A stretch of DNA of 32,000 nt from a bacterium. GTDB lineage: Bacteria; Auribacterota; Erginobacteria; Erginobacterales; DAOSXE01. The stretch is from the NCBI GenBank assembly GCA_035380285.1, contig DAOSXE010000001.1:150659-182658 (forward strand). The letters are read 5' to 3'. How positions within the stretch are numbered: position 1 is the first letter of the stretch; each line of letters begins with the position of its first letter. A model generated the notes under the pieces. It was not told the origin of the DNA. It was given only the letters and a program-made list of their open reading frames with translations, and did no database searches. Position numbers and translations under genes: made by a program. Positions 1-32,000 of this stretch are shown here, piece after piece.

Positions 1-1
1 C

Positions 2-1291
2 TGCGCCCTGGCGGCGGTCTGGCTCTCGTTGGGAATGGAAAAGATAGCCATCCGCGCCGCAGTCCGCGACCCCGCTTCTTCCGGACGGTATTTCGGGGCG
101 GTCTTCTGCCTGAGAATTCTGGCGTTTCCTTTCTACCTGGCGGTCATCCTCTCGGTCGGCCTGGTGATGGGATGGTCCGGCCGGCTGATCCCGGTCCTGG
201 CGGTGCTCGCGGGCGTTTATTTTCTCAATACTCTCGGAGAAGCGGGCGTGATCGCCTGGAGGTCCCGGGAGCGGATGTGGTATGAAGCCGCCGTCGGCGC
301 CGGCAAGGATCTGTTGCTTTTAGGCATGGTCCTACTGCTAACGGTCCGGGGGGCGGATCTGATCGAGTTTGCCGGGGGATACCTGGCGGTGGCTCTGGTC
401 TGGCTGGCGGGGACGTTGATCCTGATTTACCTGATCTTCTTTTCTCCCCGGCCCGTCTGGGATCTCCGCCTCTTCCGGTTCCTGGTCCTGTCGGGTTTTC
501 CGGTTGCCGTGGCCGTCTTCTGCAACGGATTTCAGGATCTCAGCCGGGTGCTGATCGAACATCTGCTCGGTCCCCGGGCGGCGGGTTATTTCGGGGCCGC
601 CGGACTGCCCCTGAAGGGGTTGGAAATTCTGGCCGTTTCCCTGATGGGGGCGATATTCCCGGGGTTAAGCCGGCAAGGGAGGGGGGGCGGGGACGATGCC
701 TTGGTATTGGCCGCCAAGGCGGGCAAACTGTTCTTCCTGGCCGGCTTGCCGTTCGTCTTTGTCTCGATGATGCTTTCTCCGCGGATCATGGGGGTGCTCT
801 TCGGGGAAGACTATCTTCCCGGCGCCGGGGTTTTGGCGGTTTTGGGGAGTTCCTCCCTGTTTCTCCTTCTTAACCATCTCTGCTACGGAATGATGGTGGC
901 TACCGGCCGCGAGCGCCTGTTCGCGGTGATCATGTTCGCGGCCGCCGCCGCCAATGCCCTTCTCGTCTGTATCCTGGTTTCCCTCTGGGGGATGATGGGG
1001 GGCGCTTGGGCGTTTTTTCTGGTACAAATGGCGGTGTTGGCGGCGTTTCTGCGCATTCTCGGGCCGCGGTTCCGACGGGCGGTGCTGCCCCGGGAGAGGG
1101 GACGGCTGTTGGCGGCTGCGGCCGCCGCCGCCGGGGTTGTCTGGGTTCTGAAACTCGCCGGTTTGGGCTTATGGGCGGCGGCGGGTGCGGGGACGGTCGT
1201 CTATCTGTCCGCGGCGGCGGTGTCGGGCGCGCTGGATAAGGAACTGCTGCGGGCGGCGGCTCTGGTGAGGAATCTGAAAGGAAAAAGATGA
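2..1291 (+). CDS. Polysaccharide/oligosaccharide flippase (MOP/Wzx-type multi-pass membrane protein), 5' end cut by window edge
   Basis: The reading frame is open back to nt 2, and the TTG at 29 is only the first start-like codon. The protein is almost entirely hydrophobic helices. Its C-terminal half (FGAAGLPLKGLEILAVSLMGAIFPGLSR...GMMGGAWAFFLVQ) is typical of Wzx/Polysacc_synt_C proteins. The stop overlaps the next start (ATGA at 1288-1291). Confidence 0.7.
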   Translation, partial: CALAAVWLSLGMEKIAIRAAVRDPASSGRYFGAVFCLRILAFPFYLAVILSVGLVMGWSGRLIPVLAVLAGVYFLNTLGEAGVIAWRSRERMWYEAAVGAGKDLLLLGMVLLLTVRGADLIEFAGGYLAVALVWLAGTLILIYLIFFSPRPVWDLRLFRFLVLSGFPVAVAVFCNGFQDLSRVLIEHLLGPRAAGYFGAAGLPLKGLEILAVSLMGAIFPGLSRQGRGGGDDALVLAAKAGKLFFLAGLPFVFVSMMLSPRIMGVLFGEDYLPGAGVLAVLGSSSLFLLLNHLCYGMMVATGRERLFAVIMFAAAAANALLVCILVSLWGMMGGAWAFFLVQMAVLAAFLRILGPRFRRAVLPRERGRLLAAAAAAAGVVWVLKLAGLGLWAAAGAGTVVYLSAAAVSGALDKELLRAAALVRNLKGKR

Positions 1292-2526
1292 AAACGGCGT
1301 TCGTGTTCTCCCAATTTCCCTGCTATGACGAGGCTTTCATGCTCCGGGAGATGGATTTTCTGCAGAAAGAGATCGAGTATATCATTCTTTCCATCAAGAA
1401 AGCTGACCGCGATCCCGTGGTTCACGCCGCCGGGGCCGCCCTGAAACAAAAGACCTGCTACAGTCGCCTGTTCTGGAGTCGACGGGTGCTGCTGGCCAAC
1501 CTGGCGGCTTTCATCGCTTCCCCGCTCCGTTACCTCAAGGCCTTGATCCTGGCGGTCCGGCTCGGGTTCCCCGACCCGGAATTCATGGGAAAGTCGCTGG
1601 CCCTGTTCCCCCAGGCCGTTTATTTCGCCGCTCTCTGCCGGACCCGGGAAATCGCGGCGGTTCACGGCCAGTGGGCGACCTATCCGGCGGTGACCGCCGC
1701 CGTCATCGCGGTCTTCAACGGAATCCCCTTCAGTTTCACCGGCCACGCTCACGATATCTATCTCAAAACGGCCGGCCTGAAGCTCAAAATGGAAATGGCC
1801 CGGTTCATCCTCACCTGTACCCGGGACAACGTCCGTCGTCTTCTCTCGGTGGCCCCGGCCCTGCCGTCCGATAAAATCAGAGTGGTCCACCATGGGGTGG
1901 ATTGCCGACGGTATCCTTTCCGCCCTCCCTCGTTTCACGCCGGGCGGGAATTCAGGATACTTTCGGTCGGGAGTCTTTTCGAATGCAAAGGCTTCGAGTA
2001 TCTGATCGACGCCTGCCGGATTCTGAACGAGAAGGGGGTCGATTTCCGCTGCCGCATCGTCGGCGGCGGCTATCTGGAAGAGAAATTAAAGGAACGCGCC
2101 CGGGCTGCGGCCGTGGGCGGGCTGGTCGAATTTACCGGTTATCAGAGCCAGGAGAAGATGCCTGAGCACTACCGCTGGGGAGACCTTTTCGTGCTCCCCG
2201 CCGTCACCAGAATCCACTGGGGAATTCCCAACGTCCTCATCGAAGCCCTGGCCAGCGGGGTGCCCGTGGCCTGTACCCCGCTGCCGTCGCTCCCGGAACT
2301 GATCGGAAACCCCGTCTGCGGATTCACGATTCCGGAGGGAGACGCCGGGGCCATCGCCGGCCTGGTCCGCCGGGTAGCGTCCGATCCCGGTGTTCTCGGC
2401 GAATACGCCCGCCGGGGCAGAAGAAAAATCGAAGAAGAGTGGGATATCGTCCGGACTTCGGCGATAATCGCCGGGTTGTTGAACGACACCGGCACAACGC
2501 ACAACCGGGGGCAAGATCATGGTTGA
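1288..2526 (+). CDS. GT4-family glycosyltransferase (WcaL-like)
   Basis: 412 aa. The N-terminus (MKTAFVFSQFPCYDEAFMLRE) and the HGQWATYPA...FTGHAHDIY region resemble WcaL-type GT4 enzymes. The C-terminal part carries the GT-B E-x7-E region (GIPNVLIEALASGVPVACT). Confidence 0.8.
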   Translation: MKTAFVFSQFPCYDEAFMLREMDFLQKEIEYIILSIKKADRDPVVHAAGAALKQKTCYSRLFWSRRVLLANLAAFIASPLRYLKALILAVRLGFPDPEFMGKSLALFPQAVYFAALCRTREIAAVHGQWATYPAVTAAVIAVFNGIPFSFTGHAHDIYLKTAGLKLKMEMARFILTCTRDNVRRLLSVAPALPSDKIRVVHHGVDCRRYPFRPPSFHAGREFRILSVGSLFECKGFEYLIDACRILNEKGVDFRCRIVGGGYLEEKLKERARAAAVGGLVEFTGYQSQEKMPEHYRWGDLFVLPAVTRIHWGIPNVLIEALASGVPVACTPLPSLPELIGNPVCGFTIPEGDAGAIAGLVRRVASDPGVLGEYARRGRRKIEEEWDIVRTSAIIAGLLNDTGTTHNRGQDHG

Positions 2527-3535
2527 AGTGGGAATTATCGGGATCGGAGGATGGGGGAAGAACCTTCTACGCACTTTTTACTCGCTGCCCGGGGTCCGCG
2601 TGGCCGCCGCCGCCGATCTGGTCGAGGAGAGGAGGGCGGACGCCGCCGAAAAATATCCGGGTTTGAACCTGATCGGCGACCATCGGGAGATCATGGGCGA
2701 CCCCGCGATCGAGGCGGTGGTGGTGGCCACTCCCGGAGCTACCCACCACCGGTTGGTGATGGAAGCGCTGGCGGCGGGGAAAGACGTTTACGTCGAAAAG
2801 CCGATGGCTCTTTCCGCTCAAGATTGCCGGGAGATCGTGGCCAAGGCCCAAGCGGAGGAAAGGATCGTGATGGTCGGTCATCTTCTTCTTTACCACCCCG
2901 CGGTCGTAAAGATGAAGGAAGAACTGGACGCGGGGAACTTGGGCGACCCGTACTACCTCTATGCCCAGCGGTTGAACCTGGGCAAGATCCGCCGCAGCGA
3001 AAACGCGTTGTGGACGTTCGCGCCGCACGACATCTCCGTCGCCCTCCACCTGATCGGGGCCGAACCGGTTTCGGTATCGGCCTGGGGGGAGTCGTACGTC
3101 CAGCCGGAAGTGGAGGACGTGGTTTTCGCGCGCATCGCCTTCCCGGGAAAGGTCATGGCCCATATCCACGTCAGCTGGCTCGATCCGCACAAAGTCCGCA
3201 AGATCACCCTGGTCGGGAGCCGGAAGATGATGGTTTTCGACGATATGGACAAGAACGCCCCCCTGAGGATATACGACAAGGGAGTGCCCGAAGACCTGGA
3301 ATACGACAGCTACGGGGAGTACCTGACGTTGCGTTACGGGGACGAATATGTGCCCGCCGTCAGGGCCGGGGAACCGCTGGGCCTGGAGTGCGCCCATTTC
3401 GTGGAATGCGTGCGGGAGCGGCGTTTCCCCCTGACCGACGGCCGCAACGGCTTGCGGGCGGTCCGGGTCCTGGAGGCGGCCCAGGAATCGCTCCGACGGG
3501 GGGGCAAGGTTATCGCGTTGAACGAGGAACGATGA
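2519..3535 (+). CDS. Gfo/Idh/MocA-family NAD-dependent sugar-nucleotide oxidoreductase (WbpB/WlbA-like 3-dehydrogenase)
   Basis: N-terminal Rossmann motif [12 protein letters not shown], an EKP motif (VYVEKPMA) and a Gfo/Idh/MocA C-terminal domain. It sits immediately upstream of a WbpD-like acetyltransferase, as in 2,3-diacetamido-sugar pathways. Confidence 0.75.
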
Positions 3536-3536
3536 A

Positions 3537-4154
3537 ATGAAAAACGGCTTTTTCGTCCACGAATCGAGTTACGTGGATCCCGGGGCTTCCGTCGGGGAGG
3601 GGACCAAGGTCTGGCATTTCTGCCATGTCCTTCCCGGCGCGGTCATCGGGAAGAACTGTTCGCTGGGGCAGAACGTCAACGTCGGGGGAGCGGCCGTCGT
3701 CGGGGATCGGGTCAAGATCCAGAACAACGTGTCCATCTACGACAGCGTGGTGATCGAAGACGACGTGTTCTGCGGGCCGTCCATGGTGTTCACCAACGTG
3801 TTCAATCCCCGCAGCGAAGTGGTGCGCAAGCACGAATACCGCGGCACTCTGGTGAAAAAGGGAGCCTCGATCGGCGCCAACGCCACCATCGTCTGCGGAA
3901 CCACGATCGGAGCCTACGCCTTTGTCGGAGCGGGCGCCGTGGTCACCCGCGACGTCCCCGATTTCGCCCTGGCCTACGGAAACCCGGCCCGGGTTCGCGG
4001 TTGGATCTGCCGCTGCGGGATCAACCTCGATTTCGAGGGGGAATCGGCGGGCTGCGGGAACTGCGGCCGCCGCTACCGGCTGGAAGCCGGCCGGGTCAAC
4101 GAAGTCGGGAACCCGGAGGAAGAGAGCGCGGGCACGTGCGAATCGCCTATGTGA
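3537..4154 (+). CDS. Left-handed beta-helix (hexapeptide-repeat) sugar N-acetyltransferase, WbpD/WlbB-like, with C-terminal Cys4 zinc-ribbon-like tail
   Basis: [25 protein letters not shown]...[14 protein letters not shown]...[30 protein letters not shown] matches the WbpD/WlbB family pattern. The tail is WICRCG...CGNCG (CxC...CxxC). Confidence 0.8.
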
Positions 4155-5221
4155 TCGACAAGATGGTCCGGGCCGGCGCCCAGCGCCACCTGGCGCAGGT
4201 GATCCGGGGGATCGGGGACCGTGGCCACCAACCGATCCTGTGCTGCCTCCTCTATGCCGGACCTCTGGGTGAAGAGTTGGAGAAAGCAGGTGTGCCGGTT
4301 TCGGTGCTGGGCCTGAAAGGAGTGGTGGGAAGAGATTTTTTCCGGGCGGTGTCCGCTCTCCGCCGGCTCTGCGTCAGCGAGGATATCGATATTATCCACG
4401 CCTATCTCTTCGCGGCCAACATCGTCGCTCCCTGGGCGGGGCTGTTTTCCGGGAGGAGGGTGATCACCAGCCGCCGGGACGACGGTTTCTGGAAACGCCC
4501 CCGGCATATCATCGCCCATCGGCTGGGAAACGTCTTCACCTCCCGGGTGACCGCCAACTCCCGGTCCGTGGTCGAATACCTGCGCCTCCGGGAACACCTT
4601 CCCGGGAAGCGGATCAGTCTGATCTACAACGGCATCGACCCCCGGCCCCCCTCCGCTCCGCGTCCGGCCCGAAAAACGGTTCGGATCGGATGCCTGGGCA
4701 ACATCCGGCCGGTCAAAGGCTACGAAGATATGGTGAAAGCCCTGGCTCGGCTCGATCCGGGGCTCTCCTGGGAAGCGCACATCGCCGGACGCGATTTGGA
4801 GCGCGACCACGCCCTGTTTCTGAAAAACCTGGTCCGGGAAACGGGCCTGGAGAAAAGAGTCGTCTGGACGGGCGAGATCGACGAACCGTACGCCTTTCTC
4901 GAAAGTCTGGATATTTTCGTTCTCCCCTCCCGCTCCGAGGGTTTCTCCAACTCCCTCCTGGAAGCGATGAGCTGTGCGTGCCCGGTGGTCGCGACCGCGG
5001 TGGGAGCGAATGACGAAGTGATCCGCGCCGGCCGCGACGGCATCGTCGTCCCTCCCGCGGATCCCGCCGCGCTCGCCCGGGAACTGGAGAAGCTGGTCGT
5101 CTCCGCAACCCGGCGGGAAAGCTGGGGGCGGTCGGCGCGGCTGCGCGCCCGGGAGTTCTCGACCCGGAAGATGCTCGGGCAAATGGACGCGCTCTACCGT
5201 GAGGTGGGGGGGGGAAGATGA
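4136..5221 (+). CDS. GT4-family glycosyltransferase
   Basis: I chose the GTG at 4136 ([19 protein letters not shown]) as the start. The tracked ORF starts at 4001, but that part lies in an alternate frame of the upstream gene. E-x7-E region: [20 protein letters not shown]. The exact start is uncertain; an ATG at 4163 is also possible. Confidence 0.75.
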
Positions 5222-6045
5222 GCAGGCCGGCCCGTGCTATCCGTTCCGGGGCGTTTGCGGCCGGCGCGCTCCCCGCCGCCGCCGCCGCGATCTGGCGGGG
5301 ACGGGGGGTGCGGGTGCTTACCTATCACCGGATCGACGATCTCCCCGGAGACCGACTGGGGGTTAGTCCCGGTATTTTCAGAACCCATCTGAAGACGATT
5401 AGGGACCGGGGGTACCGGGTCGTTACCCTTGACGATCTTCTCGACGCTCCCGCCGCTGCTCGACCCCCCGATTCTCCCCGGCTGGTCATCACGTTCGACG
5501 ACGGCTACCGGGACTGGTATGATAACGCCTTCCCGATATTGCAGGAGTTTTCTTACCCGGGGGTATTTTTCCTGACCGTGGGGCTGGTGGACGGAAGCGC
5601 CGAAATTCCCCGTTATCGGACCTTGGCCGCCGAACGCCGCCGGGCGCTGACGCCGGGGCAGATCGCGGATATGGCCGGCGCGGGCATGCGCTTCGAGTCC
5701 CACGGCGTCACCCACCGGGAAATGCCTGCTTTGTCCCCCGGGGAGAGGAATGGCGAGTTGAAGGAAAGCGCGCGGAAGATCGCGGAATGGACGGGTCGAG
5801 CTCCCGGTTGGTTCGCTTTTCCCCGGGGCAAGTACGTCCCGGAGATGATCGGGGAACTGCGGGGCGCCGGTTATCGGGGTGCGGTGACGGTGGATCCCGG
5901 CAGCAACGTTCGGTTCCGCGGGTACCCGCTGGTGAGAAGAACCGAGATATCCGCCGACGACTCCCTTTGCGATTTCGGGTTCAAGCTCCGCGGAGGTGCC
6001 GATTTCATTCACCGGCTCCGGCGCGGCCGGGGAGAAGGAAGCTAG
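5218..6045 (+). CDS. Polysaccharide deacetylase (NodB homology domain, CE4)
   Basis: VLTYHRI, ITFDDGYRD (the Asp-Asp motif), HGVTHREM (H-x-x-x-H) and FAFPRGKY are all present, so the catalytic motifs look intact. The start overlaps the upstream stop (ATGA). Confidence 0.8.
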   Translation: MSRPARAIRSGAFAAGALPAAAAAIWRGRGVRVLTYHRIDDLPGDRLGVSPGIFRTHLKTIRDRGYRVVTLDDLLDAPAAARPPDSPRLVITFDDGYRDWYDNAFPILQEFSYPGVFFLTVGLVDGSAEIPRYRTLAAERRRALTPGQIADMAGAGMRFESHGVTHREMPALSPGERNGELKESARKIAEWTGRAPGWFAFPRGKYVPEMIGELRGAGYRGAVTVDPGSNVRFRGYPLVRRTEISADDSLCDFGFKLRGGADFIHRLRRGRGEGS

Positions 6046-6046
6046 G

Positions 6047-7228
6047 ATGGACCCCGTGCGGCCGGTCAGGATTCTGCATCTCATCGACAGCCTTCCCCGC
6101 GAAGGGGCGGAGATGCTGCTCTTCGATCTGATTCAAAGAAGCGATCGGAGCCTGCTGGATTTTTCGGTGTGCTCGCTCACGGGCGGGGGAGGGGTGGAGA
6201 AGATGCTGGCGGAGCTGGGAGTCGCCGTTCATCTGCTGGGTCGCCGTTCGCCCGGGGACGTGTCGGCTTTCCGGCGTCTGTGCCGGATTATCCGCTCCGG
6301 CGGGGTCGAGATCGTGCATACGCATATTTTTTCCAGCCATCTGTGGGGGGCGGCGGCGGGCCGCCGATGCGGGGCGAAGGTGATGAGGACCGAGCATAAT
6401 ATGTCCGCCTGGAAGCGGGGTTGGCGGGCGCGGGCCGACCGGGTCTTGGCCCGGATGACCGACCGGGCGATCGCGGTCTCGGAACCGGTGCGGACGTCGC
6501 TGATCGAGGTCAGCGGTTTCGCCCCCGACCGGGTGGTCACGATCGCCAACGGTCTTAATCTGCGCCGGATCGGGGCCATGGCCGGGGAGACGAAGATACG
6601 CCAGGAATTGGGGCTGAGCCCGGCAAGTCTCGTGGCGGGGACTTCGGCCGCGCTTACGCCCAAAAAAGGGCATCGCTACCTGCTGGATGCGGCGGCCCTT
6701 TTACGAGCCGATTTCCCCGGCCTCCATTTCCTCCTGCTCGGGGAAGGGGAACTGCGGGAAGAGATCGCGGAGGGAATCCGCGCCCGGAATCTGCAGGGCA
6801 CCGTGCATCTTCTCGGTTCGCGCCCCGACGCTCTCGAGATCGTCGCCGGTCTCGACGTCTTTGTGATGAGTTCCGTGAGGGAAGGCCTTTCCATCGCCCT
6901 CCTGGAAGCGATGGCATTGGAAAGGCCGGTGGTGGTGACGGCCGTGGGGGGCGCGGTGGATGTCATCGAGGACGGGGTTTCGGGGGTGCTCGTTCCCGAA
7001 CGGGACGCGCGGGCCCTGGCCGCGGGGATAACCTCGGTCCTTTCCTCCCCGGCCCGGTCGGTTCGGATGGGGCGGCGCGCCCGGACCGCCGTCGAGGAAC
7101 GGTTCGACTTCGACCGGATGGTCCGCAGGTACGAAGAGGAATACCTGCGCCTGGTCCGCCCCCCCGGGAAGCGGTTGCCGGAAGAGGTCGGCTCGGGTAC
7201 CATGGCTTCGGGAAAAATCGAGCGATGA
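6047..7228 (+). CDS. GT4-family glycosyltransferase
   Basis: ATG at 6047 preceded by GGAAGGAAG, 1 nt after the upstream TAG. N-terminus VRILHLIDSLPREGAEMLL. E-x7-E region REGLSIALLEAMALERPVVVT. It resembles the GT4 enzymes typically found in PEP-CTERM/EpsH-associated loci. Confidence 0.8.
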   Translation: MDPVRPVRILHLIDSLPREGAEMLLFDLIQRSDRSLLDFSVCSLTGGGGVEKMLAELGVAVHLLGRRSPGDVSAFRRLCRIIRSGGVEIVHTHIFSSHLWGAAAGRRCGAKVMRTEHNMSAWKRGWRARADRVLARMTDRAIAVSEPVRTSLIEVSGFAPDRVVTIANGLNLRRIGAMAGETKIRQELGLSPASLVAGTSAALTPKKGHRYLLDAAALLRADFPGLHFLLLGEGELREEIAEGIRARNLQGTVHLLGSRPDALEIVAGLDVFVMSSVREGLSIALLEAMALERPVVVTAVGGAVDVIEDGVSGVLVPERDARALAAGITSVLSSPARSVRMGRRARTAVEERFDFDRMVRRYEEEYLRLVRPPGKRLPEEVGSGTMASGKIER

Positions 7229-8340
7229 GCGTCTGGAATTACTTCAAATACGGCCGGCGGCTTTTCTATAAACGCAACGCTTCGCCGCTGTACCTGGTTT
7301 TTTTCGTTACCGAGCGCTGCAACGCCCGTTGCCGCCACTGTCTTCTGGGGGGAATCCATCCCGGTCGCGACGAACTTACCCTGGAAGAGATCGAGCGGGT
7401 TTCCCGCTCGATGGACGATTTTCTTTTTCTGCTCCCCACCGGGGGGGAGCCGTTTCTTCGTTCCGACCTTCCCGAGATCGTGGAGGTGTTCTACCGCAAC
7501 AACCATATCCAGAACGTAGGCATTCCCACCAACGGCGGTCTGACGGAGAAAGTGGTGGGGGCGGTGGAAGAGATCCTGCGCCGCTGTCCGGGGCTGGATT
7601 TGATGGTGGATGTCTCCATCGACGGAATCGGCCCCGATCACGACGAGATCCGCCGGGTGCCCGGGCTCTTCGAAAAAGCCATGGAGACCTTCCGGCGCCT
7701 GAAGGAGATCGACGCCGCGCACCCCCGGTTCACGGCCAGCATAGAAACCACGGTTTCTTCCTTCAACGACGATAAACTGGAAGACATGTTCCGCTATTTC
7801 ACCGAGAAAGCCGGAGCGCAATCCATATTCACGCTCCTCTGCCGGGGCAAACCCATGGAGCCGGCCGCCAAATTTTTCGACATCGAACGCTACACCCGTT
7901 ACGCCGAAGCCCTGGAAGCGGGGATGATGCGGCGACGGCTCACCGGGTACGATAAGTTCCCCTTCGCCGACCTGATCAACGCCAAACGGATCGTGCGCCA
8001 CCGCCTCATCGGCAGAATCATCCGCGAGAACAGGATGGTCCTTCCCTGCTACGCGGGGATACTGGGCGCCGCGCTCTTCGCCAACGGCGACGTGCTCCCC
8101 TGCGAGCTGCATTCGGATCTGACCATGGGAAACGTCAGGGAAGCAGGATACGATTTCAAGCGGATCTGGTTCGGCGCCGCCGCCGTCCGCGCCCGGGAAA
8201 CCATCAGGAAACAGAAGTGTTTCTGCACCTATGAGTGTTTTCTCACCCTCAACATCCTCTTCAATCCCCGCATGTATCCGCAGCTCATCAAGGAATATCT
8301 GAAGGTGAAGTGGGCGAAGCTGTTCGGGAGGCGGCAGTGA
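7225..8340 (+). CDS. Radical SAM enzyme with C-terminal SPASM/twitch-like auxiliary Cys cluster
   Basis: CxxxCxxC at ERCNARCRHC and a GGEP motif (PTGGEPFL). The C-terminus has C-x13-G-x4-C (PCYAGILGAALFANGDVLPC) followed by CFCTYEC. The start overlaps the upstream stop (ATGA). Confidence 0.8.
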   Translation: MSVWNYFKYGRRLFYKRNASPLYLVFFVTERCNARCRHCLLGGIHPGRDELTLEEIERVSRSMDDFLFLLPTGGEPFLRSDLPEIVEVFYRNNHIQNVGIPTNGGLTEKVVGAVEEILRRCPGLDLMVDVSIDGIGPDHDEIRRVPGLFEKAMETFRRLKEIDAAHPRFTASIETTVSSFNDDKLEDMFRYFTEKAGAQSIFTLLCRGKPMEPAAKFFDIERYTRYAEALEAGMMRRRLTGYDKFPFADLINAKRIVRHRLIGRIIRENRMVLPCYAGILGAALFANGDVLPCELHSDLTMGNVREAGYDFKRIWFGAAAVRARETIRKQKCFCTYECFLTLNILFNPRMYPQLIKEYLKVKWAKLFGRRQ

Positions 8341-8672
8341 GCGGACGAGCCAAACCGCCGAAGCTTCATTATGTCCGCCCCCGGCGCTGGATCAGCGTTT
8401 CGTCGCCTCGGGCGGACGATATCGGCAAAAGGCCCCAACTGACCCGAAACTACATCTTTCTGGTGGTGGGGCTGGCGATCGTCGCCGGCGCCCTGATCGG
8501 ATGGGGTATCGGGATCGGGATCAACCGGGCCGTGCACATCAACACCCGCCTGGAGCCCGTCGGCGGTGATTCAGCGAAACCCGCGTCCGGCGCTTTCAGC
8601 GCTTATTCGGAGGCGCCCGAAATCGAACTGTCCGCCGGCGAACTCTCGCCTTCGCTGAAGGCGGTGCGCTGA
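8337..8672 (+). CDS. Small single-pass membrane protein (111 aa), hypothetical
   Basis: GTG at 8337 overlaps the radical SAM stop (GTGA), with GGGAGG 5 nt upstream. The protein has a basic N-terminus and then a clear TM helix (NYIFLVVGLAIVAGALIGWGIGIGI). Third codon positions are strongly G/C, like the neighbouring genes. The last 70 nt overlap the convergent motB-like gene, which lowers confidence. Confidence 0.5.
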   Translation: MSGRAKPPKLHYVRPRRWISVSSPRADDIGKRPQLTRNYIFLVVGLAIVAGALIGWGIGIGINRAVHINTRLEPVGGDSAKPASGAFSAYSEAPEIELSAGELSPSLKAVR

Positions 8673-9430
8673 ACGATCTCGATCTCCACCCGCCGGTTCC
8701 GGGCGCGGCCTTCCGGGGTTTCGTTGGAGGCCACCGGTTTTTGGGAGCCGTAGCCGACGGCGCTGAACCGGGCCGGGTCGACCTGGTGGGAATCGATGAA
8801 ATAGCGCAGCACGGCCGCGGCCCGGGCGCTGGAAAGTTCCCAATTGGAAGGATACAGCGGCGTGTGAATGGGCGTGGAGTCGGTGTAGCCGCCGATCCGG
8901 ACCTGGTAGGGGTTGAGTTCGAAAAACGCCGCCAGCCGATCGAGCAGTTCCCGGGCCTGGGGCCGGAGAACGGCTTTGCCCGGAGAGAAGAGGAACGGGG
9001 CCAGGGGCACGATCGTCACCTTCCAGCGCGAAACCTCGACCCGAACGAACCGTTCCAGACCCTGGTCGACGACGTACTGCTTGATCTCCTCCCCGAGCTT
9101 CTGGAGTTCGTCCACCCGCTCCAGTTCCTTGAGCAGGGGCGACTCCAGTTTTTCCAGTTTGACGATCAGATCGGGGTCGGCTTCCCGGACCTCGACCAGA
9201 GGGACGTTGTCCGGGGCCTCGACATCGGCCTGGTCGGTCTGGATGAATTTCTTCCCCGCGATCCAGGCGGGGTTGATCTTGAGGGCGAGCATGGTGGCCA
9301 GGATGATGAAGAAGGTCATGAGCAGGGTGGCCATGTCCGAATAGGTGGTCATCCAATCCGGAGGCCAGGTCGCCTCCAGGTCCCCGGACCCGGTTTCCTG
9401 GGTTCCCCTGGTTCTTCGCCGCGCCGCCAT
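8603..9430 (-). CDS. motB: MotB-like stator subunit, paralog 2 (TM helix with conserved Asp plus OmpA-like peptidoglycan-binding domain)
   Basis: WPPDWMTTYSDMATLLMTFFIIL carries the MotB channel Asp in YSDM. The C-terminal OmpA-like domain reads VRIGGYTDSTP...SNWELSSARAAAVLRYF...NRRVEIEIV. Confidence 0.85.
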   Translation of the reverse strand: MAARRRTRGTQETGSGDLEATWPPDWMTTYSDMATLLMTFFIILATMLALKINPAWIAGKKFIQTDQADVEAPDNVPLVEVREADPDLIVKLEKLESPLLKELERVDELQKLGEEIKQYVVDQGLERFVRVEVSRWKVTIVPLAPFLFSPGKAVLRPQARELLDRLAAFFELNPYQVRIGGYTDSTPIHTPLYPSNWELSSARAAAVLRYFIDSHQVDPARFSAVGYGSQKPVASNETPEGRARNRRVEIEIVQRTAFSEGESSPADSSISGASE

Positions 9431-9432
9431 GG

Positions 9433-10272
9433 CTATCCCTTGTCCAGCATCTCCGAACTGATATACATGTGAAATTCGATCCGCCGGTTCCGGGCCCGGT
9501 GCTCGGGCGTGTCGTTGGGGAAACGGGGCAGGGAGTCGCCGTAGCCGCTGACCGAGATCAGGCTGGCGGGGATCCCGCCGTGCTCGATCAGATAGCGCCC
9601 GGCCGCCACCGCCCGGGCGCTGGAGAGCTCCCAGTTGCTGGGGAACCGGCGCCGGTGGCAGGGGTGGATGGGGACGGAGTCGGTGTGGCCCTCGATCCGG
9701 ATCGCGGCCCCGGTCCCCCGCAGCAGCGCGGCGATCTTATCGAGGATGGGGTAGAAAGCGGGCTGCAGCGTGTCCGATCCTTCTCGGAAAAGGATGTCGG
9801 TGGTGGTGGGGATGAGAACGACGTCCTCGGCGGTGACCTTGATTTCGATGTCCCGGGCGACGCCGGTTTGGGCCAGGGTCTCCTTGATCTCCTCGGCCTT
9901 CTCCTGGATGGGCCGGAGTTCGTCGACGGCCAACTCCTGTTGGGGGGAAATATTGCGGGCCAGATCGGCCACGCGTTTTTTGACCATCACCTGGCGGGGT
10001 TGATCTCCCTTTTTAATATCGGTCTGTTCTTCGGCGATTCCCCGGACGATCTTGCTCGATGATTCCTTGGCGATCTCGATCCATTCCTGGGGCAGCCCCA
10101 TCATGGTGTTGGCGTACCAGAGCACGAAGAAAGTGAGCAGGATCGTGGTCATATCCGAATAAGTGGTCATCCACTTCGGCGGCCACTCCCCCTCCAGCCC
10201 TCCTTCCTGAACGTCGGGCTCGATGCGGGTCCGCTCGACCAGGGGATCGCCGGCTTTCTTCTTTCTCGGCAA
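9433..10272 (-). CDS. motB: MotB-like stator subunit, paralog 1
   Basis: WPPKWMTTYSDMTTILLTFFVLW is followed by an OmpA-like domain (IRIEGHTDSVP...SNWELSSARAVAAGRYL...NRRIEFHMY). The apparent TTG start comes directly after the motA TGA, with GGGAGG 6 nt upstream. Confidence 0.85.
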   Translation of the reverse strand: MPRKKKAGDPLVERTRIEPDVQEGGLEGEWPPKWMTTYSDMTTILLTFFVLWYANTMMGLPQEWIEIAKESSSKIVRGIAEEQTDIKKGDQPRQVMVKKRVADLARNISPQQELAVDELRPIQEKAEEIKETLAQTGVARDIEIKVTAEDVVLIPTTTDILFREGSDTLQPAFYPILDKIAALLRGTGAAIRIEGHTDSVPIHPCHRRRFPSNWELSSARAVAAGRYLIEHGGIPASLISVSGYGDSLPRFPNDTPEHRARNRRIEFHMYISSEMLDKG

Positions 10273-11028
10273 TCACTGCCTCCCGGCCAGGTAGGCCTTG
10301 AGTTTCTCCCGGACGATCTGGGAATTGTCCCCCGCCTGGATGGATGCGATGCCTTCGATGATGATCTCGCGGGTGAGGGCCATGTTGGTGTTGTAGACCC
10401 GGATTTTGCCGGCGATGGGCATACAGAAAAGCCCGGCCAAAACGATTCCGTAGAAGGTGGTCATCAGGGCCACGGACATGTTGGGGGCGATGGTCTCCAC
10501 GTCGGAGAGGGTTCTCAGCAGCAGGATCAGCCCGACCAGGGTCCCGACCATCCCGAAGAGGGGGGCGTAGACCGAGATGTCGCGCCAGAGCCGTTCGTCG
10601 GTGGAGATCTTCATGTGCAGGTAGTCGGAGACGGTCTCGAGGATCCCCCGGGTGACTTCGGGGTCGGTTCCGTCCGCCACCAGGTCGACGCCGATGTCGA
10701 GCAGGGGGTAGCGGCCGTTGGTGGAGAGCTCCCGGATGGCCATGAACCCTTCCCGGCGGGCCTTGACCGCCATGTCGACGATGATCTCGATCACGGACTC
10801 CGGGCTGAGCACCCGGGTGACCAGAGTGAAACGGAAAGCCTTGAGGCCGTCCACGATCTGGCGGATGCTGAAGTTGATAAGGATGGCGGCCGAGGTACCC
10901 CCGAAGACGATCAGGACCGACGGCCAGTTGACGAAGTACCCCACCATCTCCATGCCCCCCCTGAGGAAGATGGAGAAGAAGATAACGCAGAACCCGATGA
11001 TGAAGCCGATAATGGTCGTCAGTCGCAT
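10273..11028 (-). CDS. motA: MotA/PomA-like stator channel subunit (MotA/TolQ/ExbB family)
   Basis: 251 aa with 4 TM helices. The cytoplasmic loop has AVKARREGFMAIRE, equivalent to the MotA Arg/Glu pair that faces FliG. APLFGMVGTLVGLI and TTFYGIVLAGLFCMPIAGKI contain the two conserved MotA prolines. Confidence 0.9.
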   Translation of the reverse strand: MRLTTIIGFIIGFCVIFFSIFLRGGMEMVGYFVNWPSVLIVFGGTSAAILINFSIRQIVDGLKAFRFTLVTRVLSPESVIEIIVDMAVKARREGFMAIRELSTNGRYPLLDIGVDLVADGTDPEVTRGILETVSDYLHMKISTDERLWRDISVYAPLFGMVGTLVGLILLLRTLSDVETIAPNMSVALMTTFYGIVLAGLFCMPIAGKIRVYNTNMALTREIIIEGIASIQAGDNSQIVREKLKAYLAGRQ

Positions 11029-11037
11029 GGCCTGTTC

Positions 11038-11238
11038 CTATTCCTTGGGTTGCAGCGGTGCCGCGATCGAACGCTTGTAATCCTTCACTTTCCCGACGAT
11101 TTCGTCCACGCTTTCACGGGCGATGAACTGCTCGCCGGTGGTCAGGGTGATGATCGTATCCGGCCGGCCTTCCACCCGTTCGATGAAATCGGCGTTGAGA
11201 ACCATCTCCTGCCCGTTGAGCCTGGTCACCTTTATCAT
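11038..11238 (-). CDS. flbD: FlbD-family flagellar protein
   Basis: MIKVTRLNGQEMVLNADFIERVEGRPDTIITLTTGEQFIARESVDEIVGKVKDYKRSI matches the FlbD consensus I remember (MIKLTRLNG..F.LN.DLIE.IE.TPDT.ITL..G....V.ESV.E) nearly position for position. It sits just upstream of motA, as in spirochaete/Firmicute flagellar operons. Confidence 0.85.
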   Translation of the reverse strand: MIKVTRLNGQEMVLNADFIERVEGRPDTIITLTTGEQFIARESVDEIVGKVKDYKRSIAAPLQPKE

Positions 11239-11253
11239 GAAATCCGGCCCCCG

Positions 11254-13338
11254 CTAAACCATCTCCTCCTGGAACCTGTGCACCGAAACCTGTCCCTCGC
11301 GTTCGAGCTTGCGGATGGTGGCGATGATCTCGTGCTGGGCCTCCATGGTCTTGCTGCTGAGCTGGCGGAGGATGTTCATGATCTCCTCCTGGGCTTCGTC
11401 GGCCCGCTTGCGGCTGATCGAACCCATCACTTCCAGATCCTCCTTGAGCATGGCCACCGCCCGCTCCGTCAGGCCGGCGAAAAACTTCTCCCGCACCTGC
11501 TCGGACGCCCCCCGCAGCGCCATCTTCAGGACGGTCCGGTCCACGGTCCGGAAGATATCCTCGATCACGTTCTGATCGACTTCCAGCATGGCTTCGTTGA
11601 ACGGCAGTTCCTTTCCTTCGCGCTCGATCTCGACCCGGCGCACGGTTTGGGTGTCTTCTTCGAACATTTCCCGGGCCCGGTCGGTCATGTTGCGCAGGAA
11701 CTTGGCTTTAACTTCGTCGGACGCATCGGAGAGCGAGTTGGCGATCATCTCCCGGGAGATGTTGTGGATAAGGGTTTCGATATCCTTGTCGTCCAGGGAT
11801 GAGATGTCCTCGAAGAGGAACATGCGTTTGCGGACCTCCTCGGCCAGGGTGGTATTCCGTTTCTGCATGTTCTCCAGAATGATCTTGGCCACCGCGTACC
11901 GGCTGGAACTGAGGATGTCGGCCAGAACCCGGTAGCCCATGACCGGGATATAATCTTTCAGCATCTTGATCTGTTTGAGCTTGCGTTCCAGGAAAGCCTT
12001 GATCTCCCCGGCCATGTCCTCCCCCTCGGTCAGAGAACTCATGGCCTGGGCCACCTCCAGCTGTTTTTCCTCCTCCAGCTTGCTCAGGGCATCGGCGGCG
12101 TCCTTGGGATCGACTTGGGAGAGAACCGCGGCGGCCAGTTTCGGTTCCTCGTCCATGATCAGGAGGTGGACTTCGTCGGGCGGCAGGGAGCGCAGGTACT
12201 TGAAGGGCTCGTCGAGGAGCGAGGCGTCGGGGAGCTTCTCCAGTTGCTGGGACATCAGATCTTCGATGTTGCCCAGGACCTCGACCACCTCGGCGCCGAA
12301 GCCGACTCCGGCGGCTCCCGGCGCCGCCGGTCCGGCCGCCTGCGCCGCCGGGGCCGCGGCCGCCGGTGCTCCCGTTCCGGGAGTCCCGGTGCCGGTGCCG
12401 CCGCCGGCGACCAGCTTGCGCTGTTCGTCGAGCATGTCGGAGAGAGTGTCCCGGATTTCGGAGAGCAGGGCGTCCGCTTCCTGGGGCCCGCGGGTGAGGG
12501 CGTCGCGGATCTCCCCCAGCAGCTCGTCGAAATTGGTCCCCTGGCCGCTCCGGTCGAGGGCGTCTCGGATCTCTTCCAGTATTTCTCCGTAATCCCCGCC
12601 GCCGGCGGCAGCCACCACCTGGCGGATTTCCTCCAGTTCCTGGCGCCGCCGTTTCTTCTTGTCTTCCGGGCTTTCCTCGTGCCCGCTCCCCCCCGCTTCG
12701 CCGCCCGCCCCCTGGGCCCCGCCGATGATCGCCGTTTCCGCGCGTTTCTGTTTCCGCAGGGGCAGGAATATGGCGGCGATCAGGATGAGCAGGCCCGCGA
12801 GGGCGATGAGGGCGTAGAGGACGTAGTTCTGTTGGGCCGCCGAGGGAGGAAGCGCCACTTCGGGCCACGGTTCGGGGACGACGGCGACGGTGTCGCCGCG
12901 GGCTTCGTTGATCCCGGCCCAGCGCCGGACGGCCGGTTCGATGGCTTCGATCTGTTCCTGGGGCAGGTTTTCGTCGACCTCGACGGTGATGTGGAGGCTG
13001 GAGATGGTGGGGGAGAAGTTATTGGCCGCCTGAACCAGTTTCTTTTCCTGGGCGGCGTCGACCGTCTTTACCCCGGATATCCGGGAAAGCCCCTGTATCC
13101 TCTGCAGGTTGCCGTTACCGGTGGGATCGCTGAGGGTGACGTCGATGGATACGATCGTTCTTCCCGGCCCCACCAGGGTGTCGAGTTTGGGCTGTAGGTT
13201 GGCTTGGATGGCCGCTTCGGTCTGGGCTTCGGCGCTGCTCTGGGCCACTTGGGCCGCACCGGTCCCGGCCAGGAGGAGGAAGACGGTGGCCAGGACGGCG
13301 CTCGCTCTAACCGGTCCGCGGGAGAGGCTGCCGGGCAT
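11254..13338 (-). CDS. Fusion protein: signal/TM1, FliF/YscJ-like periplasmic ring-building module, TM2, repeat and low-complexity linker, FliG middle domain, two FliG C-terminal (torque-helix) domains
   Basis: aa 11-27 form a hydrophobic N-terminal segment. aa 45-155 (LQPKLDTLVGPGRTIVSIDVTL ... ISSLHITVEVDENLPQEQIEAIEPAVRRWAGINEARGDTVAVV) follow the FliF/YscJ pattern. aa 171-193 form a TM helix followed by RKQKR. aa 385-435 (LPPDEVHLLIMDEEPKLAAAVLSQVDPKDAADALSKL) resemble the FliG_M EHPQ region. aa 505-560 (MFLFEDISSLDDKDIETLI...SDASDEVKAKFLRNMTDRAREMFEED) match FliG_C, as do aa 590-690 (VIEDIFRTVDRTVLKMALRGASEQVREKFFAGLTERAVAMLKEDLEVMGSISRKRADEAQEEI...LEREGQV). GGAGGA lies 8 nt upstream of the ATG. 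Confidence 0.8.
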   Translation of the reverse strand: MPGSLSRGPVRASAVLATVFLLLAGTGAAQVAQSSAEAQTEAAIQANLQPKLDTLVGPGRTIVSIDVTLSDPTGNGNLQRIQGLSRISGVKTVDAAQEKKLVQAANNFSPTISSLHITVEVDENLPQEQIEAIEPAVRRWAGINEARGDTVAVVPEPWPEVALPPSAAQQNYVLYALIALAGLLILIAAIFLPLRKQKRAETAIIGGAQGAGGEAGGSGHEESPEDKKKRRRQELEEIRQVVAAAGGGDYGEILEEIRDALDRSGQGTNFDELLGEIRDALTRGPQEADALLSEIRDTLSDMLDEQRKLVAGGGTGTGTPGTGAPAAAAPAAQAAGPAAPGAAGVGFGAEVVEVLGNIEDLMSQQLEKLPDASLLDEPFKYLRSLPPDEVHLLIMDEEPKLAAAVLSQVDPKDAADALSKLEEEKQLEVAQAMSSLTEGEDMAGEIKAFLERKLKQIKMLKDYIPVMGYRVLADILSSSRYAVAKIILENMQKRNTTLAEEVRKRMFLFEDISSLDDKDIETLIHNISREMIANSLSDASDEVKAKFLRNMTDRAREMFEEDTQTVRRVEIEREGKELPFNEAMLEVDQNVIEDIFRTVDRTVLKMALRGASEQVREKFFAGLTERAVAMLKEDLEVMGSISRKRADEAQEEIMNILRQLSSKTMEAQHEIIATIRKLEREGQVSVHRFQEEMV
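12424..12639 (-). repeat. In-frame degenerate tandem repeat (4 copies of an xxEIR[DQ]x[LV] helix motif) inside the FliF/FliG-fusion gene
   Basis: The protein shows ELEEIRQVV / ILEEIRDALDRSG / LLGEIRDALTRGP / LLSEIRDTLSDML. On the + strand the units appear as GAGGGCGTCGCGGATCTCCCCCAGCAG, GAGGGCGTCTCGGATCTCTTCCAG and similar. A Gly/Thr/Pro/Ala low-complexity linker follows (aa 311-347, nt 12298-12408). Confidence 0.8.
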
Positions 13339-13342
13339 GGTC

Positions 13343-14119
13343 TTAATCCTCCGTAGGTTCGGTTCCGGCCGATCCGGCCGGTTCCGGGACCGCGGCGGGC
13401 CCCCCCACCGTCTCCAGCCCGGCGTAGCGGGGGACGATCAGCACCATTCCCGGGTAGATCAGGTCCGGTTCGAAGATCTGGTCGCGATTGGCGTGGTAGA
13501 GAAGGAGCCAACGGTAGGGGTTGCCGTAAACTTCCGGCTTGCCCGCGATGGTCCAGAGGCACTCGCCCTCGCCGACCAGGTAGGTGTCCATGCCCAGAAG
13601 CTGCGCGGAAACCGGTTCGCCCGCGGCGGTTACCGTGATCCGCGGACCGGTCTCGGAACCGCTCGCCTCGGCCTCGCTGAGCTGCAGCTCCGCCTGGCGG
13701 CGCTTGATTTCTTCGTCTTCGGCCTTGATCGTCAATTCCTCGACCTGGTTTCTCAAGGCCTCGACTTCTTTTTTCAGGGCGTCGGCGGCGGCTTGTTCGT
13801 CCCGCAGGGCCTGGAGAAGCTCTTCCTCGCTGGGGGCGGGAGACTCCGCGGTTCTTCGAGACCCGGCTTCGGGGTAGTAGCGTTCGAGGTCGCGCATCCG
13901 GGGGTTGCGGAAGATGAACCCCTCGTTGCCCCAGAGGACGTCGTCGGGTCCCCCGATGGTCAGCGGCCGGGGGCTGAACGGGTAGTCCATGGGGCGGAAG
14001 GTGCGGCCGCCCGGTTTCCAGACGCTCTCCAGGTCGTAACGGTCCGCGATTTCGGCCGTGTCCGCAAGGAGGTTTCCCGCCGCCCCCGCGGCCAGAATGA
14101 AGATGAACAGTCGCTTCAT
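13343..14119 (-). CDS. Secreted coiled-coil protein with C-terminal LysM peptidoglycan-binding domain
   Basis: Signal peptide MKRLFIFILAAGAAGNLLA. The central heptad-rich segment is EEELLQALRDEQAAADALKKEVEALRNQVEELTIKAEDEEIKRRQAELQL. The LysM-like C-terminus is YLVGEGECLWTIAGKPEVYGNPYRWLLLYHANRDQIFEPDLIYPGMVLIVP. I prefer the ATG at 14119 over the TTG at 14122, because AAGGAG lies 6 nt upstream of the ATG. Confidence 0.75.
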   Translation of the reverse strand: MKRLFIFILAAGAAGNLLADTAEIADRYDLESVWKPGGRTFRPMDYPFSPRPLTIGGPDDVLWGNEGFIFRNPRMRDLERYYPEAGSRRTAESPAPSEEELLQALRDEQAAADALKKEVEALRNQVEELTIKAEDEEIKRRQAELQLSEAEASGSETGPRITVTAAGEPVSAQLLGMDTYLVGEGECLWTIAGKPEVYGNPYRWLLLYHANRDQIFEPDLIYPGMVLIVPRYAGLETVGGPAAVPEPAGSAGTEPTED

Positions 14120-14156
14120 CAAGGGCTCCTTAGATTGAAGTAATTGCTGAAATCAA

Positions 14157-14186
14157 TTTATAGCAACTGCCGCTTTGAATTGTCAA
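14157..14186 (-). promoter_or_regulatory. Putative sigma70-type promoter of the LysM-FliF/G-FlbD-MotAB operon
   Basis: On the minus strand: TTGACA (14186-14181), an 18-nt spacer, then TATAAA (14162-14157). It lies about 35 nt upstream of the AAGGAG RBS, in the only AT-rich gap of this region. Confidence 0.4.
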
Positions 14187-14212
14187 CTCGAAGCGTCGGG
14201 CGCAGCCTTGGA

Positions 14213-14242
14213 TTGACGGCGACCGCTTCGCTCTGCTAGTCT
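14213..14242 (+). promoter_or_regulatory. Possible sigma70-type promoter for the 14284-19197 operon
   Basis: TTGACG (14213-14218), an 18-nt spacer, then TAGTCT (14237-14242), about 40 nt upstream of the ATG at 14284. The -10 element is weak. Confidence 0.25.
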
Positions 14243-14283
14243 CCTTCAAAACAACACCGAACTCTAACCTATTTGGCGGACGG

Positions 14284-15315
14284 ATGGAAAGAAAAAGGCT
14301 GGCAAATCGCCTGCTCACCGGGATTTGGATTTTCCTGTTCCTCCTGGTGGTGGGACTTTTTTTGGGGAGCCGGTTGACGGAGGTGAAGGGGTGGCTGCGG
14401 GGTTTGGTCCGCGAGCCGCAAGCCGTCATGAACTCCTTCCAGCCCCGTTCGATGGCGGGTTTCCGATGTTCCTTCGAGCAGCCCGGGGATACCGGGATCT
14501 GGGTCACCCACCAGACGGCGCTGGCGGTGACCGACCTGGATCTGCCCGGCGCCCGGCACTGGGCCCGGGTCACGTATTACCCCGGCACCGCTCCGGGGCT
14601 TCTCTGGACCGACGAATCCATGGGCGTGATGGATTGGCGGGGGGTGAAGGCGTTGGAATTCGACGCTTATAACCCCAACGGGTGGCCCGTGGATTTGAAG
14701 ATTAAAATCAAGGACCAGTCCGGGAACTCCTTCCAAAGAGCCCAGAAACTGGCGCCGGGCCGAACTACTTCGATATCAGTACCGCTGTCGGCTGCATCCG
14801 GCCAACTCAACCTGGGGCGAGTCAGCTATCTGAATCTTTTCTTGTGGGGCCCGGGAAGCGAAACGGTTCTCTTCTTTTCCAATTTCAGCCTCCCCGGGGT
14901 CGGCGAGACCCCACCGGCTTCGAACCGGCAGCCGGGGCTTAAATTTCTTGGGTTGGAATTTCCCCGGATTCTCCGCCGGGGGGAGATAGTTGAGGCTTCT
15001 TTCTTCTTCATGCCGGAGGCGGCGTTGCCGGAGGGCTGCCTGCTCTTGGTCCGTCTCAAGAATCGAGCCGGCATCACTCCCTTGGGCGAGGTTTCCCCGC
15101 CGCTGCCCACCTCGGCCTGGGCGCCGGGGCGGATGGCCCGGGTCGGTCCGTTCCCCCTGGAAATCCCGATGACCGCCTCCCCCGGCTTGTACGAACTGGA
15201 AGCGGTCATGGCCCGTCCCTTGGGGGAGAGCGGGGAAGGGGGGGTTGTTTTTCTGCCCTACGCCAACGCCGACCTGCCCGGGCATTCGGTGGCCGAGGTG
15301 GAAGTGATCGAGTGA
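14284..15315 (+). CDS. Membrane-anchored hypothetical protein, architecture TM-X-Y (X = CBM/galactose-binding-like domain, Y = Ig-like repeat domain shared with the next gene)
   Basis: N-terminal TM helix LLTGIWIFLFLLVVGLFLG. Domain X contains DWRGVKALEFDAYNP...DLKIKIKDQSGNSF...LFFSNFSL. Domain Y contains RRGEIVEASFFFMPEAALPEG...PTSAWAPGRMARVGPFPLEIPMTASPGLYELEAV. I recognise no catalytic motif. Confidence 0.6.
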   Translation: MERKRLANRLLTGIWIFLFLLVVGLFLGSRLTEVKGWLRGLVREPQAVMNSFQPRSMAGFRCSFEQPGDTGIWVTHQTALAVTDLDLPGARHWARVTYYPGTAPGLLWTDESMGVMDWRGVKALEFDAYNPNGWPVDLKIKIKDQSGNSFQRAQKLAPGRTTSISVPLSAASGQLNLGRVSYLNLFLWGPGSETVLFFSNFSLPGVGETPPASNRQPGLKFLGLEFPRILRRGEIVEASFFFMPEAALPEGCLLLVRLKNRAGITPLGEVSPPLPTSAWAPGRMARVGPFPLEIPMTASPGLYELEAVMARPLGESGEGGVVFLPYANADLPGHSVAEVEVIE

Positions 15316-15359
15316 GATTTCGAAACGACAAGCAGCGACTGTAACCGGAGAAAGTGGAG

Positions 15360-16823
15360 ATGCATAAAAAATTGATGGGTTTAGCGATCTTCCTGGTATT
15401 GACTGGGATGGGTAGGAGCGAAACCGTGCTCAGGGAAGGCCCCGCCCGGCTGAAATTCATCAGTTTTTCCCTGCAGACCGAGATTCCCCAGGGGACGTTC
15501 GTCAAGGCCAGCGCTTTTTTCCAGCTTACGGCTCCGGTCGACGGCGACGAGAAGGTGTTTTTCCATCTGGCTCCGGCCGGCCAGAAAAACCCGGTTCTCA
15601 ACGCCGATTTCTATCCCAAATATCCCACTTCGCTTTGGGCGGTGGGCCAGACGGTGGAAGCCGGCCCGATCGGCCTGACCGTTCCCGGCACGATCGCCCC
15701 CGGAGAGTACGATCTCAGGACCGGGTTGATGGAGATCGACCGCACCGGGCAGGAAACCCGGTATATCCGGGAAAAGTTCACCAATCCCGAGATCAAGGAT
15801 TTCACGGTGGGTCGGGTGCGGGTGGTTCCTCCGGCCGACGGAGCCGGGGGAGGGCCGGGGGAAGGGGAGCAGGCTCCCGTCGCCGACCTGGACATAGTCA
15901 GTTTCGAGAAAGACAACGACGTCCTCCTCTGGCAACCGGTGGGGGCGCGGGTCGAGCGCTACGACCTCGACGAGCTCCCGGTGGCCGCGGTCGCCATCGT
16001 CCCCGATCCGTCGGTCCCTTATCCGGGGGTGGAGTTGAACAATTTTTTCCAGATATTCCCCCAATATGCCGACTGGTCGCTGTACGACGCTCTCCAGGTA
16101 GGTTTGTCGGTCCCCGGCCAATCTCCCCTGCGCAGGTTGTTCATACAGATCAGCGACGCTCAAGGACGGATGTATAAAAAGGAAGTCCGGTTGAAACCGG
16201 GGGAGTCGGCTCAGGAACTGCTGGATATGGTGACGCTGGGGGGGGTAATCAATATCTCCCGGATAGCGCGGGTGAAAATCTTTTCGGTCGCCCTCGACCG
16301 GGAAGCCACCTTTTACGTCACCGGGTTGCGGCTGCTGGCGCGGGGGATGCCGACCAGCGAGCCCACGGTCGAGTTCGTGCGCCTGGAATGCCCGGCCAGC
16401 GTCAAGCGGGGGGAAGTCTTCTTCGTCAAGGTGTTCTTTTCCCTGAAGGCTCCGGTCTTCGCCCCCTGCAAGCTGTTCGTCCATATCTACCGGGAAAACG
16501 ACCTCCAGGGAGCGGTGAACGGGGACAACAATCTGGTGGTCCCGGTACGGCAGTGGCCGCTGAAGCAGGAAGTGGGCGCGTTGTCGTCGCCGGTGATGAT
16601 CCGCCCCGACGCCCCTCCCGGGCGATATCTGGTCCGGGCCGGTCTCTATACCCCCATCCAAAGCGACGGGGTCGGGTATATCAAGACCGCGACCTGGGAC
16701 GACGGCCGGGGGCAGGAGGTCGTCAACATCGAGCAGCCGGTGGTCGGGGAAGATTATATCAAGCAGCCCTATACCGATCCCAAGATCGAGGATTGGGTGG
16801 TGGGCTCGATCCAGGTCGAATAA
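15360..16823 (+). CDS. Secreted hypothetical protein, architecture SP-Y-X-Y (paralogous to the previous gene)
   Basis: Signal peptide MHKKLMGLAIFLVLTGMG. The two Y copies end in a near-identical tail: FTNPEIKDFTVGRVRVV and YTDPKIEDWVVGSIQVE. The central X domain (ADWSLYDALQVGLS...LFIQISDAQGRMY...FYVTGLRLL) parallels domain X of the upstream protein. I prefer the ATG at 15360 over the GTG at 15354, because GGAG lies 9 nt upstream of the ATG. Confidence 0.6.
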   Translation: MHKKLMGLAIFLVLTGMGRSETVLREGPARLKFISFSLQTEIPQGTFVKASAFFQLTAPVDGDEKVFFHLAPAGQKNPVLNADFYPKYPTSLWAVGQTVEAGPIGLTVPGTIAPGEYDLRTGLMEIDRTGQETRYIREKFTNPEIKDFTVGRVRVVPPADGAGGGPGEGEQAPVADLDIVSFEKDNDVLLWQPVGARVERYDLDELPVAAVAIVPDPSVPYPGVELNNFFQIFPQYADWSLYDALQVGLSVPGQSPLRRLFIQISDAQGRMYKKEVRLKPGESAQELLDMVTLGGVINISRIARVKIFSVALDREATFYVTGLRLLARGMPTSEPTVEFVRLECPASVKRGEVFFVKVFFSLKAPVFAPCKLFVHIYRENDLQGAVNGDNNLVVPVRQWPLKQEVGALSSPVMIRPDAPPGRYLVRAGLYTPIQSDGVGYIKTATWDDGRGQEVVNIEQPVVGEDYIKQPYTDPKIEDWVVGSIQVE

Positions 16824-16850
16824 GCCCGGGGTTGCTATCTCCCCGATCAG

Positions 16851-17702
16851 ATGAGCAGAGTCCGCAGCAGGTTGGCCGTCCTGGGCGTGGTCGGTCTGGC
16901 CGGCCTATGCGCCGTGGCCGGTTTTCTTTTGTTCGACGCCCTGGTCGTCGAACCCAACTGGATCACCGTGCGGCGCGTGCGCATCGAAAACCCGGACCTG
17001 GCCGCCGCCCTGGAGGGGGTCCGGGTCGCCCAGATCTCCGACCTCCACCTGCGGGGGAGCTTGGGGTTCCGGGAACGGTCCCTGATCGCCCGCTTGAACC
17101 GGTTGCGCCCCGATCTGATCCTCATTACCGGAGATCTGGTCGAAGGACCGGGGCAGGGCCGCTTGGCCGTGGAATTCATCCGCCAACTCAAGCCCGGGCT
17201 CTGGTCCTACGGAGTTCTGGGTAACGCCGACCGCAACGCCTTTTCCGTATCCCAGCGGAATGCCCTGCGCCGGGCCGGCCTGGAGATGATCGGGGAAAGG
17301 GCGTTGCGGATGCAGCCGGGAGCGGCTCCGGCCGAATTTTATCTGGCCGGGATCGATTTCCCCGGCTACGGGCAACCGGTGCCCGCCGACCGGATCCGGG
17401 AAATCGTCTCCGGGGTGCCTCCGGGAAAACCCATAATTTTTCTGGCTTATTCCCCCGACGCGGCGGAAGCGCTGGCGGATGAAGGCGTGGACCTGGTGCT
17501 TTCCGGGGATTCCCACGGCGGGCAGGTCGGCCTTCCCGGTTGGGGGAGTCTGTTCGAGGAGTTCGGGAGGTCGCGGTTCGTCCGGGGTCTCTACCGGTTG
17601 AAAAACACCGTTCTCTACGTCAATCGGGGGATCGCCACCAAGACGGTGCCGATCCGCTTTCTCTGCCCCCCCGAAATCACCCTCTTCGAGTTTACCCGAT
17701 GA
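16851..17702 (+). CDS. Membrane-anchored calcineurin-like metallophosphoesterase (YaeI/YkuE-like) with substituted active-site histidines
   Basis: N-terminal TM helix, then motifs ISDLHL, ITGDLV, LGNADRN (where GNHD is expected), LAYSPD (where H-N-P-D is expected) and SGDSHGGQ (where GHTHGGQ is expected). Confidence 0.7.
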   Translation: MSRVRSRLAVLGVVGLAGLCAVAGFLLFDALVVEPNWITVRRVRIENPDLAAALEGVRVAQISDLHLRGSLGFRERSLIARLNRLRPDLILITGDLVEGPGQGRLAVEFIRQLKPGLWSYGVLGNADRNAFSVSQRNALRRAGLEMIGERALRMQPGAAPAEFYLAGIDFPGYGQPVPADRIREIVSGVPPGKPIIFLAYSPDAAEALADEGVDLVLSGDSHGGQVGLPGWGSLFEEFGRSRFVRGLYRLKNTVLYVNRGIATKTVPIRFLCPPEITLFEFTR

Positions 17703-18553
17703 AAGCCGTTCTTGTCGGGCCGCGGAAATTGCTGGGATGGATCGCCCCTTTCCTGCCCCTGCTGGTACTGGCGTGGCCGGCCTGGCGGGCGCTGACCTGG
17801 ATGAACCGCCGGTTCTTCGAACAGGAATCCTACTACTCTCACGGCTGGCTGATTCCGGCCGCCATCGCCTGGCTCATCTATCTGCGCCGCTCCCGGATCG
17901 CCGCCGTGGGCCGGCAGGCCTCTTTTTTCGGGGCCTTCGCGTATGGGTTGGGGGTGTCGATCGCGGCCTCGGGCATCGTCATCGATATCCGATTTCTCGT
18001 CGCCTGGGGGCTGGTTCTGGCCGGGATCGGGTGGTACTGGTCGTGGGCAGGTGCCGCCCGGGCCCGGATCGCCCTTCCTCCTCTCCTCCTGCTCCTGGGC
18101 ATGATCCCCCTCCCCGGAGTCTGGCTGTTGGCGTTGACCGCTCACCTCAAATCCTTAGCCGCCGCCGGGGGGGTTGTCGTCGCCGGATTGTTGGGGGTGC
18201 AAGCGGTGTTGGATGGTTCCACCGTGATCGTCGCCGGTGCCCCTCCCGGGCCGAGCCTGGTGATCGGCGACCCCTGCAGCGGGCTGCGCTCGCTCTTGGT
18301 TTTTGCCTCCCTGGGCTTGTTTTTCGCTCTTCAGGAAGAATCCGGACCGCTGCGCAAGGTTCTCCTGGCGGGGCTGGCGTTGTCGATGGCGCCGCTCAGC
18401 AATCTTCTGCGGGTGGTGTTTCTGATAGTGGTCCGCCGGGTGATCGGGCCGGTGGCTCTCGAAGGTCCGATCCATCTCCTGGCCGGCGCCGGGGCTTTCG
18501 GGTTCTGCTTTTTTCTCTATCTGCTTGCGGTCGGGAGATGGTTCCGCCGATGA
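17699..18553 (+). CDS. Exosortase (Xrt family transpeptidase), compact 284-aa form
   Basis: ATG at 17699 overlaps the upstream stop (ATGA). The protein has YYSHGWLIPAAIAWLIY, the catalytic-Cys motif DPCSGLRSLL, the Arg motif SNLLRVV and the His motif IHLLAGAG, spread over about 8 TM helices. The tracked ORF start at 17540 is an out-of-context extension. Confidence 0.8.
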   Translation: MKAVLVGPRKLLGWIAPFLPLLVLAWPAWRALTWMNRRFFEQESYYSHGWLIPAAIAWLIYLRRSRIAAVGRQASFFGAFAYGLGVSIAASGIVIDIRFLVAWGLVLAGIGWYWSWAGAARARIALPPLLLLLGMIPLPGVWLLALTAHLKSLAAAGGVVVAGLLGVQAVLDGSTVIVAGAPPGPSLVIGDPCSGLRSLLVFASLGLFFALQEESGPLRKVLLAGLALSMAPLSNLLRVVFLIVVRRVIGPVALEGPIHLLAGAGAFGFCFFLYLLAVGRWFRR

Positions 18554-19197
18554 AAAAACGGGGTGTGATCGTCGTCGTCGAAACCGTTGCGGCCGTTTTG
18601 ATCCTGGGGTTGGCGGCGACGATTTCGAACCGGCGTCACGAGCCGGGCTCGTATCCGGTCATCGATCTCGAGAAGATTCCGCTGGAAATCTCCGGCTGGA
18701 AGGGAAAGCGCGTTTCCCTGGGGCCCGACCATCCCGCCCGGGTCGGAGGAGTCGCCGCGGTGTATATCAGCTATCTCAAGGGGGACAGACATCTCGATCT
18801 CTACGTGGTGGAGGGCGCCCCCGGGACGTTTTCGCTCCACCCTCCCGAATATTGCCTGATCGGCGGGGCCAGCGACGAGACCGCGCGGTCGCGGATCGGC
18901 GTTCCTTACGGGGAGGGGAAGGAGATCGAGGTCAACCGCTTCGAGGCCGAAAGGATGCGGCGCCGGAGCCTGGTGTATTACTGGTACGCGGACGGTAACG
19001 GTTTTACTCCGGATTATCTTCTTCCCCAGGTGGCCAACCTGGCGAAGCGCCTGGCGGGGCGAGAGCGAGCCTTCTGCCTGGTCCGGCTTTCCTGGGACGG
19101 CGACGACGGGCTCGACTACGCGGAAGAATCCTTCCGGCTCTTTATCCGGGAAGCGCTGCCCGCGATCGCTCCGATCTTCTCCGGCGGCGGGAAATGA
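18550..19197 (+). CDS. epsI: EpsI-family exosortase-associated protein
   Basis: N-terminal TM helix (VIVVVETVAAVLILGLA), then IPLEISGWKGKRVSLGPD...YISYLKGDRHLDLYVV...YYWY, typical of EpsI/DUF3485 partners of exosortases. The start ATG at 18550 overlaps the exosortase stop; an ATG at 18538 is also possible. Confidence 0.7.
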   Translation: MKKRGVIVVVETVAAVLILGLAATISNRRHEPGSYPVIDLEKIPLEISGWKGKRVSLGPDHPARVGGVAAVYISYLKGDRHLDLYVVEGAPGTFSLHPPEYCLIGGASDETARSRIGVPYGEGKEIEVNRFEAERMRRRSLVYYWYADGNGFTPDYLLPQVANLAKRLAGRERAFCLVRLSWDGDDGLDYAEESFRLFIREALPAIAPIFSGGGK

Positions 19198-19206
19198 CCG
19201 TCGGGC

Positions 19207-20619
19207 TTACCTCGAGCCGCTGCCGCGGAGCACGACCGAGACGGTGCGGAAAATGATAAGAAAATCCAGAGCGGGCGACATGTTCTCGATGTAGAAGATG
19301 TCGTAGAGCAGCTTCTGGCGGTGTTCCTCCGGGGTGGACGCGTAGCCGTGGACGATTTGCGCCCACCCGGTCAGGCCCGGTTTTACCGCCAGCCGCTCGG
19401 CGTAAAAGGGGATCTCTTCCATCAGCTGCCGGATGAATACGGGCCTTTCCGGCCTCGGCCCCACCAGGCTCATATCGTTGATCAGGACATTGTAAAGCTG
19501 CGGAAGCTCGTCGAGCCGAAACCGCCGCAGGAAGCCGCCGAACCGGGTGATGCGGGGATCGTCGTCGGCGGCGAAGGCGGCCCCCGCTGCTTCGCTCCCC
19601 GGGATCATGGTTCGGAACTTATAGAGAGTGAATATCTTCCCATGCAGGCCGGCCCGGACCTGCCGGTAGATCACCGGCCCCGGGGAGGTCAGTTTGATCA
19701 GGACGGCGGCGCCCAGCATGAAGGGAAAAGAGACGATCAGGCCGGCCACGGCCCCGAAGGTGTCGATCAACCGTTTGAGGTCGGGGTACCAGGCCACTTT
19801 CTGATGGGCGGTGGGGCTGATGAGGGGGATGTCCTCGGTCGGACTTCCGGCCATGGTGCCGATGGTGGCCTCGTAGAGACCGGGAACGATCCGGAAGATC
19901 ACGTCGGTTCCGGAGAATTCGTTGATGACCGCCAGGATCTCCTGCCGGGTAATGAGGGGCGAGGCGATGACGACTTCGTCGATGGCCTTCTCCTTGACCA
20001 GGGCGGAAATATCGGATATCCCTCCCAACACCTGTCCGGCGATCGCGGGATCGCTGCGGGCCGAGGAGGGGTTGATGAAACCCACCAGCTTCCGGGTGAT
20101 GGCCGCTTCCCTCACCAGGCGGGTGGCGATCCGTTGCGCTTCGCGGCAGGTTCCGATGATCAGCACCTGGGAGACGAAATAGTTTTTTTTAAGTATCCAG
20201 TTGATGATCCGCTTGGTCGCCAGCCTCCAGAAAACGATCAGGGGAATGGTCAGCGCCCAGGAGATGAGGATCACGGAACGCGGGTAGGCGAAAGACCGGG
20301 CCATGAAAGCGACGACGATGATGATGCCCGTGCTGACGGTGGTGGCCTTGACGGTGCTGAGGACGATGTCGTACGTCGATTTGTATTTGGGCTTGTTGTA
20401 GAGCCCGTAGATGTAGAAACACAGGAGTCTCAGGACGATGATGGGGAGGACCAGGCCCAGCCACGCGATCCGGTTGACCCGCGGGAGCGGACCGTATTCG
20501 AAGCCGAAGCGGATGAAAAAGGCGGCCAGATCGGCGGAGAAGATCAAGCAGGCGTCGACCAGGAGCGAGATCGAGACCAGGAAAGTTTTCGAAGGGAAGC
20601 GCCGCTTGTCAGCCATCAA
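19207..20619 (-). CDS. Polyprenyl-phosphate glycosyl-1-phosphate transferase (WbaP/EpsB-type priming sugar transferase)
   Basis: 470 aa with 4-5 N-terminal TM helices and a central Rossmann-like segment (VLIIGTCREAQRIA). The C-terminal bacterial sugar transferase domain reads KRLIDTFGAVAGLI...PGPVIYRQVRAGLHGKIFTLYKFRTM...DPRITRFGGFLRRFRLDELPQLYNVLINDMSLVGPRPERP. Confidence 0.9.
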   Translation of the reverse strand: MMADKRRFPSKTFLVSISLLVDACLIFSADLAAFFIRFGFEYGPLPRVNRIAWLGLVLPIIVLRLLCFYIYGLYNKPKYKSTYDIVLSTVKATTVSTGIIIVVAFMARSFAYPRSVILISWALTIPLIVFWRLATKRIINWILKKNYFVSQVLIIGTCREAQRIATRLVREAAITRKLVGFINPSSARSDPAIAGQVLGGISDISALVKEKAIDEVVIASPLITRQEILAVINEFSGTDVIFRIVPGLYEATIGTMAGSPTEDIPLISPTAHQKVAWYPDLKRLIDTFGAVAGLIVSFPFMLGAAVLIKLTSPGPVIYRQVRAGLHGKIFTLYKFRTMIPGSEAAGAAFAADDDPRITRFGGFLRRFRLDELPQLYNVLINDMSLVGPRPERPVFIRQLMEEIPFYAERLAVKPGLTGWAQIVHGYASTPEEHRQKLLYDIFYIENMSPALDFLIIFRTVSVVLRGSGSR

Positions 20620-21451
20620 GGATGACCTTGAAATTTTTCCGCACCTTCCGGGTGGTTTGAGAGGTTTCGATGTCGGCCACCGTCATCCGGTCCAGCACCC
20701 GTCGGGCCACGACTTCACCGACCACGTCGCCGTGGTCCACGATCCGGAAACGGTCGCCGGGCTTGATCCCGTCTTCCCTGCCCAGGCTGATGACGATGAA
20801 ATCGTATTCGCCGTTGACGGCGAGAACGGCTCCCACCACCCCGGAACCGCTCGGCTCCTGTTGGGTAACCAGCATCTGGGGCATTTCGATCGAGCCGGAA
20901 CGGGACGTCTGGGCCAGTTTCTCTTTGAGCGACTCGCGTTCCTGCATCAGGCGCTCGATCTTGGAAAAAAGCACCTTCTGCCCCTCGCGCTCCTCGTCCA
21001 GCTTCGTCCGCGCCTCGGCCAGGGCGGCTTTTTCCTCGGCCAGTCGATCCGCCAGATCGCGGTTCCTGGCTTCGCTGGCTTCGAGTTGGCCGCTCAGACG
21101 CAGGTTTTCGGCGCGAACCCCGCTCAGGTCGGTCTCCAGGCGGCCGTGAGAGGTCTGAATGTTTTGAAGTTCGACCTCGACGGCGGCCAGCCGGGACTGC
21201 TGGGCGGAGATTTCGCCGGCCTGTTCCTGGGCCCGCAGTTCGGCGGATTCCCGCAGCTGGGTCTGTTCGAGCAGATCGGCCCCCTGTTTTTTATACCGGG
21301 CAAGGAGAAAGATGACGGCTACCGCCAGAAGCCCGATAATGGCCGAAACAACGATTTTCTGGAAAAAACTTCCGCCGTCGGTTCCGCCTGAGGCCGGCGC
21401 CGGATCGGTATCGGAACTGAGCCGGTCGTGAGCTGAAACGTCGTTGGGCAT
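20609..21451 (-). CDS. Membrane-anchored coiled-coil protein with small beta-rich C-terminal domain, hypothetical
   Basis: I chose the ATG at 21451 (MPNDVSAH) because GGAGG lies 6 nt upstream; the tracked start at 21583 would run through the AT-rich promoter gap. TM helix IVVSAIIGLLAVAVIFLLA. About 130 aa of coiled coil follow (LRAQEQAGEISAQQSRLAAVEVELQN...EKAALAEARTKLDEERE). The C-terminus is VVGAVLAVNGEYDFIVISLGREDGIKPGDRFRIV. The stop overlaps the priming transferase start by 11 nt. Confidence 0.6.
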   Translation of the reverse strand: MPNDVSAHDRLSSDTDPAPASGGTDGGSFFQKIVVSAIIGLLAVAVIFLLARYKKQGADLLEQTQLRESAELRAQEQAGEISAQQSRLAAVEVELQNIQTSHGRLETDLSGVRAENLRLSGQLEASEARNRDLADRLAEEKAALAEARTKLDEEREGQKVLFSKIERLMQERESLKEKLAQTSRSGSIEMPQMLVTQQEPSGSGVVGAVLAVNGEYDFIVISLGREDGIKPGDRFRIVDHGDVVGEVVARRVLDRMTVADIETSQTTRKVRKNFKVILDG

Positions 21452-21481
21452 GAAAACCTCCTTGATGCCGAAATTGACAAT

Positions 21482-21510
21482 AATGTAGAAATTAAACTTT
21501 ACGCTGTCAA
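21482..21510 (-). promoter_or_regulatory. Putative sigma70-type promoter for the coiled-coil protein / priming transferase operon
   Basis: On the minus strand: TTGACA (21510-21505), a 17-nt spacer, then TACATT (21487-21482), about 20 nt upstream of the GGAGG RBS. It lies in an AT-rich divergent gap. Confidence 0.4.
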
Positions 21511-21539
21511 ACGGTTTCCCGAAGGGCGAGGCGGATGAA

Positions 21540-22661
21540 GTGACGGCCGTCATATTGTTTTTAGGATTCTGGGTCGTGTACACCTATGCCGGGTATTTCC
21601 TGGTCCTGCTTCTCTGGGGGCGGCTGAAGAAGCGTCGCCTCCACCCGGGTTCCCCCCCGGCCGAACTTCCCTCGGCGGTTCTCGTCATTCCGGTTCATAA
21701 CGAGGCCCGGCACCTGGAGAGGAAGCTGGAAAACGCGCTTTCTCTGGAATATCCCCGGGACAGACTCGAAGTGGTGGCAGTGGACGACGGAAGCACCGAC
21801 GGCAGCTCGGCGATTATCGAACGCTACCGCGAACGCGGGGTGAGGCTGATCGCCCTCGAGGCCAACCGGGGAAAAATAACCGCGCTCAACCGCGCGATCC
21901 CCCTGACCGGCGGCGCGATCATCGTTTTCACCGACGCCACCGCCGAATTCGCCCCCGACGCCCTCGGAAAACTGGCGGAAGCCTTCGCCGATCCCGACAT
22001 CGGCGCCGTTTCGGGTCAGCTGGTTCTGAGGGAGGAGACGCCGCAGGCTTCCGGCACGGTCCGGGTAGATGCGTATTGGAAACTGGAAAAGGCGATCAGG
22101 AAGGCGGAATCGAAGATCCATTCGGTGATCGGAGCCACCGGCGCGATCTGGGCGCTGCGCCGGGAATTTTACCGGGCACTCCCTTCCGACACCATTCTCG
22201 ACGACGTGGCGCTTCCGCTGCAGGCGGTGAGGGCGGGGCGGAGACTGCTGTTCGCGGAAGAGGCCGTCGCCTACGAGATGGAAGCCGCGGCTTCGGGGAA
22301 GGAGTTTCGGCGGAAAGTAAGGACCCTGGCCGGCAATTATCAGCTCTTCAGGCGCGAACCCTGGATATTCAACCCCGCCCAGGGGATCGCTTTCCAAGTC
22401 GTCTCCCACAAATTGCTGCGACTGCTGGCGCCGTTCGCGCTCGCCGGTATCTACGTCCTCTCCTGGGTCGCCGGCTTCCGGGCGCTGGCTTTGGCTCAGA
22501 CGGTTTTTTACCTGGCCGCCCTGGAAGGCTGGCGGCTCACCTCCCGCCACCGTCGTTGCCCGCCGTATTTTTCCCTTCCCTTCACCTTTTGTCTTCTCAA
22601 CTGCGCCGCCCTGGGGGCGTTTATCATGTATTTCTTTGCCCCCCGGCGTCTGCGTTGGTGA
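21540..22661 (+). CDS. GT2-family membrane glycosyltransferase
   Basis: N-terminal TM helix, then VLVIPVHNEARHLERKL...VVAVDDGSTDGS...IIVFTDATAEF...GAVSG, a GT-A fold with DxD-like motifs. C-terminal TM helices follow. GTG start. Confidence 0.8.
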   Translation: MTAVILFLGFWVVYTYAGYFLVLLLWGRLKKRRLHPGSPPAELPSAVLVIPVHNEARHLERKLENALSLEYPRDRLEVVAVDDGSTDGSSAIIERYRERGVRLIALEANRGKITALNRAIPLTGGAIIVFTDATAEFAPDALGKLAEAFADPDIGAVSGQLVLREETPQASGTVRVDAYWKLEKAIRKAESKIHSVIGATGAIWALRREFYRALPSDTILDDVALPLQAVRAGRRLLFAEEAVAYEMEAAASGKEFRRKVRTLAGNYQLFRREPWIFNPAQGIAFQVVSHKLLRLLAPFALAGIYVLSWVAGFRALALAQTVFYLAALEGWRLTSRHRRCPPYFSLPFTFCLLNCAALGAFIMYFFAPRRLRW

Positions 22662-22689
22662 GCCGTCGCCCTTCACGGGTATTTTGAGG

Positions 22690-22718
22690 TTGAAGACGGT
22701 CCCGGAACACTCGATACT
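22690..22718 (+). promoter_or_regulatory. Possible internal promoter upstream of the flippase-like gene
   Basis: TTGAAG (22690-22695), a 17-nt spacer, then GATACT (22713-22718), in the 84-nt gap before the AGGAGG-GTG start at 22746. Confidence 0.25.
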
Positions 22719-22745
22719 CTGTACTTTACCGCCAGGAGGATTCGG

Positions 22746-23828
22746 GTGAAAGACGGTTACGAAATCGAAGGCAAGGGAAGCTGGAAAAAACGGCTGTTTC
22801 TATTCGCCCGCCTCGCGGTCAGTTTCGGGCTGATCGGCTATATCGTTTATCAAATCGCATCCCGGCAGGACATCTCGGCGTTCCCGGTTTATTACGAGAA
22901 GGCCGACTGGTTGTGGCTGGGGGCAGCGGTTCTGTCGGTCATCCTCCTGCTCAGCGGGGGGGCTCTCCGATGGGGGTTGCTGCTGCGCGCTCAGGGCGTG
23001 CGCCTGAGCAAGGGCAGCATCTTCATGTATTTCATGATCGGAATGTTCTTCAACAACTTCCTGCCCAGTACCGTCGGCGGGGACGCCATCAAGATCTACT
23101 ACCTTCACCGGTTCGCCGGAAAGGGAAAGGAGGCTTTCGTCTCGGTACTCCTCGACCGGCTTCTGGGAATCGCCGGGCTTTGTATCGTGGCGGTCGTATC
23201 TTTGGCTCTCGGGTGGAGGATCATCCTCGGCAATCCCCACATCGCCGTCTATGCCTGGATGATCTTCGGCGTCGTGGGGGGACTGACCGTCTTCCTGGGC
23301 GCGTTTTTCCTGGTGATTTTCAACGACCGGATCATGGGGCTGGTCTTTCGGCTCATTCCGGTGGCGGGGCTGAAGACGAAAATACGCGGCATTCACGACT
23401 CGGTGCTGCTCTATCGCGGGCAGTTCCCCGTTTTATTCAAGGCGCTGGCGGTATCGGTGGCGATCTGGGTTTTCATAGTTTTATCCTGCTGGATGATCTA
23501 TCGGGCCTTTTATTCGCCCGCGGTACCTCCGTCGGAAGGGACCATGGGCCACATATCCATCGGGTATTTCTACCTGTTTCTCCCCACCATCGCCGCCATC
23601 ATGTCCGTTCCCATCTCGTTCGGAGGGGTCGGGACCCGGGAGGCGTTTTTCATACTCTTCTTCGGGAGCCTTCCCGGCATCGGGGAACTGGGGGCCCTGA
23701 TGATCTCTCTCAACTACTACCTTGCTTTTCTTCTGGCTTCCTCGATCGGGGGCTTCGTATACATCGCTAAGGATCAACTGCGATTCCACCGGGAATTGCC
23801 GCAACCTTCGCAGGAGAACGGACCATGA
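22746..23828 (+). CDS. Flippase-like / LPG-synthase-TM (UPF0104) family integral membrane protein
   Basis: KKRLFLFARLAVSFGLIGYIVYQI...LRWGLLLRAQG...FMIGMFFNNFLPSTVGGDAIKIYYL is the hallmark region of this family, which is frequently paired with GT2 enzymes. AGGAGG RBS before the GTG. Confidence 0.75.
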   Translation: MKDGYEIEGKGSWKKRLFLFARLAVSFGLIGYIVYQIASRQDISAFPVYYEKADWLWLGAAVLSVILLLSGGALRWGLLLRAQGVRLSKGSIFMYFMIGMFFNNFLPSTVGGDAIKIYYLHRFAGKGKEAFVSVLLDRLLGIAGLCIVAVVSLALGWRIILGNPHIAVYAWMIFGVVGGLTVFLGAFFLVIFNDRIMGLVFRLIPVAGLKTKIRGIHDSVLLYRGQFPVLFKALAVSVAIWVFIVLSCWMIYRAFYSPAVPPSEGTMGHISIGYFYLFLPTIAAIMSVPISFGGVGTREAFFILFFGSLPGIGELGALMISLNYYLAFLLASSIGGFVYIAKDQLRFHRELPQPSQENGP

Positions 23829-24556
23829 AGGGAGTGATACTGGCCGGAGGCCTGGGGACCAGGCTCTATCCGCTGACCAAGATAACCAACAAGCACCTGT
23901 TGCCGATTTACGACAAACCCATGATCTATTACCCCATCCAGACGCTGGTCAACGCGGGCATCGAAGACATCATGGTGGTCACCGGCGGGAACAACGCCGG
24001 GGATTTTCTCCGCCTGCTGGGCAACGGCAAGGAGTTCGGGCTCAAATGGCTGCGGTACGCCTACCAGGAGGGGGAGGGCGGAATCGCGGAAGCGCTTTCG
24101 CTGGCCGAGCATTTCGCGGACGGGGACAGGATTCTGGTGATGCTGGGAGACAATGTCATAGAAAAAAACATCACCGTTCACGTCGGCGATTTTCTCGAGC
24201 AACCTTCCGGGGCCAAGATCCTCCTCAAGGAAGTGGATAATCCGCGCGACTACGGGGTGGCGGTGATAGAGGGGGAGCAGGTGCGGACGATTATCGAAAA
24301 ACCGAAGGATCCTCCGACCAACCTGGCGGTCATCGGCATCTACATGTATGACGGAAAGGTCTTCGACTATATCCGGAATATCGAGCCGTCGGGCCGGGGG
24401 GAGCTGGAGATCACCGACGTCAACAACCTCTATATCGCGGCCGGCCAGATGAGCTACGGGATACTGGACGGGTGGTGGGCCGACGCCGGCTCGTCGATAG
24501 AAAACCTCTCCCGGGTCAGCCGAATGGTATATGATGGCGGCGCCAACAAGATATGA
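23825..24556 (+). CDS. rmlA: Sugar-1-phosphate nucleotidylyltransferase, short-form glucose-1-phosphate thymidylyltransferase-like
   Basis: MKGVILAGGLGTRLYPLTKITNKHLLPIYDKPMIYYPIQTL...GIAEAL...LGDNV, sitting upstream of rmlB/rmlD. Nucleotide specificity is inferred from context only. Confidence 0.75.
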   Translation: MKGVILAGGLGTRLYPLTKITNKHLLPIYDKPMIYYPIQTLVNAGIEDIMVVTGGNNAGDFLRLLGNGKEFGLKWLRYAYQEGEGGIAEALSLAEHFADGDRILVMLGDNVIEKNITVHVGDFLEQPSGAKILLKEVDNPRDYGVAVIEGEQVRTIIEKPKDPPTNLAVIGIYMYDGKVFDYIRNIEPSGRGELEITDVNNLYIAAGQMSYGILDGWWADAGSSIENLSRVSRMVYDGGANKI

Positions 24557-25581
24557 AAGGAACCCGCGCTAAGATGAGCAGGAAGGTATTGGTCACCGGG
24601 GGGGCCGGCTTCATCGGCTCCAATTTCATCCACTACTGGCTGGAAACCCATCCCGAGGACGAGATCGTCAACCTCGACAAACTGACGTACGCGGGAAACC
24701 CCGACAACCTCAAGGATATCGCCGACGACCCGCGCTATCGTTTCGTCAAAGGAGACATCGCCGACGCCGATACGGTCGGGCATCTCTTCGCGGAGGGGAT
24801 CGATCTGGCGGTTAACTTCGCCGCGGAAACCCACGTGGACAGATCGATCGGCGACCCGGACGACTTCATCCGGACCGACATCTACGGCACCTATGTTCTG
24901 TTGGAGGCGGCCAAGCAGAGGGGCGTGGGCAGATTCGTGCAGATTTCGACCGACGAAGTCTACGGCAGTATCGAGAAGGGCTTCAGCGTGGAGACGGACC
25001 CGTTGATGCCCCGTAACCCCTACGCGGCGAGCAAGGCCGGCGCCGACCGTCTGGCTTATTCGTATTTTGCCACCTACGGAGTCCCGGTGGTGATCACCAG
25101 GGCTTCGAACAACTTCGGCCCGTACCAATATCCCGAGAAGATGATTCCCCTCTTCGTCACCAACCTGCTCGACGGTCTTCAGGTTCCGCTCTACGGGGAC
25201 GGGCTCAATGTCCGCGATTGGCTCTACGTCCGGGACCACTGCAGCGCCATCGATGTGGTCGCGGCCCGGGGGACTCCGGGAGAAGTCTACAATATCGGGG
25301 GCGGGAACCTCCTGACCAACAAGGAGCTGACGTTCCTCATGCTCGAATTTCTGGGGGCTTCGGAGTCGATGATCCGGCACGTCAAGGACCGCGAAGGCCA
25401 CGATCGGCGTTATGCCCTCGACTCGTCCCGCCTCAATGCCCTGGGGTGGAGCCCCGCCGCCGAGTTCGATAAGGAGATGAAAGCGACCGTCGCCTGGTAT
25501 CGGGACAACCGCTGGTGGTGGGAAAAGATCAAGAGCGGCGAGTTCAGGGAATATTACCGCAGGCAGTATGCCCACCGTTGA
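24553..25581 (+). CDS. rmlB: dTDP-glucose 4,6-dehydratase
   Basis: VLVTGGAGFIGSNF, LDKLTYAGN, STDEVYG, YAASKAGAD and DGLNVRDWLYVRDH are canonical RmlB motifs. The start could be ATG 24553 (ATGA overlap) or ATG 24574. Confidence 0.9.
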   Translation: MKGTRAKMSRKVLVTGGAGFIGSNFIHYWLETHPEDEIVNLDKLTYAGNPDNLKDIADDPRYRFVKGDIADADTVGHLFAEGIDLAVNFAAETHVDRSIGDPDDFIRTDIYGTYVLLEAAKQRGVGRFVQISTDEVYGSIEKGFSVETDPLMPRNPYAASKAGADRLAYSYFATYGVPVVITRASNNFGPYQYPEKMIPLFVTNLLDGLQVPLYGDGLNVRDWLYVRDHCSAIDVVAARGTPGEVYNIGGGNLLTNKELTFLMLEFLGASESMIRHVKDREGHDRRYALDSSRLNALGWSPAAEFDKEMKATVAWYRDNRWWWEKIKSGEFREYYRRQYAHR

Positions 25582-26467
25582 GGCGAACAATATCCTGGTG
25601 GTGGGAGCGGGAGGGATGTTGGGGGGGATGCTCCTGAAGGTCCTGGCCCGGAGCCGGAAGACGGCCGGGGTGGATATCGGCGAATGCGATATCACTTCCC
25701 CCGAGGCCGTGGCCCGCAACCTGGATATTTACCGGCCGGCCTGGGTCGTCAACGCGGCCGCTTATACCGACGTCGACGGATGCGAAGCCGATCCGGAGCT
25801 GGCCGCCCGGGTCAATGGAACCGCTCCGGGAATCCTGGCCCTGGCCTGTCGGGAGCGCGGTGTCGGGCTCGTTCATATCAGCACCGACTTCGTTTTCGAC
25901 GGCCGGGGAAACCGTCCTTATCGGGAGGGCGATCCGCCGGCGCCGATCAATGAATACGGACGAAGCAAGCTGGCCGGAGAGACCGCGGTAGAGACCGCCG
26001 GGGGCGAATGGATCGTCGTTCGGACGTCATGGCTTTTCGGACCCGGCGGGAAAAATTTTCCGGCCACGATCTGGGGCGCCGCCTGCTCCCGTTCCGAACT
26101 CGCCGTTGTCTCCGATCAAGTCGGTTCGCCCACCTCGACAACGGATCTTTCCGAAGCGGTGGCGGCCCTGGTCGACGGGGAAGGGAGGGGAGTATACCAT
26201 TTCTGCGGACTCGGGGAGTGTTCGTGGTACGAATACGCCCGCTATCTGCTCGACCTGGCGGGATCGGAGACCCGGGTCCTGCCCATTTCCAGCGCGGACT
26301 CCGGGCGCCCGGCGGTCCGGCCGGCCTATTCGGTCATGGACTGCGGGAAGTACAGCGCCCTCACCGGAAAGAAGATCCGGACATGGCAGGAGATGGTGAA
26401 AGACTACTGGCTCCGGGAGCTTGGCCCGGAGTCGGGTGTTAAACGGAAGGGAGGCACCGATGCTTGA
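25568..26467 (+). CDS. rmlD: dTDP-4-dehydrorhamnose reductase
   Basis: ILVVGAGGMLG, NAAAYTDVDGCEADPELA, HISTDFVFDG, YGRSKLAGE and VRTSWLFG are canonical RmlD motifs. Confidence 0.85.
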   Translation: MPTVEANNILVVGAGGMLGGMLLKVLARSRKTAGVDIGECDITSPEAVARNLDIYRPAWVVNAAAYTDVDGCEADPELAARVNGTAPGILALACRERGVGLVHISTDFVFDGRGNRPYREGDPPAPINEYGRSKLAGETAVETAGGEWIVVRTSWLFGPGGKNFPATIWGAACSRSELAVVSDQVGSPTSTTDLSEAVAALVDGEGRGVYHFCGLGECSWYEYARYLLDLAGSETRVLPISSADSGRPAVRPAYSVMDCGKYSALTGKKIRTWQEMVKDYWLRELGPESGVKRKGGTDA

Positions 26468-26669
26468 CGAGAAACTGTTGGCTATTTTGGTCTGTCCGGC
26501 GTGTAAATCGCCCTTGCGCTACGACTCCGGACAGGAACGGCTGTACTGTCTGGATCGCGACCGGGAAACCCGAGAGTTCCGCCGGGGGGAACGCTGCGGG
26601 CTGATCTACCCGGTACGGGACGGAATCCCGGTCATGCTCATCGACGAGGCCGAGGCTCCCGTTGACTGA
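26460..26669 (+). CDS. Trm112/YcaR (UPF0434) family small zinc-ribbon protein
   Basis: MLDEKLLAILVCPACKSPLRYD...LIYPVRDGIPVMLIDEA. I chose the ATG at 26460 with a GGAAGGGAGG RBS inside the rmlD 3' end. Confidence 0.75.
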   Translation: MLDEKLLAILVCPACKSPLRYDSGQERLYCLDRDRETREFRRGERCGLIYPVRDGIPVMLIDEAEAPVD

Positions 26670-27759
26670 ATCTTCCTCCCTTCTCCCGAAACGTCTCGCA
26701 TCGATCCGGAGCAAACTGTCCCTGGTCAAGGGGGAGTACTTTCTGGTCGCCGCCCTCGGCAATGTCGCCTACCTCTCCGGCTTCAGCGGGGATGCGGCAT
26801 GGCTGCTGGTGGGGAGGAGAAAAGCCTGGCTGTTGACCGATCCCCGTTTTTCCGAAGAGGCGGGGGAAGATCTGGCGCCGGGAATAGGCCGCTTCGGAAC
26901 CAGGGCGGGGGTCGACGATCTGGCCGCGCTCCTGAAGGATGTCCGGGCCCGTAAGCTCCTGGTGGAGGACACGGTCTCCTGCCGGGTCCAGCGGCAGCTT
27001 CTCGCGCGTTTACCGGGGTTGAATGTGGACTTTATCCCCGGATCAGTCGAGGAACTCCGTTCCCGTAAGGATTCCGGAGAGCTGTCCAAGATCCGCGCCG
27101 CCGCGGCCCTGACGGACCGGGCTTTCCTGCGGCTGGTCTCAGCGGCCGTTCCGGCGGTCACCGACCACCGCCTGCAGGCGGCGGTCTGCGCCGAGATTTT
27201 CGAAGGAGGCGGAAGTCCCGCCTTCGAGCCGATTATGGCGGTGGGAGAGAATTCTTCGCGCCCTCATGCGCGGGCCCGGGGTTTGAGCCTGGGGCCCGGG
27301 ACCATCCTCCTCTGCGACTTGGGGGCGCGTCTAGATGGATACTGCGCGGACCTGAGCCGAACGTTTTGCCTGGGGCCGCCCCCGCCGCGGTTTGAGGAGG
27401 TCCACCAGGCGGTCGCCGACGCGCAACGGACGGCCATCGACCGGCTGCGGCCCGGTCTCACGGGACATGAGGTCGACGCCGCCGCGCGCGGGCTGCTGGC
27501 CGAACGCGGCCTGGGGGACTATTTCGGGCATGGCTTGGGGCACGGCGTCGGCCTCGACATCCATGAACTGCCCCGCCTGGGTCCGGGTTCGGCCGACGTC
27601 GTAGAGGAAGGGATGGTCGTGACCGTGGAGCCCGGGGTGTATATCCCGGGGTGGGGGGGAGTCAGAATTGAAGACACGGTCCTGGTGACGGGAACGGGGG
27701 TGGAGGTCCTGACCCTTTCGGGCCAGCACCCGCCGCGTTCCGTTTCGGACCGCCGGTGA
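26662..27759 (+). CDS. M24-family Xaa-Pro aminopeptidase/dipeptidase
   Basis: Creatinase-like N-terminal domain followed by a pita-bread domain. Metal-ligand motifs: [59 protein letters not shown] start, uncertain. Confidence 0.8.
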
Positions 27760-27769
27760 AATTTTCGTG

Positions 27770-27798
27770 TTCACCCCCCGGCGTCGCCGGACTATACT
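27770..27798 (+). promoter_or_regulatory. Possible sigma70-type promoter for the PFK/heptose operon
   Basis: TTCACC (27770-27775), a 17-nt spacer, then TATACT (27793-27798), about 40 nt upstream of the AAGGAGG RBS and the ATG at 27847. Confidence 0.3.
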
Positions 27799-27846
27799 CC
27801 GAATGTTTCTCCGGGGGAAACGCGTGAATATCAAGGAGGAGCTTTC

Positions 27847-29166
27847 ATGATCAAGAGAATCATCGTCGGGGAATCGGGAGGACCGACGCCGGTAATCGAT
27901 TGGGAAATCTCGGGGGTGATGGACGCCGCCCAGAAAGCCGGGGTGGAAATTTACGGCATGATCAACGGTCTGGAAGGTCTTCTCAACGCCGATATCGAGG
28001 GGAATATCGTCGACCTCACGCACCTCGACCACATGGCTTTCGCTTTCAACGGGCCGGGAGCGGGGTTGAGAACGACCAGGATCAAACCCGACGAGGAGCA
28101 GTACCGGCATATCGCGCGCAACCTGGAGGCGCTGGGAATCGACGGAGTCGTGTATATCGGGGGTAACGACAGCGCCGCCCAGCTCCTGGGGCTCACCGCT
28201 CTGGCCGATGTCGCCGCCGTCCACGCCATCAAGACCGTGGACAACGATCTGCCGGTGACGCACCACAGTCCGGGTTACGGTTCCGCGGCTCTCTACAACG
28301 CCACCGCCCTGAAGAACGTCTATAACGATTTTTCTTCCTACCGGGTCTGGGGGCATTTCCGCCGGTCCGGCGAAGTGATCAAATCCCTGAGCACCGCTCC
28401 GGTGGTGATCTACCAGGTGATGGGCCGGAAGGCCGGTTGGCTGGCTCAGTCCACCGCCTTTGCCAAGGTGGACCCCAAGGGGGACATCGTCGACGAGTAT
28501 GCTCCCCATATCGTTCTCAGCAAGGAGGTCCTCTTCGACCCCGACGAATTTCTGGACGCTCTGAGCCGGGTCATAACCCGGCTGGGAGAAGCCGTGGTCG
28601 TGGTCCAGGAAGATCTGACCGACAAGGCGACCGGAGAGGCGTTGGCCAAGATCCACGCCCGGGAAGTGGTGACGGACGCGCACGGCAATATTCAGCACGG
28701 TCGCGCCGGCTCCTTCGTCCCTTCCATCTTTCTGGCCCAGTTGATCAAGCGGAATCTGCGGGTGGAGGCGGTTTCGGGGGAGATCAAGGAAGCCGCCCTG
28801 GCGCCCCAGCATATTCAGCGAAGTTACGTCATGTCCCGGCAGGATGCGTCCGAAGCCTACATGGTCGGGTTTTCGGCGGTGGAAGCGCTGCTCTCGGGGG
28901 AAAACCTCAAGTCGGTGATCCTGCAGCGGGGCGATTGCCGGACCTCGACCGGCCTCACCGATCTGGAGAATATCGCCGCCAAGGACCGCTCCGTTCCCCT
29001 CGAATACATCAACGGCCTTTACGGCCCCACCCAGGAGTTCATCGACGAGTTCATCTACCTGATCGGCGGACCGGTGGGCATTCCCCATTATTCGTCCCAT
29101 TCTTTCTGCCCGGTTCCGGTCCCCTCCGAAATCGGGTCACGGCCCTATGTAAGGGAAGGCCGATGA
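27847..29166 (+). CDS. Phosphofructokinase-family protein, PPi-dependent type by signature residues
   Basis: The PFK motifs are GESGGPTPVI, YIGGNDSA, IKTVDNDL and VMGRKAGWLA. Asp is at the position where ATP-PFKs have Gly (GGDGS), and Lys sits before TVDND. Both are recalled as PPi-type signatures. Confidence 0.7.
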   Translation: MIKRIIVGESGGPTPVIDWEISGVMDAAQKAGVEIYGMINGLEGLLNADIEGNIVDLTHLDHMAFAFNGPGAGLRTTRIKPDEEQYRHIARNLEALGIDGVVYIGGNDSAAQLLGLTALADVAAVHAIKTVDNDLPVTHHSPGYGSAALYNATALKNVYNDFSSYRVWGHFRRSGEVIKSLSTAPVVIYQVMGRKAGWLAQSTAFAKVDPKGDIVDEYAPHIVLSKEVLFDPDEFLDALSRVITRLGEAVVVVQEDLTDKATGEALAKIHAREVVTDAHGNIQHGRAGSFVPSIFLAQLIKRNLRVEAVSGEIKEAALAPQHIQRSYVMSRQDASEAYMVGFSAVEALLSGENLKSVILQRGDCRTSTGLTDLENIAAKDRSVPLEYINGLYGPTQEFIDEFIYLIGGPVGIPHYSSHSFCPVPVPSEIGSRPYVREGR

Positions 29167-29726
29167 GGGAAACCATTCTCAGTTCCATCGAAGAGGGGCT
29201 CGGGGTCGTCCGCAGCCTGAAAAATCTGGCTCCGGAGATCGAGGAAGCGGCTGCTGCCATCATCGCTTCGTTGCGGGGGGGAGGAAAGGTGCTGGTCTGC
29301 GGCAACGGCGGCAGCGCCGCCGATTCTCAACATATCGCCGCCGAATTGATCGGCCGTTTCCGGCGCGAGCGTCGGGCACTCCCCGCCGTGGCTCTGACCG
29401 TCGACACCTCGATCCTGACCTCGCTCTCCAACGACTACAGTTTCGACCGCGTTTTTTCGCGCCAGGTCGAAGCGCTGGGTTCTCCCGGAGACGTTCTTCT
29501 GTTGATATCCACCAGCGGGAACTCGGCCAACCTGTCGGCCGCCGCCGCTGCCGCCGAAGCCAAGGGGTTGAAGGTCATCGCGCTTCTGGGCCGCGACGGA
29601 GGCGCACTGGCGGGGAAAGCTGGAGTCGAAATCATCGTTCCCGCCGCCGACACCGCCAGAATCCAGGAAAGCCAGCAACTCGTGTACCACATCATCTGCG
29701 ATCTGGTCGAAGCCGCCTTCTCCTGA
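29163..29726 (+). CDS. gmhA: D-sedoheptulose-7-phosphate isomerase (SIS domain)
   Basis: KVLVCGNGGSAADSQHIAAELIGRF...RRALPAVALT...LSNDYSFDRVFSRQVEALG..GDVLLLISTSGNSANL...IVPA..TARIQESQQLVYHIICDLVE is the canonical GmhA pattern. The ATG overlaps the PFK stop (ATGA). Confidence 0.9.
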   Translation: MRETILSSIEEGLGVVRSLKNLAPEIEEAAAAIIASLRGGGKVLVCGNGGSAADSQHIAAELIGRFRRERRALPAVALTVDTSILTSLSNDYSFDRVFSRQVEALGSPGDVLLLISTSGNSANLSAAAAAAEAKGLKVIALLGRDGGALAGKAGVEIIVPAADTARIQESQQLVYHIICDLVEAAFS

Positions 29727-29729
29727 ACG

Positions 29730-30230
29730 ATGTCAGTTCCCGATCCCAGAATTCTCGGTCCCGGAGAGCTCAGGAAGCTGGCGGAGGAGGTCCAGGCCCG
29801 GGGCGGGAAGGTGGTCTTTACCAACGGTTGTTTCGATCTTCTCCACGTCGGGCATATCCGCTACCTGCGCGCCGCCGCCGCTTGGGGGGATATGCTCATC
29901 ATCGGGCTCAACAGCGACGAATCGGTTCGCCGCCTGAAGGGGGCCATGCGGCCCCTGGTCCCCGAAATGGAGCGCGCCGAAATTCTGGCGGCGCTGGAGA
30001 TGGTGGATTACGTCTGTATCTTCCCGGAGGATACTCCCCGGGAATTGATCGTGGCACTCCATCCCGATGTTCTGGTGAAGGGAGGCGATTACGTCCGTTC
30101 CCAACTGGCCGGGGCCGACGAGGTCGAAAGTTGGGGCGGCCGGGTGGTTCTGGCCGAGGAAGTGGAGGGAAAATCGACCCGCTGCCTCCTGGCCGAGATC
30201 AAGCGCCGGCAGGCCGTCGACGGGAGATAA
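29730..30230 (+). CDS. hldC: D-glycero-beta-D-manno-heptose-1-phosphate adenylyltransferase (RfaE/HldE domain II, stand-alone)
   Basis: KVVFTNGCFDLLHVGHIRYLRAA...LIIGLNSDESVRRLKG..RPLVPEMERAEILAALEMVDYVCIF...VLVKGGDY is a cytidylyltransferase fold with the HldC signature. Confidence 0.85.
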   Translation: MSVPDPRILGPGELRKLAEEVQARGGKVVFTNGCFDLLHVGHIRYLRAAAAWGDMLIIGLNSDESVRRLKGAMRPLVPEMERAEILAALEMVDYVCIFPEDTPRELIVALHPDVLVKGGDYVRSQLAGADEVESWGGRVVLAEEVEGKSTRCLLAEIKRRQAVDGR

Positions 30231-30240
30231 GGACCGAGGT

Positions 30241-31551
30241 ATGGAAGATATGCTTCTGATCGATTCGCTGGGCCCCTGTCGCTTTCCCTCCCCTCTGGGG
30301 CTCTCCTCGACCCGGGGGGATAAAATCGTCAATTACGTCGGGGACGAAGAGAGGATCATCCTCGACGTCGATCTGGAGACATGCCGCCGCAATTGCGGAA
30401 ATCCGCCCTCCCTGGAAAAGGCCGGACCGCGGGCGGAACTCTTTTTCGACCCGTCCGCCACCACGGCCGCCATCGTCACCTGCGGCGGGGTTTCTCCCGG
30501 CCTCAACAACGTTATCCGGGGAGTCTGCCGGGAAGCCCGTCTCCGCTACGGAGTCCGGAGTATCCTGGGGATAAAATACGGCTACGAGGGGTTGGTTCCG
30601 GAATACGGGCATCAACCGGTGGAACTTACCCCCGAAACGGTTGAAGATATCGGGCATCTGGGCGGAACCGTGTTGGGAACCTCCCGAGGCCGTCAAGACC
30701 CGGCGACCATGGTCGATTTTCTCGTCTCCCGCGGCATCGACATACTCTTCGCCGTGGGAGGAGACGGAACCTTGAAGGGGGCGCTGCAGATCTACCGGGA
30801 AATTGCGCGTCGCGGCCTGCCGATCGCTGTGGCCGGCATCCCCAAGACCATCGATAACGACATCGGGTATATGGACAGGTCTTTCGGTTTTGAAACCGCC
30901 TTTTCCATCTCCAGCATGATCCTGGAAACGGCACACAGCGAAGCGGTCTCCCATTACAACGGGATCGCCGTGGTCAAGCTGATGGGAAGGGATTCTGGGT
31001 TTATCGCCGCCAACGCGGCCCTGGCCAATCCGGTGGTCAACTTCGTGCTGATTCCCGAAATGGATTTCGATCTTACCGGCCCCCGGGGTTTTCTCGAAGC
31101 CCTGGCCCGGAGGATCGAGGAGAAACACCACGCCCTGGTCGTCATCGGCGAAGGCGCGGGCCAGAACTTTTTCCCCGAGGGGGACCGCGAGACCGACGCC
31201 TCCGGCAACGTCCGGTACCACGATATCGGGGTTCGGCTCAAGAACGAGATCGCGAAGTTCATGGAGGCCCGAGGCACCGATTTCACCATCAAATACATCG
31301 ATCCCAGCTATATCATCCGCAGCACCCCGGCCATTCCCGACGACCGCAAGTTTTCGACCCTGCTGGCCCAGTACGCCGTTCATGGAGCCATGGCCGGCAA
31401 GACCGGTTTCGTCGTGGGGCGCCTCCACCAGGAATTCGTTCACATCCCCATCCCCGCGGCCGTCCGGGAAAAGAAACGGATCGATCTGGAAAGCCAGCTC
31501 TGGCTGGATGTTCTTCAAGCCACCGGGCAGCCGGTGAACATGAAAAACTGA
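30241..31551 (+). CDS. pfkA: ATP-dependent 6-phosphofructokinase (long plant/trypanosomatid-like clade)
   Basis: AIVTCGGVSPGLNNVIRG, FAVGGDGTLKGA (Gly at the ATP-type position), GIPKTIDNDI and VKLMGRDSGFIA. Confidence 0.85.
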   Translation: MEDMLLIDSLGPCRFPSPLGLSSTRGDKIVNYVGDEERIILDVDLETCRRNCGNPPSLEKAGPRAELFFDPSATTAAIVTCGGVSPGLNNVIRGVCREARLRYGVRSILGIKYGYEGLVPEYGHQPVELTPETVEDIGHLGGTVLGTSRGRQDPATMVDFLVSRGIDILFAVGGDGTLKGALQIYREIARRGLPIAVAGIPKTIDNDIGYMDRSFGFETAFSISSMILETAHSEAVSHYNGIAVVKLMGRDSGFIAANAALANPVVNFVLIPEMDFDLTGPRGFLEALARRIEEKHHALVVIGEGAGQNFFPEGDRETDASGNVRYHDIGVRLKNEIAKFMEARGTDFTIKYIDPSYIIRSTPAIPDDRKFSTLLAQYAVHGAMAGKTGFVVGRLHQEFVHIPIPAAVREKKRIDLESQLWLDVLQATGQPVNMKN

Positions 31552-31605
31552 AGCGGGTTCCGCTCCCGAACGCCGGGGGCGGGAAGCAAGCGAAGGAGCG
31601 GTTCA

Positions 31606-32000
31606 ATGAGTGTTTTAGTGGTCGGGTCGGTGGCTTTGGATACGGTGGAAACTCCGTACGGACGCGAACGGGAGGTTTTGGGGGGATCGGCCACCTATTT
31701 TTCCGTAGCTTGCAGCCGTTTCGCTCCGGTCAAGCTGGTGGGCGTGGTCGGGGACGATTTTCCGTCCTCGTCCCGCTCGTTATTGGAGAGCAGAGGAGTG
31801 GACCTGGCGGGCCTGGAAGTCGTCCCCGGGAGGACTTTGCGGTGGGGCGGGGCCTATCGGAACGACATGAATGAAGCCGTCACCGATTTCATCCACCTCA
31901 ACGTCTTCGAGAATTACCACCCCCGTCTTCCCGAGGAATATCGAGACAGCGAGTACGTTTTCCTGGCCAACATCGGCCCCGACCTCCAGATCGAGGTTCT
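31606..32000 (+). CDS. PfkB/ribokinase-family carbohydrate kinase, 3' end cut by window edge
   Basis: Not in the ORF track because no stop occurs before the window end. The ATG at 31606 is preceded by GAAGGAG. The translation is MSVLVVGSVALDTVETPYGREREVLGGSATYFSVACSRFAPVKLVGVVGDDFP..., a PfkB-family N-terminus. The substrate is unknown. Confidence 0.7.
   Translation, partial: MSVLVVGSVALDTVETPYGREREVLGGSATYFSVACSRFAPVKLVGVVGDDFPSSSRSLLESRGVDLAGLEVVPGRTLRWGGAYRNDMNEAVTDFIHLNVFENYHPRLPEEYRDSEYVFLANIGPDLQIEV

Follow-up and report, generated by a model that had tools for sequence, protein, structure and literature searches.

A MotAB-like 5:2 unit that gives mechanical energy to a process in the envelope is the concept shared by AglRQS with Glt/Nfs, GldLM, TolQR, ExbBD and ZorAB, to which the operon analysed here may be likened. 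In Myxococcus, the polysaccharide spore coat is handled by Nfs/AglQS, and the AglRQS/Nfs machinery spreads the coat polysaccharide. To our knowledge, the motors AglRQS, GldLM, TolQR, ExbBD and ZorAB are built on TolQ/ExbB-like or GldL/ZorA proteins, and none of them employs FliG. On the flagellar side, fusions of FliF to FliG have been engineered from the Salmonella and Vibrio proteins (e.g. PDB 8Z4D/8Z4G), and their covalent chains form rings (PMC11481574), so a fusion of this kind is compatible with ring formation. Elusimicrobiota without flagellar structural genes have motAB, flbD and fliG, with a role called unclear (Uzun et al., bioRxiv 10.1101/2022.07.08.499144). The likeness of these sets to the operon lies in the KEGG function list alone and in the genomes being free of flagellar structural genes; Uzun et al. 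describe no fusion architecture, operon or EPS linkage. Their passing remark is the sole earlier mention that a literature search found, and no described system with the six-gene set was found, as an earlier note made from the sequence of this DNA had supposed.

The operon lies on the minus strand at 8603-14122 of the window (the whole 32-kb stretch of bacterial DNA analysed). It comprises six genes, for a LysM-like protein (13343-14122, ATG at 14119; 258/259 aa), a FliF(RBM3)::FliG(M+C) rotor fusion (11254-13338; 694 aa), FlbD/SwrD (11038-11238; 66 aa), a MotA/PomA-type stator A subunit (10273-11028; 251 aa) and two MotB paralogues, MotB-I (9433-10272; 279 aa) and MotB-II (8603-9430; 275 aa). 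All six ORFs are present where the earlier note had placed them, tightly packed with spacings, from the LysM gene on, of 4, 15, 9, 0 and 2 nt. Its domain assignments held up in profile searches, which matched FliG_M, FliG_C, YscJ_FliF_C, FlbD, MotA_ExbB, MotB_plug and OmpA. The 161-nt divergent intergenic region contains a putative promoter, TTGACA-N18-TATAAA (14157-14186, minus strand), read directly from the sequence, and AAGGAG (14126-14131) lies ahead of the LysM gene start codon. The promoter claimed earlier is there as letters, but a consensus promoter scan, which requires the final T that is missing from TATAAA, did not return it, and it is therefore a candidate match only.

The centre of the operon is the fusion protein, identified by Pfam, NCBIfam, PDB profile, AF2 and Foldseek. 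Its order is TM, FliF RBM3-like periplasmic domain, TM, linker, FliG_M and a partly duplicated FliG_C. Pfam matched FliG_C at 4e-40 (in two stretches), FliG_M at 8e-11 and YscJ_FliF_C at 6e-6. The last match exceeds the gathering score, reaching 27-30 bits where the cutoff is 23.8, and is made by 6 of 12 family members. The RBM3-like domain (12871-13236, minus strand; aa 35-156) lies between TM1 (aa 7-27) and TM2 (aa 167-199) and has the fold alpha-beta-[about 40-aa insert]-beta-alpha-beta. In Foldseek against the PDB, FliF RBM3/S-ring structures take all of its top 17 places (E 9e-6 to 6e-4), and tblastn connected the region with canonical fliF of Solirubrobacterales loci. Close homologues all share RGDT (aa 147-150), whereas the wider family keeps only G148 and D149 invariant. 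The full-length AF2 model is of moderate quality (pLDDT 60). Sequence and fold show the FliF arrangement of TM, periplasmic RBM3 and TM in the 694-aa protein, with RBM3 as its sole periplasmic module. Of the FliF-like membrane ring module proposed earlier, the RBM3-like domain and the TM topology stand, the former confirmed by fold, but nothing of FliF beyond this domain is present.

The cytoplasmic linker (12214-12741, minus strand; aa 200-375) consists of low-complexity Gly/Ala/Pro runs and three conserved helices, ILEEIRDAL (253-261), LLGEIRDAL (273-281) and LLSEIRDTL (291-299), which are invariant alignment columns; AF2 pLDDT is low between them. The FliG middle domain and ARM_C follow (11803-12213, minus strand; aa 376-512), assigned by residue-level alignment to Thermotoga maritima FliG, and the fusion matches the T. 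maritima FliG_MC PDB profile at 1e-36. The FliM-binding EHPQ motif has become EEPK (397-400), and the MFLF hinge (506-509) is retained. Two tandem FliG_C torque-helix units complete the protein (11257-11802, minus strand; copy 1 aa 513-577, copy 2 aa 578-694). Copy 1 has R554 followed by E561 and D562, and copy 2 has R626, E633 and D634, which are invariant family-wide; an internal BLASTP aligned the copies to each other with 31% identity over 52 aa (E 3e-8). As the RBM3 module is covalently joined to the FliG middle and C-terminal domains, each subunit carries two cytoplasmic torque-helix units. The engineered fusions, by comparison, are laboratory joinings of full-length FliF and full-length FliG (945 aa), whereas here the joining occurs in nature, and RBM1/2, the beta-collar and FliG_N are missing; of 8Z4D, the PDB profile search matched the FliG part only.

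The stator belongs to the flagellar clade, unlike those of the other 5:2 motors. MotA, identified from NCBIfam, PDB matches and the family alignment, matches Pfam MotA_ExbB at 1e-21, NCBIfam PomA at 1e-55 and MotP at 9e-55 against 0.003 for TolQ, and MotA1/PomA in the PDB at 1e-41, an alignment that takes in both channel prolines. It is apparently paired with a genuine FliG torque domain carried by a FliF-like ring. In the MotA loop, the Arg is kept and the canonical Glu is not. The position of PomA E96, which we take to be that of E98 in E. coli MotA, is Arg here and Arg/Lys in 7/7 aligned family MotAs; the next residue is acidic in six of these and Gly in the one from locus L008. A basic residue in place of the Glu changes the classical electrostatic pairing, which might then function differently. 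The earlier claim that the contact residues look preserved holds for the MotA Arg, the channel prolines, the MotB Asp and the FliG_C R...ED pattern, but not for the MotA Glu. MotB-I (Pfam) combines a TM that carries the channel Asp (WMTTYSDM) with an OmpA-like domain for peptidoglycan binding, and matches PDB PomB at 9e-24. MotB-II has the same features (Pfam, NCBIfam, alignment), and both proteins match MotB_plug and OmpA. The two form separate orthologous groups in which D40 and WPPxW are invariant; they diverged anciently, and each retains its channel Asp as well as an OmpA-like anchor to the wall.

FlbD matches Pfam PF06289 at 93.8 bits (5e-27). The conserved residues reported for SwrD are R6, N15, I19, E23, P26, D27 and T28 (PMC13232269), and the operon protein, a SwrD orthologue, has every one of them. 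The LysM-like protein is predicted to have an N-terminal signal-like helix (its one hydrophobic segment), a coiled-coil region and a C-terminal LysM peptidoglycan-binding domain. The LysM call in the earlier note is matched by weak NCBIfam hits (aa 107-232) and by weak Pfam hits in the orthologues at L010 and L011. A LysM-like gene is recognisable upstream of the fusion in every probed locus reaching that far except the rearranged L095. At that place L095 has a 172-aa ORF.

Next to the operon and divergent from it are genes for a 343-aa protein with one N-terminal TM helix (unk343; 14284-15315) and its paralogue, a 489-aa secreted protein with probably three beta-rich domains (unk489; 15354-16823). 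No match was found to the former in Pfam or NCBIfam, or to the latter in Pfam, NCBIfam or PDB. There follow, also on the plus strand, a membrane-anchored calcineurin-like phosphoesterase (16851-17702; Pfam Metallophos; NCBIfam LpxG 2e-31 and YaeI 4e-23, both below cutoff) and exosortase EpsH (17699-18553) with EpsI (18550-19197), assigned from Pfam Exosortase_EpsH (8e-35), TIGR02914 (above cutoff) and the gene calls at locus L001. An EPS priming polyprenyl glycosylphosphotransferase is encoded on the minus strand (19207-20619; TIGR03025, 416 bits, above cutoff; Pfam Bac_transf). The other large ORFs encode glycosyltransferases, a deacetylase, a radical-SAM/SPASM enzyme, rml genes, a peptidase and PFKs. 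Beyond the six genes no flagellar gene is found among the large ORFs of the window, as the earlier note had observed. A crude regex for PEP-CTERM substrates found none in the window.

The fusion occurs identically on 9 contigs of independent assemblies; 27 full-length homologues share 49-70% identity with it, and about 10 clusters are more distant, so an assembly or frameshift artefact, against which the earlier note had cautioned, is excluded. Full-length homologues overall share 26-70% identity and come from Candidatus Auribacterota, Omnitrophota-labelled and other PVC MAGs. Exhaustive HMMER searching of 1.84 billion proteins returned 11 with E<1e-30, with ordinary 330-aa FliGs next at ~1e-29. 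Nearly all loci long enough to hold them have the six genes in this order (L006, L008-L011, L015-L017, L019-L021, L023, L026); L012, L022, L024 and L025 give partial views of it, and L095 and L081 have the same parts rearranged, with both motB genes inverted. All six ORFs are intact in each fully covered locus (about 16), and dN/dS is 0.14-0.33 for each gene, values from which all six are judged to be under purifying selection. The most constant neighbour is unk489, which is co-distributed with the fusion. The unk343 gene is linked in Auribacterota loci, L012, L023, L025 and L095, and the pair remains adjoining in L011, L023, L025 and L095, where it has moved across to the opposite side of the operon. 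The phosphoesterase gene is found in most family loci and the priming glycosylphosphotransferase is linked in L006, L008-L011 and L026. The six-gene set and its EPS linkage are thus conserved at 26-70% protein identity. The exosortase/EPS setting described earlier applies in part: EPS enzymes recur in most loci, but exosortase accompanies the operon in Auribacterota loci only and is absent from distant ones. The EPS linkage could be partly phylogenetic inertia inside one superphylum.

We consider it about an even chance (roughly 0.5) that the operon encodes a stand-alone, flagellum-derived, ion-driven rotor-stator machine, acting outside any flagellum and tied to the biogenesis of the envelope or of polysaccharide; its rotation and its output are both inferred. 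The observation made in the earlier note is confirmed, and its interpretation, a self-contained rotary module put to non-flagellar work, is partly supported. The flagellar likeness extends to the RBM3 fold, FliF membrane topology, FliG_M, ARM_C, MFXF hinge and R...ED torque helix, to the PomA/MotP-type MotA and the MotBs with their functional residues and anchors, and to the FlbD protein and the flbD-motA-motB order. The differences are the absence nearby of export apparatus, rod, hook, filament, FliM/N and FliL (none being reported in a relative's genome), a FliF cut down to RBM3 and naturally fused to a FliG without FliG_N and with a partly duplicated FliG_C, the changes to EEPK and MotA Arg/Lys, two MotBs for one MotA, and a context of EPS or exosortase genes. 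The fusion may oligomerise via RBM3 into an inner-membrane ring, like FliF. MotA5:MotB2 units, perhaps with MotB-I/MotB-II heterodimers, would be anchored to peptidoglycan, with the LysM protein as an extra wall-bound scaffold, and ion flow would turn MotA against the FliG_C helices so that the ring turns or passes on torque. As such a ring has no RBM1/2, export gate, rod or FliM/FliN, the work would be done in the envelope itself. The partners (invariably the two secreted paralogues, often the phosphoesterase and EPS enzymes, and exosortase in Auribacterota) suggest a role at the surface layer, where the motor might power or gate the assembly, export or movement of polysaccharide or protein. 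The nearest functional analogy may be the AglRQS/Nfs machinery.

An unlikely alternative is a non-rotating signalling or gating device, in which the FliG ring and stator sense ion flux or mechanical state and regulate EPS synthesis with no mechanical work on a substrate. Stator-dependent surface sensing and c-di-GMP signalling in Pseudomonas/Vibrio, and the EpsE-FliG clutch of B. subtilis, are analogies, and FliG is a known docking site of EPS-linked regulators (EpsE, YcgR). In the distant locus L010 the operon has genes for a histidine kinase and for a response-regulator-GGDEF protein as immediate neighbours, and a 560-aa variant (P0038) has a hybrid kinase and a response regulator beside it but no stator genes next to it. 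The altered MotA charge could likewise mean that torque generation is not the selected function. Most loci, however, are without signalling genes, and the channel Asp, both prolines, plug/TM regions, two peptidoglycan anchors and R...ED torque helices kept by purifying selection are more than a sensor seems to need.

A rotor-stator machine apart from the flagellum is also to be preferred to an ordinary motility locus with the remaining regulon elsewhere and the fusion as the only FliF/FliG or a second, accessory rotor. This we regard as improbable, although motAB loci often lie apart from other flagellar genes and flbD-motA-motB is the order seen in flagellar operons of spirochaetes and Firmicutes. 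RBM1/2, the collar and FliG_N, with which the MS ring accommodates the export gate and rod and binds FliF, are all missing from the fusion; EEPK stands in place of EHPQ; and gene calls up to 10 kb from the examined family loci include nothing flagellar. Among Auribacterota MAGs, that of Ca. Auribacter fodinae reportedly encodes flagella, but none of the Ace Lake ones does (Williams et al. 2022, PMC9324843). The latter include Ca. Erginobacter occultus, whose MAG carries the six-gene module, so that at least one carrier is reported to be without flagella, on this one paper's statement about a relative of the window's genome.

A decaying, functionless remnant of a lost flagellum, for which the partial flagellar sets persisting in non-motile lineages such as Lysobacter (PMC9927559) give a precedent, is already effectively refuted, in line with the earlier note, by the intact ORFs and low dN/dS and by the conservation of family-specific innovations, namely the duplicated FliG_C, EEPK, the MotA Arg/Lys and the two MotB orthologous groups.

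Six minus-strand genes of the window are classified here as the core of a flagellar-type motor, probably without a flagellum, the parts themselves being flagellar. The open reading frames sit where the earlier note, an annotation made by eye, had placed them: a LysM-type protein gene (13343-14122, with an ATG at 14119), the gene for a 694-aa protein fusing a FliF ring-building motif (RBM3) to FliG middle and C-terminal domains (11254-13338), flbD (11038-11238), motA (10273-11028) and two paralogous motB genes, encoding MotB-I (9433-10272) and MotB-II (8603-9430). They are separated, in order, by 4, 15, 9, 0 and 2 nt. The domain content proposed for the six proteins was upheld by profile searches, which matched FliG_C, FliG_M, YscJ_FliF_C, FlbD, MotA_ExbB, MotB_plug and OmpA, and LysM weakly; the weak LysM matches of the first gene are to NCBIfam, and its orthologues at two distant loci match Pfam LysM at a similarly weak level. 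Upstream of the operon lie an AAGGAG ribosome-binding site and the promoter-like TTGACA-N18-TATAAA that had been picked out by eye. Because a consensus sigma-70 scan of the window does not list this site, the operon promoter is treated as putative. The claim that nothing else flagellar is present also held, window-wide Pfam and NCBIfam searches finding no flagellar gene beyond the operon.

The fusion is real. Nine contigs of NCBI, JGI and ENA assemblies encode an identical protein, among them contig CAYVZY010000001.1 (242 kb) of GCA_964456375.1, and 27 full-length homologues (686-710 aa, 49-70% identity) are found in MAGs named Candidatus Auribacterota, Ca. Erginobacter occultus or ‘PVC group’. 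An assembly or frameshift artefact joining separate fliF and fliG genes can therefore be rejected. When 1.84 billion representatives were searched exhaustively with HMMER, only 11 proteins came out below 1e-30, about 10 of them distant clusters of 560-667 aa with the same architecture and either one or two FliG_C units; beneath this family the list continues with ordinary FliGs of ~335 aa from many phyla at ~1e-29. A pattern-limited genome scan covering one genome for each of 185,579 species yielded 13 members of the family, full-length or partial, at loci labelled Auribacterota or PVC group (L015-L022), Omnitrophota (L023, L081) and, in TPA MAGs, Planctomycetia (L024-L026). Searching with a profile of the distant members brought in no further taxa. 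The HMMER search also returned FliG proteins of ~900-1000 aa, and the one examined as a possible full FliF-FliG fusion (P0111) proved to be a FliN::FliG fusion. At locus L096 (CAYQPH010000013.1 of GCA_964419435.1), a 979-aa fusion of FliN (FliMN_C) to FliG_N, FliG_M and FliG_C (8001-10940) has fliM and a gene for FapA as neighbours. Close by are two GGDEF genes and genes for large TPR and WD40 proteins, and the 19 kb covered contain nothing else flagellar. Perhaps this is a different ‘orphan switch complex’.

The N-terminal 200 residues of the fusion contain two hydrophobic helices by hydropathy and AF2 prediction (aa 7-27 and 167-199). Between these transmembrane helices, which flank a periplasmic RBM3 motif as in FliF, the predicted order is alpha-beta-[~40-aa insert]-beta-alpha-beta, that of a ring-building motif. 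With the isolated domain model (pLDDT 72) as query, the best 17 PDB matches in Foldseek are all FliF RBM3/S-ring structures (E 9e-6 to 6e-4, probability 1.0), with PrgK and SpoIIIAG far behind; the full-length model gives the same order, FliG first and FliF RBM3 next. YscJ_FliF_C (PF08345) matches the fusion at 6e-6 (27-30 bits against a gathering score of 23.8) and matches six of 12 family members. A PDB profile search using the sequence alignment of the N-terminal region alone produced nothing meaningful, and so gave no proof of FliF homology; the Pfam match together with the comparison of predicted folds supports it. Independent sequence-level support for a FliF origin comes from tblastn, which ties the domain to fliF where this adjoins fliG in canonical loci and spans the two genes in Solirubrobacterales. 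An RGDT motif invariant in the close homologues has a counterpart near the end of the periplasmic region of the FliF at one such locus, L046. The Solirubrobacterales matches, over query aa 52/112-660, are not natural FliF-FliG fusions, the fliF and fliG of L046 being separate and adjacent. At L046 (8972-11612), L048, L050, L056 and other Solirubrobacterales loci the matches fall on such adjacent pairs. The periplasmic region is only ~130 aa long, RBM1/RBM2 is absent in that there is no PF01514 match, and the beta-collar is missing, with the ~40-aa insert, predicted at low confidence, sitting where it would be. The fusion is therefore not a FliF: it has RBM3 only.

A linker of ~175 residues, holding three conserved ‘LxEIRDxL’ helices, separates this part from the FliG part. 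Here Pfam finds FliG_C (PF01706) at 4e-40 in two stretches and FliG_M (PF14841) at 8e-11, and a profile of 28 homologues matches Thermotoga maritima FliG_MC in the PDB at 1e-36, in two pieces. In that alignment residues 382-530 correspond to FliG_M, ARM_C and the MFXF hinge, and residues 590-666 to the six-helix torque domain; the 60 residues between the pieces are a second, partial copy of the torque domain, also seen when the fusion is compared with itself (31% identity over 52 residues, E 3e-8). Each fusion subunit therefore has two R...ED torque helices, at aa 550-562 (NMTDRAREMFEED) and aa 623-634 (LTERAVAMLKED). R626, E633 and D634 of the second copy are invariant down to the most distant relatives, and the hinge is kept as MFLF (aa 506-509), so that FliG_C comes with both its charged torque helix and its hinge. 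FliG_M is present with its FliM-binding EHPQ changed to EEPK in all close homologues (alignment A1). There is no PF14842 match to FliG_N, the domain by which FliG binds the C-terminus of FliF, TIGR00207 aligning from model position 97 onward only, with 172.6 bits against an equivalog cutoff of 226.7. Without FliG_N, with EHPQ altered and below the cutoff, the fusion is, on sequence grounds, not a FliG either. The only FliF-FliG fusions found by PDB profile search and in the literature are laboratory constructs.

The stator belongs to the flagellar clade. MotA matches PF01618 (MotA_ExbB) at 1e-21 and NCBIfam PomA, MotP and MotA at 1e-55 to 1e-28, all below the equivalog cutoffs (188 against 341), whereas TolQ reaches only 0.003. 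Its whole length can be aligned with structures of Paenibacillus MotA1, Vibrio PomA and Clostridium/Bacillus MotA (~1e-41). Both prolines of the channel have their counterparts there, in ‘YAPLFG’ and ‘CMPIAG’, and with four transmembrane helices and flagellar stators as nearest relatives the protein is a MotA/PomA homolog. It had been claimed that MotA keeps the Arg/Glu loop. The Arg half of this stands, R91 being invariant in seven of seven family members, whose loops read K-A-R-(R/K)-E-G-F-x-(A/S)-(I/L)-(R/K)-(D/E/G); the Glu half does not, as the position of PomA E96 is R or K in all seven, followed by D or E in six and G in one. The cytoplasmic-loop pair that contacts FliG, R88/E96 of PomA (R90/E98 in Escherichia coli), is thus incomplete. 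In the window MotA the stator-Glu position and the one after it are aa 99-100. The family-wide change from Glu to Arg or Lys may be paired with the unusual double torque helix. Thr residues aligned with T158, T185 and T186 of PomA, presumably Na+ ligands, are present and are only a lead on the type of ion used.

Both MotB proteins match MotB_plug (PF13677) and OmpA (PF00691) and carry a single transmembrane helix with the invariant channel Asp (D40), WPPxW and an OmpA-like anchor, as expected of MotB/PomB. MotB-I and MotB-II form two orthologous groups older than the spread of the family, and one motA gene with two motB genes always paired suggests that the stator uses a MotB-I/MotB-II heterodimer. 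FlbD matches PF06289 at 5e-27 (93.8 bits against a cutoff of 24.7) and has R6, N15, I19, E23, P26, D27 and T28, all seven listed as conserved in the FlbD homolog SwrD by Nair et al. (PMC13232269). They found that SwrD forms hexameric rings and, in silico, that it interacts with MotA, biochemical confirmation not being obtained (PMC13232269).

The operon is set among genes of sugar/EPS metabolism or housekeeping (Pfam, NCBIfam). These encode GT4 and GT2 glycosyltransferases, a deacetylase, a radical-SAM/SPASM enzyme, dTDP-sugar enzymes, a peptidase, two phosphofructokinases and the components of an exosortase/EPS system: EpsH (PF09721, 8e-35), EpsI (TIGR02914) and an EPS priming transferase (TIGR03025), the last two above cutoff. 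A crude C-terminal regex found no PEP-CTERM substrates in the window. Divergent from the operon are genes for two paralogous proteins of 343 aa (14284-15315, +) and 489 aa (15354-16823, +), 23-28% identical to each other and each with an N-terminal transmembrane helix or signal sequence. They have no match in Pfam, NCBIfam, PDB sequences or homologue names. No other genes accompany the motor operon as faithfully from lineage to lineage, and the two proteins are candidate output elements of the motor.

In four Auribacterota lineages at ~50% identity, ~22 kb is collinear with the window. One side of the block holds the priming transferase, EpsI, EpsH, (deacetylase), a phosphoesterase and the ~490-aa and ~340-aa proteins, with the six-gene operon divergent from them; on the other are GT4s, a deacetylase, a hexapeptide transferase, a GFO oxidoreductase and a Wzx-type flippase. 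The gene-neighbourhood survey that the earlier note had called for found the operon complete and in the same order at 30-37% identity in L010, L011, L023 and L026, with partial views in L012, L024 and L025; L095 and L081 carry both motB genes in inverted orientation. In L011, L023, L025 and L095 the paralogue pair is found on the opposite side of the operon, still adjacent, and the phosphoesterase and priming transferase are usually kept in distant loci. The proposed linkage to exosortase/EPS genes is borne out for EPS-type genes, which are constant companions, but not for the exosortase, which was not found in the distant loci. In its place are Wza/Wzc/Wzy (L011), Wzy with a histidine kinase and an RR-GGDEF protein (L010) or GH123 (L012, L095). 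The GH123 glycoside hydrolase genes (L012 871-3201, L095 7771-9882) lie directly beside the paralogue pair and the motor genes. The most distant member, P0038 at L013 (499-2181, JGI 3300010356), is a 560-aa protein with a single FliG_C unit and a LysM-like gene 5' of it. The FlbD, MotA and MotB genes are not adjacent there, a hybrid histidine kinase and a response regulator standing 3' in their place. When two Auribacterota loci are compared, each of the six genes has a pairwise dN/dS within 0.14-0.33. From this and the gene set kept across loci, the module is thus a selected unit, whose constant companions are EPS-type envelope genes and the two secreted proteins.

Around the family loci examined, the genes called in the surrounding 10 kb include nothing flagellar, and neither there nor in the window is there a gene for the export gate (FlhA/B, FliPQR), the ATPase, rod, hook, filament or FliM/N. 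Flagella are reported to be encoded by Ca. Auribacter fodinae but by no Auribacterota MAG from Ace Lake, these being 88-100% complete (Williams et al., Environ Microbiol 2022, PMC9324843). One of these MAGs, Ca. Erginobacter occultus, carries the full module. The literature searched held no description of the operon, as the earlier note had suspected, and no paper joining FliG to exosortase or PEP-CTERM systems. The exception is a passing remark by Uzun et al. (bioRxiv 10.1101/2022.07.08.499144) that Elusimicrobiota devoid of flagellar structural genes keep motAB, flbD and fliG in a role they call unclear; the likeness is one of gene lists alone.

The operon can be read as follows. In flagella the S-ring is built from FliF RBM3, MotA pushes against FliG_C, and the stator is tethered to peptidoglycan by MotB. 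Given these roles, the most economical reading is a stator-driven membrane ring built of the fusion. The ring would display the FliG torque helices and be driven by wall-anchored MotA5B2 units, FlbD would act as a stator accessory and the LysM protein as an additional wall-bound scaffold. Such a ring would have no place for an export gate or rod; as EPS genes and those of two secreted proteins also accompany the operon, the torque would go into assembling, exporting or moving a layer of surface polymer. To our knowledge, all characterised FliGs work inside flagella, and the non-flagellar 5:2 motors (Agl, Gld, Tol, Exb, Zor) use other stator families and never FliG. In contrast, the present operon pairs a flagellar-clade stator with FliG domains. 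It stands a substantial chance of being, in function, a new machine. The fuller proposal, an undescribed envelope nanomachine in which a FliG/MotAB motor free of secretion and axial parts would use its spinning inner-membrane ring to drive export, spooling or surface movement of an EPS or PEP-CTERM layer through the two secreted proteins, is tentative, and we put it at roughly three chances in ten.

The altered charge in MotA and the kinase/GGDEF neighbours at two loci somewhat favour a rival in which the complex is a regulatory device that does not rotate. An ordinary motility locus is disfavoured by the FliF and FliG modules missing from the fusion and by the report that Erginobacter lacks flagella. 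A relic is excluded because the module is conserved.

If the driven-ring reading is correct, the FliG-stator torque interface would here be used for the first time beyond the flagellum, and the module would be a living ‘motor without a flagellum’ with a bearing on models of how flagella arose. A conserved and selected FliG-MotAB pair of this kind would show that the torque core is useful alone, and would bear on how motor and secretion system came to be joined. It might also be an added source of energy for building polysaccharides or the cell surface in little-studied anaerobic phyla that are plentiful in digesters and sediments. The natural FliF(RBM3)::FliG fusion is a compact and possibly self-assembling rotor; this, the two torque helices per subunit and the stator of one MotA and two MotBs are all attractive for structural and single-molecule work.

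Some smaller features of the window may be recorded. A mechanically called 486-aa ORF (17737-19197, +) is, by gene calls and domain matches, two genes, epsH (17699-18553) and epsI (18550-19197), separate with a 4-nt overlap, the long ORF being an upstream extension of the epsI frame. A 111-aa ORF with one transmembrane helix (8337-8672, +), 3' of the radical-SAM gene, is convergent with motB-II and overlaps its 3' end by ~70 nt. Opposite-strand ORFs of 93-117 aa are called at the equivalent position in L006, L008, L009, L010 and L011; tblastn finds no sequence similarity and their conservation is positional only. The two phosphofructokinase-family genes (27847-29166 and 30241-31551, +) fit the report of both ATP- and PPi-dependent enzymes in Auribacterota (PMC9324843).

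What the first reader, a model, noticed from the sequence alone, without database searches (positions are those of the whole stretch)
11254..13338. Natural FliF-like / FliG fusion lacking FliG_N and carrying two FliG_C torque domains
One 694-aa ORF runs in this order: hydrophobic N-terminal segment; about 135-aa periplasmic region; TM helix; cytoplasmic linker; a FliG_M-like domain; then two consecutive FliG_C-like domains. The periplasmic region has FliF/YscJ ring-building-motif-like strands (LVGPGRTIVSIDVTL ... ISSLHITVEVDENLPQEQIEAIEPAVRRWAGINEARGDTVAVV). The FliG_M-like domain has EEPK in place of the EHPQ motif. In canonical motors FliF and FliG are separate proteins, and FliG_N exists to bind the FliF C-terminus. 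Here FliG_N appears to be replaced by a covalent link, and FliF is reduced to roughly one ring-building unit instead of three. Engineered FliF-FliG fusions are recalled to be functional in Salmonella, so the architecture is mechanistically plausible. The second FliG_C copy (aa 590-690) is the better match to the torque helix (LTERAVAMLKEDLEVMGSISRKRADEAQEEI). It also contains a small internal duplication of the last helix (AQEEIMNILRQL / AQHEIIATIRKLEREGQV). A rotor with two stator-facing domains per subunit and no FliM/FliN partner would be unusual.
Basis: partly seen in the sequence, partly recalled or inferred. Interest (0 to 1): 0.8.

Follow-up and report, generated by a model that had tools for sequence, protein, structure and literature searches.

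The report
Flagellum-free FliF-FliG rotor with MotAB
One conserved gene fuses a cut-down flagellar membrane-ring protein to the torque-receiving rotor protein FliG and sits in an operon with stator (MotA/MotB) genes inside a surface-polysaccharide locus with no other flagellar genes nearby, so it is probably the rotor of an undescribed non-flagellar ion-driven motor.

Summary
ORF 11254..13338 (-) encodes 694 aa, in this order:
- a likely cleavable signal peptide;
- one FliF RBM3-type ring-building domain with a shortened collar;
- a TM helix;
- a 180-aa linker that is not FliG_N;
- FliG_M;
- FliG_C carrying a partial internal tandem duplication, which gives two torque helices.

It is not an assembly artefact. 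Twenty-seven full-length homologues (49-70% identity) from independent assemblies keep every part.

The gene is the second of a tight six-gene operon: LysM protein, fusion, FlbD/SwrD, MotA, MotB, MotB'. The operon is embedded in an exosortase/EPS locus. This arrangement is conserved in about 14 Auribacterota-type species, one of which is a MAG reported to lack flagella.

A profile of the N-terminal domain finds about 45 further clusters of RBM3-TM-FliG_MC fusions. Named sources are Omnitrophota, Electryoneota and Gemmatimonadota MAGs. In six of the eight contexts examined they sit next to MotA/MotB and cell-surface machinery: EPS export genes, CHU_C adhesins with PorP/SprF, or giant proteins.

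Best reading: a one-protein rotor of a non-flagellar MotAB-driven machine that acts on the envelope or on EPS. The output is unknown. I found no publication describing it.

The parts
14157..14186 (-). Putative sigma-70-type promoter of the operon: TTGACA (14186-14181), 18-nt spacer, TATAAA (14162-14157). It is followed by an AGGAG ribosome-binding site (14130-14126) and an ATG at 14119.
   Evidence: Read directly from the sequence. The consensus scanner did not list it because the last base of the -10 hexamer is A. Function is inferred, not shown.
13343..14122 (-). Gene 1: secreted coiled-coil protein with a C-terminal LysM-type peptidoglycan-binding domain. The probable true start is ATG 14119.
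   Evidence: NCBIfam LysM PRK11198 1.9e-10 and LipL71 5.6e-10; weak Pfam LysM. It ends 4 nt before the fusion gene. It is found upstream of the fusion in the Auribacterota-type loci (tblastn), and the gene upstream of the fusion in the Omnitrophota-type loci L030 and L033 carries a weak Pfam LysM hit.
13252..13338 (-). Fusion aa 1-29: probable Sec signal peptide, cleaved before invariant Gln30.
   Evidence: Basic n-region, an uncharged stretch of 13-22 residues, and A/S/G at -1 in 21 of 22 homologues. Cleavage is inferred.
12859..13251 (-). Fusion aa 30-160: periplasmic FliF RBM3-like ring-building domain. Its short (about 40 aa) insert lies where FliF has the beta-collar and keeps a conserved PGV loop.
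   Evidence: AF2 topology. Foldseek top 17 hits are all FliF RBM3/S-ring. hhalign to FliF 236-401. Pfam YscJ_FliF_C. The N-terminal profile retrieves canonical FliF proteins in two stretches flanking their collar.
12754..12840 (-). Fusion aa 167-195: transmembrane helix (near-invariant LILIAAIYFP[ML]RK).
   Evidence: Alignment A1; AF2 helix 167-202; hydropathy scan of relatives.
12214..12753 (-). Fusion aa 196-375: cytoplasmic linker that stands in for FliF_C plus FliG_N. It has three conserved L-x-E-I-R-D-x-L helices (aa 250-305, nt 12424-12591) and a disordered Ala/Gly/Pro-rich spacer (aa 311-347, nt 12298-12408).
   Evidence: Invariant columns in A1; AF2 helices 224-311 at pLDDT 55-66; no similarity to FliG_N or the FliF C-terminus; only short low-complexity DNA repeats.
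11953..12213 (-). Fusion aa 376-462: FliG middle domain (ARM_M), with EEPK in place of EHPQ.
   Evidence: Pfam FliG_M 7.6e-11; PDB FliG alignments; hhalign 99.9%; motif conservation.
11797..11952 (-). Fusion aa 463-514: ARM_C and the invariant MFLF hinge (aa 506-509).
11623..11796 (-). Fusion aa 515-572: first, truncated copy of the FliG_C helical bundle (C-alpha1-4). Its torque helix keeps K/R554, E561, D/E562 and K/R567-568.
   Evidence: Alignment to T. maritima and A. aeolicus FliG_C; HMM 244-305; conservation.
11353..11595 (-). Fusion aa 582-662: second, complete copy of the FliG_C bundle (C-alpha1-6). The torque-helix charges R626, E633, D634 and R645 are invariant.
   Evidence: 1lkv and 1qc7 alignments; Foldseek 1qc7 TM 0.85, rmsd 1.5 Å, 41% identity, attributed to this copy from the phmmer match of 1qc7 to aa 582-661, since the Foldseek output gives no query range; HMM 244-324; conservation.
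11281..11349 (-). Fusion aa 664-686: extra repeat of the last FliG_C helix (AQHEIIATIRKLEREGQ).
   Evidence: Weak HMM hit at 308-330 in the query, P0004 and P0031; shuffle z = 3.8; AQH, I672, A673, R676, K677 and L678 are invariant.
11038..11238 (-). Gene 3: FlbD/SwrD-family protein (66 aa).
   Evidence: Pfam FlbD 4.7e-27. It carries N15, I19, E23, P26, D27 and T28, which PMC13232269 lists as the most conserved SwrD residues.
10273..11028 (-). Gene 4: flagellar-type stator A subunit (MotA/PomA-like, 251 aa).
   Evidence: Pfam MotA_ExbB. NCBIfam best matches are PomA and MotP, below the equivalog cut-offs. Solved MotA/PomA chains match at 1e-41 over the full length. It is the most conserved gene of the operon, 70-87% identity.
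9433..10272 (-). Gene 5: MotB paralogue 1 (279 aa), with plug, channel Asp (YSDM) and an OmpA-like peptidoglycan-binding domain.
8603..9430 (-). Gene 6: MotB paralogue 2 (275 aa), with the same features; 36% identical to paralogue 1.
14284..16823 (+). Two divergently transcribed paralogous secreted or membrane-anchored proteins of unknown function (343 and 489 aa). They accompany the cassette in most EPS-type loci and are candidate partners.
   Evidence: No Pfam or PDB match. They are paralogues (9e-14). They co-occur in L001, L003-L006, L008-L011, L027 and L031.

Best explanation
The 694-aa protein is the single-polypeptide rotor of a non-flagellar, ion-driven rotor-stator machine encoded by the six-gene operon 14122..8603 (-).

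Steps supported by sequence, profile or predicted-fold comparison (none tested biochemically):
- The protein combines a FliF RBM3 ring-building domain, one TM helix, FliG_M and FliG_C. Its torque-helix charges and MFXF hinge are conserved.
- FliG_N, FliF RBM1/2 and the FliF C-terminal helices are absent.
- Its operon partners are a flagellar-type MotA, two MotB paralogues with the channel Asp and peptidoglycan anchors, and FlbD/SwrD.
- No export-apparatus, rod, hook, filament or FliM/FliN genes lie in this window or in any related locus examined.

Inferred steps:
- After Sec export and signal-peptide cleavage, the RBM3 domains oligomerise into a periplasmic ring, as FliF RBM3 does in flagella.
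- This places an equal number of covalently tethered FliG_MC units under the membrane.
- MotA5MotB2-type stators, anchored to peptidoglycan, use ion flow to push on the FliG torque helices.
- The ring turns or is strained, and the force passes through the TM helices to the periplasmic ring.

Output (least certain): the ring acts on envelope machinery encoded around it. Here that is the Wzx/Wzy-type EPS and exosortase system, the LysM protein and two unknown secreted paralogues. The likely task is to drive or organise export or movement of surface polymer. In distant relatives the same module sits next to CHU_C (T9SS type-B) adhesins with PorP/SprF, which suggests propulsion of surface cargo.
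For: - Domain identity.
- Conservation of functional residues: FliG torque charges in both copies, the MFLF hinge, the MotB YSDM Asp and the MotA ARR/KEG loop.
- Tight operon with gaps of 0-15 nt.
- MotA is the most conserved gene, 70-87% identity. This argues for purifying selection on a working stator.
- The whole architecture and the EPS/exosortase synteny are conserved in 27 homologues and about 14 GTDB species.
- One carrier, Ca. Erginobacter occultus (P0024, L010), belongs to MAGs reported to encode no flagella (PMC9324843).
- About 45 further 50%-identity clusters share the RBM3-TM-FliG_MC plan.
- In six of the eight distant contexts examined they adjoin MotA/MotB, usually with FlbD. 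Of the other two, L028 shows no stator gene near the fusion and L037 holds an apparently split version. None of these contexts holds another flagellar family.
- One carrier, Ca. Electryonea clarkiae, is reported to have a complete separate flagellar gene set. There the fusion is an extra system, not the flagellar MS ring.
Against: - There are no experimental data. Ring formation, rotation and stator engagement are all inferred from homology.
- Genome-wide absence of flagellar genes could not be tested for the window's organism.
- The whole-protein AF2 model is of moderate quality (mean pLDDT 60). The collar insert and the linker are low-confidence.
- There is no obvious axial or output component.
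- A LysM partner could tether the ring to peptidoglycan, which would oppose free rotation.
- The MotA rotor-facing Glu is displaced by one residue relative to canonical MotA/PomA, so the interface is not canonical.
- The link to EPS rests on gene neighbourhood only.
Confidence: 0.55

Rival explanations
1. It is a signalling or regulatory device rather than a mechanical motor. The ring plus stators would act as a load, surface or ion-flux sensor, or as a c-di-GMP-controlled switch, that tunes EPS production. This would be comparable to stator-dependent surface sensing and to FliG-targeting clutches and brakes in flagellated bacteria.
For: Two-component and c-di-GMP genes recur next to relatives:
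- a histidine kinase plus a GGDEF response regulator directly upstream in L030;
- a hybrid kinase plus a response regulator in L028, where no MotA is adjacent;
- a PilZ protein in L032;
- a histidine kinase fused to RBM3-FliG in P0055.
The cassette also has no output shaft.
Against: The window operon and the Auribacterota-type loci carry no sensor kinase, GGDEF or PilZ gene next to the cassette. The torque-helix charges, the MFXF hinge, the MotB channel Asp and a torque-related FlbD/SwrD are all kept. That is the full force-generating interface, more than a sensor would seem to need. The two readings do not exclude each other.
Confidence: 0.2
2. It is the MS-ring/C-ring protein of a genuine but highly divergent flagellum whose other genes lie elsewhere in the genome.
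For: All its domains are flagellar. FlbD-MotA-MotB is the gene order seen in flagellar operons of Bacillota and Spirochaetota (my own knowledge; SwrD is described as part of the fla-che operon). One Auribacterota MAG (Ca. Auribacter fodinae) is reported to have flagella. JGI annotates some members as 'flagellar motor switch protein FliG'.
Against: - RBM1 and RBM2, which hold the export gate (my own knowledge), are missing, and the collar through which the rod passes is shortened.
- FliG_N and the EHPQ FliM-binding motif are missing.
- There is no flagellar gene within 32 kb here or within ±10 kb in more than 20 related loci.
- Carriers include a MAG reported to lack flagella and one reported to have a complete canonical set.
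Confidence: 0.1
3. It is a non-rotating structural relic or scaffold. A degenerate remnant of a lost flagellum would be retained as a membrane ring that merely organises EPS or exosortase proteins, and MotAB would act only as a peptidoglycan-anchored ion channel.
For: Reduced flagellar remnants exist in the PVC group. The Chlamydiaceae FliF-FliG_M fusion occurs without a flagellum (PMC4768692). No output component was identified.
Against: Force-generating residues are invariant across lineages in which the FliG_MC region is only 17-46% identical to the query's. MotA is under the strongest constraint of the operon. The family is large and diverse and always keeps the stator next to it, which is unlike decaying relics.
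Confidence: 0.12
4. It is an assembly chimera or a collapsed repeat that joins separate fliF-like and fliG genes.
For: High GC and a low-complexity Ala/Gly/Pro-coding stretch at 12298-12408.
Against: The same continuous 686-710-aa ORF occurs in 27 clusters from four independent data sources and on contigs of up to 436 kb. The duplicated segments are roughly one-quarter identical at the protein level, by my count from the alignment printed, so they cannot arise from repeat collapse.
Confidence: 0.01

Closest known systems
Canonical flagellar rotor: FliF (MS ring) plus FliG (top of the C ring) driven by MotA5MotB2 stators
   Same: RBM3 ring-building fold. FliG_M, ARM_C, the MFXF hinge and the C-alpha1-6 bundle with the charged torque helix. 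A flagellar-type MotA, MotB with plug, Asp and an OmpA-like domain, and FlbD/SwrD as neighbour.
   Different: - One polypeptide instead of two.
- No RBM1 or RBM2, a shortened collar, and a probable signal peptide instead of TM1.
- FliF_C and FliG_N are replaced by an unrelated 180-aa linker.
- EEPK in place of EHPQ.
- Duplicated torque sub-domain.
- Two MotB paralogues.
- No FliM/FliN, export apparatus, rod, hook or filament genes nearby.
- EPS/exosortase context.
Chlamydiaceae FliF-FliG natural fusion (about 330 aa; Bergeron 2016, PMC4768692)
   Same: A natural covalent FliF-FliG fusion in a PVC-group lineage regarded as non-flagellated, with a reduced periplasmic region between an N-terminal hydrophobic segment and a TM helix.
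   Different: According to the paper, the chlamydial protein keeps RBM2 plus a second RBM-like unit, carries only a FliG_M-like region, has no torque domain, and is proposed to work with the injectisome. The present family has RBM3 only, a full FliG_MC with torque helices, and its own stator genes. Direct homology between the two was not tested here.
Engineered FliF-FliG fusions (Salmonella mutants, Thomas et al. 2001; Vibrio FliFG fusion, PDB 8z4d/8z4g, PMC11481574)
   Same: They show that covalently linked FliF-FliG can assemble into rings. 8z4d is among the PDB sequence hits (1.2e-15) and the structure hits.
   Different: The engineered fusions keep full-length FliF and FliG, including FliG_N, and work inside a complete flagellum.
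Non-flagellar 5:2 motors coupled to surface machinery: GldLM/T9SS gliding with SprB-SprF, AglRQS with Glt/Nfs in Myxococcus, ExbBD/TolQR, and ZorAB
   Same: The concept is the same: an ion-driven inner-membrane stator powers an envelope or surface process. AglRQS also has one A-type and two B-type subunits and serves polysaccharide (spore-coat) deposition (my own knowledge). Distant relatives of the fusion sit beside CHU_C adhesins and PorP/SprF proteins, as in gliding systems.
   Different: None of those systems uses FliG or an RBM ring as the driven partner, and their stators belong to other subfamilies. MotA here gives no ZorA hit, and TolQ matches only at 3e-3.
EpsE clutch of Bacillus subtilis (an eps-operon glycosyltransferase that binds FliG)
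   Same: A functional link between an EPS locus and FliG (my own knowledge; not tested here).
   Different: EpsE disables a flagellar rotor. Here the FliG-bearing rotor itself is encoded inside the EPS locus.

Membership tests
FliG (flagellar motor switch protein) | FliG_M domain (PF14841) | tested here: met
   42.5 bits against a cut-off of 25, aa 389-457; hhalign 99.9% to canonical FliG.
FliG (flagellar motor switch protein) | FliG_C domain with the MFXF hinge and charged torque helix (E. coli R281, D288, D289, R297) | tested here: met
   PF01706 136.8 bits. MFLF is invariant. R626, E633, D634 and R645 are invariant in copy 2, and the equivalents are conserved in copy 1.
FliG (flagellar motor switch protein) | FliG_N domain that binds the FliF C-terminus | tested here: not met
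   PF14842 scores 14.6 bits (below 25), and that match falls inside FliG_M. The canonical FliG HMM matches only from position 98. The linker against FliG_N gives 1% probability.
FliG (flagellar motor switch protein) | EHPQ motif of FliG_M (FliM contact) | tested here: not met
   EEPK: E397 22/22, E398 21/22, P399 21/22, K400 22/22.
FliG (flagellar motor switch protein) | Reaches the equivalog cut-off of TIGR00207 / NF004260 | tested here: not met
   172.6 bits against 226.7, and 51.4 against 550.
FliG (flagellar motor switch protein) | Works with FliM/FliN in a C ring | not testable with these tools
   No FliM or FliN family was found in the window or in related loci. The rest of the genome is not available.
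FliF (MS-ring protein) | RBM1 and RBM2 (PF01514 YscJ_FliF) | tested here: not met
   No PF01514 hit. Canonical FliFs retrieved by the same profile do have it.
FliF (MS-ring protein) | RBM3 fold | tested here: met
   The Foldseek top 17 hits are all FliF RBM3/S-ring structures, prob 1.0, TM 0.55-0.59. hhalign gives 93%. PF08345 scores 27.2 bits, above 23.8, but covers only profile positions 95-143.
FliF (MS-ring protein) | Full beta-collar inserted in RBM3 | tested here: inconclusive
   The insert is about 40 aa, against about 80-110 in the FliFs aligned. It retains a PGV loop that aligns with FliF GVPGV. The AF2 confidence there is below 50.
FliF (MS-ring protein) | Two transmembrane helices (N- and C-terminal of the periplasmic region) | tested here: inconclusive
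   The C-terminal TM is clear. The N-terminal segment has signal-peptide features, with a conserved small residue at -1 before Q30. No dedicated predictor was available.
FliF (MS-ring protein) | C-terminal helices that bind FliG_N | tested here: not met
   The linker against the FliF C-terminus gives 0.4% hhalign probability.
Flagellar-type MotA/MotB stator | MotA/PomA-like A subunit; B subunit with plug, channel Asp and an OmpA-like peptidoglycan-binding domain | tested here: met
   Solved MotA/PomA chains match at 1e-41 over the full length. PF01618, PF13677 and PF00691 are present. YSDM occurs in both MotB paralogues. NCBIfam equivalog cut-offs are not reached.
Flagellar-type MotA/MotB stator | Rotor-facing charged residues of MotA (PomA R88, K89, E96; my own recollection of the numbering) | tested here: inconclusive
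   The basic pair is conserved (ARR/KEG). The canonical Glu position is Arg/Lys, with Asp/Glu one residue later, throughout the EPS-linked clade.
Bacterial flagellum (whole system) | Type III export apparatus, rod, hook and filament genes | tested here: not met
   None occur in the 32-kb window or in the neighbourhoods of relatives. At genome level, only the literature statement for Ace Lake Auribacterota is available.
FlbD/SwrD | PF06289 core with the conserved residues N15, I19, E23, P26, D27, T28 | tested here: met
   93.8 bits. All six residues are present in the 66-aa product (compared).
Chlamydiaceae FliF-FliG fusion | About 330 aa; RBM2 plus a second RBM; cytosolic FliG_M only | tested here: not met
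   The architecture differs: RBM3 only, FliG_M plus FliG_C, 694 aa. This comparison uses the description in PMC4768692. Sequences were not compared.
Zorya (ZorAB) defence system | ZorA with a long cytoplasmic tail, together with ZorB | tested here: not met
   No ZorA hit for MotA. The ZorB hits of the MotBs (about 1e-20) are weaker than their flagellar MotB-family hits (1e-42 to 1e-44).

The most novel reading that the evidence does not exclude
RBM3-TM-FliG_MC fusions with dedicated MotA/MotB(/FlbD) stators form a widespread, unrecognised class of non-flagellar rotary machines in uncultured PVC-group phyla (Auribacterota, Omnitrophota) and in Electryoneota and Gemmatimonadota. The rotor is a single protein, with no export apparatus, rod or switch complex. 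Its rotation moves or extrudes surface polymers or adhesins, which would be a new mode of secretion or gliding. Such a module would also be a living example of the 'rotor plus stator without type III secretion' stage invoked in models of flagellar origin, whether it is ancestral or secondarily reduced.
Probability: 0.4. Interest if true: 0.95.

Novelty: new variant of a known kind. Interest (0 to 1): 0.82.

Why it matters
1. It offers a natural minimal rotor. RBM3 plus FliG_MC, without FliG_N, FliM/FliN or the export gate, may be enough to pair with MotAB. This makes the question of what is needed for torque generation directly testable.
2. It bears on how the flagellar motor arose. It shows that the rotor-stator pair exists as a self-contained genetic module outside flagella.
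3. It points to an unknown energy-dependent step in EPS/exosortase biology, and in other phyla in CHU_C adhesin/PorP-SprF biology. This could be a new gliding or secretion mechanism in lineages with no cultured members.
4. There is a practical consequence. These genes are auto-annotated as 'flagellar motor switch protein FliG' and 'MotA/MotB', and they can wrongly suggest flagellar motility in MAG-based metabolic reconstructions.

Tried and rejected
- A profile of the periplasmic domain against PDB sequences found nothing, even at E = 10. The similarity to FliF appeared only by structure search, by hhalign and by searching the 1.84-billion-protein library.
- Only 2 of 17 family members reach significance for PF08345 on their own.
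- An NJ phylogeny of the FliG_MC region (52 fusions plus 10 canonical FliGs) was unresolved. The canonical/fusion split had 92 of 200 bootstraps, and the duplicated-C clade was not recovered. I therefore make no claim about monophyly or ancestry. One search timed out without output, and the tree was invalid because of NaN distances.
- The linker was tested as a cryptic FliG_N or FliF_C and rejected.
- Zorya-type defence was considered and rejected.
- The consensus promoter scan found no site. A TTGACA-N18-TATAAA site was then read by eye.
- No Rfam family or tRNA is present in the window.
- Ten literature searches found no description of this family. The topics were Auribacterota, FliF-FliG fusion, FliG-like, non-flagellar FliG/MotA, Omnitrophota with FliG, FlbD with non-flagellated, FliG/MotA/SprF, FliG paralogues, SwrD/FlbD, and exosortase with MotA/MotB.
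- The supplement of PMC9324843 (its Table S2) is not held.
- Short hits of the N-domain profile (170-430 aa) were checked as possible chlamydial-type fusions. They appear to be FliF fragments on short contigs.

Full report
**1. The observation**

GC by codon position is 0.69/0.41/0.83, which matches the genuine genes of this 62%-GC window.

Pfam gives three matches above their cut-offs:
- YscJ_FliF_C at aa 110-154 (27.2 bits against a cut-off of 23.8);
- FliG_M at aa 389-457 (E 7.6e-11);
- FliG_C in two stretches (E 4e-40).

MgtE_N stays just below its cut-off. NCBIfam recognises FliG (TIGR00207, 1.3e-50) but below the equivalog threshold. Solved FliG chains match with E down to 1.5e-30. T. 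maritima FliG aligns twice, to aa 377-527 and again to aa 593-661.

**2. Anatomy of the cytoplasmic half**

I built an HMM from ten canonical FliGs. It matches three segments:
- aa 363-571, HMM 98-305;
- aa 582-662, HMM 244-324;
- aa 664-686, HMM 308-330, weakly.

So the protein has one FliG_M, one ARM_C and one MFXF hinge. After these come a truncated copy of the C-terminal bundle (helices 1-4, including the torque helix), a short hairpin, a complete bundle, and a further repeat of the last helix.

The two copies are significantly similar (z = 10.5, 0 of 500 shuffles). The last-helix repeat is marginal (z = 3.8).

The charged residues that face the stator are well conserved in 22 homologues:
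- Copy 2: R626, E633, D634 and R645 are invariant.
- Copy 1: K/R554, E561, D/E562 and K/R567-568 are kept.
- The MFLF hinge is invariant.
- EHPQ is replaced by a near-invariant EEPK.

FliG_N is absent. Profile-profile alignment to canonical FliG starts at position about 112 with 99.9% probability. The 180-aa linker has 1% probability against FliG_N and 0.4% against the FliF C-terminus. The linker contains three conserved L-x-E-I-R-D-x-L helices and a variable Ala/Gly/Pro spacer.

**3. The periplasmic part**

AF2 predicts helix, strand, a low-confidence insert of about 40 aa, strand, helix, strand. The core pLDDT is 85-92 in the isolated-domain model.

- Foldseek against the PDB returns FliF RBM3/S-ring structures as its 17 best hits (E 1.6e-5 to 6.7e-4, probability 1.0). 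The injectisome protein PrgK follows at E about 1e-2.
- hhalign places aa 33-159 on canonical FliF positions 236-401, which span RBM3 and the collar (93%, E 2.7e-7). The family's conserved PGV loop aligns with FliF's GVPGV.
- RBM1 and RBM2 (PF01514) are absent.
- The N-terminal hydrophobic segment has the features of a Sec signal peptide. There is a small residue at -1 in 21 of 22 sequences, just before invariant Q30. The mature protein is therefore probably single-pass. This is an inference.

**4. Not an artefact**

Twenty-seven clusters of 686-710 aa match at 49-70% identity over at least 94% of the query. They come from JGI, ENA, NCBI and Logan assemblies, on contigs of up to 436 kb. Every element is conserved in the alignment, including the duplication and the linker repeats. 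The only DNA repeats are 6-9 nt low-complexity units in the spacer.

**5. Context in the window**

The gene is second in a six-gene operon with intergenic gaps of 0-15 nt:
- a LysM-type peptidoglycan-binding protein (13343..14122);
- the fusion;
- FlbD/SwrD (11038..11238; Pfam 4.7e-27; it has all six residues that PMC13232269 lists as most conserved);
- MotA (10273..11028; 1e-41 to solved MotA/PomA chains);
- two MotB paralogues (9433..10272 and 8603..9430; 36% identical; each has the plug, the YSDM aspartate and an OmpA-like domain).

A TTGACA-N18-TATAAA motif and an AGGAG site precede the first gene.

The flanks are an EPS locus:
- GT4 and GT2 glycosyltransferases;
- a polysaccharide deacetylase;
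- a priming sugar transferase;
- exosortase EpsH and EpsI;
- a radical-SAM/SPASM enzyme;
- rmlA, rmlB and rmlD.

No other flagellar family occurs in the 32 kb.

**6. Conservation of the context**

In about 14 species representatives, all labelled PVC group, Auribacterota or uncultured, the operon and its EPS/exosortase flanks are syntenic. MotA is the most conserved gene, at 70-87% identity.

One carrier is Ca. Erginobacter occultus (P0024, L010). The paper that described it states that none of the Ace Lake Auribacterota MAGs encode flagella (PMC9324843).

**7. A wider family**

I searched a profile of aa 1-200 against 1.84 billion representative proteins. It gave 77 hits, which fall into two main groups:
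- About 20 are canonical FliFs, matched in two pieces either side of their collar. This confirms the homology.
- About 45 are 450-670-aa proteins with the same plan: N-terminal hydrophobic segment, RBM3-like domain, TM helix, FliG_M and FliG_C.

Every fusion with a canonical-FliG HMM match that I printed starts at HMM position 99-118, and the median over all matched proteins is 108, so they lack FliG_N. Only the closest relatives (P0031, P0034, P0050) share the duplication.

Contexts of these relatives:
- An Omnitrophota MAG (L030) and locus L033 repeat the LysM-fusion-FlbD-MotA-MotB-MotB cassette inside Wzx/Wzy EPS loci. These loci contain Wza, Wzz, Wzy and a priming transferase.
- L027 and L031 add GH123 and the same two unknown paralogues.
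- P0051, P0093 (Ca. Electryonea clarkiae) and P0059 (78% identical to a protein from a Gemmatimonadetes MAG) have a different operon. Its order is fusion, FlbD in L036 only, MotA, MotB, a 1300-1560-aa FG-GAP/CHU_C protein, and a PorP/SprF-TPR outer-membrane protein.
- P0044 lies beside a 16,931-aa protein and a PilZ protein.
- P0055 has a histidine kinase fused in front.
- L028 (P0029) shows no stator gene beside the fusion, only a hybrid kinase and a response regulator.
- L037 looks like a split version next to a T2SS/T4P-like cluster.

Ca. Electryonea clarkiae is reported to have a complete flagellar gene set. There the fusion is clearly an additional system.

**8. Interpretation**

The best-supported reading is a self-contained rotor-stator module that works without a flagellum.

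- The homology-based findings are the domain identities, the conserved force-generating residues on the FliG and MotB sides, the dedicated stator genes, and the absence of flagellar genes in all the neighbourhoods.
- Inferred: the RBM3 domains form a ring, as in FliF. Each subunit carries its own FliG_MC. MotAB units push on the torque helices.
- Least certain is the output. Gene neighbourhood points to surface polymer or adhesin machinery.
- A sensing or regulatory role is the main rival, because kinase, GGDEF and PilZ genes recur near relatives. The two roles could coexist.
- A role in a true flagellum is unlikely, given the missing RBM1/2, collar, FliG_N and EHPQ, and the genomic evidence above.

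**9. Comparison with known systems**

- The closest published natural case is the Chlamydiaceae FliF-FliG_M fusion, which has no torque domain and no stator (PMC4768692).
- Engineered FliF-FliG fusions form rings (PMC11481574; PDB 8z4d).
- Functionally, the nearest analogies are GldLM/SprB-SprF gliding and AglRQS-Glt/Nfs. Neither uses FliG.
- Ten literature searches found no description of this family. Public annotations call it only 'FliG C-terminal domain-containing protein' or FliG.

**10. Limits**

- There are no experimental data.
- There are no genome-wide gene inventories.
- The phylogeny is unresolved.
- The full-length model is of moderate confidence.
- The MotA rotor-facing loop is altered, and the consequences are unknown.

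I rate the finding a new variant of a known kind, built from flagellar rotor and stator parts. There is a substantial chance that it represents a new class of machine.

Noticed in passing
window 14284-15315 (+) and 15354-16823 (+): Two paralogous proteins of unknown function (343 aa with an N-terminal TM, 489 aa with a signal peptide; BLASTP 9e-14). They share a recurring '...PTSxWxxG...PG.Y.L' module. They are transcribed divergently from the motor operon and co-occur with it in most EPS-type loci, including distant ones (L027, L031). There is no Pfam or PDB sequence match.
   Followed up: partly
window 10273-11028 (MotA aa 89-102) and the MotA genes of L001-L015, L027, L030, L031, L033: The rotor-facing loop reads ARK/REGFM[SA]IR[DE]L. 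Canonical flagellar MotA/PomA has A[KR][KR]xGLLALE. The conserved Glu position is Arg/Lys, and an acidic residue follows one position later. This holds throughout the EPS-linked clade, which overlaps the set of proteins carrying the duplicated torque helices but is wider than it (the fusions of L027 and L031 have a single FliG_C copy).
   Followed up: partly
window 12424-12591 (fusion aa 250-305): There are three tandem conserved amphipathic helices with the motif L-x-E-I-R/K-D-x-L in the linker between the TM helix and FliG_M. They have no detectable similarity to FliG_N or the FliF C-terminus. Their partner is unknown.
   Followed up: partly
window 8603-10272: Two MotB paralogues (36% identity) follow a single MotA. 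This one-A/two-B arrangement is conserved in the EPS-linked clade. The CHU_C/PorP-linked relatives have a single MotB.
   Followed up: partly
L034, L035, L036 (relatives P0051, P0093, P0059): The operon here is fusion-(FlbD)-MotA-MotB, followed by a 1300-1560-aa FG-GAP protein with a CHU_C (T9SS type-B C-terminal) domain and by a PorP/SprF-TPR outer-membrane protein. In L036, Wza and Wzz/kinase genes lie immediately upstream. This suggests that a surface adhesin is coupled to the motor.
   Followed up: no
L032 (P0044), L030 (P0031), L028 (P0029), and protein P0055: Signalling genes lie beside relatives:
- a PilZ protein and a 16,931-aa giant protein (L032);
- a histidine kinase plus a GGDEF response regulator (L030);
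- a hybrid kinase plus a response regulator (L028);
- an 836-aa protein with HisKA-HATPase fused in front of RBM3-FliG_M-FliG_C (P0055).
   Followed up: no
L037 1838-3507: This is an apparently split version: a 382-aa RBM3-TM protein followed by a separate 137-aa FliG_C protein, then FlbD and MotA, with two MotB genes on the opposite strand. A T2SS/type IV pilus-like cluster (PilM/N, pseudopilins, T2SSF) is adjacent. Whether this is a real split or a frameshift was not resolved.
   Followed up: no
window 7225-8340 (+): A radical-SAM/SPASM enzyme gene lies between the last MotB and the GT4 genes. It is present in only 3 of the related loci (L005-L007, about 70% identity), so it is a variable insertion in an otherwise syntenic locus.
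   Followed up: partly
window 17540-19197 (+): An exosortase EpsH gene (17540-18553) is followed by an EpsI/DUF3485 gene. The mechanical 486-aa ORF 17737-19197 overlaps EpsH in another frame, and only its C-terminal part (aa 286-479) is EpsI-like. The real EpsI start is therefore probably near 18550, as in L001 and L003, where EpsI is 213-214 aa.
   Followed up: partly
window 27847-29166 (+) and 30241-31551 (+): There are two phosphofructokinase-family genes about 1 kb apart. This fits the published note that Auribacterota MAGs carry both ATP- and PPi-dependent PFK (PMC9324843), and it is consistent with an Auribacterota origin of the window.
   Followed up: no
window 14157-14186 (-): A near-consensus TTGACA-N18-TATAAA motif lies in the 161-bp divergent intergenic region upstream of the LysM gene. 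The automatic scan missed it.
   Followed up: partly
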